Position numbers and translations under genes: made by a program. A stretch of DNA of 64,000 nt from a virus. This document shows positions 1-64,000 of this stretch, piece by piece. Numbering within the stretch: the stretch's first letter is position 1; each line of letters begins with the position of its first letter. The notes beneath the pieces were generated by a model. It was not told the origin of the DNA and did not search any database. It saw nothing but the letters and a program-made list of their open reading frames with translations. The stretch lies in the UHGV virus genome UHGV-1374697, one strand, 5' to 3'.

Positions 1-87
1 GCAAAAGATGGAATTGAAGTACGACCTCGCATGGGCATTCAAGGACATCCCCGTTGATACTAACCGACTTCATTCCGTTCCAGAACT

Positions 88-693
88 ATGGGCAAAATAA
101 GTCTCAAGAAGTATCGGGAACAGATGGCGGCCAACATGAAACACCCTTGTGGGAAGCGTCGAAGAGGAAGGTTTAAGTGCAAGAAATATGGAGATAAATT
201 TTACTGGTATCGAGATAGCCCCGCGGAGCAAAAGAAGTTCTTGAGGGAGACAAAAGCTAACAAGCTTCGGTCTCGCATCATGCCTGAACATAAGCAACTT
301 ATCCATGCCTCTCTCCGGTCGAAGAAACAACTGACCGAGGAACAACTAACCTATGGTCGCATCCTTGCATCCAATAAAATATCTACTGGTGCAGTTGGAG
401 AAACTACCCCAGATGAAATCCCTAGCTGGATTAAGGGGGACAACTCCTTTTTCTTCCAGTTTAAATTTCATGGCTATTTCATCAACAGTAAAGTTCCTGT
501 GGCTCTTGTTGGAAGTTCCTCTGCGGCTCTGGAAATATGCAGGAAGGCGTACAAGTTCGCACGGAGAATTACAAGGAAGTGGACAGTCAAAGAAGGATGT
601 TTAACTCTACCCTCTCCCCGCCTCTTCGTCATAGCTAAGATGTCTATTCGCAAATATATCAACAAACAAATTTACAAGCACCTCACCAAATAG
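88..693 (+). CDS. hypothetical basic protein with an N-terminal Cys/His cluster (CGKRRRGRFKCKKYG), possibly nucleic-acid binding
   Basis: 201-aa ORF, Lys/Arg-rich, directly abuts the next ORF (stop at 693, ATG at 695). No family recognised. Confidence 0.45.
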   Translation: MGKISLKKYREQMAANMKHPCGKRRRGRFKCKKYGDKFYWYRDSPAEQKKFLRETKANKLRSRIMPEHKQLIHASLRSKKQLTEEQLTYGRILASNKISTGAVGETTPDEIPSWIKGDNSFFFQFKFHGYFINSKVPVALVGSSSAALEICRKAYKFARRITRKWTVKEGCLTLPSPRLFVIAKMSIRKYINKQIYKHLTK

Positions 694-694
694 T

Positions 695-1201
695 ATGCAC
701 GCTCACGAAGCAATCAACGCAATCGTTTCAACCAAGGTAAACTCACAGGCTTTCCCCGACCTGCCGGAAGGAAAGGAATCCATGAACGATGCCGTCAACC
801 ACCCGAAGCATTACACCTCCCACCCCAGCGGAATCGAGACCATAGAAATTACTGGCAAGCTTCCCTTCGCGTTAGGGAACGCCGTCAAGTATTTGATGCG
901 GTCACAGTACAAGAAGGACCGTATTGAAGACCTCAAGAAAGCACGGTGGTATCTCGAATACCACGCTAAGCACTGGTCCAAGGTGTTCGAAACCTTTGAC
1001 CTTTACCTTATCCTTGAACAGTTCAGGCGTACAGTCATGAGCCATAGCTACCAACGTAGCCCCGAAGATTCCATTCTGGTACGGCTCTTCTATATCTGGG
1101 CGCATGATAAGTTGGTTGAGGTAAACCCCGCATCGGAATTGCAACGATGTATCGGCGAGATTACCCAGCTAATAGAATCCCTCGAAGCGAAACAGAACTA
1201 A
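695..1201 (+). CDS. phage DUF3310-like protein
   Basis: 168 aa. Motifs PKHYTSHPSGIETIEI...GNAVKYLMRSQYKKD...LKKARWYLEYH resemble the conserved PxHY / NxxKYxxR signature I recall for phage DUF3310 proteins. This is from memory, not a search. It is followed at once by a strong intrinsic terminator. Confidence 0.5.
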   Translation: MHAHEAINAIVSTKVNSQAFPDLPEGKESMNDAVNHPKHYTSHPSGIETIEITGKLPFALGNAVKYLMRSQYKKDRIEDLKKARWYLEYHAKHWSKVFETFDLYLILEQFRRTVMSHSYQRSPEDSILVRLFYIWAHDKLVEVNPASELQRCIGEITQLIESLEAKQN

Positions 1202-1240
1202 AACAAAAACCCCGGAAGGTATTTCCTTCCGGGGTTTTCG
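1202..1240. terminator. bidirectional rho-independent terminator between the convergent plus and minus transcription units
   Basis: aaacaaaaa-CCCCGGAAGG-tattt-CCTTCCGGGG-ttttcg. A perfect 10-bp GC stem with an A-run on one side and a T-run on the other, lying between the stop of 695..1201 (+) and the stop of 1325..1705 (-). Confidence 0.75.
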
Positions 1241-1324
1241 CTTAGAACCCAAACAACTTACAGTCCAAACAGAATGATGTCGTTGCGGATTCTTTATACC
1301 ATGCAGTACCTATGATGTCAATAC

Positions 1325-1705
1325 CTAACTGACAGGAACTTCGTTTTTCTCAATGCTCGCCATCAGTTCGGCGAGCTTTTTCTTTTTGGTTTCGAGTTGT
1401 TGTTCGAGCCTCTCTATCTCTTCGACGTAATCGTGGCACGCATGCTTGGCCGCGTCCTGATAGGTGAGGAAGACAGTGTGGTTGAGATAGCCATTATCTA
1501 TGGTTCTGAATCGGTGGTTGATGTATTCGATTCTGACACGAGAAACGAAACATTCGAAGGCGACATCAGATACTTCAACGGCTCTCACTGTGGGCATGCC
1601 ACCGCAATGTACGTTAATGAACACCGTGCATCCCTTATACAGGGGGAGCTTGCTAGCTTCTTCTGCTGTGAATATTGAGTTCATACGGAGGGAAGTATGT
1701 ATCAA
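1325..1705 (-). CDS. hypothetical protein with a C-terminal coiled-coil
   Basis: 126-aa ORF, last gene of the minus unit before the terminator. The C-terminus EEIERLEQQLETKKKKLAELMASIEK is coiled-coil-like. Confidence 0.5.
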   Translation of the reverse strand: MIHTSLRMNSIFTAEEASKLPLYKGCTVFINVHCGGMPTVRAVEVSDVAFECFVSRVRIEYINHRFRTIDNGYLNHTVFLTYQDAAKHACHDYVEEIERLEQQLETKKKKLAELMASIEKNEVPVS

Positions 1706-1724
1706 CTTGAAATAATGTCAAGGA

Positions 1725-2330
1725 CTATTTTAGCCAGCAGTCAGATTCAATATCGAAGTGAGCCTTTACTGACAGGTCGCAACCACATAAGGTACAATAG
1801 AGAGGGGCCGCCCCATCAGTCAGGTCCGCAAGCCCGGAAATTTTTTCCTTGAGGAATTTGCGGCCAGCTCCTTCGGCTCCACATGTGGCGCACCCCTGCT
1901 TCTCTAAATCCGGAGGAGGCGTAGAGGTAGCATAAGGACAGGAGGCGCAGATAGCATAGCGGCGGCGAGCTTCTGCCTCATCTACAAACCTGTGTCCCCG
2001 TCGATACCAGAGAACCATAGTTCCGAAGAAGGCCAATATCTTCTTGGCACTCATGGGTTCATACTCCTTCCATTCAATTCCCTTATCTCCGCAGGTGGTG
2101 CAGTACTGGGGAGGGAGAGAAGCGCAAAGCTCTGATTCAAAGAGCGCAACCTGAAAGGGTTCTCCGTTATTCATGAAGAGACGGGCGACTGATTTGCGGA
2201 GTTGTTCCAGTGAACCCGCGGAAACCTTGGTTCCCTTGAGCCTGACACTCATGGATTCAGGGACAATAAACTTCCAGCCTCCCGGAGGGGTGGCCATAAT
2301 ATGATTGGGTACTATACGAAAAGAGGGCAT
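1725..2330 (-). CDS. Cys-rich putative zinc-ribbon protein
   Basis: 201 aa with several CxxC pairs (CTTCG, CASCP, CATCG, CTLCGC). Only 51 nt downstream of the giant ORF. Confidence 0.5.
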   Translation of the reverse strand: MPSFRIVPNHIMATPPGGWKFIVPESMSVRLKGTKVSAGSLEQLRKSVARLFMNNGEPFQVALFESELCASLPPQYCTTCGDKGIEWKEYEPMSAKKILAFFGTMVLWYRRGHRFVDEAEARRRYAICASCPYATSTPPPDLEKQGCATCGAEGAGRKFLKEKISGLADLTDGAAPLYCTLCGCDLSVKAHFDIESDCWLK

Positions 2331-2381
2331 GGGAGAATTATATCTCCCATGCCCCCGAAGGTCAAGGATATAAACAGAGGA

Positions 2382-5300
2382 CTACTGCTTCATCCGATTA
2401 TGAATTTCCTCCGCACTCAATGCCCCGTCAATCTGAATGCTACCCTTCCTCATGAGGTTGATAATGAGTTTCTTCTGCTCTTCGATTAGGCGTTTGCCCT
2501 CGTCCGTGGTATTAGACTTCTGCAATTCGCGGTTGAGCTTCGCGATAGCCTCACGTCCTGCTTGCGGGCTGATGATGTAGGGCATGATGCCTTTCATGGC
2601 CGCGCCGTAGGTCTTGGCACTCATACCGGAACTCTCAATCGCGGAAGCCAGAACTTCCTTCCGCAGAGCGGGGTCAAGCATGTTTGTAATTTCCGTAACA
2701 AACCGGACACTATTGACTAGCTTGGTGAAATTCTTCACGGCATCCGCGGTTTCCGCGGCTTCCATAGATTCCACATCCACCCCGGATTCCATTCTCTTGT
2801 AGAAGTCCGGACGAAGGACGCTCATTCGCTTCGACTTAGTGACCGCCGCGTTGGCATTCTTTAACCCGGCGGCAAGGGCTTCGGTCAAATCCTTCGGACG
2901 ACGGAGGCCCGCACCCAAGGTCTGTAACCCGTATGCCGCGGCACTCATGTCGGGCGTATCACTAAACATTTGTTTACCAGACTTGACTGCCCAGCCGTAG
3001 ACGGGAATCTTTTTATTGGCAACCGTCGCGAATCGTTCAAGGACTTGCCATGTATGTCCACTGCCGAACGAGGGGTTCAGCCCTGCGGCCAACAGGATTG
3101 CGTTGCCGACTGCCGGGAGAACGTTGACACTTTCATCACCGGAGAGGCTATGCTTGTAATTGAAGTCTTCCTCATTAAACAATTCAGTAGCTGTGTTCAG
3201 AAGGAGGGATTCTTCAAGCACCGTATTTTCCAGCAGGTTTTTCAGTTCGGCAACCTTGTTCATCCCCCACTTGTCCACATCCATATCCATGAAGAGGCTG
3301 GGCAGGGTTTTGGCTAACACCCTGATGGTCTTGAACGGGTTCATGTATTCAAGGTTCAAATACTCGAACTCATGTCGCTTCATATCTATGATGCCAATCA
3401 AGTCCCCGAACTTATCATAGTCAGGAATTAGCCCACTATCTGCCAGCTTCCTCATGACTTCCGCGTCGTCAATGATTTTACGGTCATCGTCATCTCCCAA
3501 GACACTGGCGATAATCTGTCGGGCAACCCAGGAAGAGACCGCAGAGGTTGCAGAAATAGTTCCAAAGGAACCCGCGGCACGAAGGATAGCGCGTCCCAAG
3601 AGGTAAGCCCCCTCCTTCTTCATGCCGTTATTGATAGCCCACACACCGTCTACCCCTTCACCTATGGCGTGGCCAAGGTTGTAGGCTACAGACTGGAAGG
3701 TATGGTACTGGAACATGAAGAACGGAGCCGCAACTATATTCAGGGTTTTCACCCACGAAGGAGTACGCGAACCCGTGGGGAGCAAGCTCTTCACCATGTG
3801 GGCAGTATACCTGTCCACATAAGCATCCCAACTCTGGGTAGTCTGGCTCGCGTCAAGGAGTATCTGGTCCCGCGCATTGGGGTTGTCCTTGCCCATCGCC
3901 CGCGCCAGTTGTACCTTTAATTGGGTATCGGCAATCGCTCTCTGGTTAGTGAAGAGAACAATCTTGGCCGCCGCGTCCGGCAAGCCATAGGCGAAGGACA
4001 TCGTTTTGATGGGCCATGCTACGACTTTGCCCGCCATCTTGGCGGCATCCTTAGCCACCTCGCCCTTCGTCCGTTCCTGTTTCTCGTTCAGAGCTTCGGC
4101 CAGTTTGAAGAAGGAATCCTCATTCACTTCTTCAAATTCTCCTGCCATCTTACTGAACTCGTCAGACTTCCAGACGTTGCGCAGGAACTCCCCTTGACCT
4201 GCGTCCAGCAGACCAAGCTCTTGCCAGTAGCGAATCTTCTCGTTGTACCTGTCTTCCGCGGCCAGCAGTCTATCCGCGGAAGCCTGTGAAGCAAGGTCCT
4301 TGCCCTGTGATAGCCGCCGTAGCTTACGCAACTGGACCCAGTCCCCGACAAGGTTTGCGATGTCTTTACTCCCCGTGAATGGAAGTGCACCCGCATGGGT
4401 CATTTGAGCTACTGTACCATATAAGTTACGTAACGTGGAATTAGGGCTCGCTATTAAGACAGAAAGGTTAGCCAAGCCACCCGCCTTACTCCACCATCCT
4501 TGCCCCTTGCCGGACTTCTGCCAGTACTCGCGGACCTTCTTATAGTCATCCGTCCTGCTATTCAGGATGTCGTCGCTCGGCCTATAGATGTGGTAGATGG
4601 CATCAGCTACATCCTTGTCGGCGTACATTCCGTTCAACGCATTCTTCGTATTCTTCAAGGAGATTTCCACCATGTCCGAGGTACGGTTTGTGGAATTCGG
4701 GGGTACGACCACACCCTGCGCTTTCAGTACGGAGGCATACTCGTCAGCAAGCAACTGGTTCACGGCAATCTTCGACTGCATGGATAGGGTATTCTGCAAT
4801 GTCCCAATGGCGTCCCCAATGGTGAGGTCGCTAAGTTCATACATAGCTTTCCTCTGCCATTCGGGCAAGCGTTTCCGCTGGGCCAGCGCATCTTCATTCG
4901 TCCTCTTCTTGGACAGAACTTCGTCAATGGCCTTCATGGCATCGTTCACCGCAAGACGGGAGAGTTCCGGATACTGCAACACTTTCAAGTCGGTAGCGGA
5001 GATGACGTTGCCCATATTGTTCGCCCTCATGAGAATGCCCGCCTGACCCCGGAGAAGATTGAGCGTCTTGTCCAGTCGTTCTGCGGCATTCATATCAGGC
5101 GTGTTCCATATCTGGTCGATGGCCGAAGTCGGGATAGTGGGGATGGCCTTGTTCACTTCGGAAGCCACGGATGCCGGGGATTCAAGACTGCCGATTTTGT
5201 CCGCAATCGTTTCTCCCGGAAGGTCGGAGAAGACTTCGGCGAGGAAACTATCTCTGGCATTCCTGTCCAGAGTTTCCTTCGTCTCTGTCATCTTTGACTT

Positions 5301-8300
5301 CGTGCGATAGTCTGCCTGTGCTATCATGCTCATGGCCTTATCATATATGGCACTGATGTTATGGCCATCTCGCAGGTCTGCAAGCATTTGAACCGCGCCG
5401 AAGTTGTTCTGAATGAAGTCCAGAATTTCCCTGTTCCTGTAGTTCTTGGCTACACCTTCGAACAGGAGTTTATAATTCGCGGAGGCTCTCGGTGGAGCGG
5501 ATACCAGCGGAAGTTTCAACTCGTCGTGGAGCGCGGCCAATGCCTGCATGTTGTCCAGCACTTGGCTTACGTTTTCGGATAGTTCTCTCTGGTGCGCTTC
5601 GGCATGAGAGATTGCGGCTTCCTGCAACAGTTTCGTCAGACCGTCGTATTTCTGCGCCAGTTCTCCGTTGGGGTTTGCGATGATGTCCTTCATCGTCCGG
5701 GTGAAGTCTCCGGCATGGCGTCCTACGGCCATGTAGGTGCGATGAAGATAATTCATCTCCGCGGCGTTGTCAGCCATGCGGCTATCTCCAATGAGCTTGG
5801 CAATAGAGATTTGCGTTGCGGCAATTTCTTTACGGGAATCGGCGATGACATTGTGGACCAGTTGACCTACAACCCCCTGTGACAGAAGCCACTGTTCAGC
5901 GGCATCCCGCTTAGCCATATACTCCGCTTGTTTTTGACGGCGTGCATTGAGGATAGCGTTGTCCCGTTTCAGCCACACGGAACCGGCAGGGGTAGCTACG
6001 CCAGCGCGAGTTACACCCGCCTTCTTTGTTGCGGCGTAGAAATCCTCCTTGGCTTCCCGGATGATTTGTTTAGCTTCGGCCCGTGCCTTAGCGATGTCCT
6101 GAATCATAGGAGCGATGGCGGGATGGTTTGTACTCTCCGCATAGAGATAGTCATTGCGAAGGTTGGACCACCTGTCCAGAAGTTCATCCATAGAGAAGGG
6201 ACTATCCACCTCGTTAATCATATCCGCGAGATAGTTTTGCGTGTCGCGGGCAAGGCCAAAGTAGGTGGCTTCCAGATTGGCATTCCCCGTCGCGGAGATA
6301 CGAGAGCCAAGGTCGGAGAGCGATTTGTGAATCTGCTGGGAGAGCATGGGGAGAGCTACCTGCTTGTCCAGCATGGCTCCATATCCCTTGCCGCTCATGT
6401 CTTTAATCCGGCGCATCATGTCGTTGATTTCCAATCGCCCTTCACTATTAAGCGCAAGGGAGTTAGCCAGACGCACCGCTTCCGCGTGCCTATTGACGGC
6501 ATCGGTGACGGTCTTCTTAGCCAACGCGATACGGAAGTCGCGGGTCTGTTCATGCTGACGAACTTCTGCTTGAGCCTCTGCGTTAATGCGTGCAACGGTT
6601 TCAGGGTCAATGTCGTTGTCCATATTCCCTGACATGTCGAGAATGGACTTGCTCCATTTCTTTCGCGTAGCGGCATCCCAGCCCAGATTATCCGCACGGC
6701 GTTGAAGCATATCGCCGATTTTGTCAATGCGTTTAATACTGCGTTCATACGCCGCATTCACGTTTGCCATTTGTTCCAGCACAATCAGCTTCTGTTCCTC
6801 GGACTTAACATTGATGCCAGCCTTGTCCCAGTTCTTGGTTACACCCAGCCATCCGTTCTTAATACTAGTTACCCAGTTCCCGGCATTCGTGCCAATGATT
6901 TCTGCGCCAAGGCCGAAGGACAATCTCCGGGTCATGTCAGTCTCATAGGCCATCGGGTTAAAATAATCTACCCCGTTGCCCATAGTATAATCCGTATCGT
7001 CTACCTTCCACGACGGAGTGCGAGGCATATCGAACCACTTGCCGGGGGTCATGTCCGCGACGCGGGCCACATAGGAATCCCATTCAGCCGCGCGTTCTGC
7101 GGCGGTGGTTCCGTCCATATCGTCCGCAGTTTGTCGCACGTCCCTAATCAAATCCTTAAGCCATTCGACGAGGCGCACATGAATAGGCTTCCGGCCTCCC
7201 GCCGCTTCGGCATAGCGAGCCAAATCCGTGATGGTGATATTGTCTCCGCTAGCTTCCGCTACCATGAAGTTCATGACAGGATTGGAGAACGCGACACTGG
7301 CAAATTCGTCCGGGCCGCGGAGACCATAGTTGAGGTCGGAAGCGAGCGCGGCGATGGCATTCATCTCATTGATGTCCACGCTAGCGTCATACATAGCGGA
7401 GAGACTATCGACAATGTTGTTGTAGTTCTCTGCAATCGCGCTTCTAATCCTATCCATCCGCTGGGAATAGTCCGTGTTGGTGGTACGAAGATGACGGTCA
7501 ATGAGGTGGATGACTTCGTGTAGTACCGTTCCCGTTACGCTTTCAATCGGGTTATCCCGGTTCACGTACAGGTCAATGACACCGCCGACAAGCTTCCCGT
7601 CCGTGCCGTTCATGTAGGTGATACTGGCAGGGGAAGAGATGTTCGCCGGGGCATTGGTTGCACGGATAGCAACATCCAAACCAGCGGCATGCAGTGCGCG
7701 GAGCACTCCATCAATGGCCGCGGCCTGTGCGGGGGAGGCATTAACTTGAAGGTCCGAAAGGATGCCGTAGGCATTTGCGCCAGTCCCATCCGTCGGGAGA
7801 TTGAGAGCGGAGACCTTGTCTCCCCACTTGGTGCTGGGTGTCCCTCCCTCGCCCGTGTTGTACATGCTTGCGTGCGGAGCGATGACAATGGTTTCTCCCG
7901 TGTTGCTGGTAATCATGGGGGCGTTAATCCCGGTCATCTCGTTCAGGGAGACGAGCTTCGCGCCGCGCTCCAATGGCGTACCATAGGAGAGCCACGCACC
8001 AGTATTACTATCGAACGAGGCGATTGCCGCATCCATGTTATCCACAGTTTCCACGGAACTGGGGGTAACTACTCCCGTCTCTACCATAGCGGCAACGGGG
8101 GCAATAGCATTGTCCCTCTCCTTCCGGGCAATAGCTACCGGGGATTCCTTGGGTTCCGCGGTAGCCGTGGTAGCCGTGGTAGCCGTGGGTTCCGTCAATC
8201 CGTTAATAACGTTAATGGCGGCATCAAGGTCCTCGTCCCCTGTAGTAATGATGGACAGGTCGTCGTCTACTTCGATAACCTGAACCCGGTCTCCCATAGC

Positions 8301-11300
8301 ATCAAGGGCTTCGGACAACATGGTGCGCATGGTGTCGAGGTTTTCCTTATTTGGGAATGACAGGGTATTGGGCAGGTCGTTAATGGCTTCTGCCATGAAT
8401 GAGCTTGCCGCGGCACTGCCCTCATAGGTATATATTTCGGAGGCCCGTTCCACTAGGTTGCGGAACTGGGTGAAGTTGCTGATGCCCATACGGGTTGCTC
8501 CTTCCACCCACGCCTTGCGGGTTTCATCGGAGACTGCCAGACTTTCATGGGCAATGGATTTGTCCACCCATTCGCGGGCAACTTCCGCGGCATCCCCCTT
8601 CTCCCCGGCAATCTCGATAACCTTCTTTCCGGTTTCTACCAAGCTTTCTGGTACGTTGTTTTTGGTAATGGCTTTGCCCGTTTCCTCGATGATGTTGCTC
8701 GCATCTTTCGTAATATCCGGTAGCATGGAAGTAGCATCCTTTACATCTAGGGTGGGAACGGCTTCGGTTTGGAAACGTATGTTCCCTTCACCAGCTAAGT
8801 GGCTACCAACGTAGCCGCCGATACCACCAAGGAAAGCAATCTTCATGCCTGTGCTAATCACTTGGTCAGTAGTGGCAATAGAGGATTCGGAGATTTCTCC
8901 GTTCTTCACCAGTTCGGTAAACGCCCACTCTTGGAATTCGTCTGTCAGTTCTTCGGTGGCTCCTTCCACTACGGCCTTGCTCGTGCTGTACAGATAGGAA
9001 GCAACGGCAAACGTCTTTTCCTTCGTGTTCATCTCCTTAAATGGCTTGCTTCTCCATCCGGCAATCTTCCGTTCAAGGGTTTGGAATGGAGATTGACCGC
9101 GAAGGTTTTTAGCCCCAATAATCTTACGCATGTAGGAATCCATACCTGCGCGGTTGTTGATGAGAGTACTACCAGTAGATACGAGAGCCGCGCCAAAGAG
9201 GGCACGCATGTTAGCAATGCTCTGTGCCCTGTTCAAGTTCTCGGCAGTCGGTTCCTTCCCTTCCATCTCCCTATCATAAATGGTATAGAAGATGTCGGAG
9301 TAAGCATTCGGTGCAACCTGCGAGATGATGCTAAGATTTACCCCGGCTCCGGCTCCTGCCCGTTCGAGGTTCAACGCCGCAAGGTTGTCAAGGTTGCGCT
9401 GAATAGTTCCACTCAAACGTCCCGCCAATCCCGGACGGGCGGCAGGGACAAGAGCTTCGGCCCGCTTCGCTACAACGTTAGCCGTTGCCTTCATGAATTT
9501 ATTGAGCGCGGTACGTTCCAGTGCACGGCCAGCGAGGCCGCCAACTTTACCAGCCCCCGCGGTTGCTACCATTTGGTAGCCGAGGTTAGCGATTTCCGCA
9601 GTATAGTCCGCAAGGATATTGCCTCGAACCAACTCGGCTTCTGCTTCCTGTTTTTTGTTCAGCTGGTCCCAGAGGGTGCGGGTATGTTCCATCGCCGCAC
9701 GACTGCCAACTGCATTCTGTGCAAAGAGAAGAGCACCATAGGCGGTACTTGTCCCAAGGTCGATTGCCTTGTGCGTACCTATCTGTAACCCGCGGAGAAC
9801 AGAGTTGATGGTGTCTTGCCCTTTCTCCTGCCATGCGGAGAGGATGTCCTCGTCGCTCTTGCCCGCTTCCTTCTGTTCGTTGTAAAAATTCTTGAAGGAA
9901 AGGTGCTTGTCCAGATGCTTCATGGATTCAGTCAAGATAGGGTTGAACTGCAAGCCGGAGCCAAGCCACGTATCGCGAAGCGTCCCCAGCGTCTCGTCCA
10001 ATGCAATGTTGTCCTTCACAAGTTCCTGTGCGGATTTCTTGCGGAGGTTCTGGAACTTCTCAATGGTGCGATTGATGAGACCTTCGTCCGCGCCACTAGC
10101 ACGGAGAGCCTCAATGCTCTGGTCCATCAGCTTATCATTGTAGAGAGCATTGGGGTTCAGTTCGAGTGTGGCGTTCGTATCAACTTCCTTGGTGTGCGGG
10201 TTGTACACAAAGAGACTGCCACGGCCTACGCCCAAGTCACCCATGCGTGCGGCATGGGAGAGGGAGTTGAGGGCATCGCGAGTACTTTCAATATGGTACT
10301 GGTCCATGTACTCCTTCAACCTCTCCGGTCCGACTTCAAAGGATGGGCCGCCCGGCATGCCATACCACCATGTGCCACGCTTCGTTCCCTTCCTCCATTC
10401 CATCAAACTCATTGGGTCAGCGTACTTACCCACACTATTATCCGGTTGGAAGGTAAGTACGTCCGCAATTTGTCCCGCCGTGCTTCGGTAGTTAGCCAGT
10501 GCGCCTTTGACTGCATCCATGAGAGTGCCTTTCGGCGTGGCTTTGGCGGTATAGTCCTGAATCAGTTTGGTTACTCCCGCTTGGCGCAGGGCAGATTTTG
10601 GAACCCCCGGAAACCTTGTGGCCACGGCTTCCAGTATAGCCTCACTCATGCCAATCTGTTCGGGGTTTTCGACGGTCAGAGGGCGGTCCTTCTGGCGGTG
10701 AACTTCCTCGGCAATGACCTTTGCCCGTGCACGTATTGCGTCCATGTCAGCACCGGGGACTAAAGACAGAAGGGCAGAGGCCGCGGCCTCTGGATTGAGA
10801 AGCGCGTCGCGAAGTTCGAGATAGGGAAGGCCAGTGTAGTCCTCTTCGAGGCGTCTTACGATTTTGTCGGCTGTTTCTATCTGTTCACGAATCCTATCCT
10901 CAACAGGTTTTTCTTTTTTTGAAATGAGTTTTGCTTGGTCTGTATGGAGTTGTTTCGCATATGCGGTAGCAGATTCCGGGGAATCGAAAACTCCTAGATG
11001 CTTCCCTGTTTTTCGGAATTGTTCTATTGCTTCCTTTTCCGTTAAAAGTCTTCCATCTTCGGATACTGTGGGAATAAGGTATTCTTTATCATCAACCCCT
11101 ATGGACATAGACCGTACCGTACTCACGGAACCATCAGGGTTTTTAACTTGAGGGCGTTGATTCAAATCGAGATTACCTGCCTCCACCATACCAGAGATGT
11201 CGGTCAAAGCCCGATTTCCCGATATATAACTACCACTGTTCCGGGAAAGGTAATCCCCGTAGTCGCGGACAAGTTGGAACATTTTGCTGGGAGACTTGGA

Positions 11301-12308
11301 AAGGTTGGCGAGTTCAGCAAAAACATTCCCAGTAAATGAAGGTGCTGAATCAGAGAATTCGCCAACGCCAAGCTCCCCCACGCTCGTTTGGCTGGGGGTT
11401 TTCTTCTGCAAGCCCTCTGTCGAAGCGGCCCGGTATTTGTTGTAGAGAGACTTCGCGGCTCGGTAGTTGTCAATGTCTTCGCGCCTAATCGTATTGATGA
11501 CGCTTTCTATTTCTTCTGCGGTGTAAGCAATAGGTGCGGTCTCGATGGCTTGCGCCGTAGGTTTACCAGACACAACATCTAGATTCGAGTTGAGGTAATC
11601 CTTCCGGGCCTTTTCCATTGTGTTTGCAATGGATTTGGCCACCGCCTTTGCGTCCCGGTTTCTGTCCGCGGCAATGGCGAGGAACTTTTCCGTTACCACG
11701 GGGTTCCCATCTTCTCCACTTCCGAAGCCAGAGCGGGATAAGAAGGCGGGGTGCGTAGGCGTAAGCTCGGAAGAAGACACAACGGTAATTCCCGTATTGT
11801 TGGCAAGCTTCTTAAGGGCCTCACTATCGCCGCGGGAAGCGGCCTTCAAATCAACCAGCGCATCTTCGCCGCGGTCTACGTAATCTTTCGCGTCATCAAT
11901 CTCGACGAAGTTGAATCCACGGTTTCCACGGTTCAAGACACCGAGGGCTTTCTGCTCTTCCGCGGCTTGCCATCCGGCTTCCGTATGCGCCCTGCTCTTC
12001 TTGTCCCATTCCGCTTCATTTGCATCCTTGGCTTTCTGTGCCTGTTCCTTCTCAAAGTCATCGACAGACTTAAAGAGGAAGGTGTCATAGTCTGCGGTCG
12101 CCGTCGCTCCCTTCTCGGCACGGGTCTGTCTCTTTTCCGCTAACCTTTGCTCGCGGTCCAGTGCTTTCTGTTCTCGGTCCTGCTGTTTCTGCGCTTGCGT
12201 CTCTTGCCACGCGGCGTGCCTTTCTGCGGCACGTGATTCACGCGCGATACTACTTCCCGACGTCGGAGTGAAGTCGGACATATTGGCGGTACTAAAATCG
12301 ATGGCCAT
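2382..12308 (-). CDS. giant multidomain virion or ejection protein (3308 aa) with a zincin-like HExxH motif; candidate polyvalent or internal virion protein
   Basis: Uninterrupted 9.9-kb ORF at the distal end of the late operon, after other large structural ORFs. HEVIH (VLHEVIHLIDRHL) is encoded at 7507-7521, reading on the minus strand. The N-terminal 150 aa are highly charged and coiled-coil. I found no DxDGD (double-psi beta-barrel RNA polymerase) or T7-like RNA polymerase motif by eye. Confidence 0.85.
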   Translation of the reverse strand: MAIDFSTANMSDFTPTSGSSIARESRAAERHAAWQETQAQKQQDREQKALDREQRLAEKRQTRAEKGATATADYDTFLFKSVDDFEKEQAQKAKDANEAEWDKKSRAHTEAGWQAAEEQKALGVLNRGNRGFNFVEIDDAKDYVDRGEDALVDLKAASRGDSEALKKLANNTGITVVSSSELTPTHPAFLSRSGFGSGEDGNPVVTEKFLAIAADRNRDAKAVAKSIANTMEKARKDYLNSNLDVVSGKPTAQAIETAPIAYTAEEIESVINTIRREDIDNYRAAKSLYNKYRAASTEGLQKKTPSQTSVGELGVGEFSDSAPSFTGNVFAELANLSKSPSKMFQLVRDYGDYLSRNSGSYISGNRALTDISGMVEAGNLDLNQRPQVKNPDGSVSTVRSMSIGVDDKEYLIPTVSEDGRLLTEKEAIEQFRKTGKHLGVFDSPESATAYAKQLHTDQAKLISKKEKPVEDRIREQIETADKIVRRLEEDYTGLPYLELRDALLNPEAAASALLSLVPGADMDAIRARAKVIAEEVHRQKDRPLTVENPEQIGMSEAILEAVATRFPGVPKSALRQAGVTKLIQDYTAKATPKGTLMDAVKGALANYRSTAGQIADVLTFQPDNSVGKYADPMSLMEWRKGTKRGTWWYGMPGGPSFEVGPERLKEYMDQYHIESTRDALNSLSHAARMGDLGVGRGSLFVYNPHTKEVDTNATLELNPNALYNDKLMDQSIEALRASGADEGLINRTIEKFQNLRKKSAQELVKDNIALDETLGTLRDTWLGSGLQFNPILTESMKHLDKHLSFKNFYNEQKEAGKSDEDILSAWQEKGQDTINSVLRGLQIGTHKAIDLGTSTAYGALLFAQNAVGSRAAMEHTRTLWDQLNKKQEAEAELVRGNILADYTAEIANLGYQMVATAGAGKVGGLAGRALERTALNKFMKATANVVAKRAEALVPAARPGLAGRLSGTIQRNLDNLAALNLERAGAGAGVNLSIISQVAPNAYSDIFYTIYDREMEGKEPTAENLNRAQSIANMRALFGAALVSTGSTLINNRAGMDSYMRKIIGAKNLRGQSPFQTLERKIAGWRSKPFKEMNTKEKTFAVASYLYSTSKAVVEGATEELTDEFQEWAFTELVKNGEISESSIATTDQVISTGMKIAFLGGIGGYVGSHLAGEGNIRFQTEAVPTLDVKDATSMLPDITKDASNIIEETGKAITKNNVPESLVETGKKVIEIAGEKGDAAEVAREWVDKSIAHESLAVSDETRKAWVEGATRMGISNFTQFRNLVERASEIYTYEGSAAASSFMAEAINDLPNTLSFPNKENLDTMRTMLSEALDAMGDRVQVIEVDDDLSIITTGDEDLDAAINVINGLTEPTATTATTATAEPKESPVAIARKERDNAIAPVAAMVETGVVTPSSVETVDNMDAAIASFDSNTGAWLSYGTPLERGAKLVSLNEMTGINAPMITSNTGETIVIAPHASMYNTGEGGTPSTKWGDKVSALNLPTDGTGANAYGILSDLQVNASPAQAAAIDGVLRALHAAGLDVAIRATNAPANISSPASITYMNGTDGKLVGGVIDLYVNRDNPIESVTGTVLHEVIHLIDRHLRTTNTDYSQRMDRIRSAIAENYNNIVDSLSAMYDASVDINEMNAIAALASDLNYGLRGPDEFASVAFSNPVMNFMVAEASGDNITITDLARYAEAAGGRKPIHVRLVEWLKDLIRDVRQTADDMDGTTAAERAAEWDSYVARVADMTPGKWFDMPRTPSWKVDDTDYTMGNGVDYFNPMAYETDMTRRLSFGLGAEIIGTNAGNWVTSIKNGWLGVTKNWDKAGINVKSEEQKLIVLEQMANVNAAYERSIKRIDKIGDMLQRRADNLGWDAATRKKWSKSILDMSGNMDNDIDPETVARINAEAQAEVRQHEQTRDFRIALAKKTVTDAVNRHAEAVRLANSLALNSEGRLEINDMMRRIKDMSGKGYGAMLDKQVALPMLSQQIHKSLSDLGSRISATGNANLEATYFGLARDTQNYLADMINEVDSPFSMDELLDRWSNLRNDYLYAESTNHPAIAPMIQDIAKARAEAKQIIREAKEDFYAATKKAGVTRAGVATPAGSVWLKRDNAILNARRQKQAEYMAKRDAAEQWLLSQGVVGQLVHNVIADSRKEIAATQISIAKLIGDSRMADNAAEMNYLHRTYMAVGRHAGDFTRTMKDIIANPNGELAQKYDGLTKLLQEAAISHAEAHQRELSENVSQVLDNMQALAALHDELKLPLVSAPPRASANYKLLFEGVAKNYRNREILDFIQNNFGAVQMLADLRDGHNISAIYDKAMSMIAQADYRTKSKMTETKETLDRNARDSFLAEVFSDLPGETIADKIGSLESPASVASEVNKAIPTIPTSAIDQIWNTPDMNAAERLDKTLNLLRGQAGILMRANNMGNVISATDLKVLQYPELSRLAVNDAMKAIDEVLSKKRTNEDALAQRKRLPEWQRKAMYELSDLTIGDAIGTLQNTLSMQSKIAVNQLLADEYASVLKAQGVVVPPNSTNRTSDMVEISLKNTKNALNGMYADKDVADAIYHIYRPSDDILNSRTDDYKKVREYWQKSGKGQGWWSKAGGLANLSVLIASPNSTLRNLYGTVAQMTHAGALPFTGSKDIANLVGDWVQLRKLRRLSQGKDLASQASADRLLAAEDRYNEKIRYWQELGLLDAGQGEFLRNVWKSDEFSKMAGEFEEVNEDSFFKLAEALNEKQERTKGEVAKDAAKMAGKVVAWPIKTMSFAYGLPDAAAKIVLFTNQRAIADTQLKVQLARAMGKDNPNARDQILLDASQTTQSWDAYVDRYTAHMVKSLLPTGSRTPSWVKTLNIVAAPFFMFQYHTFQSVAYNLGHAIGEGVDGVWAINNGMKKEGAYLLGRAILRAAGSFGTISATSAVSSWVARQIIASVLGDDDDRKIIDDAEVMRKLADSGLIPDYDKFGDLIGIIDMKRHEFEYLNLEYMNPFKTIRVLAKTLPSLFMDMDVDKWGMNKVAELKNLLENTVLEESLLLNTATELFNEEDFNYKHSLSGDESVNVLPAVGNAILLAAGLNPSFGSGHTWQVLERFATVANKKIPVYGWAVKSGKQMFSDTPDMSAAAYGLQTLGAGLRRPKDLTEALAAGLKNANAAVTKSKRMSVLRPDFYKRMESGVDVESMEAAETADAVKNFTKLVNSVRFVTEITNMLDPALRKEVLASAIESSGMSAKTYGAAMKGIMPYIISPQAGREAIAKLNRELQKSNTTDEGKRLIEEQKKLIINLMRKGSIQIDGALSAEEIHNRMKQ

Positions 12309-12336
12309 GTTTGTTGAGTATTAGTATAATAAGTTT

Positions 12337-12379
12337 GCCCCACTCATGTGGGTCTTCAACATCCTATCATGAGTGGGGC
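12337..12379 (-). promoter_or_regulatory. 12-bp perfect inverted repeat (stem-loop) in the 102-nt gap upstream of the giant ORF
   Basis: GCCCCACTCATG-N19-CATGAGTGGGGC. On the minus strand it lies between the stop of 12411..13568 and the ATG at 12308. It is followed by AAACTTATTATAC rather than a clean T-run, so it may be an attenuator or an RNA processing or stability element. Confidence 0.4.
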
Positions 12380-12410
12380 GAGGGTCAAGTGAAATATTAA
12401 TTATGACAAT

Positions 12411-13568
12411 TTATTTTCGGAAGTCCAAGTGAGTGAACTCCGGTCCCTTCATCAGTTCAGTGTAGAGGGTGAGCCTCGCTTGCGGGTCTTTCTTCCGCAG
12501 GGCCTGATACAGGGCGTACTGGCGGGCGAAGCGGGGGTCCCGGATGTTGAGCCGATTCCTGAACATGTTGCTAAGTTCCTTTATTTTGGCTCGTTCCAAT
12601 TTTTCGAGGGTCTTAATCTCCTTGCCATACTTTTCCGGCTGGGCATACATGGTTCGGACGCGGAGGTATGTTTGCGCCTGTGCTCTTGCTTCGGGACTGG
12701 CCGTATCATCCCTCAAGGTTCGTAGCATATTCTCGGCAGTTCCAGTACCCGCAGTCGTCGGGACGCTCGTGGGTACGGGAGCATTGCCAGAGGGGAGAGC
12801 AGAGGCGGGGAACCTAGAGCCGGAGGGGGCGGCAGTGGTTCCCGCCGCTGGTGTGGCAGTGGTGGTTCCCGCGGTAGCTCCCGCGGCGGTTCCCGCGGCG
12901 GGCGCATTCTTGGTCCGGCTCTCTACAAACTTGCTATATATCGCGTTCCTCTGCGCTTCCGGCATGGACATAAATACCTTGTACTTCTCCGGGCCAAGCA
13001 TCTTCTCCGCATGTGCATAGAACCCAGCCGTGGAGGTGTCGGGGCTAGCGGTTGGAGCGGAAGCCGTCGCTTGCCGGGGCGTAGCCGTCGCTTGCGTCGG
13101 CATAGTCGGAGATATGACGGGCATCAATCCCCTGCTTATGTTCTGGTCCACGCCACGAAGCATGAGCCTGTCCTCCGCAGAGAGTTTCCCCGCCGCGGCT
13201 TGTTGCATGCCCGCCGCATAGGTTGCCCGTTGCTGGGCGGCGTAGGCCGCGCTGTTGGGGTCGACCGCTCCGGGCGTTGCTGGTTCAGTAATCCCCCGCC
13301 CATAGGGACTAGGAGACTGGGCCGCCGCGGGAGCCGCGGATGCCGGGGGATTCTTGATGCCGTGGTTACTATTGGCCGCGGCGATGGTGTTCATCTCCTT
13401 CGCGTCGACGGGTTTGTTCGGGTCGTTGTTATTCATTGGACGGAGGGGGATGTCGGGGTTCGTCTTCGGAAGCACCTCGTCCATCGTCTTCTGCTTAATG
13501 GACTTGGCGGCGGGGATACCCCCGCGCGCGCTCGTCTCACTGGATATATCTGTTCTCTTGGTTGGCAT
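12411..13568 (-). CDS. low-complexity Ala/Thr/Pro-rich protein (385 aa), possibly an internal virion protein
   Basis: Long ORF, contiguous with its neighbours, with a strong A/T/P compositional bias and a basic helical C-terminus. Confidence 0.55.
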   Translation of the reverse strand: MPTKRTDISSETSARGGIPAAKSIKQKTMDEVLPKTNPDIPLRPMNNNDPNKPVDAKEMNTIAAANSNHGIKNPPASAAPAAAQSPSPYGRGITEPATPGAVDPNSAAYAAQQRATYAAGMQQAAAGKLSAEDRLMLRGVDQNISRGLMPVISPTMPTQATATPRQATASAPTASPDTSTAGFYAHAEKMLGPEKYKVFMSMPEAQRNAIYSKFVESRTKNAPAAGTAAGATAGTTTATPAAGTTAAPSGSRFPASALPSGNAPVPTSVPTTAGTGTAENMLRTLRDDTASPEARAQAQTYLRVRTMYAQPEKYGKEIKTLEKLERAKIKELSNMFRNRLNIRDPRFARQYALYQALRKKDPQARLTLYTELMKGPEFTHLDFRK

Positions 13569-13573
13569 TGGAG

Positions 13574-14317
13574 TTACATAAGGTTAAGTCCGGGGCACTG
13601 CATGATGCCGCCGTTCTGAATAATGTTCGGAGCCTGATACGTGCCCTGACGATATTTGCGCAGGTGGTCGTTCAGGTATTTGACGGCAAGGCCGTAGCTG
13701 TCCGTCCCCATTTGGGTATTGCCCTGCTCGTTATAGACCACGGCCAGCATCATCGCCTTCAATGCAGGAAGACATCCGGGGTAGATACGAACCTCCTTGT
13801 CCTCCCATGCCGCGTCATCATAAATGTTAAGGGACAGGCCGCGCAATGCGCACCGTGCCGAAACCGTCATGACGTTGCTCGCGGGGTTGTCGTTGATGCC
13901 GTTACTGCCCGACAGGACAGAATAGGTGCGGAGGTTCTGTTCATTCAGCCCCATGTCCAGCATGATAGCATGATAGCCGCTATCGTGCTTGGGATATTCG
14001 GAACGGAACCAAGTATTGCTTTCGAACATGGCCCGGTCAATGATGTGGTATTTCTTGCCACTGGGCGACCATGCCTCGACAATACTATCATACTCTTCGG
14101 GCAGGGAGATAGAACCCCCGCGAGGGATTCCTTCAAAGTCCAAGGTATCCACGGAATCCGGGGATACCGTGGCCTCATTGAGCAGGAGGTTCTGCGCTTC
14201 CTTCAATATGCGACGGAAGTCAACATTGGACTTTGACGGAGGCTGGTTTGTAATGAGCATGCAAAGCTCGTCACAAACATTGCGATAGGTCAAATAGGAT
14301 TTGGTAACGAATGCCAT
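13574..14317 (-). CDS. hypothetical protein (247 aa)
   Basis: ORF packed between the 985-aa and 385-aa ORFs with gaps of 4-5 nt. Confidence 0.55.
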   Translation of the reverse strand: MAFVTKSYLTYRNVCDELCMLITNQPPSKSNVDFRRILKEAQNLLLNEATVSPDSVDTLDFEGIPRGGSISLPEEYDSIVEAWSPSGKKYHIIDRAMFESNTWFRSEYPKHDSGYHAIMLDMGLNEQNLRTYSVLSGSNGINDNPASNVMTVSARCALRGLSLNIYDDAAWEDKEVRIYPGCLPALKAMMLAVVYNEQGNTQMGTDSYGLAVKYLNDHLRKYRQGTYQAPNIIQNGGIMQCPGLNLM

Positions 14318-14321
14318 AAGT

Positions 14322-17213
14322 TTAACTGGGTGGATAAATGGTTACTTTCTTGCACATCATGCCCCCGTTCCACGGTGATGCGTAATAGGAGGTCACAGGT
14401 TTCCAATCTGTGTGGGTAGTCCCCGGAAAGTTCATATTAAACCCGCCGGGAAGCCACTTGGCGTCCTGACTGCCAACGGTTACTGATATAGTCAGCGGGC
14501 CGTGGAGGCATGCGGGCAGACGGTAATCGCAAAGCGGCGAAGAGAAATACCCACTGTTCGTCGTGAACTGTACCGACGTCCCAAGGCCCCAGCCTTTAGG
14601 CCACGTGCCATCGGGGGAGAAGGCTTCCTCTACCACGGCGGTGCAGGGGCCGGAGTAACTGTCCCGCATCATCTTGGTCTGCGGGAAGTACTTGCCCTCC
14701 TGTCTGCCGGAGAGGTCGGGCCTTGTATCCCACGGAATCCAATTAACCGAACCGAACACGGCGGGGAAACTGTAGTTCATTGTCGTGGTATATTTTTTGT
14801 AGTACCCGATTCCCGGAACCTGCATGTAACTATCTACGGCGTAACAGGGGTTCACCCACTGGCGCAGGACGACGCGCGAAAGCTTACCACCCGTCGCGAC
14901 CTTCTTAAAGGTAGACCCTGTAAGGTCGCACAGGGTAAGATTAAATTGGAAATAGGGGAACTTTTGTCCGCTGTAGGATAGCGTCAGTTTATTGACTACC
15001 GCCGCATTGAGAACATAATCCCCGGCATGGTATTCCTGCTTGACGGCACGGGTGTTCTGAACCGTAAGAACCTTTTGCGTATCTAGGTCTACAGTTTCTA
15101 CGGCAATGTCGAATGCCTTCTCCCCGTTAATCAGAATGGGAATAGTGCCATTGATTGCAGACCCTTTGGGATTAGCTATGACTACTAGGTTAAGCCACCC
15201 ATTGGTAATGTCCAGATACGCCCCCTGTATCCCGGAAGGAAGAGACCCTACGGAGAACATCATTTCAGAAGTATACGAAGCGTCGCGTTGCCTGAAGCTA
15301 GTACCTTGGAGCAGTCCTACGGGGAAGGTCCAAGTTTCGTCCGCAACAATTTCAGCATACAGGGTGGACTGAATAATAGCCTCCATATCTGCCTTAACCT
15401 GTCCGTCTTCGGTGTACCACGGACCTTGTGGGGTGATGGAGAAGTATGCGTAGTCAAGCTGGAATGTTCCCGGCGAATAGGACGTAGGATAGCTGTTCTG
15501 AATATATACGTTCCACCATCGTTTATTGCGGAAATAGATGCCGAAATTTCCTCCCCTGTCAGCGTGAGAACTATTGAGCTGACCCTTAATAATCCCGCTA
15601 ATGCCCATAAAACCTTGGTACTCCGGATAGTTAGGGTCGTTCATGCCATAGTTCAAATAGGGAATGCCCAGTATCTCGGTAGGGGTTACGGAATCTTCTT
15701 GAACCGTCAGTTCCCAAGATTCCACATTTTCAATCGTGGTCCACTTCGTGTCTGGGACGGTGACGGGAACCAGAGTAACAGGTTCCTCCAGCTTCCGGGC
15801 ATAGTAGGCATTACCCACGGCATCCGTGTATTTGGTGAATCCTTCCTTCTGCCAATCAGTATCGAAGTCAGTGCTCGGTTCGTGCACAATCTTCCGCAGT
15901 ACAGGATAGACCTGATTGGTTATCCTATCGAACGAGGATTCCCAGAATTCATCAATCTGGTCGTAGGTGGTGCAACTCTTTCGCGTTTCCTTGTGGCTAT
16001 ATCCTTCATGTACTACCACAGAGGAATCTACACGCCATTGGCTACAGTTCTCGCCGGGGTCGGGAGGGTCAATCGCAGGGACATCGCCGTTCGCTGTCCA
16101 GTCAACGGACTGGCTAGTCGTCACGGTTGTGTTGATGCACCGGACAAAACGGGAATCCGGGTTACAACAATTACCGGAGAGGCTGTTCTGTTCCTCTTTC
16201 TCCGCAATGTTACTGTTCCGTTTGTACATAGATACAAGGGTGTACATCTGCGTACTCGGATAACTGCCCTTGTCCCAGCCAGCACTAACGGGTTTATTGT
16301 CCAGTTCAAGGAGGGGCATGTGAGGAATGCGGGCCTGTCCCGGTTCCTTCCCTCCACCGTCGACAGGCCAAAGCGGCGCGGCCCAGACCTCCCTCGATAA
16401 CTTAATTGCAGTCTGCGCCACCCATTCAGATTCGGGCAGGGCTGTTCCCGGACCGCCTTCATCCCACACCGTATCTCCCTTCTGCCAAATGTTATAAGGG
16501 ACGAACTCTTTAACCACCGGGCCGGGCAGGGTTTTATACACACGGATGACCTTACGAAAGTACTTGCGCAGGTGTTCCTCTTCGAACTGGGCTACTTCTT
16601 CATATACCAGCTGGGCATCATATGCCGTGTAGAAATGCTGGTCATAGAAGTCAGGGTCAAGCTTTTCGTTGCTGGGGTCAAACGAGCCAAGGGGGAGCGG
16701 GGCATACGCGGAATCCGTGGGTTCCACCCATTCCCGTGTAATCTCGTAGAAGTCCTTCAACTCTTCCGTGTCTGCATCCGGCCCCATGAACTTACCCGTA
16801 GCGGCAGTATCTTTCAACGTATAGCCGTCACGGATTTTCTTCATGTCCTGAATGTTATATCGGAACTGCTGTTCCGGCGGGACCATGTAGTAGAAACGAT
16901 AAACGTGCTGTCTCGCCGCCTCATTGACGGGTTCGACATGCACGAGAACTGCATCCCGCATGAACGGGAGGAAGGTCGTACCTGCGGTGGGTACGAACGG
17001 GGTTCCCAATTCAATGGTAATCTCGCTGGGATTCTTGGCAATCCTCTCAACGAAGAACATCACGTTCTTTACCACAGGAGTGGGAAAGTTAATTATCGGC
17101 TCACCCATTGGCCTGTCAGGACTGAACCCATTGCGCCACGAGGAATCCGTGGTTCCAATGGGTATCGTCGGAGGCTGTGGGTTGGAGGCCGGAGTGTTAG
17201 GAATTAAGGCCAT
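14322..17213 (-). CDS. large structural protein (tail or ejection candidate, about 963 aa)
   Basis: Long ORF. The first in-frame ATG at 17279 gives an implausible MCTCCGHPRF N-terminus that overlaps the upstream gene. The ATG at 17213 (MALIPNTPASNP...) has an A-rich leader and abuts the upstream stop at 17197. Confidence 0.6.
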   Translation of the reverse strand: MALIPNTPASNPQPPTIPIGTTDSSWRNGFSPDRPMGEPIINFPTPVVKNVMFFVERIAKNPSEITIELGTPFVPTAGTTFLPFMRDAVLVHVEPVNEAARQHVYRFYYMVPPEQQFRYNIQDMKKIRDGYTLKDTAATGKFMGPDADTEELKDFYEITREWVEPTDSAYAPLPLGSFDPSNEKLDPDFYDQHFYTAYDAQLVYEEVAQFEEEHLRKYFRKVIRVYKTLPGPVVKEFVPYNIWQKGDTVWDEGGPGTALPESEWVAQTAIKLSREVWAAPLWPVDGGGKEPGQARIPHMPLLELDNKPVSAGWDKGSYPSTQMYTLVSMYKRNSNIAEKEEQNSLSGNCCNPDSRFVRCINTTVTTSQSVDWTANGDVPAIDPPDPGENCSQWRVDSSVVVHEGYSHKETRKSCTTYDQIDEFWESSFDRITNQVYPVLRKIVHEPSTDFDTDWQKEGFTKYTDAVGNAYYARKLEEPVTLVPVTVPDTKWTTIENVESWELTVQEDSVTPTEILGIPYLNYGMNDPNYPEYQGFMGISGIIKGQLNSSHADRGGNFGIYFRNKRWWNVYIQNSYPTSYSPGTFQLDYAYFSITPQGPWYTEDGQVKADMEAIIQSTLYAEIVADETWTFPVGLLQGTSFRQRDASYTSEMMFSVGSLPSGIQGAYLDITNGWLNLVVIANPKGSAINGTIPILINGEKAFDIAVETVDLDTQKVLTVQNTRAVKQEYHAGDYVLNAAVVNKLTLSYSGQKFPYFQFNLTLCDLTGSTFKKVATGGKLSRVVLRQWVNPCYAVDSYMQVPGIGYYKKYTTTMNYSFPAVFGSVNWIPWDTRPDLSGRQEGKYFPQTKMMRDSYSGPCTAVVEEAFSPDGTWPKGWGLGTSVQFTTNSGYFSSPLCDYRLPACLHGPLTISVTVGSQDAKWLPGGFNMNFPGTTHTDWKPVTSYYASPWNGGMMCKKVTIYPPS

Positions 17214-17709
17214 GTATATTGGTTTGATAGAACGGCATGATTGCACCGGGAAGCGGGGGTGTCCACAACATGTGCACATGTCCGTTCAACGTTAATTGCA
17301 TTGGTTCTCCCCGCTGAAAACTTACTGTTTCGCCCCGATAATAGGTGCGGTTTGTTCTCCTGTCAATAACATATCCTCGTATGACAAGTAATTTATGGCT
17401 TCTCTCCGCGTCAATGATTCTTGGCAGTTGAACTTCTTCACGAGTTTTAACCTGTGTAACCGAAGAGGTAAGGGTTTCTCCGTCATAACGAATTCCTACT
17501 TTCCCTCGTAAAAAATAGGCCCATTGGTTTCGGGGCAGTTTTAGCTCACCCTCGCGACCAAGAGGAAGGGAGGCATAGAACCGATTCCTTGAGCGGAGTT
17601 TTTCAGTACACGCACGGATGCTTTCCTGTAATTGATTAAGATTCCGAGACAACTCGTTTTCGAGTTGTTCCTGCTCGGGGCTTTTTCGGAACAGATTGAA
17701 TAGTTTCAT
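17197..17709 (-). CDS. hypothetical protein (170 aa)
   Basis: ORF overlapping the upstream gene by 74 nt. There is no alternative internal ATG, so the true start may be a non-ATG codon. Confidence 0.45.
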   Translation of the reverse strand: MKLFNLFRKSPEQEQLENELSRNLNQLQESIRACTEKLRSRNRFYASLPLGREGELKLPRNQWAYFLRGKVGIRYDGETLTSSVTQVKTREEVQLPRIIDAERSHKLLVIRGYVIDRRTNRTYYRGETVSFQRGEPMQLTLNGHVHMLWTPPLPGAIMPFYQTNIHGLNS

Positions 17710-18058
17710 TTCTGTCGGAGGGGGGTGTATCTTGTTGCGAGATAGCGCAGAAGGCGCGGTCGATTATCTCTTCATGGTCGCTTCGTAGATTGTCTATTTT
17801 TCCATGTAATTGGTCTAGAGAATCATCCAACTCGGATATAACTCTTAGAGCTTCTTGCAATAATATGAGAAAGGACTTCTCCTTGTCAAGACTAAACTCT
17901 ATCTTTTTTGAGAGGTACTTATATGCCAGCTTTACTGCCACGTAAATAACTCCCACAAATACGAGATATGCGGGAGACATTTCATCGACGATACGAGTGA
18001 GAAACAATGCCCACACGTTGCCGTCAGTAGCATTAAGCTGTGCGATGAAATTAAACAT
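17636..18058 (-). CDS. membrane protein with an N-terminal transmembrane segment and a coiled-coil (holin or i-spanin-like lysis accessory candidate)
   Basis: 140 aa. The hydrophobic segment AYLVFVGVIYVAVKLAYKYL is followed by a coiled-coil (LQEALRVISELDDSLDQLHGKIDNLR). It lies immediately downstream of the endolysin candidate. Confidence 0.45.
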   Translation of the reverse strand: MFNFIAQLNATDGNVWALFLTRIVDEMSPAYLVFVGVIYVAVKLAYKYLSKKIEFSLDKEKSFLILLQEALRVISELDDSLDQLHGKIDNLRSDHEEIIDRAFCAISQQDTPPSDRNETIQSVPKKPRAGTTRKRVVSES

Positions 18059-18125
18059 GGCGGCAAGGAATTACCTCACCGCCATGTTAGCATTTGGGAT
18101 TTAATGGGTCAAGGAAATTCCCCGC

Positions 18126-18887
18126 TTATTTCCTTGACAACAGAGTTAGGGCGTAAGCATGTCGCGCATTGCATCGGTTGGACCAGCCGGAGAGAAACTT
18201 CGCCTTCACTGGATTGGCCCTTACAATGGAACAGTAGCGGGCACGACAAGCACGGTCCAGCGAATCGAGAACTTCCTTTTCATCCCATGATTGAATGGCG
18301 TCTGTCCATTTGGCTTGAGTATTTTTCCCCCACTTGCCATCAATACCAATGTCGAGCATGCGCTGGACGACCTTAGTCGTTCCCGCCACGCCCATGTTGA
18401 AGGTCATGTCACGAAGCATGAACTCAATGGCGTAGCATCCTGCAACTCCCTTGGCAACCAGTGGTTCCGTATTGGCGAGAACATAGCGGAGGCATTCATC
18501 CCATGCCGCATCCCTGTCGCCCCGGTCCATCATGGATTTGATTAGATTGAATTCCTTGGGTTCAATCCCATCACAGATACCGGCAATCTCCCACTTGCCG
18601 CCGCCATCACCCGAGGGGAGGCGAGTTACGCGCAGAGAATCGGGACCTGTAATCTTGTAGTCCTCCATGTTGAGAATCTTCTTTGCCATGTCCTTGCGGA
18701 CAAGCTCGGCCGGAGGTTCCACGGGACCCGCGGATACCGGGGAATCGTTGGGTTGTTCATCGGGTTCCACGGAAACCGTGGGTTGTATCTTCTTCCATAT
18801 AGCATCAATGGTCTTATCACCAAGGATACCGTCGGGTGAAGTTCCCGCCCACTTCTGTATTTCCTTTATCTTGTCTTTCCTTGTCAT
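18126..18887 (-). CDS. putative endolysin or peptidoglycan-binding lysis enzyme
   Basis: 253 aa. The N-terminal WAGTSPDGILGDKTIDAIWKKIQ matches the PG_binding_1-type motif (DGxxGxxTxxAl). A second related motif occurs as IDGKWGKNTQAKWTDAIQ. I did not match the catalytic domain to a specific family. Confidence 0.5.
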   Translation of the reverse strand: MTRKDKIKEIQKWAGTSPDGILGDKTIDAIWKKIQPTVSVEPDEQPNDSPVSAGPVEPPAELVRKDMAKKILNMEDYKITGPDSLRVTRLPSGDGGGKWEIAGICDGIEPKEFNLIKSMMDRGDRDAAWDECLRYVLANTEPLVAKGVAGCYAIEFMLRDMTFNMGVAGTTKVVQRMLDIGIDGKWGKNTQAKWTDAIQSWDEKEVLDSLDRACRARYCSIVRANPVKAKFLSGWSNRCNARHAYALTLLSRK

Positions 18888-19333
18888 CGGTTTCTTTCTA
18901 CTTTGATTCCGTCTGGGGTTAGCTTCCCCATTGAGATTTGAAGATTAATAATGTTAGCCATCGACCGGGCTATCTCTTCGCCCCATTGCTTGAAATGAAG
19001 AGTGCCCAACGGGGTGGGGATTTCGTGAGTAATGCTTGCGACAACGTAGCCATCCAACATAACCCGAATTATATTCGAGCATACTTTTTCTACCTTGGCT
19101 TCCGTGGGTACGAGTTCGATTTCATACCACATGACCTCCTGTATCTCTTCATCTTCATCCCCTTGCGGGTAATGGACACGAACGACGCCAGCATCATCCT
19201 CGTCGGACACTACCCGAAGGATAGAATCGACGGGGATGCTATCTCCACAGGTCCCACATCTCCCCGTATCTACTCTGCGAACGATGTTGCCGTACTTAAA
19301 TCTGCTCTTACCTTTTCCGGGCTCTACTTTCAT
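18884..19333 (-). CDS. hypothetical protein with a KOW/SH3-like KxGxxVRR motif (149 aa)
   Basis: ORF with an ATGA-type overlap to its neighbours. The N-terminus SRFKYGNIVRRVDTG is paralogous to motifs in 19330..19743 and 27630..28037. Confidence 0.5.
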   Translation of the reverse strand: MKVEPGKGKSRFKYGNIVRRVDTGRCGTCGDSIPVDSILRVVSDEDDAGVVRVHYPQGDEDEEIQEVMWYEIELVPTEAKVEKVCSNIIRVMLDGYVVASITHEIPTPLGTLHFKQWGEEIARSMANIINLQISMGKLTPDGIKVERNR

Positions 19334-19743
19334 TTCTTTTCTTTTTCGTTTATATCAGGTAATATGACATGCTCGTTAAGGTCCTCAACGATTTGATTAG
19401 CCCAGTCCACTACTTCCTCGCACATATCGACCTCTTGGTCGCCCAGCCGGTACTTGGTAGGTATGCGGAGAACGGGCTGATAGTTGAAGAGGATGATAGC
19501 CTCGTCCCGTGTGTATCGGACGAAGACTTCATGTTTGGTCTCTTCCACTAGCTCAAACTCGTAGAAGGGATACCACTTCCCTTCGTTGTCCTCGGTCTTG
19601 ACAAGGATGCAGTGGTTCCTATCTTCTCCGCCTTGAACATACGCTAAGGAACCCTCCGCTAGGCTCTCCCATATTTCTGGATGCCTTCCTGTGTTGATGA
19701 ACCGAACAAGGTCTCCCTTTTTGAATCTGCGCTTATCTGTCAT
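19330..19743 (-). CDS. hypothetical protein with a KOW/SH3-like motif (137 aa)
   Basis: The first ATG at 19800 overlaps the upstream gene by 61 nt. The ATG at 19743 (MTDKRRFKKGDLVRFINTG) gives a 4-nt overlap with the stop of 19740..19988. Confidence 0.5.
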   Translation of the reverse strand: MTDKRRFKKGDLVRFINTGRHPEIWESLAEGSLAYVQGGEDRNHCILVKTEDNEGKWYPFYEFELVEETKHEVFVRYTRDEAIILFNYQPVLRIPTKYRLGDQEVDMCEEVVDWANQIVEDLNEHVILPDINEKEKK

Positions 19744-19988
19744 TGATGTTGTTCCTTTTCGACGAAGGTAATCCCCGTGTCGGATTCTTCCGTCGTGCAT
19801 TTCTTAATCTTGTCACGAAGTTCGATTGCCATTTTGAGGGCACAGTCCCTTGTCGGAAGTCCCTTCTCATCCTCGCTCCTGTGATAGGGGAACATAGCGA
19901 TACGGTAGTTTCGATGAATCACCGCAATGATTCCTGCTCGCGGGTATTCCATTAAGAAGGTTTCCAGTAGATATTTATCGTTGGTCAT
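19740..19988 (-). CDS. small paralog family member 1 (82 aa, divergent)
   Basis: Member of a tandem array of six overlapping genes of about 80 aa. It shares the G(I/F)xxV...F.YxR..DE...T...A.K.A..L..KI.K arrangement with the others. Confidence 0.5.
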   Translation of the reverse strand: MTNDKYLLETFLMEYPRAGIIAVIHRNYRIAMFPYHRSEDEKGLPTRDCALKMAIELRDKIKKCTTEESDTGITFVEKEQHQ

Positions 19989-20223
19989 TGTTGTTCCTTT
20001 CCCGTTTAACGAGTTTAAATCCTTTTTTGGTTTCGATAATCATGCTCTTGTCAATTTTGCGGACTAGCTTCTCGGTCAGCTTCTTGGCTTGCTTCTTGGT
20101 GAAATGTCCTTCCTCGCCTTCCGTGCAATAGTAAAAGGCGGCAACGCAACAGTTTTCAAGCATGACCCGGAAAAATCCGGCAACGGGGTCATCTACGGTG
20201 GTAATATTTAGAGTGTCAGTCAT
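19975..20223 (-). CDS. small paralog family member 2 (82 aa)
   Basis: MTDTLNITTVDDPVAGFFRVMLENCCVAAFYYC...FTKKQAKKLTEKLVRKIDKS. About 75% identical to member 4, and overlaps its neighbours by 8-14 nt. Confidence 0.6.
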   Translation of the reverse strand: MTDTLNITTVDDPVAGFFRVMLENCCVAAFYYCTEGEEGHFTKKQAKKLTEKLVRKIDKSMIIETKKGFKLVKRERNNNDQR

Positions 20224-20452
20224 TAGTATTGTTCCTTTTAAGTTTGATTCCCATCTTTGTTTCTATGACCGTGCTCTTCTCAATTTTGCGGGCGAGCTTG
20301 TCAGCTAGTTTCTTAGCTTGCTTCTTGGTGAAGAAGCCACTTTCCTCTGCCACGCAATAGTTGAAAACGGCGACGCAACTTCCCATGTGCTTGACGCGGA
20401 ACATTCCGCTAGTAGGGAGGTCATAAATACGGGTATCTGAATCGTTATTCAT
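20216..20452 (-). CDS. small paralog family member 3 (78 aa)
   Basis: ...GMFRVKHMGSCVAVFNYCVAEESGFFTKKQAKKLADKLARKIEKS. Overlaps both neighbours by 8 nt. Confidence 0.6.
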   Translation of the reverse strand: MNNDSDTRIYDLPTSGMFRVKHMGSCVAVFNYCVAEESGFFTKKQAKKLADKLARKIEKSTVIETKMGIKLKRNNTND

Positions 20453-20681
20453 TGATGTTGTTCCTTTCCAATTTGATTCCCTTTTCGGTTTCGATAATCA
20501 TGCTCTTCTCGATTTTGCGGGCGAGCTTGTCGGCTAGTTTCTTAGCTTGCTTCTTGGTGAAGAAGCCACTATCATCTTTCACGCAATAGTAAAAGGTGGC
20601 AACGCAACAGTTTTCAAGCAGGACCCAGAAAAATCCGATATCGGGGTCATCTATGGTGGTAATATTTAGAGTGTCAGTCAT
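20445..20681 (-). CDS. small paralog family member 4 (78 aa)
   Basis: MTDTLNITTIDDPDIGFFWVLLENCCVATFYYCVKDDSGFFTKKQAKKLADKLARKIEKS. Confidence 0.6.
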   Translation of the reverse strand: MTDTLNITTIDDPDIGFFWVLLENCCVATFYYCVKDDSGFFTKKQAKKLADKLARKIEKSMIIETEKGIKLERNNINE

Positions 20682-20913
20682 CGATGTTGAAAATGATTTG
20701 GTTAAGTGATACTCCCTCGATGGTACAAACTGTCCCTCTGCTAACTATGTAGCGGGCAATCTTCGTTGCCAGTTTCTTTGCGGAATCTCGTGTCATATAT
20801 CCTTGTTCACCAGAGCCTGTGCAGTAAAGAAAATCTGCAATGACACTTCCACAGTGAGTTACTCGGAAGAATCCAAATCCTTTGTCTTCTAAAATAGCTA
20901 CTTTGTCGTTCAT
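20674..20913 (-). CDS. small paralog family member 5 (79 aa)
   Basis: ...GFGFFRVTHCGSVIADFLYCTGSGEQGYMTRDSAKKLATKIARYI. Has the same architecture but is more divergent. Confidence 0.55.
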   Translation of the reverse strand: MNDKVAILEDKGFGFFRVTHCGSVIADFLYCTGSGEQGYMTRDSAKKLATKIARYIVSRGTVCTIEGVSLNQIIFNIDD

Positions 20914-20916
20914 GGT

Positions 20917-21171
20917 TTATTCGTCTTTGATTGTACAGTCCGTCGGGTAAAGGTCAATGCCCCTTTCTGTCATAACAGGATTCGTGTGGATGAGATGGCG
21001 AGCAACCATCTTCGCCATTTCTATAGCCCTTTCGCGCGTGGGATAACACTGTTCCTTCTCGTCTCCCTCCCGACAATAGTTAAAGATGGCAAAGGTATCT
21101 CCATCATATTTCACCTTGAGGATTCCTACTCTCTTATTATCTACAATACTAATCTCGTTGGTCTTCTCCAT
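20917..21171 (-). CDS. small paralog family member 6 (84 aa)
   Basis: ...VGILKVKYDGDTFAIFNYCREGDEKEQCYPTRERAIEMAKMVARHL. A divergent member. Confidence 0.5.
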   Translation of the reverse strand: MEKTNEISIVDNKRVGILKVKYDGDTFAIFNYCREGDEKEQCYPTRERAIEMAKMVARHLIHTNPVMTERGIDLYPTDCTIKDE

Positions 21172-21175
21172 TGGT

Positions 21176-21679
21176 CTATGCGTTTGCGGTTTCTATTTTT
21201 GAGGGGTCGCCGGGAATGGCAATCTCCCAACAGAAGGAGGCGATGAAATCGTTGCGAAGAGTTACCTCTTCTCCGACTTTATACCATCCATCGGGAAGGA
21301 GATAATCCCTCTTCATATCAATGGCGGCTCCTGCCTCTATTGGTTCCAACGCCATGAAACGGTAGTCCCATTCGCCGCTCTCGGTCTTGAACGATTGCAG
21401 GATGAACCAAGGAGTAACGTCGGCATCTCCATCCTCGGTTTCCTCCCCAGTAGGCGTTCCTACGACGCGGGCACAATAACCGTTCCTCATGTTCTCCAAG
21501 GCAACCCCGAAGGGCAGGTTGAAGTGAGAGAGGGAATAGGCAATAACGCCCCATGTCAAGGACCGGGCGCGGGAGCAAACCCCGTCAAGCCTTGGAAGTA
21601 CCGTGGCTATTACTTCGGGGTTGCTCTCCGGGCCGTCGGAACAAAGAAAAAATTCTCGGACGCGAGTTGTTGTAGGCAT
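21176..21679 (-). CDS. hypothetical protein (167 aa)
   Basis: ORF contiguous with the array, with gaps of 4-8 nt. Confidence 0.5.
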   Translation of the reverse strand: MPTTTRVREFFLCSDGPESNPEVIATVLPRLDGVCSRARSLTWGVIAYSLSHFNLPFGVALENMRNGYCARVVGTPTGEETEDGDADVTPWFILQSFKTESGEWDYRFMALEPIEAGAAIDMKRDYLLPDGWYKVGEEVTLRNDFIASFCWEIAIPGDPSKIETANA

Positions 21680-21687
21680 GGGTTCTA

Positions 21688-22059
21688 TTAGACGTAATTG
21701 TTCAGTAGTCCGTAAATCTTTTGGGCACTCTGCTCGAAGTCCTCTGCCAGTTTCCTTAGCGCGGGTTCATTCCCGGCAATGGTGTAGAGGTAGGGAACGA
21801 TGTCATGTAGGATGACATTTCTGTACAGGATAATGCAATTAGTAGAAGTATCGGGCAACACGGGACGCACCAACATGGGCTTTACCTTCCAGTCGCGGCC
21901 ATGTAGTCCGAGATAGGTTTCAATGAAACTGTCGGCAATGCCGCCCAATTCTTCTACCGCATCATCGTATCGTTCATGATGGAATCCACTACTTGTCTGG
22001 TAATGGAGGACCTTCAGGACGGGGTAGAGTTGCAGGATGTGGGATAAATCTAATTGCAT
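21688..22059 (-). CDS. hypothetical protein (123 aa)
   Basis: Tightly packed ORF. Confidence 0.5.
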   Translation of the reverse strand: MQLDLSHILQLYPVLKVLHYQTSSGFHHERYDDAVEELGGIADSFIETYLGLHGRDWKVKPMLVRPVLPDTSTNCIILYRNVILHDIVPYLYTIAGNEPALRKLAEDFEQSAQKIYGLLNNYV

Positions 22060-22061
22060 GG

Positions 22062-22514
22062 TTAGATGATTTGAAGTGTGAAGGGGAAGGTGCGGGTCCA
22101 GTCAACCGTATTGGAGAACTCAACAGTCATCCAGTAGGTCCCGGCAGGATATTCGTCAGAATCTAATTCAAAGATGTCCGTAGGAAGGATAATGGTGTCA
22201 GCAGTGCCTCCGGGTTTCTCCGGGGACGTCATGCCAGACGCGACTGTCTTCCATACAGGCAAGGCTCCGGCGTTGAGCGGGGCTAACTGAATCTTCCATG
22301 TAAAGGGGTTTGACAGGGAGATGTTGCCAAGAAGAGCCGAGGCATGGGAGAAATTAAACCAGATGTCTCCCTTAAATCCCGCACCAAGAGGGAGGATAAG
22401 AGAGGACATTCCATGCTGAACTTCCAACGTGGGATTTACGCTTACCTGTTCGTAGTTCGCCTTGCGAATGAACTGTCCGAGGCTTCCGTCAAAATATAAT
22501 TGGTTGGTATTCAT
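22062..22514 (-). CDS. hypothetical beta-rich protein (150 aa)
   Basis: Tightly packed ORF with no recognised motif. Confidence 0.5.
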   Translation of the reverse strand: MNTNQLYFDGSLGQFIRKANYEQVSVNPTLEVQHGMSSLILPLGAGFKGDIWFNFSHASALLGNISLSNPFTWKIQLAPLNAGALPVWKTVASGMTSPEKPGGTADTIILPTDIFELDSDEYPAGTYWMTVEFSNTVDWTRTFPFTLQII

Positions 22515-22528
22515 GGTGTGAATGAAGA

Positions 22529-23206
22529 TTAAATATTCTGTTTGGGTTTGTCAACATTAATCTGCACGCGGCGCGGATAATCCGCGGAGCATGGGGCGGT
22601 GCTTGCGCTCTTTTCCCAGCCGCGTTTCACGGCAATGTCGAGAACCTCCTTGTCGTATTGGTAGTCGAGGCTCACTCCGAAGTGTCCAGCGAACGCGTCA
22701 TGATAGACATAATAGATATTTCTCATCTTCTTAATGGCTTTCAGGTCGCTATCGTGCCGGAACCCCCACACACTACCATCAACTATGCTGGTCCATGCAG
22801 GGTAGTCTTCGATGTTCGTCCGCTTCATTCCCATGTATGCGGAGATGAAGATGACATCCTTCTCGGTAGCTATCTGGCTAGCCATAACGTCGAGAAGGTC
22901 CGCTTCGCGCACCGGGCATTGAGTATCGAGCACCATGATGTCCATTCCCGCATGCTCCGCGGCGATGGAGAGGATGGCTTCATCGGGTGCGTCAGGGACG
23001 CGGGCAACGTTCAGCCCCTCCGCTTTGCCCCATGAAAGAACGCCAAGGTCCTCGGACATGACGGTAATGCGCTCGCCGGGGATGTGCAGGGATTTAAGAT
23101 AATTGACCGTGTAATGGATTAGGTTTGATTCCCTCTCCGGCCAATGAAGGGAGGGGTTATACGCGCTAATGATGTAATGGAAGTTATTGTCCATGCCCGC
23201 CATCAT
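22529..23206 (-). CDS. putative GT-A-fold glycosyltransferase (225 aa)
   Basis: The N-terminus FHYIISAYNPSL resembles the start of the nucleotide-binding strand of GT2 enzymes. The match is weak. It sits next to a clearer GT2 gene. Confidence 0.4.
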   Translation of the reverse strand: MMAGMDNNFHYIISAYNPSLHWPERESNLIHYTVNYLKSLHIPGERITVMSEDLGVLSWGKAEGLNVARVPDAPDEAILSIAAEHAGMDIMVLDTQCPVREADLLDVMASQIATEKDVIFISAYMGMKRTNIEDYPAWTSIVDGSVWGFRHDSDLKAIKKMRNIYYVYHDAFAGHFGVSLDYQYDKEVLDIAVKRGWEKSASTAPCSADYPRRVQINVDKPKQNI

Positions 23207-23249
23207 ACACAGGAGAAGATTCTGGTCAAGAAATTTTTAATTGGTATGA

Positions 23250-23315
23250 CACAACGGAGAACCCACGGAACCCATTGTGACCGTTTGGCCGTGGGTTCCG
23301 TGGGTTCCGTGGGAG
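23250..23315. promoter_or_regulatory. inverted and direct repeats of the GGAACCCACGG / CCGTGGGTTCC motif in a 159-nt intergenic gap
   Basis: gagaACCCACGGAACCCattgtgaccgtttggccGTGGGTTCCGTGGGTTCCGTGGGag. Two 13-bp inverted arms with an extra direct copy. The same motif recurs at 53279-53330, 54020-54045, 55600-55640, 56987-57047, 60906-60930 and 61010-61034. Confidence 0.5.
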
Positions 23316-23365
23316 TTTAACGTCCTGACATTTCGATGTACGAAATCGATAAGCCAGTTGTACTG

Positions 23366-24118
23366 CTACATTGAATTGTCAGAAGGAAAGACACATTCAC
23401 GTAACTCCTTCATGGCTAATGCCCTAAGTCTTCTCGGCTTGAAGGAGGGCATAACCATACCGAAGGTGACCACGGAAAAGTGTTTATACTTTTCCGGGGT
23501 TACGGTGAAGCTCATCCAGTTCCATGCAGTCCATCTCGCCGAAGGGGTCGATGGCGTCCAAGGAAACTCTTTAAGAATGTTTTCCTCTCCCACGATAGTG
23601 GAAGCCAGTCGATATATCTCTAAATCTTCCGGAGCCGTTTCTGACCAATCTGTCCAAGACAAAGATTTCTGAAATGCTTGCTTTGCCAGCTTCCCCGTCA
23701 TGGCATAACATGTTCCGTGTATATAGTAAATGTTCTTCCATGCAGTATAGCGTGAGCTACATCCAGCCATGCTCTTCCCCTGCGCTAGCATGTCTTCAAT
23801 CCAGTCCGCAGACAGAAGACAAGTATCGGAATCTAGCTTTATCACAATGTCCTCGTCTCCAACATCTTGTGCTAGGTAGGAGAGGATGCCTCGCACACAT
23901 TCGGGACCGTTAAGATTTCCCCTTCGATTAAATTGGCTTCGCTCATAATGTGTGGCTCCCGCTTGTAGGAACTGGGTTTCTGCGCCTTCCGTACACGGGG
24001 AATTTCCATCATCGACTACAGTAATAACTGCATGAGGGAGAGTTTTTCTCGCGCAACGTACACATTCCAGCGCATCTGGCTGGTCTCTTCTGTAAGTGAA
24101 TATATAGATGTAAGTCAT
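23366..24118 (-). CDS. family 2 (GT-A) glycosyltransferase
   Basis: 250 aa. HAVITVVDDGNS matches the canonical GT2 (I/V)VDDGS nucleotide-binding motif, and IKLDSDT provides the DxD motif. Confidence 0.65.
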   Translation of the reverse strand: MTYIYIFTYRRDQPDALECVRCARKTLPHAVITVVDDGNSPCTEGAETQFLQAGATHYERSQFNRRGNLNGPECVRGILSYLAQDVGDEDIVIKLDSDTCLLSADWIEDMLAQGKSMAGCSSRYTAWKNIYYIHGTCYAMTGKLAKQAFQKSLSWTDWSETAPEDLEIYRLASTIVGEENILKEFPWTPSTPSARWTAWNWMSFTVTPEKYKHFSVVTFGMVMPSFKPRRLRALAMKELRECVFPSDNSM

Positions 24119-24130
24119 GGGGGTGGGGGT

Positions 24131-24691
24131 TTAAGCAGGACCAAAGACAAATTCAGAACCAATGAATACGGCTCCTCTGTGTAATTGCTGAATGTACCCG
24201 TTGGTTCCTTTTCGAGTTCGAGCTACGGGAAGAGAAAAGAAGGCATCCGGCGATGGCACACTACTTACCATAGACAGACCATAATCATCTCTATTGACGT
24301 TAAGATACCATATAATATCATCATCAAGGGGCGCCCTTTCTCCGCTTGCTACGGGGTGTAAATTTCCGGGAGCACCACCTATGTTAAAAACTGCGCTTCC
24401 AGATACAATAACCCCGGCCACAAACATGACCGCCGCGTTAGGTCCGGAATCCGTTGGGTTATACACGATGGAGAACATGCTCTCTTCCCGGTTGCGCATG
24501 AGGGGGTCATCATTATATACCGGGGTATGGAACGTCCCTATATCACTATCCCCATAGACAGGGGCAATCGGGTCCGGCATTGAATCAAACGGCGGGGCCT
24601 CATTAAACATCTCCGTACCCACGGGAACCGAGGGTACGGGATGATTAAAGAGGTCAGGAGCTTGTGGAATCTCTTGATACTCTTCTGCCAT
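24131..24691 (-). CDS. hypothetical protein (about 186 aa)
   Basis: The first ATG at 24733 overlaps the upstream gene by 41 nt. The ATG at 24691 (MAEEYQEIPQ) lies 1 nt after the upstream stop at 24693-24695. Confidence 0.5.
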   Translation of the reverse strand: MAEEYQEIPQAPDLFNHPVPSVPVGTEMFNEAPPFDSMPDPIAPVYGDSDIGTFHTPVYNDDPLMRNREESMFSIVYNPTDSGPNAAVMFVAGVIVSGSAVFNIGGAPGNLHPVASGERAPLDDDIIWYLNVNRDDYGLSMVSSVPSPDAFFSLPVARTRKGTNGYIQQLHRGAVFIGSEFVFGPA

Positions 24692-24692
24692 A

Positions 24693-25127
24693 TTATTTAC
24701 AGAATTCCTTGCTGGGAATGATGACAGGAGCAACCTCGCTCTTGGGCTGTTCCTGCGTAAAGGTCAACCTTCCGGGGCTAACAATTACACAAGATTCTCC
24801 ATTGCAGATAACTGCACGGTCCTTACTCACATCCGCGTAGGTGCAACTACTCTGCCCCAATGCTCCAAACATGGCTAAAGCTCCAAGGGCGGCACTAATA
24901 ATCCCGGAGATGATAGTCTTGTACTTGCCGGGTACGCCAAGCTGGACACAGTACTTCGCCGTCAGCTGGGCAAAGATGTCAGCCTCTCCCTTGATTAGTT
25001 TGCCCGCCATGTTCATGTAGGGCTTTTTCTTTACCGCGGTGAGCTGGTCCCACGGGGTTGGAAGTTCGGCCATGCTATAGAGCTTGGCCGCGACTTCTGC
25101 CTGTTCATTGAGATTATTCTTTTCCAT
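24693..25127 (-). CDS. membrane protein (144 aa, one central transmembrane helix)
   Basis: The hydrophobic segment IISGIISAALGALAMFGALG. Confidence 0.5.
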   Translation of the reverse strand: MEKNNLNEQAEVAAKLYSMAELPTPWDQLTAVKKKPYMNMAGKLIKGEADIFAQLTAKYCVQLGVPGKYKTIISGIISAALGALAMFGALGQSSCTYADVSKDRAVICNGESCVIVSPGRLTFTQEQPKSEVAPVIIPSKEFCK

Positions 25128-25132
25128 GTTGA

Positions 25133-25486
25133 TTAGATTGTTTGTGGCCGGAAGATGTCACGACAGAAAGTGATACCTTTCGGAGTTAGTTTACTTTTAG
25201 TCTGTCTCCTCGACCCCCTCACTCCCTCGTATTCAATATACCCTTTTTCTTCCAGCTTGCGCAGGATAGAGTAAAGAGAAGATATGGGGATGCGAGTGCT
25301 CTCACTTATTGTAGGATTCTCATGTTTCTGCTCGAAGCCATTGGCGTGCATGTACAGAAGAACACGAACATAGTCGAGAGGGAGCGAAGGGTCAAGAAGG
25401 TCAATATTCAGAAGGAGACCGAGCAAGGCTCGCTGATTGCTCTGGCCCTTCTGTATGGTTCTGGTTGTGGAGTAGGTCGTTCTCAT
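25133..25486 (-). CDS. PadR-like winged-helix transcriptional regulator
   Basis: 117 aa. ISSLYSILRKLEEKGYIEYEGVRGSRRQTKSKLTPKG matches the PadR recognition helix and wing pattern (tlYpxLxrLExxGlixxxxxxxxxrrrkyYxlTxxG). Confidence 0.5.
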   Translation of the reverse strand: MRTTYSTTRTIQKGQSNQRALLGLLLNIDLLDPSLPLDYVRVLLYMHANGFEQKHENPTISESTRIPISSLYSILRKLEEKGYIEYEGVRGSRRQTKSKLTPKGITFCRDIFRPQTI

Positions 25487-25959
25487 ACGTCAGAGCTATC
25501 TAAACCTAAATGGGACAACAAGTCAACTATGTTGTACGCAAATCGTGTTCTACGCCCGCGAGGGTCACTATCATCACGATACCGTACACGTTGAACTTTG
25601 CCCCGCTTGAAGAGGGTGGTCAGATACGCAGGGGACTTTAGTCCCGTAGATTCCAATGCGGTAGCTACATCAACGTACCCTTCCGGGATATTGTCATATA
25701 GGCCTTTGACCTGCATCTGAATATATTCATTGGCTCCTTCCCCTTCCCAGTACATGGTATGCCCACAACGAACGTGTTTGACCTTCAATCGGTTCAGGGC
25801 GTGAATTACCCACACGGAGCTTCTCCCAATTTTATCGGCAATCTCCCCGGTGGCAATGTAGCCCTTCGGTATGTTCTTTACCGGGGGAGTACTATGCCGT
25901 GGCCTCCGTGGATGTTTCAATCCGGGATGGACGATTAGTCCTCTACTGTTCTTCTTCAT
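25483..25959 (-). CDS. putative HTH DNA-binding protein (158 aa)
   Basis: IATGEIADKIGRSSVWVIHAL is HTH-like. It overlaps the PadR-like gene by 4 nt. Confidence 0.45.
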   Translation of the reverse strand: MKKNSRGLIVHPGLKHPRRPRHSTPPVKNIPKGYIATGEIADKIGRSSVWVIHALNRLKVKHVRCGHTMYWEGEGANEYIQMQVKGLYDNIPEGYVDVATALESTGLKSPAYLTTLFKRGKVQRVRYRDDSDPRGRRTRFAYNIVDLLSHLGLDSSDV

Positions 25960-26042
25960 GCAGGGGTAAAGTCGTTGTCGTTATTGTTCTCGATGATGTA
26001 GTAGAAGAGAATACCGAGAAGAAATCCGATTAGTGTGTACAT
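25956..26042 (-). CDS. 28-aa hydrophobic micro-ORF (MYTLIGFLLGILFYYIIENNNDNDFTPA) coupled to the HTH gene
   Basis: Hand-translated from the 87-nt gap. Its TGA overlaps the ATG of 25483..25959 as an ATGA. It falls below the ORF-track size cutoff. Confidence 0.3.
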   Translation of the reverse strand: MYTLIGFLLGILFYYIIENNNDNDFTPA

Positions 26043-26046
26043 ACGT

Positions 26047-26277
26047 TTAGCGTGAGAGTTTCGTTGCATGGTTCAATGCGTCATTGGGAATTAGGAGAAT
26101 TTCATCCGCGGTCGTATATCCACCGTTATATGGTACGACGAAGGAGAATCCATCCGCGATGAGCTTGTCGATAAGCTCTGTGTCCGAGAGGATAGCAAGG
26201 AGAGCTGGGGACATGAGTTTCTCTCCCAGAAGGAAGTTACGCAGTTGTTTAATTTGTCCAATGTATGGTAGGTTCAT
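26047..26277 (-). CDS. hypothetical protein (76 aa)
   Basis: An ORF only. Confidence 0.4.
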   Translation of the reverse strand: MNLPYIGQIKQLRNFLLGEKLMSPALLAILSDTELIDKLIADGFSFVVPYNGGYTTADEILLIPNDALNHATKLSR

Positions 26278-26374
26278 GAGATAAAATGTTATGCGGCGAG
26301 GTCTCCCTCCGCGATTAGTATTGAGTTAATGGGGAGGACGAATCCTCCCCCGCTAATGGTTGTCCAGTGAGCGT

Positions 26375-27511
26375 TCATTTTTCTTGGGACTTCATAGTTA
26401 ATACGAAGCTATTCCAGCGGGCTACCGCTTCTTCGCGAGTGCGGCCATGAATGGAAATGCTATGAGGAAGAAGCTTGGCCCCGTTGCAGACGACATAGCA
26501 ATGTTCCTCTCCGGGATAGATGGTTTCCCCCACGACCTCCGGGATTTCTCCACAGTAGGGGCAGGGTCGAGGATGGGCATTGCGTTCATTCACGAACCGG
26601 AGTGCCGCTTGCTTCACTCTTTCGGCAAACATATCAACAATATGCTTCGGCACAATGTGCTTCAGCACAATTCCTTCGTCCCCGGAATCCGTGGCTTCCT
26701 CGTAGTTCAGGAGATGGCCCAGCCCTTCGTCGAAACAGGAGAGACAGGGTTCCACAGATTTGTCCAGATTTTTGTACTTACATGTATCACATGTGGGTCT
26801 CATGATGGTCTCTTCCCCATCCTTGTCCTCCGCTTCTTCATATTCCGGGTACTCAATTCCCCGCTCCCGTCGGCAATGTGAGCATGGAGGATTGCAACGG
26901 AGGTTATCCCGGTGAGTGCAAGTATTGCACGGTTCGATGACATCGTCGTTCTCGTCCGTACCTTCGGCACATGGGGTTGCCTCGTCGGGAGTGTAGTTAT
27001 CATACCAGTTGCAGGAGTGACAGGGTTCCACAGACCTATCCAGATTTTTGTACTTACAGGTGTCACAGGTCCGCTTCAACAATTCTTCTTCCTGCTTCCT
27101 CCGCGCAGATTCATCTGGGGTATAATTCTGATAGCCGTTGCAGGAGATGCAGGGTTCCTCTTCGATAGATACCCCCTTATGTTTACATGTCAGACAGGTA
27201 GGACCAGCCATCTCGGCTTCCCTCTGCTTTATCACTTCCCGCTTCATCATCTCCATCTCTACCAATTTGTTGGTATCGGAGGTGAAGCTGGGAAGTCCGG
27301 GAGTGAGAGCACACTTCCGGCAAGGGGATTGCACTATCGGGACATCGCGGAATTTGCAGAGGGAGCACCTCCGTGCATCCTCGCTTGCCGCGGTGTCCGT
27401 CGCTTGCGTGGATTCAAAGTGGCTAAAGTCCTTGTCGCAGGAAGCACAGGGTTCCGCGGTTTCGGGGAGGTGGCTGTATTTGCAGGTCCAACAATTTGGT
27501 TCGTCGGTCAT
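26375..27511 (-). CDS. protein with seven tandem CxxC-N11-13-CxxC zinc-ribbon repeats (378 aa)
   Basis: Repeated modules such as TCDTCKYKNLDKSVEPCLSC and TCDTCKYKNLDRSVEPCHSC. About 90 nt of the DNA is duplicated with a 276-nt period (around 26743 and 27019). The C-terminus has CPYCGE...CYVVCNG. Confidence 0.65.
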   Translation of the reverse strand: MTDEPNCWTCKYSHLPETAEPCASCDKDFSHFESTQATDTAASEDARRCSLCKFRDVPIVQSPCRKCALTPGLPSFTSDTNKLVEMEMMKREVIKQREAEMAGPTCLTCKHKGVSIEEEPCISCNGYQNYTPDESARRKQEEELLKRTCDTCKYKNLDRSVEPCHSCNWYDNYTPDEATPCAEGTDENDDVIEPCNTCTHRDNLRCNPPCSHCRRERGIEYPEYEEAEDKDGEETIMRPTCDTCKYKNLDKSVEPCLSCFDEGLGHLLNYEEATDSGDEGIVLKHIVPKHIVDMFAERVKQAALRFVNERNAHPRPCPYCGEIPEVVGETIYPGEEHCYVVCNGAKLLPHSISIHGRTREEAVARWNSFVLTMKSQEK

Positions 27512-27627
27512 TTTCTTTTGATGTATTTCTTAATGGTTTCGATTACCCACAGGGTGAATAGGGCGAGGGCGCACAGAGCAATAGCACCCCATGCGAGGAT
27601 GTCAGTAATACCAACAAATATTGTCAT
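27508..27627 (-). CDS. 39-aa single-transmembrane micropeptide (MTIFVGITDILAWGAIALCALALFTLWVIETIKKYIKRK)
   Basis: Hand-translated from the 118-nt gap. Its TGA overlaps the ATG of the zinc-ribbon repeat gene as an ATGA. It lies 3 nt after the upstream stop. Confidence 0.4.
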   Translation of the reverse strand: MTIFVGITDILAWGAIALCALALFTLWVIETIKKYIKRK

Positions 27628-27629
27628 GG

Positions 27630-28037
27630 TTAGTCGATTAGTTTAAGGTCAAAGAACATAACGGTGTTGAAGTAGTTAGTGGTCACTCCATCGATAGCTA
27701 CCCAGCCGTCGCTGTCTTCATCATCGTAAACCGCGTACTCCTGATAGGGCATAGGCTCTTCATCGTAGCTTACCCAGCCACGAGGAACGAATTGTACCCT
27801 ATCCCCTCTCTTGAACGGTCGCCGGGGTTTGGCGGCGTTAGTGCAACCAGCGCGGACAGATTCTTCTGGCGCATCTAGAATTTCTTCCATCTGGTTAGCA
27901 GAGGCCCACTCCGCTAATCCTCCCGAATAGCGTACCTTGTACGGGTAGGAAGAACGTTCGTTGTCGATTTCCACGACGCGACCGCAAGGGCCGCCGTTGA
28001 CGCGGACAATCATTCCGAGTTTTACTTCGTTCGTCAT
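27630..28037 (-). CDS. hypothetical protein with two KOW/SH3-like motifs (about 135 aa)
   Basis: The ATG at 28037 (MTNEVKLGMIVRVNGG) lies 3 nt after the upstream stop, whereas the ATG at 28091 would overlap by 52 nt. A second motif is KRGDRVQFVPRG. Confidence 0.5.
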   Translation of the reverse strand: MTNEVKLGMIVRVNGGPCGRVVEIDNERSSYPYKVRYSGGLAEWASANQMEEILDAPEESVRAGCTNAAKPRRPFKRGDRVQFVPRGWVSYDEEPMPYQEYAVYDDEDSDGWVAIDGVTTNYFNTVMFFDLKLID

Positions 28038-28039
28038 GA

Positions 28040-28501
28040 TTAGAATTTGATGTTTGGGTATTCGCGGTAAAGTCGATAGCGGGTCATCCATATGTAGATT
28101 CCCACAGTTACATAGTTAGCGAGCACGATAAGGAAGAATCCTTCGGCAAGCCACGCAGTGATGATTGAGAGAACGAGCAAGAAGGGGGCAGGAAGAATGG
28201 AGAGGCACTCCACAATGATGGCTACAATCGTTCCAACTACTCCTGCGATAGTCCACAGGATAGAAGTATTAAAGATGTGGTCATACATTGCTTTCATTTC
28301 TCTACGCTCGTAGAGCGTATATCCTCCTCCCCTCGTCCGGTAGCTATTGGTCTCGATGCCAATGAGCTTCCAGTGAGCTTTCAGTCTCTCGGCCATCTTG
28401 GTGAGGGCAGTACCTCCTAAGCCGCGGAGAGCTACACCCGCAAGCGCGAAAAGGCCCGCAAGCGCGAAGTATTGTGTGGTTGATAGATGCAATGCGTTCA
28501 T
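28040..28501 (-). CDS. integral membrane protein (153 aa, 3-4 transmembrane helices)
   Basis: Multiple hydrophobic helices (LAGLFALAGVAL..., ILWTIAGVVGTIVAIIVECLSILPAPFLLVLSIITAWL). Confidence 0.55.
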   Translation of the reverse strand: MNALHLSTTQYFALAGLFALAGVALRGLGGTALTKMAERLKAHWKLIGIETNSYRTRGGGYTLYERREMKAMYDHIFNTSILWTIAGVVGTIVAIIVECLSILPAPFLLVLSIITAWLAEGFFLIVLANYVTVGIYIWMTRYRLYREYPNIKF

Positions 28502-28519
28502 GATTGTTCTCCTTCATGG

Positions 28520-28942
28520 TTACTCGGCTTGCTCCATTCCCCACGGCCATTCAACTATCCTGCCGGGTTCAATGCTTCGTCCGTCTTCCAACAGGATGCG
28601 CATGGAGACACGGGTTCTTCCTGCAACGATTCCAGTATGCCGACGGAACATACCGTCGAAGTACTGGATTTCGTCACCGGGTTGAAGACGCAGAACCGGA
28701 GGGAGTTCTTCAATAAACTGGCGGGCGGTAAGCCATGCCTTTTCCTTCGCCTCTTCATAATCGTCACTGTCATCTCCCAGCACCGCTAATTCGCAACTCA
28801 TACACTCTACGAACACGTAGTTGCCGCGATGTGCTTCTCTCAATAGGCCGCCGCAGATTGGGCAGAACAGTTGAGGAGGTCCCTCTTCCTCTGGGAATAC
28901 TTCGTCAATAGTAATCTGTTTGGTGTTTGATGTCTTGGACAT
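28520..28942 (-). CDS. zinc-ribbon protein (140 aa)
   Basis: CPICGG...CMSCE, a four-Cys ribbon. The C-terminus has a PGDEIQYFDG KOW-like motif. It is the first gene after the terminator and promoter region. Confidence 0.5.
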   Translation of the reverse strand: MSKTSNTKQITIDEVFPEEEGPPQLFCPICGGLLREAHRGNYVFVECMSCELAVLGDDSDDYEEAKEKAWLTARQFIEELPPVLRLQPGDEIQYFDGMFRRHTGIVAGRTRVSMRILLEDGRSIEPGRIVEWPWGMEQAE

Positions 28943-28990
28943 GCCACCACCATATAATAATTTTATTATTTGTCAAGAAATTATTTCAAT

Positions 28991-29020
28991 AAAAATCCCC
29001 GGAGGGATTACCCTCCGGGG
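28991..29020 (-). terminator. rho-independent terminator, followed by a TTGACA-containing promoter-like region
   Basis: On the minus strand: CCCCGGAGGG-taat-CCCTCCGGGG-atttttattg, then TTCTTGACAAATAATAAAATTATTATATGG and ggtggtggcATG (28942). Confidence 0.65.
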
Positions 29021-29080
29021 CGATGTGCTACTTGCGCTTCCAGCCAAGTAAGTCAAGAAGTTCGAGTAAGCTCATGATTA

Positions 29081-29473
29081 TCATCCTTTTGTGAAGAAGT
29101 TAAAGAAGGATAGTGTACCACTATCGGTGAGTACGAACTGGGGATATTGGTCAGGGGTAAATATTTTTGTACCCCCGGAATCCCCGGTAGCCTCGACAGT
29201 CAGAAGGACTGCGGGCACATTGTCCGTCGGGCTGGAAGGGGATGGAATATCTCCCAATCGTGCCCAAACTTGGCACGCTTGCCACTGTTCGTCAAGAGCG
29301 GCAATGGCCTCGATAGCCTTAACCATTGCAGGTATCTGCTCCTTCGGCAACGTGGTCTCGTTGTATTGGTCAAGGTGCGTAAAGCCCAGTGCGTCCGCGT
29401 AGATTACGCTCATAATGAGCTTTGTCCAGTCGCCGGGCTGTGGGAATTGAATTTGTATTTCTGCGTTGTTCAT
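29081..29473 (-). CDS. hypothetical protein (130 aa)
   Basis: An ORF that overlaps the upstream gene by 4 nt. Confidence 0.5.
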   Translation of the reverse strand: MNNAEIQIQFPQPGDWTKLIMSVIYADALGFTHLDQYNETTLPKEQIPAMVKAIEAIAALDEQWQACQVWARLGDIPSPSSPTDNVPAVLLTVEATGDSGGTKIFTPDQYPQFVLTDSGTLSFFNFFTKG

Positions 29474-31626
29474 GCCTGTTCAATGGGGATGTTAATATCT
29501 TCGAAATCCGTGGTTTCCTCGGATTCAATGGCACTGACGGCCATTGCTTCCATTGCGTAATAGGTGGGATTGGTCATTCCATTGGCATAAAGATGCCGTG
29601 TGCCCGTACCCACGTCAGCTGAAAGGGCGTATGTTTTCTCATTGCGTGCGTCAATAATCAGGGTGCTTACGCCCGTTCCTGCCTCGAAATTGATGAAGCC
29701 GCGGAGAGAAGCTATCTTGAACAGGGTATTGGTACTGCCGCCTCCCAGCTCCATATAAAGAGCCGCCTTTTCCTCTCGCTCTTCTAGGTCCGGTGGTCCG
29801 CTCTGCATGTAAATAAGCCTGTTCAACCCGGATGGCATCAGCTCATTCAACCCCAATGGAAGAAATACGGTTGTCGTCTTCACCTGCCAGTGACCTACGG
29901 ATTTTACATAAAAGATTTCTCTCACTCTGATTGCATACCCTTTGCGGTCAGTATCGTAAGGAGTATTGATGGTAACATCAATGATTTCCCCGTAGTTGAT
30001 GGCCAGATTGGCTCCCGGAATCATGGAATAAGAATCCATCGTCAACCCGGTTCTGTTGGTTTTCGAACCACGGCCTATGCCAAAAGTAAATTTAGCGAAG
30101 GTTGTCGCGTTGACCGCAAGGGAAAATCCGCACACGGAACTGTAATTAAATTGACCGTTAGGCCCTATCAGGGGGACAATCGCTGTCCCATACGCATTGG
30201 AATCGGCAGAAGCCGCGCCCACTGAAAATCTCTGCATCAACCCGGTAAGAGTACCTTTGGAAGCTTTAGAGATGGAACCCGTGACTGTGATTGAACCGGA
30301 ATTAAGGTATATAGGCTGAACCAACGCCGACATAGCACCGGCCAATCCCAACGCATAAAAGCGATTAACCGCGCCCGTATCCATCGGTGCACCTACAGTC
30401 AGAGGGATGTTAATCCCGGCGTTGGCATTGGGGGTTTTGCTGAATGTAAAAGTCCCGGTCACGTTAGTAAAGCCACCAAGATGGACATCAGCATAGAACA
30501 AAGACATTCCATAATGGTTTTCCTGTTTGTTGAACCAAAGGTTCCCAGCCCCATCAATGGCCATTGACCTATCGTTGATGTTATTGGGGTCAGTAACGGA
30601 GAGACTCCCGTTGGATTCTTCGTAGAGTATGCAACGGGTAGGACCGCTCTCCTTGCCGAAGAGGATGCACTTCATCCTCTCGCCAGAGGCGGCAATGAAG
30701 CTAATAACTTCATCAAAAGTGGTAGGGTCTTGGAACTTGACAGGAATCGCAACGTCCATGTGGGAAGCGTTCGTCCCCTCAATGACTGCGGCTCCATTAC
30801 CATCCCCGTGAAGTTTCACTGCGTCTGCCCCCTGTCCGAGAACTAGAGGAACTTCGTTACCGAGAACTACTCCTGCCGTGTTGGTGAAATTCCATGCCCC
30901 GGTGATATTCTGGTCTAGGGAGGGGTCAAACCCCGCACCCTCACCGGAGCCTAAACTAAAATTTCGGATAGAGACGAAGAAGTCCGCTTCTTCAATCGTA
31001 CTGCCGATAGAAAGAATTGCGGAAGTTTCAGTTGCCACAAAGACCAGCTGGGCAGTAGTCTTGCCGCCAGCGAGGAAGGCCTTAGGATTGTTGTCAGCTC
31101 CTACGCTAAAAAGCGCATAGCTGAATTCCGGATTAGGCTTCGTTTCCATCAAGCCGCCCAAGTCAGGATGTACATTGATGGAGTAAAGCTTACCACTTTC
31201 GAGATTGGAGATTTTGTAGAAACCCTCGGAGACAGGGCCATCACCGTCCAGCGGGAGGGCCTGATACTCTTGGTCGTAGTTGAAGCCCAACGGGTGAAGA
31301 GCAATCGTTGCGTGTGCGCTCTCAACCGAAGCATTCTTATCCTGTGCGTTAGTGGGGACGACGAAGTACTTACCGTTGGGAGATGCAATCTCAATCACCT
31401 GTCCCGCGACCGAACCATTGATGACGAACTGTTCCGGCGTAATGTTGGACCACAGTTCGTCAGTAGGAGCGGTAGCGGAAAGCTTGAAGAGACAGGGAGA
31501 ACTGGAAGCAAGAAGCCACGCGGTGTGCGTGTCGGCATCGCCCAGCTTATAGGTTACGCCCGGCGTAATAGGAGAGCCGTTGACGTAATTTTCAATTTGG
31601 ATTTCAGAAGAACGTTTACGTGCCAT
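29470..31626 (-). CDS. large structural protein (718 aa), tail fiber or receptor-binding candidate
   Basis: A long Gly/Ser/Thr/Asn-rich ORF. It is the first gene after an intrinsic terminator in the structural block. The function is inferred from position and composition only. Confidence 0.55.
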   Translation of the reverse strand: MARKRSSEIQIENYVNGSPITPGVTYKLGDADTHTAWLLASSSPCLFKLSATAPTDELWSNITPEQFVINGSVAGQVIEIASPNGKYFVVPTNAQDKNASVESAHATIALHPLGFNYDQEYQALPLDGDGPVSEGFYKISNLESGKLYSINVHPDLGGLMETKPNPEFSYALFSVGADNNPKAFLAGGKTTAQLVFVATETSAILSIGSTIEEADFFVSIRNFSLGSGEGAGFDPSLDQNITGAWNFTNTAGVVLGNEVPLVLGQGADAVKLHGDGNGAAVIEGTNASHMDVAIPVKFQDPTTFDEVISFIAASGERMKCILFGKESGPTRCILYEESNGSLSVTDPNNINDRSMAIDGAGNLWFNKQENHYGMSLFYADVHLGGFTNVTGTFTFSKTPNANAGINIPLTVGAPMDTGAVNRFYALGLAGAMSALVQPIYLNSGSITVTGSISKASKGTLTGLMQRFSVGAASADSNAYGTAIVPLIGPNGQFNYSSVCGFSLAVNATTFAKFTFGIGRGSKTNRTGLTMDSYSMIPGANLAINYGEIIDVTINTPYDTDRKGYAIRVREIFYVKSVGHWQVKTTTVFLPLGLNELMPSGLNRLIYMQSGPPDLEEREEKAALYMELGGGSTNTLFKIASLRGFINFEAGTGVSTLIIDARNEKTYALSADVGTGTRHLYANGMTNPTYYAMEAMAVSAIESEETTDFEDINIPIEQA

Positions 31627-31632
31627 GATAGT

Positions 31633-31681
31633 AAAAATTTGGGGCTGAACCCATAGAAGTTTAGCTCATGAGTTCAGCCCC
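31633..31681 (-). terminator. rho-independent terminator immediately upstream of the 718-aa gene
   Basis: On the minus strand: GGGGCTGAAC-N21-GTTCAGCCCC-aaatttttactatcATG. A 10-bp perfect stem followed by a T-run. Confidence 0.6.
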
Positions 31682-31700
31682 GTCAAGGTTTAATTGTTGG

Positions 31701-32672
31701 TTATGCGATATTTCCAACGAAGGTAATCACCGCAGTCCCTTTAAAGGTCCCGGCATCACCGCCCGTAGGAATCTGGAACGAGGCAACGGCGGCTCGCTGT
31801 CCCGCACCAAGAGCTGTTCCCTGTGAAAAGATAAGAGTTCCTCGAAGGTTCTTACCAGTCACAATACCCTGCGTGGCCGTGAGAGGAAGAAGACCTTGCG
31901 CCCCTGCTTCCCCAACTACGTTGGTAAGGACTACGTTCTGGTTCTGGATAGTGATGTTGCCATCGTATTGGAATTCAGGTGCGTCGGCTTCGGTCACGAA
32001 GTCCACGCGGTAATATCCGGCAGGGGTAGGACCTACAAGAGCTACGTCGGAAACGGTGTCCGAAAGGGTCGTAAGCTGGGGAGCGGTAAGACCCTCAATC
32101 CCCTGCGCGGCTACGATGTCAACGTTAGCCTTTACTGCTCCATCTACGTACACCCACGCTTTCGTACCGGTGGAAGTGAAACGAGTGGTCCCTGCGGCAG
32201 TTACAAACGGAGGTTCTTCTATTGCGTCTGCAATGGTATCTCCTGTCTTGACAAATACGGTTACAGGGACTTCCGCACTTACTTTCAATTCATACCCCGT
32301 ATCTGCGACTAAATCACCGATACTATACCACTTGTCAGGTGATAAGTCTGCGGGAAGAGTTGCTTCTTCGGGAGCCGGAATTTGGTCAGCCTTCATAGTC
32401 AAGGTAATCTCCGCGCCCTCAAGGGCATCGATGCGGAGGTAAGCGTTAGTCTGACCACCCTCCGTCGCGAAGTAGAAAGCACGGCCAGAAAGATACCCTT
32501 CGGCTTCCACCTGCTCCAACGCTTCATCTTTCGCGATGACCACATGCGGGCACTTGGTAGACGTGACAATAAACTTATACCGAGTAGCCTCGGTCAGTCC
32601 GGTAAGCTGATAGATTTGCCCGCGAGCGATAGTTGCATTCTCTGCGGGAATGGGAAGATTTACTACTGCCAT
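31701..32672 (-). CDS. structural protein (323 aa, beta-rich; tail or decoration candidate)
   Basis: An ORF within the structural block. No motif recognised. Confidence 0.5.
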   Translation of the reverse strand: MAVVNLPIPAENATIARGQIYQLTGLTEATRYKFIVTSTKCPHVVIAKDEALEQVEAEGYLSGRAFYFATEGGQTNAYLRIDALEGAEITLTMKADQIPAPEEATLPADLSPDKWYSIGDLVADTGYELKVSAEVPVTVFVKTGDTIADAIEEPPFVTAAGTTRFTSTGTKAWVYVDGAVKANVDIVAAQGIEGLTAPQLTTLSDTVSDVALVGPTPAGYYRVDFVTEADAPEFQYDGNITIQNQNVVLTNVVGEAGAQGLLPLTATQGIVTGKNLRGTLIFSQGTALGAGQRAAVASFQIPTGGDAGTFKGTAVITFVGNIA

Positions 32673-32677
32673 AATTA

Positions 32678-33193
32678 TTATTCGTTAAGAGTTGCTACTG
32701 TTTTAGCTTGATGAATAAGGGGAGTTAAAGTTATTCCCCTATTCACAGGGATGTGCGCAGTATCTGACGCAGGGATAATAATATCTCCATCATTCACTAA
32801 TACACTTTGAACACTATTTTCAACATCAATACCGAAGTAAAGAACTTCGGGTTGATTAGTGGGAATAGACACCAAGTGCTTAACTCCCATAGCTACGGGA
32901 ATTGCTTGCACCGCCAGAGGTGTTGCGGCACGGACTTCTAGGGTTAATACGGTCCCCGAAAGAGATTCCGTAACAGTTAAATCCCCGGCGGCTTTGAGAT
33001 GTGCTTTGAACTCCCGGTTTACGAGGGAAGAACCTTCGGCAAGGGTCTTCTCGTCCTCCGTCAGTTTGACGACAGGAACTCCCCTATCACTGGTGATAGT
33101 AATAAGAAAGTCTCCTTCCTCGCTGGGAATGAGCGTATTCTCAACTCCTGATTCGAGGACAACTGGTTCTGTAGTGGGAACGTCGATTTCCAT
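32678..33193 (-). CDS. hypothetical structural protein (171 aa)
   Basis: An ORF within the structural block. Confidence 0.5.
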   Translation of the reverse strand: MEIDVPTTEPVVLESGVENTLIPSEEGDFLITITSDRGVPVVKLTEDEKTLAEGSSLVNREFKAHLKAAGDLTVTESLSGTVLTLEVRAATPLAVQAIPVAMGVKHLVSIPTNQPEVLYFGIDVENSVQSVLVNDGDIIIPASDTAHIPVNRGITLTPLIHQAKTVATLNE

Positions 33194-33207
33194 ACTAGTT
33201 AAAAAGG

Positions 33208-33480
33208 TTATGCTCCAAAGCCAGAGGCGATAATAGAACCAATGTCGGCTCCTTCTGCCAGTTCTTCGGCTTCTTCGGTTTCGGTTTCCTGTTTGGGAGA
33301 TTCGGTTTCTTCTTCTTCTTCGGAGTTATCGTCGCTATCATCGTCACCTATTTCTTGGTCCTCGATAGAAACAATCTCAATAGATTTGCCGTCATCTGAA
33401 ACAACGCCAACTCCCATGAGCTGAACATCATCCCCCGGTTTAAGGTCTCCAAATTTTTCAGGGTCATACGTAATCTTCAT
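33208..33480 (-). CDS. small highly acidic protein (about 90 aa)
   Basis: The C-terminus DDDSDDNSEEEEETESPKQETETEEAEE is highly acidic. The ATG at 33510 falls inside the loop of the terminator hairpin, so the ATG at 33480 (MKITYDPEKF) is preferred. Confidence 0.45.
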   Translation of the reverse strand: MKITYDPEKFGDLKPGDDVQLMGVGVVSDDGKSIEIVSIEDQEIGDDDSDDNSEEEEETESPKQETETEEAEELAEGADIGSIIASGFGA

Positions 33481-33490
33481 GCAGATAAAA

Positions 33491-33525
33491 ATTGAGGCGA
33501 GCGGGTTCATCCCGCCCGCCTCGGT
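33491..33525 (-). terminator. rho-independent terminator directly after the major capsid gene
   Basis: On the minus strand: GAGGCGGGCGGG-atgaac-CCGCTCGCCTC-aatttttatctgc. A stem of about 11 bp with a T-run, in the classic position after a major capsid gene. Confidence 0.65.
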
Positions 33526-33546
33526 TTAAGGGTTATAGGTTTAGGC

Positions 33547-34803
33547 TTAGAGGCCAGATACTACCGCAGGGGTACTTACCAGAGAGCCAACGGGCTTACC
33601 GTCAGCACCGACGAGTTCGCGGCCAGCGGTCGTGCGAATGTGTCGGATGACTACACCGTGACGCGGGAAGACAGGCATCGGAGCGGCAGAAAGTGTCGCG
33701 ATGAACAGGCCCTGCGTACCCATGTAGTTACCGCCGTTGTCCTTGTTGTTCACCCAAGTCAGCTCACCAGCGTAAGTCACAGGGTCCCACTTGGCCTGAC
33801 CGTAGGCAGACACCGGACGAGGAACGAGGGACTTGTACACGTCCTTCACAAAGATAATCGTATCTTCGTAGGGGGCGTTCATGTACGCGGGGTTCGGCAC
33901 ATAGCGGTTACCAACAGTCGTTTCCACCTTGATATACTGGGGAACTTCCACCCACTTCTGACCAGTCGGCTTGCTGTCGTCGAAGGTGTAGCGGGGGTTC
34001 ATGTTGTCCACGATGTAGGTAAAGCCCTTGTACGTCCACTTCACGCCCAGCTGACGCAGGAGAGTAGCATCCTTGCCTTCCGCGGCCTCTGCGAAGTTCC
34101 AGTCCTTGCGGATAACTTCGTTGTGACGCAGGATGAAGTCCACGGTGTCCTTAGACGTGTAAGCCAAGAAGACAGGGGAACCTTGGTCCATCAGAGCGGC
34201 AGATTCGCCAGCACCTTCATTGATGAGCAACTGCCAAGCTTGGTTCATCAGGTCATCATTCAGCGCGGCTTCGGGCTTAACTTCCGGCATGGAGTTAATA
34301 TCGTTGCTCACGACATCAAGACCAACTACACCCGCCTTCGTGGGGATGAGTTTGTAGCTGGCGATTTTGATGTAGCTCTCACGGTAGAAGCGAGACCAAG
34401 TATTACCGACGGCACGGACCAACTGCTTCACCACATTCTCGGCCTGTTGCTTAGCTTGCCAAGACTGACGCATGCGGAGTACGTCCAGTTTCTGGGAGGC
34501 AAGCCTCGTGATGAAGCGGCTGTAGGAGTATTCCGTAGCCCCCGTATCATTTACCGTAATCGGAATCTGGTCAGAGGTGGAATCGAGGTTAATGTTCATC
34601 CATTCGGGACGGGGGTCCGTAGCACCGAAGGTTGCGATACGCCCGGAATCACCAACACCATCGGTCCATTCTCCCGTCATAATCATCTGGGAGTTCCACG
34701 GAGAAGTACGAGCAAAGGTGCTGAACATGTTGGCGTTAAGAAGGTTGGTCATCGTGACCAGCTTCAATTCTTGGGCCTGAATTTCGTTAGGAGTAGTAGC
34801 CAT
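33547..34803 (-). CDS. major capsid protein candidate (HK97-fold size class, 418 aa)
   Basis: Lies downstream of the portal and scaffold-like genes. It is preceded by a long regulatory gap and an A-rich leader, and followed by a strong terminator. These are the expression signatures of the most abundant virion protein. No motif matched by eye. Confidence 0.55.
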   Translation of the reverse strand: MATTPNEIQAQELKLVTMTNLLNANMFSTFARTSPWNSQMIMTGEWTDGVGDSGRIATFGATDPRPEWMNINLDSTSDQIPITVNDTGATEYSYSRFITRLASQKLDVLRMRQSWQAKQQAENVVKQLVRAVGNTWSRFYRESYIKIASYKLIPTKAGVVGLDVVSNDINSMPEVKPEAALNDDLMNQAWQLLINEGAGESAALMDQGSPVFLAYTSKDTVDFILRHNEVIRKDWNFAEAAEGKDATLLRQLGVKWTYKGFTYIVDNMNPRYTFDDSKPTGQKWVEVPQYIKVETTVGNRYVPNPAYMNAPYEDTIIFVKDVYKSLVPRPVSAYGQAKWDPVTYAGELTWVNNKDNGGNYMGTQGLFIATLSAAPMPVFPRHGVVIRHIRTTAGRELVGADGKPVGSLVSTPAVVSGL

Positions 34804-34947
34804 TTGTAAATTAAATTTGGTTTAATTTGCAACGCCTAGTACTCTTTGGAAGAATTTGTTTTGGGGTCTTACGCGGTCATGGCAGGGTCAGGACCAAGAA
34901 TTTTCACACCTGCATAAAGGTTTGTTTTGGTTTGCTCGCGGGAAAGC

Positions 34948-34981
34948 AAGAATGGGACACCGCATTTGATGCCCCATTCTT
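34948..34981 (-). promoter_or_regulatory. hairpin in the 212-nt gap between the scaffold and capsid genes
   Basis: AAGAATGGG-N16-CCCATTCTT, a 9-bp stem. The surrounding gap contains TTGACA-like hexamers, so it may be an attenuator or processing site combined with a capsid promoter. Confidence 0.35.
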
Positions 34982-35015
34982 GTCATAAAATTACCAGTAT
35001 GTCAAGGATTATTTA

Positions 35016-36227
35016 TCATAATCCAAAGGCACTACCAATAATGTCCCCGACTGCGGTCGGCCCAGCGGGCGGCTGGGTCTCTGGGGCTTCAGGGCTACCA
35101 CCGTTAGCGGAGGGGCGGGCCTTGCGGAGTTTGGCCACCTTCACGTTGAGAGCCTCAATCGTTGCCCTCGCGTCTGCCAATTCCTTGACCATGAGTTCCG
35201 CAAGTGCTCCATCCATGAAGGAACCATTATTTATCTTGTGGGCAAGATGGCGGGCATGCTTCACATTCTCTTCGGTAATCTCCGTGGTCATGCCCAGTTC
35301 CTTGGCGCGTTCCTTCATCGCTTCCAATGTGTAGTTATCGAGATTGACGGTGTAGGTCCCGGCCTCCGACTTGCCACCGCGGCTAGCCTTCAACTCTTCC
35401 ACATACTTGTCGGCTTCGGCCTGATAGTTTCCGTGGGCGACAATGGCCGCGTCGCGGACCTTAGCCATGCGGACAAATTTGAACACGGCAGAATCGCTAA
35501 TGCCCAGTTCCTTCCCAATGGCCTCATACGCTTCTTCGCGGTCGTACTCGTCGAGGTCGGGATTAAGGGCAACTTCATTCAGCTTGTCCATGTCCAGAGA
35601 TGCACCAGAGGCGCGGGCAATCTCCGCAAGTTTGGCGTTGGCCTTATTATACGGGGCAGTTACATTGGTCTTGTATTCTTCGGTTGCGGTGAAGGCATAG
35701 CCGCGTACAATCTCGCGCAGAGATTCAAGCTCTTCATTGTTGGGAGAGGATTTACCCGCTTCTTCCAGCTTGGCCTTCAAGTCCGCGATTTCTTTCTTCG
35801 CGCCCCTTAACTGGACGCGCATCTCGGCGAATGCCTTGCTCGCGGCCTTGCTCGCTTTCTGTTCCTTAGGACTATTGTTCTGTTCCTCCTCGTTGTTCTG
35901 TTCCTCTTCATTGTTCTGTTCCTCTTCATTGTTCTGTTCCTCGTCATCCCCGGATTCCGTGGTATCACCGTTGTTCTGTTCATCGTCAACGACGGTTCCC
36001 GTGGTATTGACTACTTCATCATCCGCGATGCGGGGACCAGCGTTCGGCATGACTACCGTACCGTCCGGGGATTCAATGGGAGCCGTGGGGTTAGCGGGAT
36101 TGGTGGGTTGAGTGGAATCCGTGGGTTCCGGGGCGAACAGGGTCTGTTCAAAAATGTTATGTATGTCGTTGTGAATAGCACCATCTATGATGCCCTCCGC
36201 TACTGCGGGAATATTTACGTTGTCCAT
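35016..36227 (-). CDS. scaffold-like protein (403 aa) with an acidic EEQNN x5 repeat
   Basis: Lies between the portal and capsid genes. It has coiled-coil segments (KKEIADLKAKLEEAGK) and an N-terminal acidic tandem repeat NNEEEQNNEEEQNNEEEQNN encoded by an 18-bp DNA tandem repeat (35870-35950). Confidence 0.5.
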   Translation of the reverse strand: MDNVNIPAVAEGIIDGAIHNDIHNIFEQTLFAPEPTDSTQPTNPANPTAPIESPDGTVVMPNAGPRIADDEVVNTTGTVVDDEQNNGDTTESGDDEEQNNEEEQNNEEEQNNEEEQNNSPKEQKASKAASKAFAEMRVQLRGAKKEIADLKAKLEEAGKSSPNNEELESLREIVRGYAFTATEEYKTNVTAPYNKANAKLAEIARASGASLDMDKLNEVALNPDLDEYDREEAYEAIGKELGISDSAVFKFVRMAKVRDAAIVAHGNYQAEADKYVEELKASRGGKSEAGTYTVNLDNYTLEAMKERAKELGMTTEITEENVKHARHLAHKINNGSFMDGALAELMVKELADARATIEALNVKVAKLRKARPSANGGSPEAPETQPPAGPTAVGDIIGSAFGL

Positions 36228-36234
36228 TTATGTA

Positions 36235-36552
36235 TTACCTGTTGGGTGAAAGTGAGTTAATCCAAGCGTTACGCTCGGTCATGGGATGATTCATCATAGT
36301 TACCGGGGATTCGGTTTCTTCATTCTCTTCGGCCAGATTGAAGAGAGCGGCGATAACGGATTTAGCCCCTGCCGCGAAAGCTCCGTTCAATGCGGCGGCT
36401 TCCATTGTGGGCTGTAATGTCGCATTGAGTTTTGACTGAACAATGCAGAGAGCTTCTTCCATTACCGGGTCATGCAGGAGTTCAGCAAGGCGGCCAGTCG
36501 CCGCCTTGTTGCTTTTGAACCCTTCGACAGTGTAGGTAGGAACTGCCTTCAT
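36235..36552 (-). CDS. hypothetical protein (105 aa)
   Basis: ORF overlapping the portal stop by 4 nt. Confidence 0.5.
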   Translation of the reverse strand: MKAVPTYTVEGFKSNKAATGRLAELLHDPVMEEALCIVQSKLNATLQPTMEAAALNGAFAAGAKSVIAALFNLAEENEETESPVTMMNHPMTERNAWINSLSPNR

Positions 36553-38819
36553 CGTGCACCTCCCAGCGATTGAGCCGCTTTAGCGTTGGCTTCTACGGCG
36601 TTACGAGTAATCTCGGCATCCTGCTTTTCCTTAGCCAACTGGATTTCAGCTTCCGTCTTCATGCGCTTCAATTCAATTTCGGCTTCGGCTTTCATCTGTT
36701 CAGGAGTAGGTCCTTCTTGGGGAGCCGCTTCTTCGTTCTGTTGCATCGCTTCCAAGGCCCGCATGCCGTTGGTAATAACCTCGTTGCACCTCTTGACCAG
36801 TTTCTCGTACTGTTCAAATTCGGGGACAACTTCCTTGGCGGCCTGCAAATAGTCCATGTGTCCTGCCAACTGGGCGACCAGAAGCTGTAGAGGTTGAGCT
36901 AGCTGGGCCATCTCTTCGGGTTCCAGCTGTGCGTCCGGTAGCATGGACATGATGAAGTTGGCATGCACTTCCGCGTGCGTCCTGTGGTCCTCGTTCGGCA
37001 TAACCGGAACTTCCTGCCCTGCCATGAGCTGGTTGTTCTGGATGGATGCGATAGAGGCGGCCACGGTTTCGGACGGGTTGGGGTCATCCTTCAACGGCAT
37101 GAACAACTGTGCGGTGCGTCCGTTCGTTTCATTGGCAATGGCCATGCGGATGAGACGTTCCTGCCCAGCTCGTGGCATGAACTGCATGTAGTTGAGACAC
37201 TGACGGAGAGCCATCGTGCGGCGAACCTTACTGCCCGCACCGATAGGCGGGAGAGCGGTAACGCTGTCAAGGTCGATAGCGAAGAAGGCCTCCCTTGGCA
37301 CACCTGCTTCGTCCAGACGTTGGAGCATGCGTTCACGTTCCTTAAACCCGCCAATCCCTTCATCGTAGTCCTTGCGGATGATGCGGCGAACGATTTCACG
37401 GAGAAGGATGGTCATGTGCTCCAAGAGCATATCCATGATGTTATTGCTGACCTTGCTCGCATTGCCCATACGGATTTCAGCTTCCAGCTGGGTGCGGCCC
37501 ATGCCTCCATCAGCATTCACGTCAATCTCGCCCAAGCGTTCCCGGATTTGGTTCTGCAAGAATGCGAGGGGAGTTCCGGCAACCTGTTGCAGATTCGGCA
37601 CGGGATTAGGAACCACTTGCGTTGACGGGTCCAAAATGGTATAGGCCCCCATCGGGTTCACCATTGCGGAGAGACGGGAGGTTTCATTGGTGGCAGAGAC
37701 GTTTAACGCCATGCCGAGGAACGCCGCGTCCGTCGCTTGGTTCATCAACTTGTCAATGACACGAGTGTGGGGCAGGAGGTCATTCCCATATCCGCGAAGG
37801 GCATGAATATCTCCATTGGTGCTACTGCCCAGCGGGAAGAGGACGAACGCTTCTTCCATAGAGTTGTAGGCTCCTTCCTTGGTGTAGAGGAACTTGGTGT
37901 CATCTACATCGCGGTTCTGGTCACGCTTCACATCCTGACCATTGCCGCCGCTTCCGTTGACGAAGAAGATGGAGTGAGTAACCGTACCGTTGAATTCGCG
38001 AACCCACATGTGGGCAATCGGAATACTGGTTCCAATTACGTCGGTCAGGGTGTAGTCTCCGTTTTTGAGCATCTTCTCGGTCTCCCAAGAAATGCGCTGG
38101 GGCTGTACCGTCTGATTGTAACTACAGGTCTTCAACACCTTCATGACCTCTTCCACATCCCAGCCAGCTTCCCTTGCGGTCTGCGGGTCACGAATGAAAT
38201 CGTAGAGTTCATGGGCACGAAGGGTACGAGTAGCAAACACAACCTCAAGGGTGCTACTGTCCGGCTTAACCTTTCGCTCGAAGGCAAACTCGTTCAGACT
38301 GCCCGCCTTGAAGTACCAAGTGTCGGGGTCCTCAAAGTAGGCAAGGCCGAAGCCGTGGAAGGAGAAGTTGTGAAGAAGGTCTGTCATGATGGAAGTGAAT
38401 CCCGGCATGGACTTGACCATCTTCGTCACCTCGGTGGAAAGGATGTCTGAATAAATGGGGCGACGAGCATTATCTCCGAAGGTGGTTTGCACCGAAACAA
38501 GTTCGGGGTTATCCCACACTTCGCGGAGGCTAGCCGCCACCTTTTCACGAACAATCCGCATCGTGCGGAAGTTGTAGTTGGTTCGATAATTCTGACCAAC
38601 TGCGGAAAGGGCCATTGGGTCATACGGGCGTTGTCCGTCCAGCTCTGCCTGTGCCTCTGTCCTCGCTTGCATGGATAGCTGGTCAGCGGTGAGACAGAAG
38701 TAGAGCATGGCGCGGGCTTGGTCAGCGGTCGGAACCCTTCGCTTGAGAAGGGTTCCGTTCTCGTCAACCACGCCAATAACCCCCGGACCTACGGGAGCAT
38801 TTGCGTCTGGTTTCGGCAT
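36549..38819 (-). CDS. portal protein candidate (756 aa)
   Basis: The size is typical of a portal, and it sits between the terminase block and the scaffold and capsid genes. This is a positional inference. I did not match a specific motif. Confidence 0.55.
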   Translation of the reverse strand: MPKPDANAPVGPGVIGVVDENGTLLKRRVPTADQARAMLYFCLTADQLSMQARTEAQAELDGQRPYDPMALSAVGQNYRTNYNFRTMRIVREKVAASLREVWDNPELVSVQTTFGDNARRPIYSDILSTEVTKMVKSMPGFTSIMTDLLHNFSFHGFGLAYFEDPDTWYFKAGSLNEFAFERKVKPDSSTLEVVFATRTLRAHELYDFIRDPQTAREAGWDVEEVMKVLKTCSYNQTVQPQRISWETEKMLKNGDYTLTDVIGTSIPIAHMWVREFNGTVTHSIFFVNGSGGNGQDVKRDQNRDVDDTKFLYTKEGAYNSMEEAFVLFPLGSSTNGDIHALRGYGNDLLPHTRVIDKLMNQATDAAFLGMALNVSATNETSRLSAMVNPMGAYTILDPSTQVVPNPVPNLQQVAGTPLAFLQNQIRERLGEIDVNADGGMGRTQLEAEIRMGNASKVSNNIMDMLLEHMTILLREIVRRIIRKDYDEGIGGFKERERMLQRLDEAGVPREAFFAIDLDSVTALPPIGAGSKVRRTMALRQCLNYMQFMPRAGQERLIRMAIANETNGRTAQLFMPLKDDPNPSETVAASIASIQNNQLMAGQEVPVMPNEDHRTHAEVHANFIMSMLPDAQLEPEEMAQLAQPLQLLVAQLAGHMDYLQAAKEVVPEFEQYEKLVKRCNEVITNGMRALEAMQQNEEAAPQEGPTPEQMKAEAEIELKRMKTEAEIQLAKEKQDAEITRNAVEANAKAAQSLGGAR

Positions 38820-38824
38820 ATCTA

Positions 38825-39715
38825 CTATTTGTCAATTTCGTCTTCACCCTCAACCGCGTCAGCCTTCATGGCTTTCTTGGTCTTGGACTTCACAGGAGAA
38901 GGTGTAGCAACTTTCACGCTCGGTGTCAAGTCCTCAACGTTCCTCAAGTCTTCGCGAGCCTTTGTAGCTCCACCGACTTGCTCGGACTGTCCCATCATAT
39001 TGACAGATTCCGCTTTGAAGCTGGCGATAGATACCTCGGCAGGGGTTGTTACCGTCACCTCGCCAAGAACTTGGGGAAGCTTAAAGTTGTCCGCGTCAGG
39101 GATTTCACCGACAGTGATGAGGTCGTCCCAGTTCTCCACGTTGAAACACTTCTCGGTCAGCACCTTATCGAGGAAGAGACGGAAATGCTGGGAGATGGTG
39201 ACGTAGGGAACTCGCTGTGGATAGAGTTTCGCCAGCTGACTGGACATGACGAAAGTTCCATCCACGGTATGAGATTCATAAGAGTTCTCGGTGGCAGGAA
39301 TCGTAAAATACTTGCCCGCAATAACCGGAGCCTTCTTGCGATAGAACGTTGCATCCAGCGTATCAATCGCGCCGGGCTTAAACTTTTCATTGCCGCGTTC
39401 GGAAACCCAAATGATAGCTCGTTCGTCCGGCGCGTTCTCGTAAGCCAGAGCCTGTTGCAGTCGGGCGAAGAGATGAGTAACGAGAGCGTAATTATCCGTG
39501 ACAGGGGTCAGCAACTCAATCGTGCGAAGGTCCCGGAACTGATTCTTCAAGATTTTAATCATGGGTTCAGCGGCGGCCTTGGCCCGGTAAGGGAGCAGGA
39601 GCCAAACATCGTGGTCGCCACGGCTGGAAGCCGCAACGCTGTCAATGAGGTTCTGTGCAATGTTCGCGCCGTTGATGAGGACGCGAGGTTCACAAGGGAT
39701 TGCTATTGTAGCCAT
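38825..39715 (-). CDS. hypothetical protein (296 aa)
   Basis: An ORF 5 nt upstream of the portal gene. Confidence 0.5.
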   Translation of the reverse strand: MATIAIPCEPRVLINGANIAQNLIDSVAASSRGDHDVWLLLPYRAKAAAEPMIKILKNQFRDLRTIELLTPVTDNYALVTHLFARLQQALAYENAPDERAIIWVSERGNEKFKPGAIDTLDATFYRKKAPVIAGKYFTIPATENSYESHTVDGTFVMSSQLAKLYPQRVPYVTISQHFRLFLDKVLTEKCFNVENWDDLITVGEIPDADNFKLPQVLGEVTVTTPAEVSIASFKAESVNMMGQSEQVGGATKAREDLRNVEDLTPSVKVATPSPVKSKTKKAMKADAVEGEDEIDK

Positions 39716-39721
39716 TGTCGT

Positions 39722-40213
39722 TTATTTTGTTTTAGTTGCTTTGAGGGCGCGGCGTTCAGCCTGTATGCCCAAGGATGTGTCCGCTTGAGGCGGCAGGATA
39801 TTGAATGCCCATTCAGTTACCAACTGCTGGAAGAGATACCAGCGGAAGTAGAGCTGGGATTCGACGAGAGGCTCATACATTAGATAGGAGAAGAAGGGGT
39901 ACTTTCGAGGACTGCCCAGATTTAATCTGTAAGGCTCGAGGTGGGGGGCTTCCGAACTATTCGAGAATATCTTTGTCCGAAAGTATTTAGGACGCACCCC
40001 ATGTACGGGGTCGACGTCTTTGAACGCCATCACATGGGTTGGATTCGCTCTGTCTGGGTAGGGGTGCATGACCTCGCCACGTGTAGGCGCGAGCCTTGCG
40101 GTATTTCCATTTACCCACGCAAGGTAGTAGGCACGGTATCTCCATGCTTTTCCCCACACCTCCTTATCCCGTGCTACCTCATGGAAGACGGTGGCGTTTT
40201 CGCTAATTGCCAT
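39722..40213 (-). CDS. hypothetical protein (163 aa)
   Basis: An ORF. Confidence 0.45.
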   Translation of the reverse strand: MAISENATVFHEVARDKEVWGKAWRYRAYYLAWVNGNTARLAPTRGEVMHPYPDRANPTHVMAFKDVDPVHGVRPKYFRTKIFSNSSEAPHLEPYRLNLGSPRKYPFFSYLMYEPLVESQLYFRWYLFQQLVTEWAFNILPPQADTSLGIQAERRALKATKTK

Positions 40214-40964
40214 ACTCCGTGGTCCCTTTCAGGTTTTTATCCTCTTGTGCGTCCGCAAGGTAGTTGACGAAGTTAATGAAGGTAGCCGCGTCGAATTCGG
40301 GCAGTTCGTTTTTGTAACTGGCGTATGCGCTCGTATTGGCCATAGGAATTGCGGGCCACGGTTTATATACGTTGGTCAACTTCTCGGCAATGTCGCGCAG
40401 GAACTGGCTGTACTCTTCTGATGGAGCCACGAGGGAGAGGAAAGCATCCGGATGTTCGGGATTGTCCGAAGTCTCTACCTCCCGGTCAAACGTCAGCGGG
40501 TCGTCCGCGTATTCGACATGGGAGAGTTTGGCGTTGTACTTTCTTGTTCTCTTGAGGCTCTTCTTATACTTCTTCGCATGTTCACGAAGCTTGTCAAGGT
40601 CGTCGAGCCACATAGGAACCTGTTGCCACCACGAGCGCATAGCCTCGACGCGTAAGCGAATGAGATAGGCTGAACGCATGATTTGGGTCAGGCATCCGCA
40701 ATGGTAGTGTGTGCGCGTTAAATGTTTGTGGTTCATCGTGACCACATTCCCGCATGCACATTGCGCGACATACGGATATCGGACATCGTGGGAGTACCCG
40801 ATAACTGTTAGAATCCCCTGACTATGACCAACAGGCAACGGTTCATCATCCGTCCCCATATAATCGGGGAACGTTTCTGGGGTCTTCACTTCCTCCGGCA
40901 AGTTCATGAGAGCTACCGGGGTCCAACGACGGAATACTTCCTGAATGTTTTCGGGTTTGGACAT
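40203..40964 (-). CDS. putative HNH-like zinc-finger nuclease (253 aa)
   Basis: CACGN...NHKHL...HYHCGC resembles an HNH endonuclease core with a CxxC zinc knuckle. HNH nucleases often accompany terminases. The assignment is weak. Confidence 0.4.
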   Translation of the reverse strand: MSKPENIQEVFRRWTPVALMNLPEEVKTPETFPDYMGTDDEPLPVGHSQGILTVIGYSHDVRYPYVAQCACGNVVTMNHKHLTRTHYHCGCLTQIMRSAYLIRLRVEAMRSWWQQVPMWLDDLDKLREHAKKYKKSLKRTRKYNAKLSHVEYADDPLTFDREVETSDNPEHPDAFLSLVAPSEEYSQFLRDIAEKLTNVYKPWPAIPMANTSAYASYKNELPEFDAATFINFVNYLADAQEDKNLKGTTEYGN

Positions 40965-41000
40965 GACCTCAATATAGAAGAAAAAAGAATCTTGTCAAGT

Positions 41001-41660
41001 TTATTTAGTGTCTTCTTCGGGCTTTTCGCCCTTCTTCTTGAGCTTCAAGGTGATGGTACGGGCCGCGCTTCCTTCTTCCAGTTCAGGGCGAGTGCCATCC
41101 TTGTTCAGAGTTACTGGTCCACCCTGCAATCCCATCTGTGTCACTATCTCGGTTTGTTCCAGCTCGAACTGCTGGATGACCTGTGACAGTAGGTCCATGT
41201 CGCGCTTCGCAATCGCTTCGTTAAACTTCTCCCACAGACCGTGGCTTCGCTCCATGATAGAGAGGAAGAGAGGTACATCCTTAATTGATTGTATCTCTGC
41301 GTCGGCCATGAAGGAAGCGACACGGGAGAATCCACTGTTCATCAGTTCTTTGTACTGGCTACTCATGGATTCAACGATGTCAAGCTCTATCTTCGTCCTC
41401 GCCTCTTGGCGTTGGAGGATGCGTGCCTGTGTGTTCTGTGTGTACGTATTGAGAAGTTCATTGCGGATAGCCAGTTCCTCCTTCGAGAGTTGGACGCTAT
41501 CAACAATCTTATCAACACGTTCACGGGGGAGGCCAGTAACTTCCGAGATGACAGGAACCGGGGTCCCTGCCTTGTACATCTCAATGGCCTTCCTTATAAC
41601 GGTGTTCTCGTTAGTGATTGGTTTGGGGGTGGCTATCTTTGCGGCGGCTCTTAGGTCCAT
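41001..41660 (-). CDS. HTH plus coiled-coil protein (219 aa); possible small terminase or packaging factor, though its position downstream of terL is atypical
   Basis: The N-terminal HTH VISEVTGLPRERVDKIV resembles sigma-70 region 4 or a small-terminase HTH. It overlaps the terL stop by 10 nt. Confidence 0.45.
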   Translation of the reverse strand: MDLRAAAKIATPKPITNENTVIRKAIEMYKAGTPVPVISEVTGLPRERVDKIVDSVQLSKEELAIRNELLNTYTQNTQARILQRQEARTKIELDIVESMSSQYKELMNSGFSRVASFMADAEIQSIKDVPLFLSIMERSHGLWEKFNEAIAKRDMDLLSQVIQQFELEQTEIVTQMGLQGGPVTLNKDGTRPELEEGSAARTITLKLKKKGEKPEEDTK

Positions 41661-43486
41661 AGCATGTTCATTGCGGCGGTTACGTCGGAGGCAAAGGTGT
41701 CGCGGGCAGGAGCGGGGGCATTGCTGTCGTGGGTAAACCCTCCGAGATACCTGCCAATGTCTGCGGCTTCGATGTACGCAGTTCCGTCTTCGCGATATTT
41801 GATTACCTCTTGATGTTCTACCACCTTATGGTTCTGAATGTCAAGCCTAATCTTACCGAACTCCGGTCCCATGATTCCCCGGCACACGTGCACCAATAGT
41901 GCTAGTGCGTCCGCGTTGTCCGGGGATTTATGAATCCGTTTCTTCATGGCCGCCTTGGGTTCCACGGCAATTCGGGTTCCATTCATGGTGTAGAGCCGGG
42001 ATTTAAGCTCGACGATAGTTGTCGGGTCGAGGCCATAAAGTTGGCGAGCATTGATTGCCAGTTTCATACATCCCCAAAGCTCGGAGACCTTGTTGCTATA
42101 TTGCTGGCATGCCTCCTGATTCTGCAACAGGCCAATGGGCACTTTGCTCGCCATACCCGCGAAGCTGACCGTCTGGAAGTCCGTGCCAACGTGCTGGGCG
42201 AGGATGTCGATGAAACCAGTGCCTCCGGTTACGTCCACGGCAAGGTACTTACTGTCGACATTGTTAGCGCGGAGAATCTCTCCAACTTGCTGGGCGATGT
42301 CGAAGTTCCTTTGCTTCATCCGTTCCTTGTCGGACGTAGACTTCAACAGATAGGTACGGAACACCGCGCACGCCCAAAGCCCTTCAACCGTTCGTCCGAC
42401 TTTGGCGAGCTTCAAACATGACTGGTCACCGCCGTTGGTGTAGGCAGGGTCCAATCCTGCGATGGTAATCAACTCGCCGTCTCCCCAGACGGGCATGGCA
42501 TCCGCGCCACTGCCGTAAATTTCAGCCTCCGACATTAGCGAACCTTCTTCCGTATCATCTGAAAAGGTTGCCCGGTGGAACCGCATCACGAACGGACTAT
42601 TCTCCCCATATTGTTCAATCGTTTGCTGAACGATGTCCAACGGGGTGTAGAAGCTCCAATCCTCGCGGCCATATTTGATGCGGGGGTTTTGAGTGTTATC
42701 GAAGCGGATGTAAATCCCGTCCTTGGTCTCCCACTCGTATTCCTCAAAGATGTCAACGCTGTTCCACCCATCCTTGGGCATAGCCATAACACCAAAGGCA
42801 TCGGTGCGGCTCTTGGGGTTAGAGGCGGCCATCAGGGTAGGAGGCGTGTCCGCTCTGTTGGTGATGAGGTTGGTACGCCACACCTCGACGAGTTCAATCG
42901 GCAATTCGGAAAGCTCGTCGTAAAAGACGTGCATGTTCTTTGCCTTAATACCGATAAATCGGCTACTGGGGTCGCCGACGTTCGCGCAGGGGATAATGGA
43001 GATGCCGCGGGAATCGTCAATATCTCCGTCCTCGTTCACGCCTTTAATCTGTCCCTTGCCATCAACGAGCTTACCCGGAAATTCCTTGCGCCACAACCGT
43101 TTAATATCCTTGAAGATACGTTTCTTCGCACCTTCAATAGTAGTCGATGTGACTAGGCAAAGAGTATCGACGGGGTCGGCCAGATAGAAGAGCGTCGCCA
43201 TGATAGCCATAGATAATGACTTCCCAGAGGACGAGCCTCCACCCATGATGACCACATCATATTTGCACGCGGTTTCAATCATCCGTTCAATCCACGGTGT
43301 CCAGATAATGGGAGTAGGACTGCCCTTGTAATTCCACAGGAGGTTGATGGCGTTCTTAGCGTGTCCATACCTGCCCAGCCCTCCCTTCTCTTCGGGCCAT
43401 GCGTATTTGAAGCACCAGAGTTCGATGTCCAATTCCGAAACTCCGTACTCCCATTGTCGTCCATAGCGGGTAAAGTGTCTAGCCAT
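41651..43486 (-). CDS. terL: terminase large subunit
   Basis: 611 aa with an N-terminal Walker-A-like motif GGGSSSGKSLS. The C-terminus is RNaseH-like with acidic residues. The typical position is upstream of the portal. Confidence 0.8.
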   Translation of the reverse strand: MARHFTRYGRQWEYGVSELDIELWCFKYAWPEEKGGLGRYGHAKNAINLLWNYKGSPTPIIWTPWIERMIETACKYDVVIMGGGSSSGKSLSMAIMATLFYLADPVDTLCLVTSTTIEGAKKRIFKDIKRLWRKEFPGKLVDGKGQIKGVNEDGDIDDSRGISIIPCANVGDPSSRFIGIKAKNMHVFYDELSELPIELVEVWRTNLITNRADTPPTLMAASNPKSRTDAFGVMAMPKDGWNSVDIFEEYEWETKDGIYIRFDNTQNPRIKYGREDWSFYTPLDIVQQTIEQYGENSPFVMRFHRATFSDDTEEGSLMSEAEIYGSGADAMPVWGDGELITIAGLDPAYTNGGDQSCLKLAKVGRTVEGLWACAVFRTYLLKSTSDKERMKQRNFDIAQQVGEILRANNVDSKYLAVDVTGGTGFIDILAQHVGTDFQTVSFAGMASKVPIGLLQNQEACQQYSNKVSELWGCMKLAINARQLYGLDPTTIVELKSRLYTMNGTRIAVEPKAAMKKRIHKSPDNADALALLVHVCRGIMGPEFGKIRLDIQNHKVVEHQEVIKYREDGTAYIEAADIGRYLGGFTHDSNAPAPARDTFASDVTAAMNMLWT

Positions 43487-43492
43487 AACAGG

Positions 43493-44008
43493 TCAAAGCC
43501 TTTCTATATCCCAGTTGTCGAGGGTCAGTGTGTGGTCGTCGTTCAGTTCCCGGTACGCGTACAATAGAATGAGAAGAGCGTCAGCGTTCTGTAGCGTCAC
43601 CTTCGCGCCGGGGAAGTTCTCCATCGCGATGCGTTTCAGGTTGTTCTTCCACCGGGTCCTGTCACGGGCGGTCAGGCCCGTATCATACGCGCCAACGGCA
43701 CGCATCCATACGATTGGGGAAACCTTTGTGACGGTGTACCCCGCCGCCGCGGCGTAACCGAGGACCTTCCCGGTTGCCTCTCCCAATACGCCACTACTTC
43801 TCGGATTGGACACCTTGCCACCTCCGCTCATGGCATAGCTCATCTTCTCAATGTACATGATACGATGACGGCTACGTGGCAGTTTGTTCAATATGATTTC
43901 CAGTTCCCTTTCGTCCTCTGGCATGTGCTTTATCCAGATTTTCTTGCTCCGGGTGTCCGCGAGTACGAGGGCTCCGTGGGTTCCGGGGTCACAACCAATA
44001 ATCTGCAT
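43493..44008 (-). CDS. RuvC/YqgF-like Holliday junction resolvase
   Basis: The N-terminus MQIIGCDPGTHGALV matches the hallmark (I/V)(I/L)G(I/L)DPG of RuvC-fold resolvases. 171 aa. Confidence 0.6.
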   Translation of the reverse strand: MQIIGCDPGTHGALVLADTRSKKIWIKHMPEDERELEIILNKLPRSRHRIMYIEKMSYAMSGGGKVSNPRSSGVLGEATGKVLGYAAAAGYTVTKVSPIVWMRAVGAYDTGLTARDRTRWKNNLKRIAMENFPGAKVTLQNADALLILLYAYRELNDDHTLTLDNWDIERL

Positions 44009-44013
44009 GACAG

Positions 44014-44042
44014 ACTATACTGGATAAATCCCTACTAGTCAA
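44014..44042 (-). promoter_or_regulatory. sigma70-like promoter TTGACT-N17-TATAGT, with the ATG only 5 nt after the -10 box (a leaderless mRNA candidate)
   Basis: On the minus strand: cggcTTGACTagtagggatttatccagTATAGTctgtcATG (ATG at 44008). Confidence 0.45.
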
Positions 44043-44150
44043 GCCGGAAAATAAGACGGCCACCCCGGTATGGGATGGCCGAATGGAACGTGCTCCTTTT
44101 TTACCCGCAATGCGGTGCTACGGGATAAACCCGTCAGAGCCGGGAGGGGG

Positions 44151-44918
44151 TTACTTGGTCACGGCGGAAAGGAGGCCCATCTCTTGGATGGCTTCAACCT
44201 GACCTTCCACCGGGTGCGGTTTGAACTTGAGATACGCTTTGGCGTAGCTGTTCTTCCCGTCACGGGAGACGGCGCGTTGTGCGCCAATCTGCACACGGAA
44301 GGGCAGGGAGCCGAGCTTGTTCCCCTTCAACATCATGAACTGGATGAAGGGAGCACCAACGCCCGTGTACTGGTTACCTTCCGGGGTGTATCGTGCCAGC
44401 GTCCACTGGTCGCCCATGAAGTCAATGGTGAAGAGAGCGTCAAGGTCATCCTCGGTGGTACTTGCGTCCTTAATACCCTGCGGCTTCTTAACCAGTAGCC
44501 ACATGGCAAGGGCACGGTTGACCTGCGACTTGTCGAATCCTTCTGCTTCATACTCTTCCTTCGTATTCCACGTCTTAGCATATACGCCGGGCTGACGTTC
44601 GTTGTACGGGATGTATTCGCGGAAGAACTTACGAGCCTTCAATACGATACATTCAAGAGGATTATTGCGCTCGGCAACGACCAGACCGTTGAGAAGGAAC
44701 GCACCCAAACTGCCAATCGGTTCTTCCAGCTTAGCCTCATCGCAAGAGGCTTGCCACAGTTTGAGGTAAGGAATCTGGATATCCGAAGCGTCGGTCTCGC
44801 CCTCGAAGGAGTGGTATTCCGTAGCGGTTGCGAGTTGATTGGGTTCCGGGGTTCCCAGTTCCAATGCGTCTCCCGGGTCTATTCCTAAGGTTTCGTGTTC
44901 TGTTTTCTTAGTAGCCAT
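44151..44918 (-). CDS. hypothetical protein (255 aa); possible ssDNA-binding or annealing partner of the adjacent nuclease
   Basis: ORF lying between a RecB-like nuclease gene and a RuvC-like gene and preceded by its own promoter. No motif recognised, so the function is inferred from context only. Confidence 0.5.
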   Translation of the reverse strand: MATKKTEHETLGIDPGDALELGTPEPNQLATATEYHSFEGETDASDIQIPYLKLWQASCDEAKLEEPIGSLGAFLLNGLVVAERNNPLECIVLKARKFFREYIPYNERQPGVYAKTWNTKEEYEAEGFDKSQVNRALAMWLLVKKPQGIKDASTTEDDLDALFTIDFMGDQWTLARYTPEGNQYTGVGAPFIQFMMLKGNKLGSLPFRVQIGAQRAVSRDGKNSYAKAYLKFKPHPVEGQVEAIQEMGLLSAVTK

Positions 44919-44994
44919 AGTATTCGTTTATTCTTGGTTTTGGGTTGAGGGCTTCTTTGGCGAGTGAACTACCCTCGGTAACTTCTCTGACGCG

Positions 44995-45022
44995 ACTATA
45001 TCACAAGTTCGTGAGATGTCAA
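44995..45022 (-). promoter_or_regulatory. sigma70-like promoter TTGACA-N16-TATAGT with an AT-rich upstream element
   Basis: On the minus strand: ctcaaaatcaaataaagttcTTGACAtctcacgaacttgtgaTATAGT, about 75 nt upstream of the ATG at 44918. Confidence 0.5.
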
Positions 45023-45027
45023 GAACT

Positions 45028-46242
45028 TTATTTGATTTTGAGCAAAGCCATCGCGCTCGTCACTTCTTTCACCACTCCAAGTTCTTGAAGCTCTTCGAGC
45101 AACGATTCCTTGGCTTCCTTCATCTCGGCACGTGTGGCTCCTTCAACTTTGTTTTTATCTACCACCATGTCAAGAAGCTTCGACACAGGAAGGCGGGAGA
45201 TGCTGTCCAGAATTTCCTCTGGGGAAATGTACTGCTCGACGTAGGCACGGAAGGCATCATTGTCCACCTTCACGGTATTGCCTCGCCGTGCATACTTCCA
45301 TCCGGGAACATCAACGCCGCAAGCGAAGAGGGTCTTGGCATAGTCCTTATGCACCTTGTTGGCCTCCGCGATAATGTTCGCAAAGGAAAGAAGGGAGCCA
45401 AGGGTTTCCGGGTTGTCCATCGCCGTACCGACGTTATCAATCATCCCTTCGGCTAGGTCCTTGTCCTTCAACACTTTGAGCGAGAAGTTACGGGCCATGC
45501 TAGTCACCTTCTTGCACTGGGCAAGCCGGGAACAGTAGGGGCAGACGTGCGGAGAGGATGAGTAGGCATAAGGATTCTCCGCATCACGGCAATGGCGGGC
45601 AATGACTGCGGACATGTTTCCCCTTGCGGTAGCTTCATCCATAGGGACGACAGACATATCCGTGGTGAACTTCGGCCCCTTACCATCACGGTAGAACGCC
45701 GCAATCTTCATGCTTTCGGTCTGGCTGGGCTGAACCACCGCGAGGATAATGCGCTTACATTCAGGGCGTTCTGCCATTTCCAGCAAACCGTAGTAGATGA
45801 ACTGGGTATTCTCGGCAGGGTCGGATACGGGGACCATCCCCATCTTGTAGTCAATAATCATGGAAGTATCACCATGCCGGACAAGAACGTCAGCCGTTCC
45901 GGTTTGTGCTTCATCGTCTGGGTTGAAGACGATTCCTTCAAACTTATGTTCCGGGAGTACTTCTACCTTGTCCGTTTGTACCTCGGTTGCGAAGATGGAC
46001 ATGAGCCTATCCACCATGTTGGATGCCGCAGTGTAGAGGATGTGTTCATGCTTGGTCAAAAGGGAATCTGGGTTCTTGGTTTCGAGGGCCGCGTGAACAC
46101 GGGTCCCAATGGCCGCCGGGGAGAAGTCATCCTCTTCTTCCTCTTTAGTCATGGGGCGTGGGACATATCCGGGACAGGTAGCGAGCAATGCCATCTTACT
46201 CGGACTATACTTACTATGAGTGTTGGTTTCGTTATTAGCCAT
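45028..46242 (-). CDS. RecB-family PD-(D/E)xK exonuclease with a Cas4-like four-Cys cluster
   Basis: GTADVLVRHGD...MIIDYKMG matches RecB motifs II and III, and TQFIYYG matches the QxxxY motif. One N-terminal Cys (LLATCPGYV) plus the C-terminal CPYCSRLAQC fit the Cas4/AddB Fe-S arrangement. Confidence 0.7.
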   Translation of the reverse strand: MANNETNTHSKYSPSKMALLATCPGYVPRPMTKEEEEDDFSPAAIGTRVHAALETKNPDSLLTKHEHILYTAASNMVDRLMSIFATEVQTDKVEVLPEHKFEGIVFNPDDEAQTGTADVLVRHGDTSMIIDYKMGMVPVSDPAENTQFIYYGLLEMAERPECKRIILAVVQPSQTESMKIAAFYRDGKGPKFTTDMSVVPMDEATARGNMSAVIARHCRDAENPYAYSSSPHVCPYCSRLAQCKKVTSMARNFSLKVLKDKDLAEGMIDNVGTAMDNPETLGSLLSFANIIAEANKVHKDYAKTLFACGVDVPGWKYARRGNTVKVDNDAFRAYVEQYISPEEILDSISRLPVSKLLDMVVDKNKVEGATRAEMKEAKESLLEELQELGVVKEVTSAMALLKIK

Positions 46243-47590
46243 TTGATGTTAATGCGTTAAGACAAATTTCTTTTGTGTTGAGTGCTTGAATAATTCTTTC
46301 TTCCACCGTACCGGAGGCGGTCACGATGTATTGCAATGTGTGTGACTTTGCACCGAGGCGGGCGATACGTCCTTGTGCCTGAAGCAAATTGACAATGGCG
46401 AAGTCCGGCGAGATAAGTGCGGCGCGGGGGTGGCCTCCCTCGGTATCGTGAAGCGACACCCCAGTTCCTCCTGCACTAATCTGCACGAGAGCGAGAGGAA
46501 CTTCATTCCGTTGGAACTTGTCCACCTCTTCCTGTCGGTTCTTCCCGGTCACCGCTCCACTAATCTCGGAGTAGGGAACTGTTCTCCCCGATTTATTGTT
46601 AATGAGTTCCGAGAGTGTGGAGAGACTGTCGAGGAAAGACACGAAGATGGTGACGCTATATCCGCTGTCTAGAAGTTCAACTGCCTTCTCTGCCATCGTG
46701 GGGAGCTTAGCCAATTCAGATTGCTGGCGAAGCCGAAGGAGTTCAACGATAGCAGGAAGTTCGATTCCCTTCTCGTTAGCACGTTCGATGGACTGGTCCC
46801 ACGATTTGTCCAGCTTGTCAAGTGCTTTCTGTAATTGTTTAATCTCTTTCATACCTTTCATGTCCACGTCCACGGACAAGTATTCGATTCTATTCTCTGG
46901 GAAGAAAGTGTCAAGCTTTTCCTTGTCAATCTCTGTCATAACTCCCGCGGTGTAGAGCTTTTGTTTCAGGCCCTCCATCATAGCGTGGTTACGGGGGTTG
47001 AGCTTAAACTCGATGCCTCCCCAGAAGCAATCGGTGCATCCGTGCATACGTGCCCAGAGCCAGAACCCGCGCCGGGGGTCTTGAATCCACTTGGCATACG
47101 TCGCGGGAACGCTCATGTCAAGAGGGGAGACGAAGGGAGTGGCAGAGAGCATAATCGTTGGAAGCCTTTGATGAGCCGCAGTTAATGCCATGATGTTGCT
47201 TTGGCTACCATAGGTTTTGGCCTTATGGCTTTCATCAAGGACCAGCAAGGAATCGTCGGGAAGGGTCCAAGCCCCGAAGACTATCCGGGACTTGGGAACC
47301 TTTGTAGGGCGTTTGTAGTAGGAGGTACTTCCCCTGCGCACCTTCTCCCATGAGAGGACATCCACCGCGTCCGCTCCTTGCTGTTCAATCGCTCGCTTCC
47401 ATTGGGTCACTACGATGGCAGGGCAGACGACGAGAAGTCTCTTGCCCATAGCCTTCGCGGTTTCGATAGTAACCAATGTCTTCCCCGTACCCGTGCAGGA
47501 TTTATTAATCACGAAGCCATGCCGGGTAATTGCTTCCACCATATCATGGATGCAATCTTCTTGCGGAGGGAATGGAGTAAGTGCAACCAT
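46235..47590 (-). CDS. SF2 (DEAD/DEAH or SNF2-like) helicase
   Basis: Walker A CTGTGKT, motif II LVLDESH, motif III LSATP, and motif VI QAQGRIARLG. Confidence 0.8.
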   Translation of the reverse strand: MVALTPFPPQEDCIHDMVEAITRHGFVINKSCTGTGKTLVTIETAKAMGKRLLVVCPAIVVTQWKRAIEQQGADAVDVLSWEKVRRGSTSYYKRPTKVPKSRIVFGAWTLPDDSLLVLDESHKAKTYGSQSNIMALTAAHQRLPTIMLSATPFVSPLDMSVPATYAKWIQDPRRGFWLWARMHGCTDCFWGGIEFKLNPRNHAMMEGLKQKLYTAGVMTEIDKEKLDTFFPENRIEYLSVDVDMKGMKEIKQLQKALDKLDKSWDQSIERANEKGIELPAIVELLRLRQQSELAKLPTMAEKAVELLDSGYSVTIFVSFLDSLSTLSELINNKSGRTVPYSEISGAVTGKNRQEEVDKFQRNEVPLALVQISAGGTGVSLHDTEGGHPRAALISPDFAIVNLLQAQGRIARLGAKSHTLQYIVTASGTVEERIIQALNTKEICLNALTSNG

Positions 47591-49509
47591 TATTTTCTGT
47601 ACTTGTCCATGATTTCAGGTTCGGCAAGGAGCGGAAGGGAAGAAGCCCACTGCGGAGTTTCTTCCATTATCTGTTCGATGCGCTGGGCGTATTCCTCGGC
47701 ACGGTCAGCCGGAACCATCACTACGGCTTCGTCATGTACGAGAAGGACAGGTTGCGCACCCTCTAATTCCTTGCACAGGCGATTGAACGTGCGGACCATG
47801 AGGTCACGTGCGATTGCCTGAATATTGTTGTTGCTAAGGAGGTTAGTATTGACAATGGAGGACTTGTATCCGAGGTCGACACATGTTGCGAAGTAGGGAC
47901 GGCGACCATCCTTCGGCTGAACCAGCTTCTTGTAACAGTTCCGATAATAAAGCTTCCGGCCAGAGGGAAGGGAGAGCGCAAAACTATGGGAGGGGGTACG
48001 ATAGCCACGAGCCGCTAATGCGTCCAACTCTCTCCACCATGCCACCACTTCTGGGCTACGACTGCGGTACATGTCCACAATCGCTTGGCACTGGTCCCTG
48101 TCCATTCCGGGGTTCGAGCGTTGAATAGCCTTCCATCCAGCACTAAAGCCGCAAGCAAGTACCCCAGCCTTCACATGCTGACGTAAATCCGCTTGCCCCG
48201 GAGTTTCCTTACAGTACTGTTTGAAGTCCTTAACGTCCGCGGGGATGAGGCCCCAGCCTTTCGCGTTAGCGGCATAGATGTCCTTCTCACCAGCACGGAG
48301 GGTGTCAAGAATTTTCTCCTGCCCACAGAGCCAAGCGGTCAGACGTGCTTCAATCCCTGCCCAGTCGCATACCACGAGCTTATACCCTTCCGGGGCCTGA
48401 ATGGCATTGCGCTGGCTAAAGCCCAAAACATCCTCACGGTTAAGCTGTTGCAGGTTCAGTTTATCGCCTCCGGCTGACCAGCGTCCCGTACTTGCGCCAC
48501 AATATGTCAGAGTATAGGGAAGCCGTTCCACTCCTTCATGGTCAGTATAGACGCGGGAAAGCATGCGCTCGGTAATACTAATCATGCGGTTTACGCTCCT
48601 GTATTTCCCAATAAGCGTTACCCACGGGACGAGATGGCCATACTCTTCCAGCCAGTCCGTAAATTTCTCACTGACCTTACTTGTCGTCTCCGGCGGCGGG
48701 ATGTTCAGCTCTTCACACGCTTTGTGTAATTGAGGAATTGAAAGTTTCTTTTCAAGTGGGATAGCTTCCTTGTAGTCCTCTTTCGCCTGATGGAGTTTCT
48801 CCAATCCGTCAAGAAGATACTGGCGGGAAGTAGGAACTCCGCGCCATCCCATGATGCAGGTATTGAGCCAACAGGCGCGTTCATCTTCCGGCCAGAAGTT
48901 CTTCATCTTGTCCCACACGGCGAGACAGTAGTAACTATCGCCCGCCACGTATTCCTTCATGTCGTCTGGGATGACTTCCATCTTGCGGAAATCAACGCCT
49001 TCGGCCTTGGCTCGGACTTCCTTGCTAATCTCTACTCCCCAAAGCTTTGCGACAATCTTGTCAAGAGAGCCATAGATGGCGAGATAGTTGGAAGCGGCGC
49101 GGGAACAGAGCCATGCCTTGAAGGGCGGCTGGAAGCTTGGCGTGCACGGGATGCCCTTGGACCCCGGCGCGTGCAATCCAAAGAGGTAAACGGCATAGTC
49201 GAAGCTGGCGTTAAACGCGACGAGGGTTTTGTCCTTCGTAGTTTTCTCCCAATCAAAATCCTTCGGATGTCCTACCCAGCAATACTTCCCGTCATAGACG
49301 GACATGATGTATGCGTCGAACCGTGGGTCCAGACAGTAGGAATGCGGGTCCATGAACTTGAGGGAATATTTCCCCTCATAATACGTTTCAAAGTCAACGG
49401 CAAGAGTATCACCTGTGAGTTTGGTCTGGTCGTCTGTAATCTCCATTTCATACCCCGGAATGCGAGGCAATGAAAATGATATAGGGTTCTTATCTATTTC
49501 TTCGTGCAT
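47590..49509 (-). CDS. family A DNA polymerase with a 3'-5' exonuclease domain
   Basis: Motif A LVVCDWAGIEARL, motif B RQHVKAGVLACGFSAGW, and motif C LLVHDEAVV. The N-terminal exonuclease region has FDYAVYLF. Taking the start at 49509 (MHEEIDKNP) gives a TAATG overlap with the upstream gene, whereas the longest ORF from 49644 overlaps by 136 nt. Confidence 0.85.
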   Translation of the reverse strand: MHEEIDKNPISFSLPRIPGYEMEITDDQTKLTGDTLAVDFETYYEGKYSLKFMDPHSYCLDPRFDAYIMSVYDGKYCWVGHPKDFDWEKTTKDKTLVAFNASFDYAVYLFGLHAPGSKGIPCTPSFQPPFKAWLCSRAASNYLAIYGSLDKIVAKLWGVEISKEVRAKAEGVDFRKMEVIPDDMKEYVAGDSYYCLAVWDKMKNFWPEDERACWLNTCIMGWRGVPTSRQYLLDGLEKLHQAKEDYKEAIPLEKKLSIPQLHKACEELNIPPPETTSKVSEKFTDWLEEYGHLVPWVTLIGKYRSVNRMISITERMLSRVYTDHEGVERLPYTLTYCGASTGRWSAGGDKLNLQQLNREDVLGFSQRNAIQAPEGYKLVVCDWAGIEARLTAWLCGQEKILDTLRAGEKDIYAANAKGWGLIPADVKDFKQYCKETPGQADLRQHVKAGVLACGFSAGWKAIQRSNPGMDRDQCQAIVDMYRSRSPEVVAWWRELDALAARGYRTPSHSFALSLPSGRKLYYRNCYKKLVQPKDGRRPYFATCVDLGYKSSIVNTNLLSNNNIQAIARDLMVRTFNRLCKELEGAQPVLLVHDEAVVMVPADRAEEYAQRIEQIMEETPQWASSLPLLAEPEIMDKYRK

Positions 49510-49892
49510 TAGTGTTTGGGTGTATTTAGTTGTTCCTTCGCTTGCGCGTAGTATTCTTGTGGGGTGCTCATAGGAATTCCGGCGGTTCTGTCCTTCTTGT
49601 ACATCTTGACGGCACGGTTCATGTGGTTCACGACTTCCCGGCATTTTTCGTTTGCGAGGAATATCCCATCCTCAAAGGAGAAACCTTCATCGCGCCCCGT
49701 AGCGGCTACTAGGCGCAATGCGAGAATGGCGATGTCGGTTGCCTCCTTTACGCGGTCCTCCGCGTCAGCTTCCCGGTATTCTTCAATCTCCCACAGAAGA
49801 TGGCGCAGGAGGTCAGCGGCTGATTCCTCTAATCCCATATAGGAGAAGTGGGAATCAACAGTTTGGGCGGCGATTGCAATTTCGTTGTACAT
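49509..49892 (-). CDS. possible MazG-like all-alpha NTP pyrophosphohydrolase (127 aa)
   Basis: HLLWEIEEYREADAEDRVKEATDIAILALRL resembles the MazG ExxE...ExxD metal-binding helices. The match is weak. Confidence 0.4.
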   Translation of the reverse strand: MYNEIAIAAQTVDSHFSYMGLEESAADLLRHLLWEIEEYREADAEDRVKEATDIAILALRLVAATGRDEGFSFEDGIFLANEKCREVVNHMNRAVKMYKKDRTAGIPMSTPQEYYAQAKEQLNTPKH

Positions 49893-49895
49893 AGT

Positions 49896-50156
49896 TTAGC
49901 GTGATATGATTATGAAGAAGAGAGTGACCAATGTTGCGGAGAGGCCAAAGATATTGACGTTCATGTCCCGGTTACTCCGTTTCAATAGATGTGTGAGGGT
50001 GATGTAGATGAAGGACCACACCAACAGAACGATGAGGACGAGAATGAGCGAGAAGATGAGGGAGGCCAGTAGGGGCATACCATTGACCAGAAAGCCCATA
50101 GATAGGGAGAGGTAATAGATGCCCATGTAGGGGGATAATTCTGCTAGGTCTTTCAT
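49896..50156 (-). CDS. small membrane protein (86 aa, 2-3 transmembrane helices)
   Basis: Strongly hydrophobic. Part of a string of four small transmembrane genes. Confidence 0.5.
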   Translation of the reverse strand: MKDLAELSPYMGIYYLSLSMGFLVNGMPLLASLIFSLILVLIVLLVWSFIYITLTHLLKRSNRDMNVNIFGLSATLVTLFFIIISR

Positions 50157-50158
50157 GA

Positions 50159-50464
50159 TTAGCTCTTCATCGCATTATAGAGGCAGAGTATAGGGACTAA
50201 GTAGAAACCAGCGGCGGCGACTGCCCCGAAAAAGAAAGAATCCTTCTTCGGAATGGAGTTCACCGTAACAACAAAGAGAATTTGAAGCACGTGACTGCCG
50301 AGTACCGCTAAGAAGCACGTCATCCACGAATATTCAGGAGAATACCCTTTAACCACTAGGGTAAGGACAAAGGGTATGAATGAGAGAACCGGAAGCATCT
50401 GCTCCAACGTGTCCTCGAGGTTTTCCCTAAATCTTTGAGAGTAGTCCATGTTTTCCAATGTCAT
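50159..50464 (-). CDS. small membrane protein (about 101 aa)
   Basis: Hydrophobic. Taking the start at 50464 (MTLENMDYS) gives an ATGA overlap with the stop of the upstream micro-ORF, whereas the ATG at 50479 would overlap by 19 nt. Confidence 0.5.
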   Translation of the reverse strand: MTLENMDYSQRFRENLEDTLEQMLPVLSFIPFVLTLVVKGYSPEYSWMTCFLAVLGSHVLQILFVVTVNSIPKKDSFFFGAVAAAGFYLVPILCLYNAMKS

Positions 50465-50619
50465 AAGTCTTTTGGGCATAAGAGGTTAGATTTATTGTCC
50501 GTTTCTTTGTAATAGCTCCACAGGTCTTTTGCGTATATGGAAGCCCCCTCGTAAATCAGGAGGAGCAGATTCACTATTCCAACAAATACTACAACTAAAA
50601 CTAAAATATCTTCCAACAT
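50461..50619 (-). CDS. unannotated 52-aa single-transmembrane protein (MLEDILVLVVVFVGIVNLLLLIYEGASIYAKDLWSYYKETDNKSNLLCPKDL)
   Basis: Hand-translated from the 141-nt gap. The ATG lies 1 nt after the upstream TAA, and the stop overlaps the downstream ATG. It falls below the ORF-track cutoff. Confidence 0.45.
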   Translation of the reverse strand: MLEDILVLVVVFVGIVNLLLLIYEGASIYAKDLWSYYKETDNKSNLLCPKDL

Positions 50620-50620
50620 A

Positions 50621-50932
50621 TTAATGAACAAGTTTATAGATTACCCATACCACAGGACGCACGATTACCATGTGGAAAAGTTGTTGAATATAGTGCAAGA
50701 GAAACAAAGAGCCTTTGTGTATCATGAATGGGACGAGCACCATAGGTATAAGTATGACCATAAAGCAGGCCTTGGCATAAAGAGACTCGTCTTTCAGGAA
50801 GATGAAGGCGCGGTACTGGCAATATAGAAACAATCCGGATACCAATATCGTCAAAGTGATAAGTGCTAGTTTGTCCTTCCCATCCCTCACCAAGCCGGTG
50901 AACCACGATTTCCATTCTTCTTTTGCTGTCAT
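50621..50932 (-). CDS. small membrane protein (103 aa)
   Basis: Hydrophobic helices (LALITLTILVSGLFLY..., VILIPMVLVPFMI). Confidence 0.5.
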   Translation of the reverse strand: MTAKEEWKSWFTGLVRDGKDKLALITLTILVSGLFLYCQYRAFIFLKDESLYAKACFMVILIPMVLVPFMIHKGSLFLLHYIQQLFHMVIVRPVVWVIYKLVH

Positions 50933-51086
50933 GTTTGTTGCTTGTTTGCTTAGTTGTATTCTATGGGATTAGCGGAACGGGATTGGCCCCGCCCCGGAAT
51001 CCCGGTGACGAGGCCAATGTATCAAAGATTGGATTTTTGTCAAGAAGTTTTTAGAAGAAATTTTTGATGAAGTTGTAACTCGCTCA

Positions 51087-53927
51087 CTATCCTACGATTA
51101 CTTCTTGGCGTTGTTTGTCCTGTTCTTCCCATTCGGGGAAGTCCCGATACCAACGGGCCTTAGTACTGTCGCTTGCGTACTTGAGCCAGTCTTCTACATG
51201 GAGGAACCTCATGCGCCGTCTTCCTCCCGACACCTGTTTCGTTTTCCACCATGCTTCGTCTTGGAAGTAAGTGGTGATGGCGGTCTTGAACCCTGCGAGG
51301 GACTGACGCTTAGGAGCGTTAGCGGAACGCGGCTGGTCCGTCACCACCCCCGTATCTCGGATGGTGTAGAGAATATGCAGGAGAGCTTGCGGCCCCGTAT
51401 AGGTGATGGGAATATGCTTCCACAAAGGATTGCCCTCCTTATCCGTATCTATGTCCCAATCAACCGGACGAAGCTGGGTCACAAGGGATTCCTCCGCGGA
51501 TTCCCGCATGCCATACTTGGTGTTTATCTCTTGGGACTTCTGCACCACCATGCTTACAAGTTCGCTAACATCCTTGCTTAGCGAGTGGTAGTTCTCATAC
51601 ACCTGCGCCCATAGTTGCTGTATATCTATGGAATCACGAACCTTCTTCGCCGTAGCTAGGTCCCCTCCCATACTGCGGACATAAAGGACAGAGTAGCGGC
51701 GGTTCCCCGTGGCATCCGTCAGTGGGTTGGGGTCGTTGGACGTACCAATGAACACCGCCTTCGGCTTATACATCCGCTGGTCACGCTGGTATGCCGCACG
51801 GGTCTTGGCGGGCTGGATGTCAAGAGCATTCTTCACTTTGTTCGCGTCCTCCGGGTTAGAGAGGATTCGGTCAATCTCGTCCAGCTGGATAACATGGGTA
51901 CTGCTCTTCTGCACGATAGCATCCTTCTCATTATGGATGTCAAAGCTACTCGTGAAGCATCCGGGATAGTCGGCAAGGAGCTTAGAGGCCCAGTAAGATT
52001 TACCGCTACCTTGGCTACCAATGAAGATGGGGCAGAAGATGGGGCACATGTTATTAACATCTTCCATCGACTTCTCCATGTGGTCGAGGACGGTGTAGAG
52101 CCATGTACGAAGCACGAAGTCCAGCCACTCTTCTTCGGTATAGCCTTCCGGGGCCATGCCCTCTTCCAGTTCAAGAGTACGGATGTACTGCCCCACTCGG
52201 TCAATACCATCCCAAGGTTTTACGCACAAGGTGGATGCGAGGGGGTGGTAGAAGAAGTTGGTGGAGATACTGCGGAAGGTTGCGTCCAGTTCGTGTTGCA
52301 ATTTGGAGGTAGCCGTTCCTACTGCCAGATAGCTGGCCCACTTGCCCGCGATGTGGTTCACGAACTCCGGGTCGTAAGGATAGAGCCTTCGGCTCACGAG
52401 GTCCAGCACCAGTTTGGTCTCATTAGCTACATCGGTCACAATGCGGAGACCAATGGAGGCAAGAAGGAAGCTAACATTAACGAATGATACGGAAACGATG
52501 TCCTTCTTGGGGTCCTTCATGGGGAAGTCGAGAGTAGCCCAGCGTTCAGGTTTCTTTGCCTGATAAGCCTTCCCCTCCGGTAAGGGTCCGGTCTCGGCAA
52601 GGATTTTCTTTAGCTCTGCGTCGGGGTTATATATCTTATCCAGCAAGGATTCAGATTCAGCATCCGTAACCGGAGGGGTTATGGTGGCAATGTCTCTGTT
52701 CTCGATGTCCAGCACATACATGCGGAACAGGTCATTCATGCTCTTCACCTTCCGGTCCTTGTCTTGGCAGGAGCTATGGAGGCAATGGAACCATGAGGTA
52801 GATGGGAAGTCCCGGACAATGTTGAATTGCAGGTCACGGTCGGCACGGTGTCCCGTGCATACGCTTGCGCACGCGGGGCACATGCCGTACATGTGGTTCC
52901 CCTCCCAGCGCATTGCCCGGAAGCCCTCGGCCTGTTCGGCGTAGCCATTATCGTCCAGCCACTTGGGGAACTCGGAGATAAGAATGGGAAGCGGGTCCCG
53001 CTCGGTCAGGAGGTCATCCTCTGCCGCGGGAGCCACGGTTTCCTTGGTAGCCCGTTCGACCAGCTTGTCAAGGGAGGGCACGGTAAATACCTGCGGCGTA
53101 TCTTTATCCCGTTCCACCAACTCCCCGTGGTAGAGGAACTGCAACCGGGAGATGTCCTTACATGCGGGGTCGCAGGTCAGACCGGAGAGGTTGTACACTT
53201 GGTCCCACAGGTATTTGCAGATTAGCTGGTGGCGAGCCTGACGAATAGCCGCGACGTACTTGCCCATATCCGGGATATGGGAATCCGTGGAATCCGTGGA
53301 TTCCGGGGGTTCCGAGATGTTGAGAGCCTCGCGTGCCCGTTCATCGACTTGGACGAAGAACTTGAACCCGCCACTGGGGCTGACGTACCCGAACAAGTAA
53401 CCGGGCAAGTGGGAGAGCTTATCCTCGGCAATGCGTTTAAGTTCCTCCGTAGTGGCGGGGTTCGTATCTTCATCCTTCTTCTTTAGGTCAATGTCCAGAC
53501 CAATGATGCCGGAGTGGGACCAGAAGGAGATAGCCCGGCGCAATGCGGTACGCGGGTCAACGGTCTTCTTATTCTCGCCCAGCATAGATGGGACGGAATG
53601 GAAGATGACGGAAGGGATGAGGGCAGGAAGCGCGTTCTTGACCTTCACCTCGCCATCTGGGCTGTTCTCCTTCCATCGGGTATAGACCTTCTCATAGGCG
53701 GGAGCCAATGGCGCACGAAGTGGCCGCCCTGCCTGTTTATCGAGAAGGAGTGATAATTGGAGACTTGTCTTTAACCGCTCGTCCGCGATGTCGTTACTGC
53801 GGAGGAAGTTAATGAGACAGTCGATTGTAATTGCCTGTGGATTCTTCCCGCTTCCGGTAAAGACGCGAGGAGCGTTACTCCGCTCCAACAAATCCCAAGG
53901 CGTGGGGATTAGAGTAATGGATTGCAT
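51087..53927 (-). CDS. bifunctional primase-polymerase (AEP) fused to an SF3 (D5-like) helicase
   Basis: AEP motif I IIGLDID. SF3 Walker A FIGSQGSGKS, Walker B VIQLDEID, and motif C GTSNDPN. Four-Cys zinc motif CPACASVC...CLHSSC. The start at 53927 (MQSITLIPT) has an A-rich leader. The ATG at 54032 is an upstream in-frame extension. Confidence 0.8.
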   Translation of the reverse strand: MQSITLIPTPWDLLERSNAPRVFTGSGKNPQAITIDCLINFLRSNDIADERLKTSLQLSLLLDKQAGRPLRAPLAPAYEKVYTRWKENSPDGEVKVKNALPALIPSVIFHSVPSMLGENKKTVDPRTALRRAISFWSHSGIIGLDIDLKKKDEDTNPATTEELKRIAEDKLSHLPGYLFGYVSPSGGFKFFVQVDERAREALNISEPPESTDSTDSHIPDMGKYVAAIRQARHQLICKYLWDQVYNLSGLTCDPACKDISRLQFLYHGELVERDKDTPQVFTVPSLDKLVERATKETVAPAAEDDLLTERDPLPILISEFPKWLDDNGYAEQAEGFRAMRWEGNHMYGMCPACASVCTGHRADRDLQFNIVRDFPSTSWFHCLHSSCQDKDRKVKSMNDLFRMYVLDIENRDIATITPPVTDAESESLLDKIYNPDAELKKILAETGPLPEGKAYQAKKPERWATLDFPMKDPKKDIVSVSFVNVSFLLASIGLRIVTDVANETKLVLDLVSRRLYPYDPEFVNHIAGKWASYLAVGTATSKLQHELDATFRSISTNFFYHPLASTLCVKPWDGIDRVGQYIRTLELEEGMAPEGYTEEEWLDFVLRTWLYTVLDHMEKSMEDVNNMCPIFCPIFIGSQGSGKSYWASKLLADYPGCFTSSFDIHNEKDAIVQKSSTHVIQLDEIDRILSNPEDANKVKNALDIQPAKTRAAYQRDQRMYKPKAVFIGTSNDPNPLTDATGNRRYSVLYVRSMGGDLATAKKVRDSIDIQQLWAQVYENYHSLSKDVSELVSMVVQKSQEINTKYGMRESAEESLVTQLRPVDWDIDTDKEGNPLWKHIPITYTGPQALLHILYTIRDTGVVTDQPRSANAPKRQSLAGFKTAITTYFQDEAWWKTKQVSGGRRRMRFLHVEDWLKYASDSTKARWYRDFPEWEEQDKQRQEVIVG

Positions 53928-54090
53928 ACTTTTATGAATGAGGCCGGTGGAGCGTGGACGGCGTAGTCCGCACCCTCGTGGCCTATGGTTTGAATTGCCG
54001 TCCGGAGGTCGAACGGTGTCCGAGGCTACCACGGGTTCCGGGGGTTGTCAAGTAGAATCTACGACCCTTAACAAGCATGTAACAAGCAAG

Positions 54091-54562
54091 ATTTAGAGTA
54101 GTTGTTACGGTAAGTTATTGAGTATATACGACTTAACAACTATAACAAGCATAACAAGCAAAAACCGTAGTTAAACGTGTACGCACTCGTCCTCGTGCCG
54201 TATGGCGGTCGCGCTACGCGCTCCGCGAACCATGTTTTTATGATAGGGAAAGGGCTAACTCGGAAAGCGATTAAAACTGAATGAGTTAGCGTAACAACCT
54301 ATCAAAATCTCGATGTAAGATGTTAAGAGCCAAGTACTTAACAGCTGAAGCTCGAAAGAAGTTGTTACGCTGGGTCATTGATAATAAACGACTTAACAAC
54401 TATAACAAGCAAACAAGCAAATTCTACAGACTCTATATATGTGTATATAAGGCCTCCCCTATACCCCTCTTTTCTTATATAACTACTATTTTTGCTTGTT
54501 TTGGTTGTTATAGTTGTTAAACTATTAAAAAAGAAGGGGTTAGCGTAACAACTACTCTAAAT
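54091..54562. repeat. AT-rich iteron block bracketed by 19-bp inverted repeats; origin-of-replication candidate
   Basis: ATTTAGAGTAGTTGTTACG (54091-54109) and its reverse complement (54544-54562) flank several copies of AACAACTATAACAAGCA-type units. A 22-bp perfect direct repeat CGACTTAACAACTATAACAAGC sits at 54129 and 54389, with inverted copies near 54497 and 54585. The block is adjacent to the primase-helicase gene. Confidence 0.5.
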
Positions 54563-54937
54563 CATGCTTGTTATAGGTTGTTAGTAGATGTTACAAGATT
54601 GAGAATGAACGGATTAAGAGAACAGCATTGGGCGTCAGCCACTTATGAGTATGGGGTTCTCCGGCTAAAGAAAAACCCTTCGGAAGCAGGACATGCCTAC
54701 CTCCGAAGGGCTACGCCTTGGGAACATCAACCTAGGAGATGGGTGACAGGAGGGCGTTGCTTCGAGTAGGACTTACCTACTACCTTACTGCCTACCCTCC
54801 ACGCGTTGCCCTCCTGTCTGGCCGTATAATACCAGCCCCATCGAAAAAGTCAAGACAATCCTCTGCCAATATGTTATTTTGTTATGCACGCGTATATACG
54901 CGCCCACATGTGTGTACGCCCCCTTTCCAAATCTCCT

Positions 54938-55060
54938 GAATTTAATCGAGCGTCCTACCCTAGAACGCGCCGCAACCCTCCCTCCGCTACAACTATCCAC
55001 CCGGACCCCGTCCCCTCCTTCTACCCCGCCACACTGGATTAAATTCGTAAACGCGCCATC
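54938..55060. repeat. copy 1 of a roughly 70-90-bp direct repeat family in the control region
   Basis: GAATTTAATCGAG(C/G)GTCCTACCCTAGAACGCGCC(G/A)CAACC...CCGCTA(C/T)AACTA. A second copy lies at 55417-55481 with the adjacent A-segment permuted. Confidence 0.5.
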
Positions 55061-55231
55061 ACACCAATTTCCTCTTGACTTTCTCCCCTGATGTGATATG
55101 TTGCACCTGTTCGCTCCGAACGGCAACCGAACCAGCTAAGCCCAATGCTTCTGGCTATCCCAAGCGGGGAATCCGCATGCCACAGGAGCGGACTAAACAC
55201 TCTCCTTTCTACAGGCATTTTCCATAGTTAC

Positions 55232-55276
55232 GCCCGTGGGTAGTCTCGTCAAGCTACCTGCGGGCTTTTTCTTTGC
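55232..55276 (+). terminator. plus-strand rho-independent terminator inside the non-coding region, marking the possible 3' end of an ncRNA
   Basis: GCCCGTGGGTAG-tctcgtcaag-CTACCTGCGGGC-tttttctttg. No protein-coding gene lies upstream on the plus strand. Confidence 0.4.
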
Positions 55277-55389
55277 CGCCAAATCCGCGAGAGCCGCTCC
55301 GTCGCATTATGCCCGCCGTGCGCAAATTTGGTCGATGGTAGTGCCCTATCTCCTGTTTCATGACTAATGTACCCACTCGCTACCTATAC

Positions 55390-55481
55390 CCCGTCACACT
55401 CTTGTAAATTTGCCCGAATTTAATCGAGGGTCCTACCCTAGAACGCGCCACAACCGCTGGTCCGCTATAACTACCCGCCCG
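55390..55481. repeat. copy 2 of the roughly 70-90-bp direct repeat family
   Basis: See copy 1. The two copies are more than 85% identical over about 65 bp. Confidence 0.5.
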
Positions 55482-55859
55482 AAGAGTATGCCCGCCTTCT
55501 AGGTTGATACGTCCCCCCGTGGACTAGCCGCGTGTCGATTTTTCTTGACTAGGCGGGGATGGGGTGCAGACCAGATGAGGCTGAAACAGACCAGAGGTCA
55601 TGACCATCATGTTGAACCCACGGAACCCACGCACCCCGCGAAGCGGCCATGACCATGTACCCACCCATGTACCCGCCGCATGTCGATTTTGCTTGACAAC
55701 CGACAACCGACATGCCCAGAAGGGTACTCCCTCCCCCGTACCCCACGGAAAAAATTTGACCCAACTATTTACTATGGGCCGCGTGCAACCCCGGAGCCTG
55801 GGAAACCGTGGTGGTGTTTGGATTTTCTTGGTATCCAATTTCCCCCTATACCTACGGAA

Positions 55860-56070
55860 TCGGTGCATCACGGAACCTTTTTGCCTCTGATTGCACCGGG
55901 AACGGTATATCCCGGGGGGGCCTGCCTATCCCCCACATGCACCGGAATCGGTAAGATAGGCCACCGTGTTGCAACGGGAACGGTATACCACCTGCCCTGA
56001 ACTGCCACCGCCCCTGTCATGGGAACGGTACGCCATGCAACCCATTGAATCCTCGGAATCTGTTGCAACC
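55860..56070. repeat. cluster of degenerate GGGAACGGTA / CGGAATCGGT direct repeats
   Basis: ccGGGAACGGTAtatcc, caacGGGAACGGTAtacc, catGGGAACGGTAcgcc, plus cCGGAATCGGTgcatc, caCCGGAATCGGTaagat and cctCGGAATCtgttg, spaced 30-40 bp apart. Confidence 0.45.
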
Positions 56071-56394
56071 GTCTGATGATAAGGAACTTATGGTATAAAG
56101 AGGTCTGTAGGTCTCCGGGGGAACCGAGGGTGCAATACCTGTTTCCCACTGACACCCTGATATGCGTAACTCGTTGATACTCTAGGCAATCCGCTTCCAT
56201 ACTTCGCATAATACATATAATGCAAAATCGCATTCCGGTTTTCCTACTAATCCGATAGGAATTGAAATTGAAGGTGCTGGAGAAGGCAGGAAAGGGGCAG
56301 GGTCTTGCCCTCAAATTGTTCAACTCTGGACGGGTTAAGTATCAACAACATATGAAGCATACCCTAGGGGGTATAGGTATCCTTCCCTCATTAA

Positions 56395-56552
56395 TAGTCA
56401 AATATTGGACTAATGGCTTTTACATTTTTGTAAAAGCCCTATATCTTGTATGTCAAATTGTCACACCCCTATATCTTGCGTACCTGTAGCGGTGCAATCG
56501 GCAGGCGGCCAGTCCTTGCGGTTTTGCCGTCAGATAGTCAAATATCGGACTA
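56395..56552. promoter_or_regulatory. two near-palindromic 18-bp operator-like sites TAGTCAAATAT(T/C)GGACTA
   Basis: Sites at 56395-56412 and 56533-56552 with GACTA/TAGTC half-sites. The direct repeat CCCTATATCTTG x2 (56443-56490) lies between them. Confidence 0.45.
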
Positions 56553-56577
56553 TCTATCTTCAAAGATTGTTAGACCG

Positions 56578-56783
56578 GACTTATAAAGTTAGGCTGGACT
56601 TAAAAGTTAGGCTGGACTTATAAAGTTAGACCGGACTTAATAAGTTAGGCTGGACTTATAAAGTTAGGCTGGACTTAAAAGTTAGGCTGGACTTATAAAG
56701 TTAGGCTGGACTTAAAAGTTAGTCCAAACTTAAAATGTTAGGCCGGACTTAATAAGTTAGACGGCACTTACAAGGGAGGAATG
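56578..56783. repeat. tandem array of about 11 units of 18-19 bp, GTTAGGCTGGACTTA(T)AAA
   Basis: Alternating 19-bp and 18-bp units, with degenerate units at the 3' end. They share the GGACT half-site with the upstream palindromes. There are no unique spacers. Confidence 0.8.
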
Positions 56784-56819
56784 TTTAAGAATCCTTAATA
56801 GTTATGAATCCTTAACTAT

Positions 56820-56882
56820 CTTGAAGCCCTTGAAGCCCTTGAAGCCCTTGAAGCCCTTGAAGCCCTTGAAGCCGTTGAAGCC
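56820..56882. repeat. tandem repeat of 9 bp x7 (CTTGAAGCC)
   Basis: Six perfect copies plus GTTGAAGCC. Confidence 0.85.
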
Positions 56883-56986
56883 GCTATCCCACCACAACCG
56901 ATTGCCCGAAATTGTTCCATGTGGAACATTTTAAGGCCAAAAGATACCAAAAGAATACAAAAGAATCCCCTACACTATATATATAA

Positions 56987-57047
56987 AAGGGGAACCGGGG
57001 GAACCGGATACCGGGGGAACCGGGGGAACCGGGAATCATGGATACCG
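56987..57047. repeat. GGGGGAACCG x4 direct repeats (the GGAACC motif family) just upstream of the first early promoter
   Basis: aaaGGGGAACCGGGGGAACCGGataCCGGGGGAACCGGGGGAACCGGgaatcatggataccg. Confidence 0.7.
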
Positions 57048-57116
57048 AAGGGTTGTATGACACAATTATAACACGCAGATAGTCAGCAGGTTACAACGCG
57101 CCGGAAAGAAAACCGC

Positions 57117-57171
57117 TTGACGCACCCGGCAATCATGTTAAATTGCAATCATCCAACGGGGAACAACCCCC
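57117..57171 (+). promoter_or_regulatory. early promoter and leader-hairpin cassette, copy a (degenerate)
   Basis: TTGACG-N15-TTAAAT, then tgcaatcatcc and the hairpin CGGGG-aacaa-CCCCG, upstream of the ATG at 57215. Confidence 0.4.
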
Positions 57172-57214
57172 GGACAATGAGAACACTAATTAAATAGATA
57201 GGAGACCACTAATC

Positions 57215-57499
57215 ATGATTATCAACATCATCATCAATCGCAGGTGCGGCCTCATTAACTATGACGCCGCTACACATCTTAAAGCTATCTATGACTACGC
57301 AACCGCCGCCGGACTGTCAGACCTAGCCCGTGCGTTGGATAGCGGAAAAGAAGCTGATGTTAAGGCCGCTCTCATGCACTATGTCATCAATGGGGGTTGC
57401 AACCCGGACATCCACCACTACAACATGTTTGACTTGTGCTTATTTATCAACCGGGTGCGGTGGACGGATGAAGAAGAAGAATCTGCTGATACTGAATGA
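57215..57499 (+). CDS. early hypothetical protein (94 aa)
   Basis: First plus-strand ORF after the control region, with an A-rich leader. Confidence 0.5.
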   Translation: MIINIIINRRCGLINYDAATHLKAIYDYATAAGLSDLARALDSGKEADVKAALMHYVINGGCNPDIHHYNMFDLCLFINRVRWTDEEEESADTE

Positions 57500-57532
57500 T
57501 TTATGATTGTGTCATACAACTCAAAAAACTAT

Positions 57533-57585
57533 TTGACAACACTCTAAAATCTGATAAATTGCAATCATCCACCGGGGCAACCCGG
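57533..57585 (+). promoter_or_regulatory. early promoter and leader-hairpin cassette, copy b
   Basis: TTGACA-N16-TAAATT, then gcaatcatcc and the hairpin CCGGG-gcaa-CCCGG. It is preceded by GTCATACAACTCAAAAAACT, and AACAATAGAAAGAAATAA lies 8 nt before the ATG at 57628. Confidence 0.55.
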
Positions 57586-57627
57586 ACAACGAAAAGAAAC
57601 ACTAAAACAATAGAAAGAAATAATACA

Positions 57628-58056
57628 ATGAGCACATATACAGATCACGCAAAGAGATTCCTTGAAAATTGCGGAATCAGAATTACCGGAAAGTATAAGG
57701 GAAGATATGTTCCCTTGTGGGATAAAGAGCCGCATAGCACATGGGAAATTGTCCTGCGGCGTGAAGACCGCCGGAAGGGAGAAAAAGACGCAATCTTCAT
57801 CACGTTTTATCAGTCACACGCAGATAAGTACAAGACGCCCACCGCTTATGCCGTACTGGCTTGCCTGTGTAAGTCAGATTGTGGCTCCTATCAGGACTTT
57901 TGTGAAGATATGGGATTGCCCCTATATGACGAGGATACGGGGGAACGCAATATGGATTCCTATTGCCAGTACACAGCGGCGTGCCATGAGTACGCAGATC
58001 TTAAAACCTTCTTCACCCGCCCGGGTGAATGGGAAGAGCTGGAAGAGATTTATTGA
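57628..58056 (+). CDS. early hypothetical Cys-rich protein (142 aa)
   Basis: The start at 57628 (MSTYTDHAKRF) is supported by the conserved leader. The ATG at 57496 lies inside the promoter cassette. Confidence 0.55.
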   Translation: MSTYTDHAKRFLENCGIRITGKYKGRYVPLWDKEPHSTWEIVLRREDRRKGEKDAIFITFYQSHADKYKTPTAYAVLACLCKSDCGSYQDFCEDMGLPLYDEDTGERNMDSYCQYTAACHEYADLKTFFTRPGEWEELEEIY

Positions 58057-58122
58057 ACCTTGAAAAGATACGCCACTCTACGAAACATTTAACCACAAAC
58101 CAACAACAGAAAGAATAATACT

Positions 58123-58512
58123 ATGAAAGACATATCAGAATTACACATCAGAAAGGAAATAAAAGTAGAAGGAAACGGAAAAGTTCACCTCGCCATTGAA
58201 AGCTTTAATTCCTTGCACCGAAAAGAGTATACTCTTTCCCCCGCCATGTGGGCGGCTTCGGAAGTACTACAGGACAAGGTTTCCCGGCCGGGAAGTATGT
58301 ACCTGAAAGATACGTTTTCTATCTATCGCGTAGGTGCTTATGACGTTATGATAATTTCATCCGTGGATGAATCCCCATATTCAACCCTTGAAAGATTATC
58401 GCTAGCGGAAAAGATAGCATGGTTCCCTTTCGGCATTGAAAACGTCCAACAGGTAGAAGATACCCGGCATTCTAATTCACAACATGTATCTTATCTGCGT
58501 ATCATTCAATGA
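58123..58512 (+). CDS. early hypothetical protein (129 aa)
   Basis: ORF with the leader AGAAAGAATAATACT-ATG. Confidence 0.5.
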   Translation: MKDISELHIRKEIKVEGNGKVHLAIESFNSLHRKEYTLSPAMWAASEVLQDKVSRPGSMYLKDTFSIYRVGAYDVMIISSVDESPYSTLERLSLAEKIAWFPFGIENVQQVEDTRHSNSQHVSYLRIIQ

Positions 58513-58588
58513 ATATGAAACCCGTTAAAGCTGAATAATTACACCGCCCTAACATATTAACAATAAAACAATAGAAAGAAATAAAATC

Positions 58589-59116
58589 ATGAATACATTT
58601 CCTAAAATGCTCAATGTTACTGAATACGCCCTGATTCATGACATTCCAGAATGGGCAATCTACTCCCTTGAATACGGAGAAGGTGAAGAAGATATGGCAG
58701 ATGAAGACCTTAAAATCCTTGAAGAGTGGGAAAAAGACTACTACCCTGTTTCCTCGGTGGAAGACCAGCCGGAAGCACATTTCACCAGCACGCCCGCCTT
58801 TGGCTTGCCCTGTGACTGTGTAAAATATTATGTTCTCCCTTGGTATATAGATGCCGTCTATATGTGGGCAAAACCCGGATGCCGCATGACAAATTGTTAC
58901 CTTAAGTTCACGCTAGTTTCAGGCTCGCAGGTAAAGGTGTATCTGAACGGGCATCAAACCCTGCGGAGTGCTATCCGCAACCTGATAGGGCAGGTAGAAA
59001 TGGGGCATACTTTCACAGACGTGAACGGGCATGAAGTTACTCCAAAAGCCCGCGATATCATTAACTTCTGGATTTGTACAATGCAAGGGCAAACCCTAGC
59101 TACAGGGCGCATTTAA
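58589..59116 (+). CDS. early protein, paralog A of a duplicated pair (175 aa)
   Basis: About 60% identical to 60324..60854 (shared ...YALIHDIPEWA...TPAFGLPCDCVKYYVLP...PGCRMTNCYL...GHQTLRSAIRNLIG...GHTFTD...QTLATGRI). Has the conserved AACAATAGAAAGAAATAAAATC leader. Confidence 0.6.
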   Translation: MNTFPKMLNVTEYALIHDIPEWAIYSLEYGEGEEDMADEDLKILEEWEKDYYPVSSVEDQPEAHFTSTPAFGLPCDCVKYYVLPWYIDAVYMWAKPGCRMTNCYLKFTLVSGSQVKVYLNGHQTLRSAIRNLIGQVEMGHTFTDVNGHEVTPKARDIINFWICTMQGQTLATGRI

Positions 59117-59152
59117 CATATTAACAATAAAACAATAGAAAGAAATAAAATC

Positions 59153-59455
59153 ATGAATGAAGACGAAAAGAAAACGGCAATAGATATTTTAGCCGCTCAT
59201 ATCCGGGAAACGCGCCCCTACCTTTTCCAGTTGTCCGCACGCCATGATGAAGAGCTGGAACTAATCGCCGCACTAGCGGAAGCAACCGGAAGCAAGCTTA
59301 CCTTGCTTGTCAGGAACCGGGAATCCCGGGAAATGCGGGCAATCAGCATTGCGGACTATCGCCCTCATGAAATGGTAGTCAGCCGTGCCTTTATTTCAGA
59401 CCCACTATGCCTTGCCCTTGAGGAAGCGGGCGCAAGGATTGTGTATAACCGTTAA
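59153..59455 (+). CDS. early hypothetical protein (100 aa)
   Basis: ORF with the conserved leader. Confidence 0.5.
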   Translation: MNEDEKKTAIDILAAHIRETRPYLFQLSARHDEELELIAALAEATGSKLTLLVRNRESREMRAISIADYRPHEMVVSRAFISDPLCLALEEAGARIVYNR

Positions 59456-59492
59456 GTCCCCCCTGAAAAGTTACACCACCCTAAAAAAGTAT

Positions 59493-59550
59493 TTGACAAG
59501 ATAATAAAATCCGATAAACTAAAATCAGCAAGCGGGAGACAAGCTCCCGC
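59493..59550 (+). promoter_or_regulatory. early promoter and leader-hairpin cassette, copy c
   Basis: TTGACA-N16-TAAACT, then aaaatcagcaa and the hairpin GCGGGAG-acaag-CTCCCGC. It is preceded by TTACACCACCCTAAAAAAGTA, and the leader ATTAGAAAGAAATAACTT-ATG follows. Confidence 0.6.
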
Positions 59551-59581
59551 ATAACCTCAAACCATTAGAAAGAAATAACTT

Positions 59582-59908
59582 ATGAAAGAAATACTAAAAT
59601 TAGACTATGACGAAATGACTGTATCAGACCCTGACAAGATGACAATCTTGCCCCATAACTGGAAGGAAGATACTGCTCTCATGCTTACCGTTACGGATAG
59701 GGTATGCAAGGGAATCGAAAAAGCAAGGAAGCTACTTCCCACCCTACCCCGGGGAAGTGAGATTAAAATCAGGCTGGATTCTTGGTACATTCTGGGAGAA
59801 CTTAAAGGATATACGCCGGACTTCGGATATATTGTGATAAGACCGTTCGAAACTGCTTTTGTACTAGCCCTTTCTGATTCCCCGGAAACTATTTCTTGGT
59901 CGCTCTAA
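59582..59908 (+). CDS. early hypothetical protein (108 aa)
   Basis: ORF downstream of cassette c. Confidence 0.5.
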   Translation: MKEILKLDYDEMTVSDPDKMTILPHNWKEDTALMLTVTDRVCKGIEKARKLLPTLPRGSEIKIRLDSWYILGELKGYTPDFGYIVIRPFETAFVLALSDSPETISWSL

Positions 59909-59945
59909 TTTATCATACAACTGAAAACCTAAACAACACTATATC

Positions 59946-60269
59946 ATGAACACTCAAATTGAATTGAAAGACAACGAAATCCCGGCATGGGCATTCTACG
60001 AAAACGGCGAGGGCCTTCTGTCCCTTATCTTTTTCGCCGCATCACCTTCACATGCACGCCCCATTGCCGCCCTGCTTAACATATACCCGTGGGATGCCCT
60101 GCCAGAATTAGATGATTCTGACATTGTGCGCTTGTGGCAGGCGGTGAAAGAGAATGAGTTAGGGGACTGGTGTACCTATGACGCAAAGGAAATTAACCGG
60201 TATCTGGAACAACGGTTCTGCCAGTCAGTAGCTACAGCTTCTATAATTACGCCGCTCCCCATTGAATAA
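59946..60269 (+). CDS. early hypothetical protein (107 aa)
   Basis: An ORF. Confidence 0.5.
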   Translation: MNTQIELKDNEIPAWAFYENGEGLLSLIFFAASPSHARPIAALLNIYPWDALPELDDSDIVRLWQAVKENELGDWCTYDAKEINRYLEQRFCQSVATASIITPLPIE

Positions 60270-60323
60270 CTACGCCGCCCTATAAAATCAAACTAATAAT
60301 AAACAATAGAAAGCAACCATATT

Positions 60324-60854
60324 ATGAAGACTACAACTAAACCGGAAATACTTAAAGTATCAGACTATGCCCTTATCCATGACATTCCCACCTATGCCCT
60401 CAATTACTTGGTGTGCGGGGAAGATGAAAGCCTCGCCCCTGATGACATTGAAAACATTGAAGAGTGGAAAAAAGACTACTATCTTGCCCCCCTAGTTGAA
60501 GGCCAGCTGGTTGCTCTTCATTCTGCCACTCCGGCTTTCGGTTCACCCTGCCCTTGTGTAAAATACTATGTCCTGCCTCGCTTTATGGGGGCAGTCCTGA
60601 CATGGATAAATCCGGGTTGCCGGATGACTAACTGCTACCTTGAACTTAAGCTTACAGACGGTGGCCGGGTAAAGGTGTATCTGAAAGGGCATCAAACCCT
60701 GCGCAGTACTATCCGCAACCTGATTGGCTTGGTAGAAACGGGACATACTTTCACCGATATGAACGGCCACAATGTATCCCCCCGTCCCCGTGATATCGTT
60801 AATTTCTGGATTCGTACAATGCACGGGCAAACGCTGGCAACCGGAAGAATATAA
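60324..60854 (+). CDS. early protein, paralog B of the duplicated pair (176 aa)
   Basis: See 58589..59116. Has the leader AACAATAGAAAGCAACCATATT-ATG. Confidence 0.6.
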   Translation: MKTTTKPEILKVSDYALIHDIPTYALNYLVCGEDESLAPDDIENIEEWKKDYYLAPLVEGQLVALHSATPAFGSPCPCVKYYVLPRFMGAVLTWINPGCRMTNCYLELKLTDGGRVKVYLKGHQTLRSTIRNLIGLVETGHTFTDMNGHNVSPRPRDIVNFWIRTMHGQTLATGRI

Positions 60855-60905
60855 ACCACTTGCGGCTTGTTCCGGGGAATCAAAATTGTTCCACGTGGAA
60901 CATTT

Positions 60906-61034
60906 AAACCCCGGAACCCCCGGAACCCGTCAAATAACTCTAACCAAATAACAACGTAGAAAGACAAAGGAATAATTCCCGCCCCCGGAATGCGGGGGAT
61001 ATCGGGTGCAACGGGTTCCGGGGGTTCCGGGGTT
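60906..61034. repeat. 21-bp perfect inverted repeat pair (CCCCGGAACCCCCGGAACCCG ... CGGGTTCCGGGGGTTCCGGGG) enclosing a leader-like segment and a GC hairpin, with no ORF
   Basis: The arms lie at 60906-60930 and 61010-61034. Between them sits AACTCTAACCAAATAACAACGTAGAAAGACAAAGG (leader-like) and the hairpin CCCGCCCCCGG-aat-GCGGGGGATATCGGG. Confidence 0.6.
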
Positions 61035-61095
61035 TAACAATAAACCAATCATAAATTACAGACCGTGAATAACTACGCCGCTCTATAAAAAGTAT

Positions 61096-61149
61096 TTGAC
61101 AAGATAAGAAAATCTGCTAAACTGAAATCATCAGCCACCGGAAGGGTGG
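61096..61149 (+). promoter_or_regulatory. early promoter and leader-hairpin cassette, copy d
   Basis: TTGACA-N16-TAAACT, then gaaatcatcag and the hairpin CCACC-ggaag-GGTGG. It is preceded by CTACGCCGCTCTATAAAAAGTA, and the leader AACAATAGAAAGAATAATACT-ATG (61186) follows. Confidence 0.6.
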
Positions 61150-61185
61150 CAACTATATCAACAAAACAATAGAAAGAATAATACT

Positions 61186-61614
61186 ATGAAAGAAAATGAG
61201 ATTGAAGTATGGGGAACTACGGAAGCGCAAGACGTTTCATCAAACGCCGTTAATAGCCGAGGTGAAAAGTGCCGCATTGTGCGCACCTATGACTACTACC
61301 CGGACGAGCATGAGATACATGAACACGTCAGTATTCAGAATGCCGTTAGTATTAAACTGGTAGAGTTTAACGCTTACAAGGTGCGGGACTTGATTGAAAA
61401 TACAGAAAGGTTCCGTGCTCGTCTTTCCGATTGCACAACCACCGTTCCTACGTGCGAACCGAAAGCCGAACCGTATGCGAGAAGCAACTCTATTAGAGTA
61501 TTCCGGGAAAGAGCCGTGCAATATTATGGCACAAACTCTGATTCTTTTACTCTCTACACGGATAGAAACTTTTTGGACATTCCTATACCCCTCGTTGTTC
61601 TCTTCTCAAAATAA
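61186..61614 (+). CDS. early hypothetical protein (142 aa)
   Basis: ORF downstream of cassette d. Confidence 0.5.
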   Translation: MKENEIEVWGTTEAQDVSSNAVNSRGEKCRIVRTYDYYPDEHEIHEHVSIQNAVSIKLVEFNAYKVRDLIENTERFRARLSDCTTTVPTCEPKAEPYARSNSIRVFRERAVQYYGTNSDSFTLYTDRNFLDIPIPLVVLFSK

Positions 61615-61652
61615 ATAGGATACGCCTTTTGTCATACAAAACAAAAAACTAG

Positions 61653-61709
61653 TTGACAAGATAAGAAAATCTGCTAAACTGAAATCATCCAGCGGGGGAC
61701 AAGCCCCGC
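61653..61709 (+). promoter_or_regulatory. early promoter and leader-hairpin cassette, copy e
   Basis: TTGACA-N16-TAAACT, then gaaatcatcca and the hairpin GCGGGG-gacaa-GCCCCGC. It is preceded by GTCATACAAAACAAAAAACTAG, and the leader CCGATAGAAAGAATAAAACA-ATG (61754) follows. Confidence 0.6.
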
Positions 61710-61753
61710 AACAATAAACCAAACAACAATAAACCGATAGAAAGAATAAAACA

Positions 61754-62503
61754 ATGAATACTACATCCGCAAACCTCACCAGTGCCGCCGCCATTAATGC
61801 CCTTACTGAACGGGCAAATGCCGCTATCGATGCCGCCGTAGACAAGGTGCGTGACGACCTCATGAAGAATAATCAGAATGACTATGTCATCCCGGTGAAA
61901 AATATGGGGCATAACCTGAAACAGGTTGTCCGAGATAATGCCGCCTATGGTCTGGCCGCCTTTATTACTCACCGCATGCTGATACTAGTGGCCGAACGCC
62001 TTCGCCAGTTTGAAGGCAAGGTCTATAACGTCCGAGTAGAACGGATGATGGATGACTGTCTGGCCGCCGCAATCGTGCAAAGCGTTGATGCGGACATTAA
62101 AATCCGAGCCTATATAGATAGAAGTCACTACGCATGGCCGAAAGTGGTGTTTCATCATATCCTCCCCGGCATGTATGATAACATAAATATTTCCTTTAAC
62201 TTTGACGTCAACGAATTGACGCAGAAGCAGAAGCGGATTGTCACCGGGAGGGACATGGAGAAATTCATTGAAGGAATCTTCAATGATATGGTTCGCCTTG
62301 ATACCAAGCTTCAAGAAATTGAGGATTCAAACTACCGCCTTTGCAATTCCGACTACATGTGCGCCTATTTTACACAAGCCGTTAAAGTGGAAGAGCAAGT
62401 GGAGAGCTTGAAGCAAGGCCTTAAAAACCTGACTGGTGCACAATACTATCGCTTCGACTATAACCACACAACCGTTTCCACCCTTCCCTCCTACAGGGCA
62501 TGA
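61754..62503 (+). CDS. early hypothetical protein (249 aa)
   Basis: The largest early ORF. No motif recognised. Confidence 0.55.
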   Translation: MNTTSANLTSAAAINALTERANAAIDAAVDKVRDDLMKNNQNDYVIPVKNMGHNLKQVVRDNAAYGLAAFITHRMLILVAERLRQFEGKVYNVRVERMMDDCLAAAIVQSVDADIKIRAYIDRSHYAWPKVVFHHILPGMYDNINISFNFDVNELTQKQKRIVTGRDMEKFIEGIFNDMVRLDTKLQEIEDSNYRLCNSDYMCAYFTQAVKVEEQVESLKQGLKNLTGAQYYRFDYNHTTVSTLPSYRA

Positions 62504-62588
62504 CTTAAACCCCGCCCCAGCTACCCTATTTATTAGAACCCTCAAATAACTCTAACCAAACAATCAACAAACCAAACAATAAAACACC

Positions 62589-62903
62589 ATGAGAACCTAC
62601 ATTGAAAAATTAGGCAAGGAATACATTGAAGGCAGAAAAGAAAGTGGTAAGTCTCCCTTGCGGACCGGATTATACGGAGTGCGTTTGCGCTCCATGACAT
62701 GGAAGCGCACCCGACTTTTCTCCTATCAAACGCATGTTGCCACCCTCGACCGCCTAGGTAAAGTACTGTATGTTACGACCAAAAAATATTCACAAACCAC
62801 TACCCGGCAAATGCGGGATATTGAATGGCTCGCAAGTTGCAACGGCTTTCATATCGTACCTACCGAACGCGTTGAAGATTATGCACATATCCTTGAAGGA
62901 TAG
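62589..62903 (+). CDS. early hypothetical basic protein (104 aa)
   Basis: ORF with the A/C-rich leader AACTCTAACCAAACAATCAACAAACCAAACAATAAAACACC-ATG. Confidence 0.5.
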   Translation: MRTYIEKLGKEYIEGRKESGKSPLRTGLYGVRLRSMTWKRTRLFSYQTHVATLDRLGKVLYVTTKKYSQTTTRQMRDIEWLASCNGFHIVPTERVEDYAHILEG

Positions 62904-62979
62904 TATCATACATATTAAAGTAAAAACCTGATAGAGTATTATCTTTTCCCTTAGAACCGACAAAGAACACTACAAAATT

Positions 62980-63585
62980 ATGACTGCATTTGACATTGAT
63001 ATCACAGGCAGGAAACGTGATGAACTTTCCCGCACGGAATGGCTTAAACTCACAAATCGAATCAATAAACTTCAACCTGCAATCTTTTCTTTTAAGGCAG
63101 GTGTAATATCCCATAGGATAGACAGGCCTTCCGAATGGAATGGAGAAGGAACGGCATATGTTAAGCCGTACATGCGGCCCTACGCAATCGAACTGGAACG
63201 CACGCACAATGGCGCGTGCATTGTCCGGCTCCACAAGTTGAAGTGGAATGGCACGGTGTGGAAACTTGCGGAAACGGCGGCTCTGACTGTAGGGGATGCT
63301 ATAGAACTGGCAAAGCACTTTATTGCGGTGGTTAATCAGAACTGGCAGGAAGTGGGGTTGCGTATTGCGCAGGAAGCAGGGGCAGTGGACTTCATGGTTG
63401 ATGGTAGCCTCACCTATATGCGCTTCCGATTCCTTACGCCCGATAAGGAATCCATGAATAAACTTAACTCTATAAAGGTTCGCAAGCTGGCGGAACGTTT
63501 CTTCCTCCCCTGCATGGTGAAGTTTACGAGCAACAAATGGCACGACGATTTGAATCTGGAAACCGTGAAGCTCGTACTCCGTTGA
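62980..63585 (+). CDS. early hypothetical protein (201 aa)
   Basis: An ORF. Confidence 0.5.
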   Translation: MTAFDIDITGRKRDELSRTEWLKLTNRINKLQPAIFSFKAGVISHRIDRPSEWNGEGTAYVKPYMRPYAIELERTHNGACIVRLHKLKWNGTVWKLAETAALTVGDAIELAKHFIAVVNQNWQEVGLRIAQEAGAVDFMVDGSLTYMRFRFLTPDKESMNKLNSIKVRKLAERFFLPCMVKFTSNKWHDDLNLETVKLVLR

Positions 63586-63615
63586 ACCCTTAGAAACCTC
63601 ACATAGCTCTATAAT

Positions 63616-63969
63616 ATGACACCCGAAAAAGAATCTAACGTCATCATCCTCCGCAAGAACTGTCTCCACCACATCGGGCGAGCCGATAGGCTTCATACCC
63701 TGTGGAGCCTCGTGGAGCACCTGCATTCGGTAGTGGACATTGTTGCCCTCGTAAGTGCGCTGGTTTGTTTAGGATACCTCCTTGCCACTGGTGAACTTCT
63801 CGTATCGTACCTTACATGGTGCGTCATCATCACGGGCTGGTTTGTCTTCCAGTTGCTGGTAGAATGGGGCATTGACATCATACGCCGACGCCTAGAGCGG
63901 CATCAGCTGGAAGCAAATCGCCTCGCCCGTTGCCTTGAAGACATGGGATTCACTCGCCCCCTCTTCTAA
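63616..63969 (+). CDS. early small membrane protein (117 aa, 2 transmembrane helices)
   Basis: The hydrophobic stretch IVALVSALVCLGYLLATGELLVSYLTWCVIITGWFVFQLLV. Confidence 0.5.
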   Translation: MTPEKESNVIILRKNCLHHIGRADRLHTLWSLVEHLHSVVDIVALVSALVCLGYLLATGELLVSYLTWCVIITGWFVFQLLVEWGIDIIRRRLERHQLEANRLARCLEDMGFTRPLF

Positions 63970-64000
63970 TTAGAACCCCCACATGGCTCTACAAAAACAA

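Follow-up and report, generated by a model that had tools for sequence, protein, structure and literature searches.

A hypervariable tandem-repeat array with matching palindromes ahead of the early genes of a human-gut phage: a putative protein-binding element

Organization of the locus

The window, i.e. the whole stretch of 64,000 nucleotides that was analysed, represents most of the ~70-kb genome of an uncultivated human-gut phage. Its minus-strand arm (54032 down to 1325) encodes a VapE/D5-type primase-helicase, PolA, an SNF2-type helicase, a PD-(D/E)XK exonuclease and TerL, together with a structural module that is largely devoid of annotation. The plus-strand arm, which starts at 57215, encodes small and mostly acidic early proteins and, beyond the window, an NAD-dependent ligase and ThyX. 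The two arms are divided by a 3.2-kb spacer (54033-57214) that is poor in ORFs and densely filled with repeat families. The deposited phages gave no nucleotide match to this phage; in protein similarity searches, PolA reached no more than 27% identity with any cultured phage, and nothing matched TerL. No tRNA and, at the gathering threshold, no Rfam family was found. The phage is common in human-gut assemblies.

The main feature of the spacer (Table 1) is array 1, whose units follow each other head-to-tail, each opening with GTTAG, and share the invariant frame GTTAG-N-C-N3-ACT-N-A followed by an A-rich tail (TRF score 258-289). The eleven 18/19-bp units described in the earlier note are borne out; the motif GTTAGNCNNNACTTA, searched with at most one mismatch, gives 11 matches in 64 kb, all of them within array 1, as compared to a chance expectation of 0.7. 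The two GGACTA-type near-palindromes of that note, P1 and P2, are also real, and the pattern TAGTCAAATAT(T/C)GGACTA fits both; they are the sole matches to TAGTC-N8-GACTA in 64 kb, where 0.03 are expected. Copies of the palindrome and of the unit motif are thus all restricted to this one locus. The GGACT/AGTCC core proposed as common to palindromes and units is genuine and extends further than was claimed, as unit 9 (GTTAGTCCAAACTTA) matches the palindrome half-site TAGTC(A/C)AAT at 8 of 9 positions; GGACT is present in 8 further units of the window. The earlier exclusion of a CRISPR array is likewise correct, the units abutting without spacers, and Pfam scans of the phage ORFs found no cas domains.

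The geometry of the array differs from that first described. Unit lengths run in the order 19, 18, 19, 19, 19, 18, 19, 18, 19, 19 and 19 bp, which contradicts the strict alternation of 19- and 18-bp units claimed for this array; such alternation does occur in some relatives, e.g. L199. The helical placement of the half-sites needs a correction as well. The period of 18-19 bp (18.7 bp) corresponds to ~1.76 helical turns, so that each next site is rotated by ~-70° to -100° (~-80°) and the units spiral round the helix instead of lying on one face.

Array 1 is one of several arrays in a hypervariable zone ahead of the early promoter, and the order of elements to its right is conserved: the 17-bp palindromic unit, the 9-bp array, 8-9-bp GATTGCC arrays, the TGTTCC-N4-GGAACA palindrome, 10-bp repeats, the AT-rich tract (56966-56993), the GGGGAACCG repeats and the sigma-70-like promoter. 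The unit TTAAGAATCCTTAA of array 2 occurs in 1-4 copies in relatives and is present in 115270-type phages too, while array 3 varies among relatives in both sequence and copy number, its 9-bp form being (C/G)TTGAA(G/C)CC. Both TGTTCC-N4-GGAACA palindromes of the window adjoin tandem GGAACC 9-mers and lie in early intergenic regions upstream of early promoters. A palindrome accompanied by tandem repeats of its half-site is, to judge from these loci, a recurring and putatively regulatory grammar in this phage. The first early promoter follows 350-550 bp downstream of the module of array 1, which occupies an ORF-free zone. The sole strong promoter match is the one 350 bp downstream of the array, and weak promoter-like sites are present both at 56419 and within array 1. 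The idea of a promoter array was rejected, as no more than some of the 18-to-19 unit junctions create TGGACT-18-TATAAA, and relatives do not conserve it.

Table 1. Repeats, palindromes and signals between the anchor block and the first early promoter
Feature	Position	Strand	Description
Anchor block	56190-56223	+	TCCGCTTCCATACTTCGCATAATACATATAATGC, 34 bp, 100% identical in 14/14 relatives tested; TATAAT at 56216-56221
Palindrome P1	56395-56412		TAGTCAAATATTGGACTA, 18-bp dyad, half-site TAGTC(A/C)AAT
Hairpin/palindrome	56415-56438		Perfect 10-bp stem GGCTTTTACA-TTTT-TGTAAAAGCC, between P1 and P2
Two 21-bp direct repeats	56428-56478	+	TTGT(A/C)A..CCCTATATCTTG, 30 bp apart
Palindrome P2	56535-56552		TAGTCAAATATCGGACTA; inverted in L019, lost in 107576/125313
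Leftmost protospacer (L174 spacer sp049)	56562-56596	+	5'-TTC PAM; spans left junction of array 1
Array 1	56569-56774	+	11 tandem units, 18/19 bp; consensus GTTAGGCTGGACTTA(T)AAA
Array 2	56780-56813	+	Two 17-bp units, palindromic core TTAAGAATCCTTAA
Array 3	56820-56882	+	7 x CTTGAAGCC, 9 bp
Palindrome TGTTCCATGTGGAACA	56913-56928		TGTTCC-N4-GGAACA; one other copy in window, at 60887
Repeats and AT-rich tract	56937-57047	+	CCAAAAGAATA x3, AT-rich CTATATATATAAAA, then GGGGAACCG x5
Sigma-70-like early promoter	57117-57144	+	TTGACG-16-TAAATT, preceded by TG; ahead of ORF 57215-57499

Variation among relatives and constraint within the units

Relatives were anchored on the 34-bp block, which is the left edge of the hypervariable zone. 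Among the 19 anchored IMG/VR relatives, the array is kept in 14 and is deleted or replaced in 5, so the question whether homologous phages keep it receives a divided answer; it is also retained in many independent gut metagenomes. From gut metagenomes 50 distinct array versions were gathered, 23 of them complete (flanked on both sides). Copy number, the variation of which had been left as a question, ranges from 3 to 11 across these 23, the window having the maximum, and the unit order is shuffled among phages with 86-99% identical flanks.

Loss of the array takes several forms. Contigs 107576 and 125313 display a clean deletion, with P1 and the hairpin joined straight to the 9-bp arrays, and keep the primase (98%) and all early genes but the first ORF; genomes lacking the array and keeping the flanking genes, which the earlier note had named as evidence against its half-site system, do therefore exist. 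Contigs 115270 and 134760 combine a 99%-identical primase-helicase with a different early-gene set and a non-homologous module of the same grammar, in which inverted repeats flank 4 x 17 bp. In contig 166360 the array is replaced by yet other arrays. The module type tracks the early-gene-set type, as 115270 and 134760 differ in both, and does not co-vary with the genes for replication. The array is dispensable and fast-evolving, and the occurrence of deletion variants in nature makes any function of it accessory.

The sequence of the units is far from freely variable. In the constraint analysis, which took in 110-115 units from 17-18 arrays, positions 1-5 (GTTAG), 7 (C), 11-13 (ACT) and 15 (A) reach at least 99% invariance, and the variation is found at position 6, at positions 8-10 and in the A-rich tail. 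When the 16 distinct unit cores are joined in a minimum-spanning tree, 13 of the 18 inferred substitutions fall at positions 6, 8, 9 and 10, i.e. 4 of the 15 core positions (P≈7e-5). GGACT (58 units) or its inverse AGTCC (23 units) is carried by 81 of the 110 units, as compared to 8% expected for random central pentamers; neither is present in the other 29. L-type units agree with the palindrome half-site in all but one of its 9 positions. The uneven distribution of substitutions indicates purifying selection on what appears to be a bipartite motif of two blocks one helical turn apart, a pattern within the units that neutral slippage would be unable to explain.

The palindromes outlast changes around them. 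The palindrome is fully symmetric in contig 166360, and P1/P2 survive the insertion of a 42-bp x3 array (L008), the replacement of the inter-palindrome segment (L027) and the flipping of P2 (L019), a persistence that fits putative orientation-independent dimer sites. As the core is near-invariant, its centre flips between GGACT and AGTCC, and the half-site is common to units and palindromes, the constraint, half-site and palindromes together would be best explained by sequence-specific protein recognition of the common half-site.

A cognate DNA-binding protein for the array was sought among the phage ORFs, and none was identified. The sole Pfam DNA-binding domain match is a 117-aa winged-helix protein (ORF 25133-25486), which was rejected as the binder because it is 96% conserved in the array-less contig 125313. 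The first ORF (57215-57499) was rejected too, being acidic and missing from the array-bearing L002 and L011. The early proteins have no Pfam or PDB relatives, and PDB sequence searches with four phage proteins gave no match; two of the early proteins, encoded at 62589-62903 and 62980-63585, are basic. Integrase, cI-like repressor, ParA/ParB and Rep_3 are absent from Pfam scans of essentially all ORFs.

On these observations, the array is tentatively read, with a probability somewhat short of even, as a protein-binding cis-regulatory or boundary element that heads the early block. A sequence-specific protein, of phage or host, would recognise the half-site TAGTC(C/A)A / TGGACTA. The same putative protein would bind the two 18-bp palindromes as a dimer and would form a chain of protomers on the 3-11 tandem units, each of which offers one good half-site, in either orientation, inside the GTTAG-N-C-N3-ACTTA frame. 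Given the 18.7-bp period, the bound protomers would spiral round the DNA with ~4-5 units per turn. The half-site spacing differs between palindromes and units, so that one rigid dimer cannot bind both alike. The resulting nucleoprotein segment may serve to modulate early transcription or to insulate it, and may mark off the early block. The half-site system of the earlier note thus stands as regards palindromic operators and tandem repeats, on the strength of the substitution pattern and of the 81 half-site-bearing units, and falls short in the specific roles assigned to it. Its option of a cooperative repressor agrees with the half-site common to dyads and units and lacks a matching DNA-binding protein among the phage ORFs; a cooperative regulator or architectural array is plausible.

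Host CRISPR spacers and the left edge of the array

The two-unit motif search retrieved a bacterial fragment (L174) carrying cas4-cas1 and a CRISPR array of 61 spacers. The repeat of this array is "DR1", a sequence for which matches in gut Clostridia genomes have been reported, and the phage host is probably a Clostridia bacterium. Two further bacterial matches to the motif (L172, L173) were rejected as unrelated two-copy chance matches. At least 30 L174 spacers match this phage family, the well-matched ones with the canonical type I-C 5'-TTC PAM. Three of them, of different ages, are copies of array units, and one spans the left junction of the array.

The protospacers are confined to one side of the array. 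All 12 in the window lie at 56562-62120, a ~5.5-kb block; in L010, all 17 lie between the left edge of the array and +4.8 kb, with 0 in the 15.4 kb leftward, and in L013 the 9.4 kb that follow on the right are free of protospacers. Another CRISPR lineage (L184/L186), which has no spacer in common with L174, displays the same restriction and an array-derived spacer. The left limit of the block is exactly the left junction of array 1, and the right limit lies inside a gene, without a landmark. From PAM frequency, ~5 protospacers would be expected in the left spacer and ~19 in primase-PolA, as compared to 0 observed in these regions; PAM density therefore does not explain the boundary. The strand ratio of the protospacers follows GAA:TTC availability, unlike primed adaptation. 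TTC PAMs are nearly absent from the array. An AddAB/Chi model was rejected, as GAAGCGG/CCGCTTC occurs near both block borders in the wrong orientation; this motif may not be the Chi of the host.

The confinement of protospacers and the repeat anatomy resemble phage T5, so that the array zone may mark a limit of DNA entry or exposure. CRISPR protects against T5 only when aimed at the pre-early region, the part injected first, and new spacers are acquired from this region alone (PMC5389539). The stop region of T5 consists of direct repeats, inverted repeats and palindromes clustered in untranslated DNA (10.1101/866236). The repeat zone, with array 1 outermost, could be the leading genome end, at or beside the DNA that enters first, like the short repeats next to the T7 terminal repeat, or a protein-bound pause/stop signal bounding the first-entering segment, like the untranslated repeat regions or iss of T5. 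On this proposal, type I-C CRISPR would have time to sample and attack no more than the ~5.5 kb on its right, and hypervariability (unit shuffling, copy loss, deletion of whole modules, scarcity of TTC PAMs) would reflect escape from spacers that hosts repeatedly take from the array. The two independent host lineages, the failure of PAM density at the left limit, the strand ratio and the T5 precedent all speak for this proposal, which is nevertheless judged possible but rather unlikely. Many contigs end in the array, one of them with a SPAdes overlap of exactly 55 bp; further contigs, full-length ones included, cross it without interruption or are broken at other places. These contig ends were rejected as physical termini and attributed to assembler breaks, in view of the exact, k-mer-sized overlap and the read-through contigs. 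Viable relatives without the array, its hypervariability as compared to the highly conserved T5 regions, the lack of DnaA-box enrichment and the want of a landmark at the right limit of the block also argue against an entry boundary, and selection for spacers that hit early genes could also produce the clustering. CRISPR pressure may contribute to the hypervariability of the array.

Remaining alternatives and comparison with known systems

The copy-number polymorphism described above, the shuffled unit order among near-identical phages, the deletion or replacement in 5 of 19 relatives and the several other short arrays of variable unit and number alongside are also what would be seen in a slippage-prone non-coding zone in which functionless minisatellites expand, contract and are replaced neutrally. 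This is considered quite unlikely, because substitutions within units are strongly non-uniform, one or other half-site orientation is maintained, the palindromes with the common half-site are conserved, and the array is retained in 14 of 19 IMG/VR relatives and in many gut metagenomes.

An iteron replication origin, with an initiator monomer on the units and a dimer on the palindromes for autoregulation as in RepE/RepA-type replicons, would accommodate the iteron-like 18-19-bp units and copy number, the inverted repeats holding part of the repeat sequence, the divergent non-coding region adjoining the replication module (primase-helicase, PolA, helicase, exonuclease) and the nearby AT-rich tract. 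It is improbable all the same, since the array is missing, or another takes its place, in relatives whose primase-helicase is 98-99% identical; an array lost or replaced while the replication proteins are conserved is not their obligatory origin. The search for a Rep_3-like or other initiator gene, which extended to the 6 kb outside the window, found none; the half-sites occur in both orientations, and the period is 1.76 turns and not ~2. Allowing at most one mismatch, no DnaA box was found in the spacer apart from one inside the first ORF, and the box searched may not be that of the host. A better origin candidate would be the set of long, nested inverted repeats of TAACAAGCA just ahead of the primase gene (54080-54585), which all relatives retain. 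The iteron-initiator option of the earlier note is hence unlikely in the sense of an essential origin.

A role at the RNA level, in which the array and/or P1-P2 would lie in a long leader or non-coding RNA and act by P1:P2 pairing or as a protein sponge, is highly improbable. Folding is more stable than in shuffled controls (z = -4.3 for the plus-strand array RNA and z = -4.0 for the P1-P2 segment), promoter-like sites lie upstream, and no terminator is present from the array to the first ORF. However, tandem repeats of quasi-palindromic units are bound to fold well, covariation is absent (covariation term +0.47, with a single compensatory pair), and changes at the palindrome centres break the proposed P1:P2 pairs. 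The sole Rfam match at relaxed thresholds, IMES-3 (20.9 bits vs 55 needed), was discarded as repeat-driven noise. Coding by the array is excluded by its period of 18/19 nt.

A partition site for a plasmid-prophage state, put forward earlier as a ParB-like centromere, can hardly be credited: the contiguous ~20-bp tandem repeats resemble ParR/ParG-type centromeres, but Pfam scans detected no ParA/ParM, ParB/ParR, integrase, repressor or plasmid replication gene, some relatives have lost the array, and searching 185,579 species genomes with the two-unit motif gave no copy in a prophage or plasmid.

Under the favoured reading as a protein-binding element, the array and its palindromes provide a defined bait for finding the early regulator of a widespread and scarcely annotated human-gut phage lineage. 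The array may be used as a VNTR for strain typing. Its coincidence with a sharp CRISPR acquisition boundary, seen in two independent host arrays, offers a handle on DNA entry or first exposure, and may also account for the fast evolution of the control region.

Rep_3-type replicons (F RepE, pPS10 RepA, P1 RepA) combine iterons with inverted-repeat operators. The locus resembles them in its tandem direct repeats (17-22 bp in such systems), in inverted repeats with part of the repeat sequence, and in the two conserved blocks of each repeat placed about one helical turn apart. It differs from them in the lack of an initiator gene, in the dispensability of the array and its want of co-variation with replication proteins, in half-sites of both orientations, in a period of 18.7 bp as compared to ~22 bp, and in the lack of detectable DnaA boxes. 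Phage T7 carries short-repeat arrays, SRL and SRR, beside its terminal repeat and upstream of the early promoters A1-A3, and the same succession of short tandem repeats, sigma-70 early promoters and early genes is found here. The T7 arrays abut a defined terminal repeat, whereas the contig ends in the present array are attributed to assembler breaks.

Type Ib/II centromeres are exemplified by ParR-parC of pSK41 and R1 and by the omega heptads of pSM19035. The array shares with them contiguous tandem repeats on which dimers would form a helical filament, and is unlike them in that no partition NTPase or adaptor gene and no sign of a plasmid or lysogenic lifestyle accompanies it. With VNTR or minisatellite loci it has in common the polymorphism of copy number and unit order among near-identical genomes; in contrast to such loci, the constraint within units and the palindromes indicate selection on sequence and not slippage alone. 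In general, short tandem arrays accompanied by palindromes that match them are a classic hallmark of regulatory complexes of DNA and protein.

The untranslated repeat regions of T5-like phages, with nine DRD copies in T5, are similar in being ORF-free and in placing direct repeats, inverted repeats and palindromes next to the genes that are expressed first (10.1101/866236). An apparent further likeness is the restriction of CRISPR protection or acquisition to the early segment (PMC5389539). The T5 regions are highly conserved and have paired DnaA boxes, whereas the locus described here is hypervariable, deletable and free of detectable DnaA boxes. The array is a new sequence family of an already known kind of element.

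Candidate origin and possible small RNAs between the gene arms

The ORF-poor region separating the minus-strand arm from the plus-strand early genes carries nested long inverted repeats of 41 nt (90% complementarity) and 34 nt (94%), lying immediately 5' of the primase-helicase start and accompanied by direct repeats of TAACAAGCA/TAACAACTA and an 80% AT stretch. These repeats are kept in all relatives, even those devoid of the 18/19-bp tandem array ahead of the early genes. This segment is a better candidate for the replication origin than the array.

Furthermore, a 2.2-kb non-coding stretch of this region, conserved at ∼91% identity, contains two divergent promoter-to-terminator pairs, which could encode small RNAs of ∼140-155 nt. 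An 89-nt direct repeat is located close by.

Coordinates of the features in the phage, a relative and a host-array sequence
Feature	Position	Strand	Details
Nested inverted repeats	54080-54585		
Promoter to terminator	54674-54853	(-)	TTGACT-16-TATTAT; 17-bp stem
Promoter to terminator	55075-55265	(+)	TTGACT-16-TATGTT; 13-bp stem
Direct repeat	54935 / 55413		89 nt
Palindromes	56913-56928 and 60887-60902		TGTTCC-N4-GGAACA
Tandem 9-mers	56989-57047, 60909-60928, 61013-61032, 23260-23315		with GGAACC
Promoter-leader cassette	57117-57190; e.g. also 57533, 61096		5' of early genes
Paralogous genes	19975-21171	(-)	five, 78-84 aa each
Giant ORF	2382-12308	(-)	3308 aa
HTH-type protein pair	25133-25959	(-)	117 and 158 aa
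Additional tandem array	L008:7540-7843 (contig 087322)		42 bp x 3.2, unit TATCTCTTTTTGCGATATTATAGCGATATTGATATAAAATTA
Host CRISPR array	L174:5245-9367 (IMGVR_UViG_3300029014_000107)		type I-C-like, repeat GTCGCACTCCGCAAGGAGTGCGTGGATTGAAAC; adjoins cas4-cas1

Repeats and leaders around the early genes

An additional tandem array, found in one relative, sits as an insertion between P1, the leftmost of the two 18-bp palindromes, and the hairpin, left of the 18/19-bp array, and is a further case of array turnover at this locus. A promoter-leader cassette recurs upstream of many early genes, beginning with TTGAC.-N16-17-T.AA.T, after which come a small hairpin of the GGGG.ACAACCCCC type and an AACAATAGAAA leader. 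The window also holds a second motif system, intergenic and in both direct and inverted orientation, in which each palindrome adjoins tandem 9-mers; five of the six tandem GGAACC clusters are non-coding.

Genes of the minus-strand arm

The giant ORF closes the structural arm, and its product gives no match in Pfam and PHROG. The five tandem paralogues (TRF period 229 bp) display a beta-beta-beta-alpha pattern, with no more than a faint match to an Arm DNA-binding domain of integrases (E = 0.049). Midway along the late arm, two neighbouring genes specify a winged-helix protein (117 aa; HTH_34/TrmB/PadR-like) and a 158-aa protein with apparently two tandem HTH repeats; both are possible late-gene regulators.

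Possible host restriction and CRISPR targeting

Only 2 GATC sites occur in the whole 64 kb as compared to about 250 expected, an extreme avoidance of this 4-bp palindrome, suggesting that the host has a system for GATC-specific restriction or one linked to Dam. Besides the tabulated host array, L184 and L186 likewise carry type I-C-like host CRISPR arrays of this repeat, with spacers against the phage. All the matching protospacers of the three fall in an early block of ∼5.5 kb that starts at the left edge of the 18/19-bp array; several spacers copy array units, and several target the early-gene leaders of the cassette. The CRISPR repeat is identical to 'DR1' of PMC8530359, a sequence with matches in the genomes of gut Clostridia.

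Follow-up and report, generated by a model that had tools for sequence, protein, structure and literature searches.

Organization of the early region and its cassettes

The window, the whole stretch of 64,000 nucleotides that was analyzed, represents part of a ∼70-kb uncultured human-gut phage. Next to a probable genome end, it harbors an array of small plus-strand ORFs, presumably the early genes, nearly all of which are ORFans, with one paralogous pair (58589-59116 and 60324-60854). Five plus-strand copies of a shared cassette (∼110 bp) were found in this region, each consisting of a TTGAC(A/G)-N16-TAAAYT promoter, a GC hairpin, a leader, and an ATG, along with three promoter-less intergenic joints. 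The fold z values refer to the predicted 5' UTR fold compared with shuffled sequences.

57215..62503 (+): early ORF array, 11 small, mostly acidic ORFs served by the cassettes
57095..57217 (+): cassette c1, with A-rich tract; fold z -1.45, the weakest member
c1 promoter (+): -35 TTGACG 57117-57122; N16 with TG; -10 TAAATT 57139-57144
c1 hairpin and leader (+): 57157-57172 CGGGG-aacaac-CCCCG; 42-nt leader including GGAG; ATG 57215
57511..57630 (+): cassette c2, with GTCATACAA box (57511) and A-tract; fold z -3.96
c2 promoter (+): -35 TTGACA 57533-57538; TG; -10 TAAATT 57555-57560
c2 hairpin and leader (+): 57572-57585 CCGGG-gcaa-CCCGG; 42-nt A-rich leader with ATAGAAAGAA; ATG 57628
58057..58122 (+): promoter-less intergenic joint, TACGCCACTCTA box (58069) and ACAGAAAGAA leader
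58513..58588 (+): promoter-less intergenic joint, TACACCGCCCTA box (58540) and ATAGAAAGAA leader
59472..59584 (+): cassette c3, with TACACCACCCTA box (59472) and A-tract; fold z -3.93
c3 promoter (+): -35 TTGACA 59493-59498; -10 TAAACT 59515-59520
c3 hairpin and leader (+): 59532-59550 GCGGGAG-acaag-CTCCCGC; 31-nt leader; ATG 59582
60270..60323 (+): promoter-less intergenic joint, TACGCCGCCCTA box (60271), A-tract, and ATAGAAAGCA leader
61074..61188 (+): cassette c4, with TACGCCGCTCTA box (61074) and A-tract; fold z -3.80
c4 promoter (+): -35 TTGACA 61096-61101; TG; -10 TAAACT 61118-61123
c4 hairpin and leader (+): 61134-61150 GCCACC-ggaag-GGTGGC; 35-nt leader; ATG 61186
61631..61756 (+): cassette c5, with GTCATACAA box (61631) and A-tract; fold z -3.95
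c5 promoter (+): -35 TTGACA 61653-61658; TG; -10 TAAACT 61675-61680
c5 hairpin and leader (+): 61692-61709 GCGGGG-gacaag-CCCCGC; 44-nt (AAN)n-rich leader; ATG 61754

The hairpins have a 5-7-bp GC stem that begins 10-12 nt past the -10 box and are separated from the ATG by 31-44 nt of A/C-rich, unstructured leader poor in G (2-7 G each). An extended -10 TG is present in four of the five promoters. A search for TTGACA-N16-TAAAYT allowing ≤1 mismatch gave 7 matches against 0.53 expected, those on the plus strand being the five cassettes and no others. The predicted 5' UTR folded as a single hairpin with an unstructured tail (z -3.8 to -4.0 for c2-c5, only -1.45 for c1). The coordinates, the promoter excess, and the fold statistics confirmed the five cassettes of the original prediction. 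The near-identity claimed for all five does not extend to c1, which differs in its TTGACG box, the absence of the ATAGAAAGAA leader, a GGAG-type ribosome-binding site, and a weak fold. The c5 loop, given earlier as gacaa, was corrected to a 6-nt loop on a 6-bp stem.

The ATAGAAAGAA leader had been described as the end of the cassette; it also precedes promoter-less early genes at 58106, 58571, 59135, and 60306. Likewise, the two supposed upstream elements of the cassette proved to be intergenic boxes that occur also without a promoter, the TACRCCRCYCTA box at 58069, 58540, 59472, 60271, and 61074 and the GTCATACAA box at 57511 and 61631. The joint at 58513..58588 is a repeated rearrangement breakpoint among relatives, while that at 60270..60323 looks like a cassette from which the promoter-hairpin core is missing. 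The hairpin, in contrast, tracks the promoter, being present at 5/5 early promoters and at 0/5 promoter-less early intergenic regions.

Variation of the hairpin among relatives

Among 47 distinct promoter-downstream sequences from related gut-metagenome contigs, a GC stem of ≥4 bp starting 7-12 nt past the -10 box was kept in 42, the remainder having a decayed stem (2) or no hairpin (3). These comprise ∼11 different stems; many variants are linked by descent or recombination, and the counts therefore overstate independence. Compensatory pairs were seen at the stem base, C-G to G-C (CCGGG/CCCGG vs GCGGGG/CCCCGC), and as G-C to A-T (GCGGGGG/CCCCCGC vs GCGGGAG/CTCCCGC). The entire hairpin was also found swapped at the same site (GCCACC/GGTGGC, CCCCGCCC/GGGCGGGG); the c4 hairpin is found in the window only, and the orthologous cassette of the relatives carries a c5-type hairpin. 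Thus, the compensatory substitutions noted in the original prediction are real, but they are modest within the window and become convincing only with the relatives added. In distant relatives (terminase 57% identical), the promoter and hairpin sequences are different, but the layout is the same, with hairpin onset at about +1. In the sequences compared, it is the structure that is conserved and not the sequence, as the hairpin position stays constant while the stems change.

Three stem variants bear a G·U pair (CCGGG/TCCGG, CCGGG/CTCGG, and CGGGGG/CCCCTG) and one bears A·C; G·U pairs also occur in other promoter-proximal hairpins of this phage, at 18112(-) and 51043(-). The preference for G·U rather than A·C would fit an RNA-sense signal. 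The loops, 4-9 nt in size overall, vary among relatives (acaag vs inverted cttgt, ttg, ccttat, actat, and 7-9-nt loops). The hairpin is missing after the cassette promoter in at least four related contigs, and its stem is decayed in two variants; it is therefore dispensable in some contexts.

The inverted repeat, at +5 to +25 relative to the predicted start, occupies a classic operator location, where a dimeric DNA-binding repressor could close the early promoters. The half-sites are wholly different between cassettes while their pairing is preserved; for a sequence-specific operator one would expect the reverse, and this is the least probable of the readings considered.

Hardly more credible is an N4-like DNA hairpin promoter, offered as one option in the original prediction, in which a virion-delivered RNA polymerase, possibly within a 3308-aa protein, would act on a hairpin overlaid on the sigma70 promoter. 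Similar to N4, 5-7-bp GC hairpins precede early genes near the probable genome end, and the 3308-aa virion/ejection-type protein resembles N4 gp50 in size. Its sole similarity, however, is to podovirus ejection proteins; no match to N4 vRNAP was obtained in PDB (E≤1), Pfam, or PHROGs, and the DxDGD motif is absent. At N4 promoters, the loop must have 3 nt and positions -11, -10, and -8 must carry specific bases, and the hairpins act as template-strand DNA without -35/-10 boxes (PMC4496689), whereas this phage has conserved -35/-10 boxes and variable, sometimes inverted 4-9-nt loops. Moreover, G·U variants (C·A in the template) are tolerated, promoters without a hairpin exist, and the hairpin is less tightly conserved than the -35/-10 boxes with extended TG and A-tract. 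Genome-wide, TTGAC-N17-19-TANNNT gave 27 matches against 5.2 expected, 25 of the 27 on the coding strand, which points to a sigma70-type promoter grammar across the entire genome. No RNA polymerase or sigma gene was detectable, either in the 3308-aa protein or elsewhere. With sigma70-like promoters throughout and no detectable polymerase gene, the N4-type reading is left unsupported.

Shine-Dalgarno sequences are almost wholly absent from the phage genes, a pattern typical of Bacteroidota, whose housekeeping sigma reportedly does not use TTGACA/TATAAT promoters. If the host of the phage belongs to Bacteroidota, the label of host sigma70 promoter would be wrong.

Relationship to PeSLs and rearrangement breakpoints at the cassettes

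Judged from their layout, the cassettes are of a known kind and match the promoter-early stem-loops (PeSLs), mobile cassettes of the T4-like phages RB49/phi1, T4/PST, and KVP40/nt-1 (Arbiol et al., 2010, PMC2839356; Comeau et al., 2014, PMC4122927). PeSLs consist of ∼100 conserved bp with an AT-rich tract, a strong sigma70 promoter, and a stem-loop that is "frequently polyG followed by polyC"; they lie upstream of ORFans and recombine between copies, which shuffles genes (PMC2839356). The window shares the AT-rich tract upstream of the -35 box, the strong sigma70-like -35/-10 boxes, and the stable polyG-then-polyC stem-loop, and here too the cassettes lie in a hyperplastic region, in front of early genes that are small ORFans. 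The union of a hairpin with canonical -35/-10 boxes, previously taken to be unprecedented, is exactly what PeSLs possess (PMC2839356). There are also deviations from the PeSL pattern. The lineage of this uncultured gut phage (∼70 kb, with a podovirus-like ejection protein) is unrelated, the cassettes have a long A/C-rich leader devoid of a Shine-Dalgarno sequence, and additional conserved intergenic boxes (TACRCCRCYCTA, GTCATACAA) are present. Published PeSL stem-loops occupy five positions, one being "downstream of the -10" (PMC2839356; PMC4122927), whereas all five stem-loops here are at one position, downstream of the predicted start and without a U-tract.

As with PeSLs, indels and rearrangements among close relatives break at the cassettes. 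In comparisons with 17 relatives, 91 of 134 BLAST segment ends fell inside the intergenic cassette intervals, which make up 23% of the region, and most of the others were ≤10 nt from a gene end. Chimeric cassettes also occur among the relatives; contig L011, for example, combines the c1 promoter with a c5 hairpin. Since the ∼100-bp cassettes are repeated, they probably serve as homologous joints, at which recombination would insert, delete, and reshuffle ORFan early genes between related phages.

The polyG/polyC inverted repeat might have no selected RNA function and be a DNA-level by-product or a recombination hotspot (slippage-prone runs, cruciform-mediated exchange), hitch-hiking in a cassette that spreads by duplication. 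The G-run length of 5-9 G among relatives suggests that part of the stem variation reflects slippage and not selection; inverted loops are typical of template switching at quasi-palindromes, the hairpin is lost or degraded in some cassettes, and one recombination crossover in RB49 was mapped within a PeSL loop (PMC2839356). We nevertheless consider this explanation improbable, as unrelated hairpins (GCCACC/GGTGGC, CCCCGCCC/GGGCGGGG) take the exact position of the common one, the unrelated cassettes of distant relatives still place a hairpin directly past the -10 box, and pairing is preserved by compensatory and G·U changes.

Proposed role of the stem-loop

The demonstrated role of the PeSL stem-loop is that of a terminator or attenuator and not a stabilizer; the RB49/phi1 stem-loop cut lacZ expression about as strongly as the rrnB T1 terminator (PMC2839356). 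A similar attenuator here would pause or terminate RNA polymerase, damping read-through from upstream tandem promoters and resetting transcription at each cassette, a role that has been put forward, and in part demonstrated, for the stem-loops of T4-like PeSLs. Five strong tandem promoters without intrinsic terminators between them would otherwise pile up transcription; the phage has a single classic composite promoter-in-terminator followed by a T-run at 31686(-), and relatives carry promoter, hairpin, and T-run units. A U-tract is missing from all five hairpins, though, with 0-3 T in the 8 nt past the stem, and 0/5 passed the terminator scan. Being downstream of the predicted start, the hairpin would halt the cassette's own transcript, and its absence from the promoter-less intergenic regions is odd for a stopper of upstream transcription. 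The published terminator role thus fits poorly with five U-tract-less stem-loops placed after the start, and we regard attenuation as doubtful, if the strongest of the alternatives.

A protein-binding RNA hairpin, either loading a boxB/nut-like antiterminator or targeted by a factor that silences or degrades early mRNAs, appears unlikely, slightly more so than the DNA-level by-product. As in lambda/P22 nut, a small promoter-proximal hairpin (5-7-bp stem, 4-6-nt, often purine/A-rich loop) is present on the putative early transcripts. The loops GACAAG, ACAAG, GCAA, and GGAAG recall the P22 boxB GACAA loop and the GNRA-like pentaloops of lambda, and the leaders, rich in C and poor in G, are similar to rut (Rho-loading) sites. 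In addition, the 201-aa protein encoded at 88-693 is very basic and contains a GKRRRGRFKCKK motif. Unlike in nut, the loops are unconserved, inverted (acaag vs cttgt), or 7-9 nt long in relatives, no boxA-like element was found beyond the conserved start region, cassette promoters without a hairpin exist, and all early promoters of the window have the element, which in nut occurs once per operon. The terminator scan detected no intrinsic terminators for an antiterminator to overcome in the plus-strand early region (57-64 kb), and no N-terminal arginine-rich motif or family match was found in the early proteins. The antitermination or timing switch of the original prediction is thus left without support, whereas its suggestion of a 5'-terminal early-mRNA element agrees with the position, the single static fold, and the G·U variants.

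The explanation we favor, to which we give about even chances, is that the five modules act as early regulatory cassettes of the PeSL kind, whose stem-loop is a static 5'-proximal RNA element and whose copies double as recombination joints. In each cassette, the intergenic box is followed by an A-tract similar to an UP element (an A/T-rich enhancer located upstream of a promoter) and then by a sigma70-type promoter, TTGACA-N16-[TG]n-TAAAYT, presumably read by the host holoenzyme directly after DNA entry. The position of the -10 box places the most likely transcription start 7 nt further on, at the A of the conserved gAAATCA. In each early mRNA, 4-6 free nt would thus precede a GC stem-loop (-10 to -14 kcal/mol); next would come the A/C-rich leader, poor in G and free of structure, and then a purine-rich ribosome-binding site of non-Shine-Dalgarno type, ATAGAAAGAA. 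Given the missing U-tract and the position of the hairpin past the predicted start, a stabilizing or insulating function is favored: the stem-loop may hinder 5'-end-dependent decay (RppH with RNase E, or RNase J) and keep the leader open to ribosomes, in the way known from the 5' hairpins of the ompA and papA mRNAs and of the T7 gene-10 leader. In E. coli, a 5' hairpin is protective when roughly 2-4 nt or fewer are left unpaired ahead of it. The hairpin onset 4-6 nt past the most likely start (A7; ∼0 in distant relatives) makes the stabilizer geometry borderline by this rule. 5' hairpins are known to stabilize mRNA and impede RppH, with 5'-terminal stabilizer stem-loops described in E. coli ompA and papA and B. 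subtilis aprE (review PMC3997798). The cassettes share with these, as with T7 gene 10, a single static GC hairpin near the 5' end and an unstructured leader favoring translation. In the T7 phi10 leader, the stem-loop likewise comes first (loop ACAAC), followed by an A/U-rich enhancer.

Organization of the early promoter-hairpin cassettes

Reading of positions 56,800-62,200 and alignment of five regions confirmed that the early arm of this gut phage harbors five repeated plus-strand modules of promoter, hairpin and leader, as the original prediction had stated. The cassettes (c1-c5) are located by their -35 boxes, and the intergenic boxes obtained from the alignment are given alongside:

57117, plus strand: -35 box of c1
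57533, plus strand: -35 box of c2, intergenic box GTCATACAA
59493, plus strand: -35 box of c3, intergenic box TACRCCRCYCTA
61096, plus strand: -35 box of c4, intergenic box TACRCCRCYCTA
61653, plus strand: -35 box of c5, intergenic box GTCATACAA

The modules follow the order intergenic box, A-tract, TTGAC(A/G), 16-nt spacer, TAAAYT, a conserved (g/a)(a/c)AATCA(t/g)C stretch, GC stem-loop, leader and ATG, with a mean column identity of 69% over ∼140 nt. Conservation was highest for the two promoter boxes (-35 and -10) and their 16-nt spacing, and four of the five promoters carried an extended -10 TG (at -15/-14, within the spacer). Predicted promoters of the form TTGAC(A/G)-N16-TAAAYT, with at most one mismatch, were found seven times against 0.53 expected. 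The stems (CGGGG/CCCCG, CCGGG/CCCGG, GCGGGAG/CTCCCGC and GCGGGG/CCCCGC; -10 to -14 kcal/mol) begin 10-12 nt past the -10 box, which would leave a 5' overhang of 4-6 nt if transcription starts at A7, the A located 7 nt after the -10 box. An A/C-rich leader of 31-44 nt separates the stem-loop from the ATG. The predicted RNA from the likely start to the ATG consisted of a single hairpin and an otherwise unpaired tail in each cassette, and the fold z-scores were -3.8 to -4.0 for c2-c5 and just -1.45 for c1, a divergent copy with TTGACG. Each cassette has the start codon at its 3' end, where the purine-rich ATAGAAAGAA, 8-10 nt upstream, replaces a canonical Shine-Dalgarno (SD) sequence; c1 alone has a GGAG-type ribosome-binding site. 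The shared translational leader that had been predicted was thus borne out only in part: ATAGAAAGAA is present in the cassettes, but it is missing from c1 and also precedes early genes without a promoter (58106, 58571, 59135 and 60306), and so is not cassette-specific. An Rfam E-value scan of 54-64 kb assigned no family to any cassette, its two sub-threshold chance matches both lying elsewhere.

Variation of the hairpin among relatives and its likely role

A promoter-anchored scan of related phages yielded 27 IMG/VR loci and at least ∼9 metagenome loci with the cassette; the metagenome scan used a promoter-only pattern, and among the matches listed most were due to chance, with ∼9 loci being relevant. 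Stems were tabulated directly, and a MAFFT alignment of the hairpin variants had the two arms of the hairpin out of register. Downstream of the -10 box, 47 distinct sequences were compared. A GC stem of at least 4 bp was kept in 42 of them, the stem was decayed in two, and the hairpin was absent and the leader short in three sequences, which occur in L015, L027, L160 and L191; these counts are not phylogenetically independent. Most stems start at a distance of 11-12 nt from the -10 box and a few at 7-10 nt, and ∼11 different stems occur among the 47 variants. Changes that preserve pairing included C-G to G-C at the stem base, G-C to A-T at position 6 and three G·U intermediates, versus one A·C. 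Wholesale swaps were also found: the c4 hairpin GCCACC/GGTGGC stands where the orthologous cassette of relatives has a c5-type hairpin, and a CCCCGCCC/GGGCGGGG hairpin is present in L025 and L094. Loop sequence varies, and loop length is 4-6 nt within the window, with relatives spanning 3-9 nt. (G)ACAA(G), GCAA and AACAA predominate, and loops are also found inverted (cttgt), shortened (ttg) or lengthened via slippage of a G-run (5-9 G); part of the hairpin variation plainly looks like slippage. In distant phages with a terminase of 57% identity, the cassette sequences are unrelated and the layout is the same: the A-tract is followed by TTGACA-N16-TATTAT or TTGCGT-N16-TAAATT, and a hairpin that begins ∼5-6 nt past the -10 box precedes an A/C-rich leader; in the distant relatives L080/L082 the overhang would be about 0 nt. 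The hairpin's position beside the predicted start site is thus shared with more distant relatives than its sequence is, and this persistence supports selection on the structure. The proposal of such selection is supported by compensatory changes, hairpin replacement and deep positional conservation, albeit with counts that lack phylogenetic independence.

Read in the sense strand, the wobble variants are G·U pairs, which correspond to C·A in the template. Other hairpins close to promoters of the phage, e.g., at 18112 and 51043 on the minus strand, likewise use G·U pairs, with changes from U·G to U-A between relatives. The first of these is as follows:

18112, minus strand: 10-bp hairpin with two G·U pairs, filling the entire space from the -10 box to the ATG and ending exactly at the ATG

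Both lines of evidence favour a structure that would act at the RNA level, although the numbers are small.

A DNA-level alternative, raised in the original prediction, is a hairpin promoter of the N4 type. Promoters for the N4 virion polymerase, an enzyme of the gp50 type, are formed by a hairpin of template-strand DNA whose loop has 3 nt; the polymerase must contact the -11 purine, -10 G, -8 G and +1 C, and it initiates 8 nt downstream (PMC4496689). Such promoters are independent of host -35/-10 boxes, whereas these boxes and their spacing are the most conserved parts of the cassettes. The loops do not fit the definition either, being 4-6 nt long in the window and variable and even inverted in relatives, and no virion RNA polymerase of the gp50 kind, with its T7-like catalytic domain, was detected at the sequence level. 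The N4-like reading is accordingly not supported. The candidate for a virion polymerase was a single large ORF:

2382-12308, minus strand: ORF of 3308 aa

Sequence-level searches of this ORF gave no PDB match at E≤1 and no Pfam or PHROG match, and the other large ORFs examined in this way revealed neither an RNA polymerase nor a sigma factor. The sole similarity of the 3308-aa ORF, by tblastn, is a ∼100-aa domain (residues ∼370-487) resembling podovirus ejection ("DNA transfer") proteins. It contains an HExxH motif (HEVIH, zinc-protease-like) near residue 1597 and lacks a DxDGD motif; more than 500 homologues occur in public assemblies, the best 120 of which are all ≥92% identical.

Antitermination, another suggestion of the original prediction, fared no better. 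Some cassette loops resemble GNRA-type or P22-type loops, but the conserved GNRA-like pentaloop on a 5-bp stem typical of lambda-type boxB, the target of an arginine-rich N peptide, was not found, as the loops vary in sequence and length and can invert. There was no boxA, no N-like protein and no N-terminal arginine-rich motif in any early protein examined, and the scan for plus-strand terminators in 57-64 kb, which covered the intrinsic type, gave only weak matches in coding regions. A nut/boxB element hence appears unlikely.

From the sequence, a canonical intrinsic terminator is disfavoured as well: the five hairpins all lack a following U-tract, with 0-3 T among the 8 nt after the stem, and the terminator scan called none of them. 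Moreover, all five are placed downstream of the inferred start site, so that a terminator there would also end the cassette's own transcript. Intergenic regions without a promoter carry no hairpin. Two further candidates were dropped, a minus-strand terminator since no T-run adjoins the hairpins, and an operator since the half-sites differ among the copies. Hairpins placed at the 5' end or close to it have been reported to stabilise the downstream mRNA and impede RppH (PMC3997798). Like the known 5' mRNA stabilisers, the cassettes combine one static 5' hairpin with an unstructured leader, which is G-poor here. The leader of T7 gene 10 has the same layout. Owing to the absence of a U-tract, the position past the start, the lack of hairpins where there is no promoter and this stabiliser-like architecture, a 5'-proximal RNA stabiliser or insulator is favoured as a tentative assignment, with somewhat less than even confidence. 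Its weak points are the overhang of 4-6 nt, as predicted from A7, and the existence of promoters without a hairpin. Terminator/attenuator activity has been demonstrated for one stem-loop of the related cassettes of T4-like phages (PMC2839356). Of the interpretations offered originally, it is the 5' mRNA element that is retained here, and not the N4-like promoter or antitermination.

Likeness to PeSL cassettes and shuffling of early genes

The closest known system is the promoter-early stem-loop (PeSL) cassette of T4-like phages. PeSLs are ∼100-bp cassettes with an AT-rich tract, a strong sigma70-like promoter, a ribosome-binding site and an ATG; they lie upstream of ORFans in hyperplastic regions and serve as homologous recombination sites by which genes are inserted, deleted or swapped (PMC2839356). 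"Downstream of the -10 box" is among the five published positions of the PeSL stem-loop (PMC2839356). Excised mini-circles of cassette plus ORF are a further characteristic of PeSLs. The cassettes of this phage similarly show an AT-rich region (the A-tract) upstream of the -35 box, sigma70-like boxes in their sequence and a stable stem-loop, which in PeSLs is often polyG followed by polyC. At the 3' end, where PeSLs have an SD sequence with the start codon, the start codon is present and c2-c5 have ATAGAAAGAA instead of a canonical SD.

The tie to ORFans in a hyperplastic region was also observed. Pfam and PHROG scans gave any match for only three early proteins (DUF6926 and PHROGs of unknown function), and gene order and content vary among near-identical relatives. 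As in PeSL-bearing phages, indels and rearrangements between close relatives are bounded by cassettes. BLAST against 17 relatives revealed whole genes moved, lost or replaced, and 91 of the 134 segment ends, which are not phylogenetically independent, fell within cassette/intergenic intervals that cover 23% of the region, and the remaining ends were mostly ≤10 nt from a gene boundary. For example, the gene at 59582-59908 is precisely missing from L005, L011 and L027, with the junction in the c3 leader, and L011 harbors a chimeric cassette in which the c1 promoter is joined to the c5 hairpin and leader. The early plus-strand genes 58589-59116 (the scanned member of the pair, with Pfam DUF6926) and 60324-60854 are paralogues with 63% identity whose order and context differ among relatives, and in L178 the gene 58123-58512 follows the 60324-60854 paralogue. 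A further sequence element recurs in this region:

58069, 58540, 59472, 60271 and 61074, plus strand: 12-nt box TACRCCRCYCTA, after the stop codon in five early intergenic regions (∼0.06 expected per strand)

The copies at 58069, 58540 and 60271 have no promoter alongside. The box is a recurrent rearrangement breakpoint and might act as a joint for recombination or as a site for a regulator.

A classic PeSL layout is present elsewhere in the genome, upstream of a 718-aa gene, and is conserved in L031, L033, L038 and L057:

31626-31700 (31686), minus strand: composite promoter/terminator with TTGACG-N17-TAAACT in the loop of a 10-bp hairpin GGGGCTGAAC/GTTCAGCCCC, then the T-run AAATTTTT

In distant relatives (L077 at 10619, L079 at 11436 and L080 at 19330, plus strand), a main-strand promoter is followed at once by a strong hairpin with a T-run and then an ATG. 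With the predicted start inside the 5' arm of the hairpin, upstream transcripts would terminate and the unit's own transcripts would escape.

Judged by these sequence features, the cassette is PeSL-like and of a previously described kind. The combined reading, i.e., a PeSL-like cassette, a stabilising hairpin and gene shuffling together, is about equally likely to be right or wrong. The finding shows that composite promoter/stem-loop cassettes, known until now chiefly from T4-like myoviruses, also arrange and reshuffle early ORFan genes in an abundant, uncultured human-gut phage lineage without a GenBank phage relative, and supports such cassettes as a general means by which virulent phages keep their early genes plastic. 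As an expression unit the cassette is compact and portable, combining a UP-like tract and an extended -10 promoter with a 5' hairpin and a leader free of structure. The position of the hairpin makes stabiliser versus attenuator directly testable. The finding introduces no new class of transcription mechanism.

Phage relationships, promoter usage and the region between the gene arms

The early region had no DNA match among 50,697 GenBank phages (megablast and blastn), a search with the terminase gave no relative in 185,579 species genomes, and protein similarity to cultured phages is remote. Near-identical contigs of ∼68-71 kb are common in IMG/VR, ENA and Logan human-gut assemblies. A 52-kb minus-strand block encodes replication genes (VapE-like primase-helicase, DNA polymerase I, helicase and exonuclease), terminase, structural genes and the 3308-aa ORF. 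The plus-strand arm of small genes begins at 57.2 kb and in relatives goes on with an NAD-dependent ligase, ThyX and a DUF3310 protein. At the other end of the window, 88-693 on the plus strand encodes a 201-aa protein that is very basic (46 K+R), carries GKRRRGRFKCKK as an N-terminal motif and matches no family; it may bind nucleic acid.

The pattern TTGAC-N17-19-TANNNT was found 27 times versus 5.2 expected (five-fold), nearly all on the coding strand. This enrichment, and the lack of any RNA polymerase or sigma gene among the ORFs searched, suggest that the phage appears to use a sigma70-type holoenzyme throughout. Within this predicted set, the five cassettes would stand apart as a subclass marked by a TAAAYT -10 box, A-tract, hairpin and long leader. 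At 44042, 40998, 28976, 23229 and 2365 on the minus strand, TTGAC-N16/17-TAnnnT ends just 5-7 nt before the ATG, and the predicted transcripts therefore look leaderless. SD sequences are nearly absent at 57 gene starts, the upstream sequence being A/C-rich and G-poor, often with A at -3. Such a near-total lack of SD is typical of Bacteroidota, and it hints at a Bacteroidota-type host whose own sigma does not read TTGACA/TAAACT. The Bacteroides-type promoter (TTTG...TAnnTTTG) was not enriched (0 and 28 matches versus 0.2 and 30.9 expected). If the host is a member of Bacteroidota, the sigma70-type assignment would need rethinking, as the sigma70 consensus may not be that of the host. In that case the cassettes would have to be read by a virion-delivered factor, either sigma-like or a polymerase activity in the 3308-aa protein, and the hairpin could aid recognition; this very improbable reading would amount to an undescribed dual or hybrid promoter.

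The two divergent gene arms are separated by ∼3 kb of non-coding, repeat-dense DNA (54050-57100), which is probably an origin and/or genome-end region; five ∼68-kb IMG/VR contigs start at about window position 55,0xx. Its repeats are as follows:

from 54134: repeats TAACAAGCA
56569-56760: 19-nt repeat GTTAGGCTGGACTTATAAA, 10 copies
56820-56882: repeat CTTGAAGCC, seven copies
56989-57033: repeat GGGGAACCG, five copies

A palindrome, TGTTCCAYGTGGAACA, occurs at 56914-56930 and again at 60888-60904, each copy flanked by GGAACC/CCGGAAC 9-mer repeats, and may be a regulator binding site. The second copy is within a 330-bp gap just upstream of c4, with 9-mer repeats at 60909-60928 and, inverted, at 61013-61032. 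The non-coding region also contains two divergent mini-units:

54674-54853, minus strand: predicted sigma70-like promoter, then a strong intrinsic terminator with T-run, without an ORF
55075-55265, plus strand: predicted sigma70-like promoter, then a strong intrinsic terminator with T-run, without an ORF

The promoter-terminator distance is ∼110-160 nt and the terminator stems are 17 bp and 13 bp, respectively. These mini-units may encode small RNAs beside the putative genome end.
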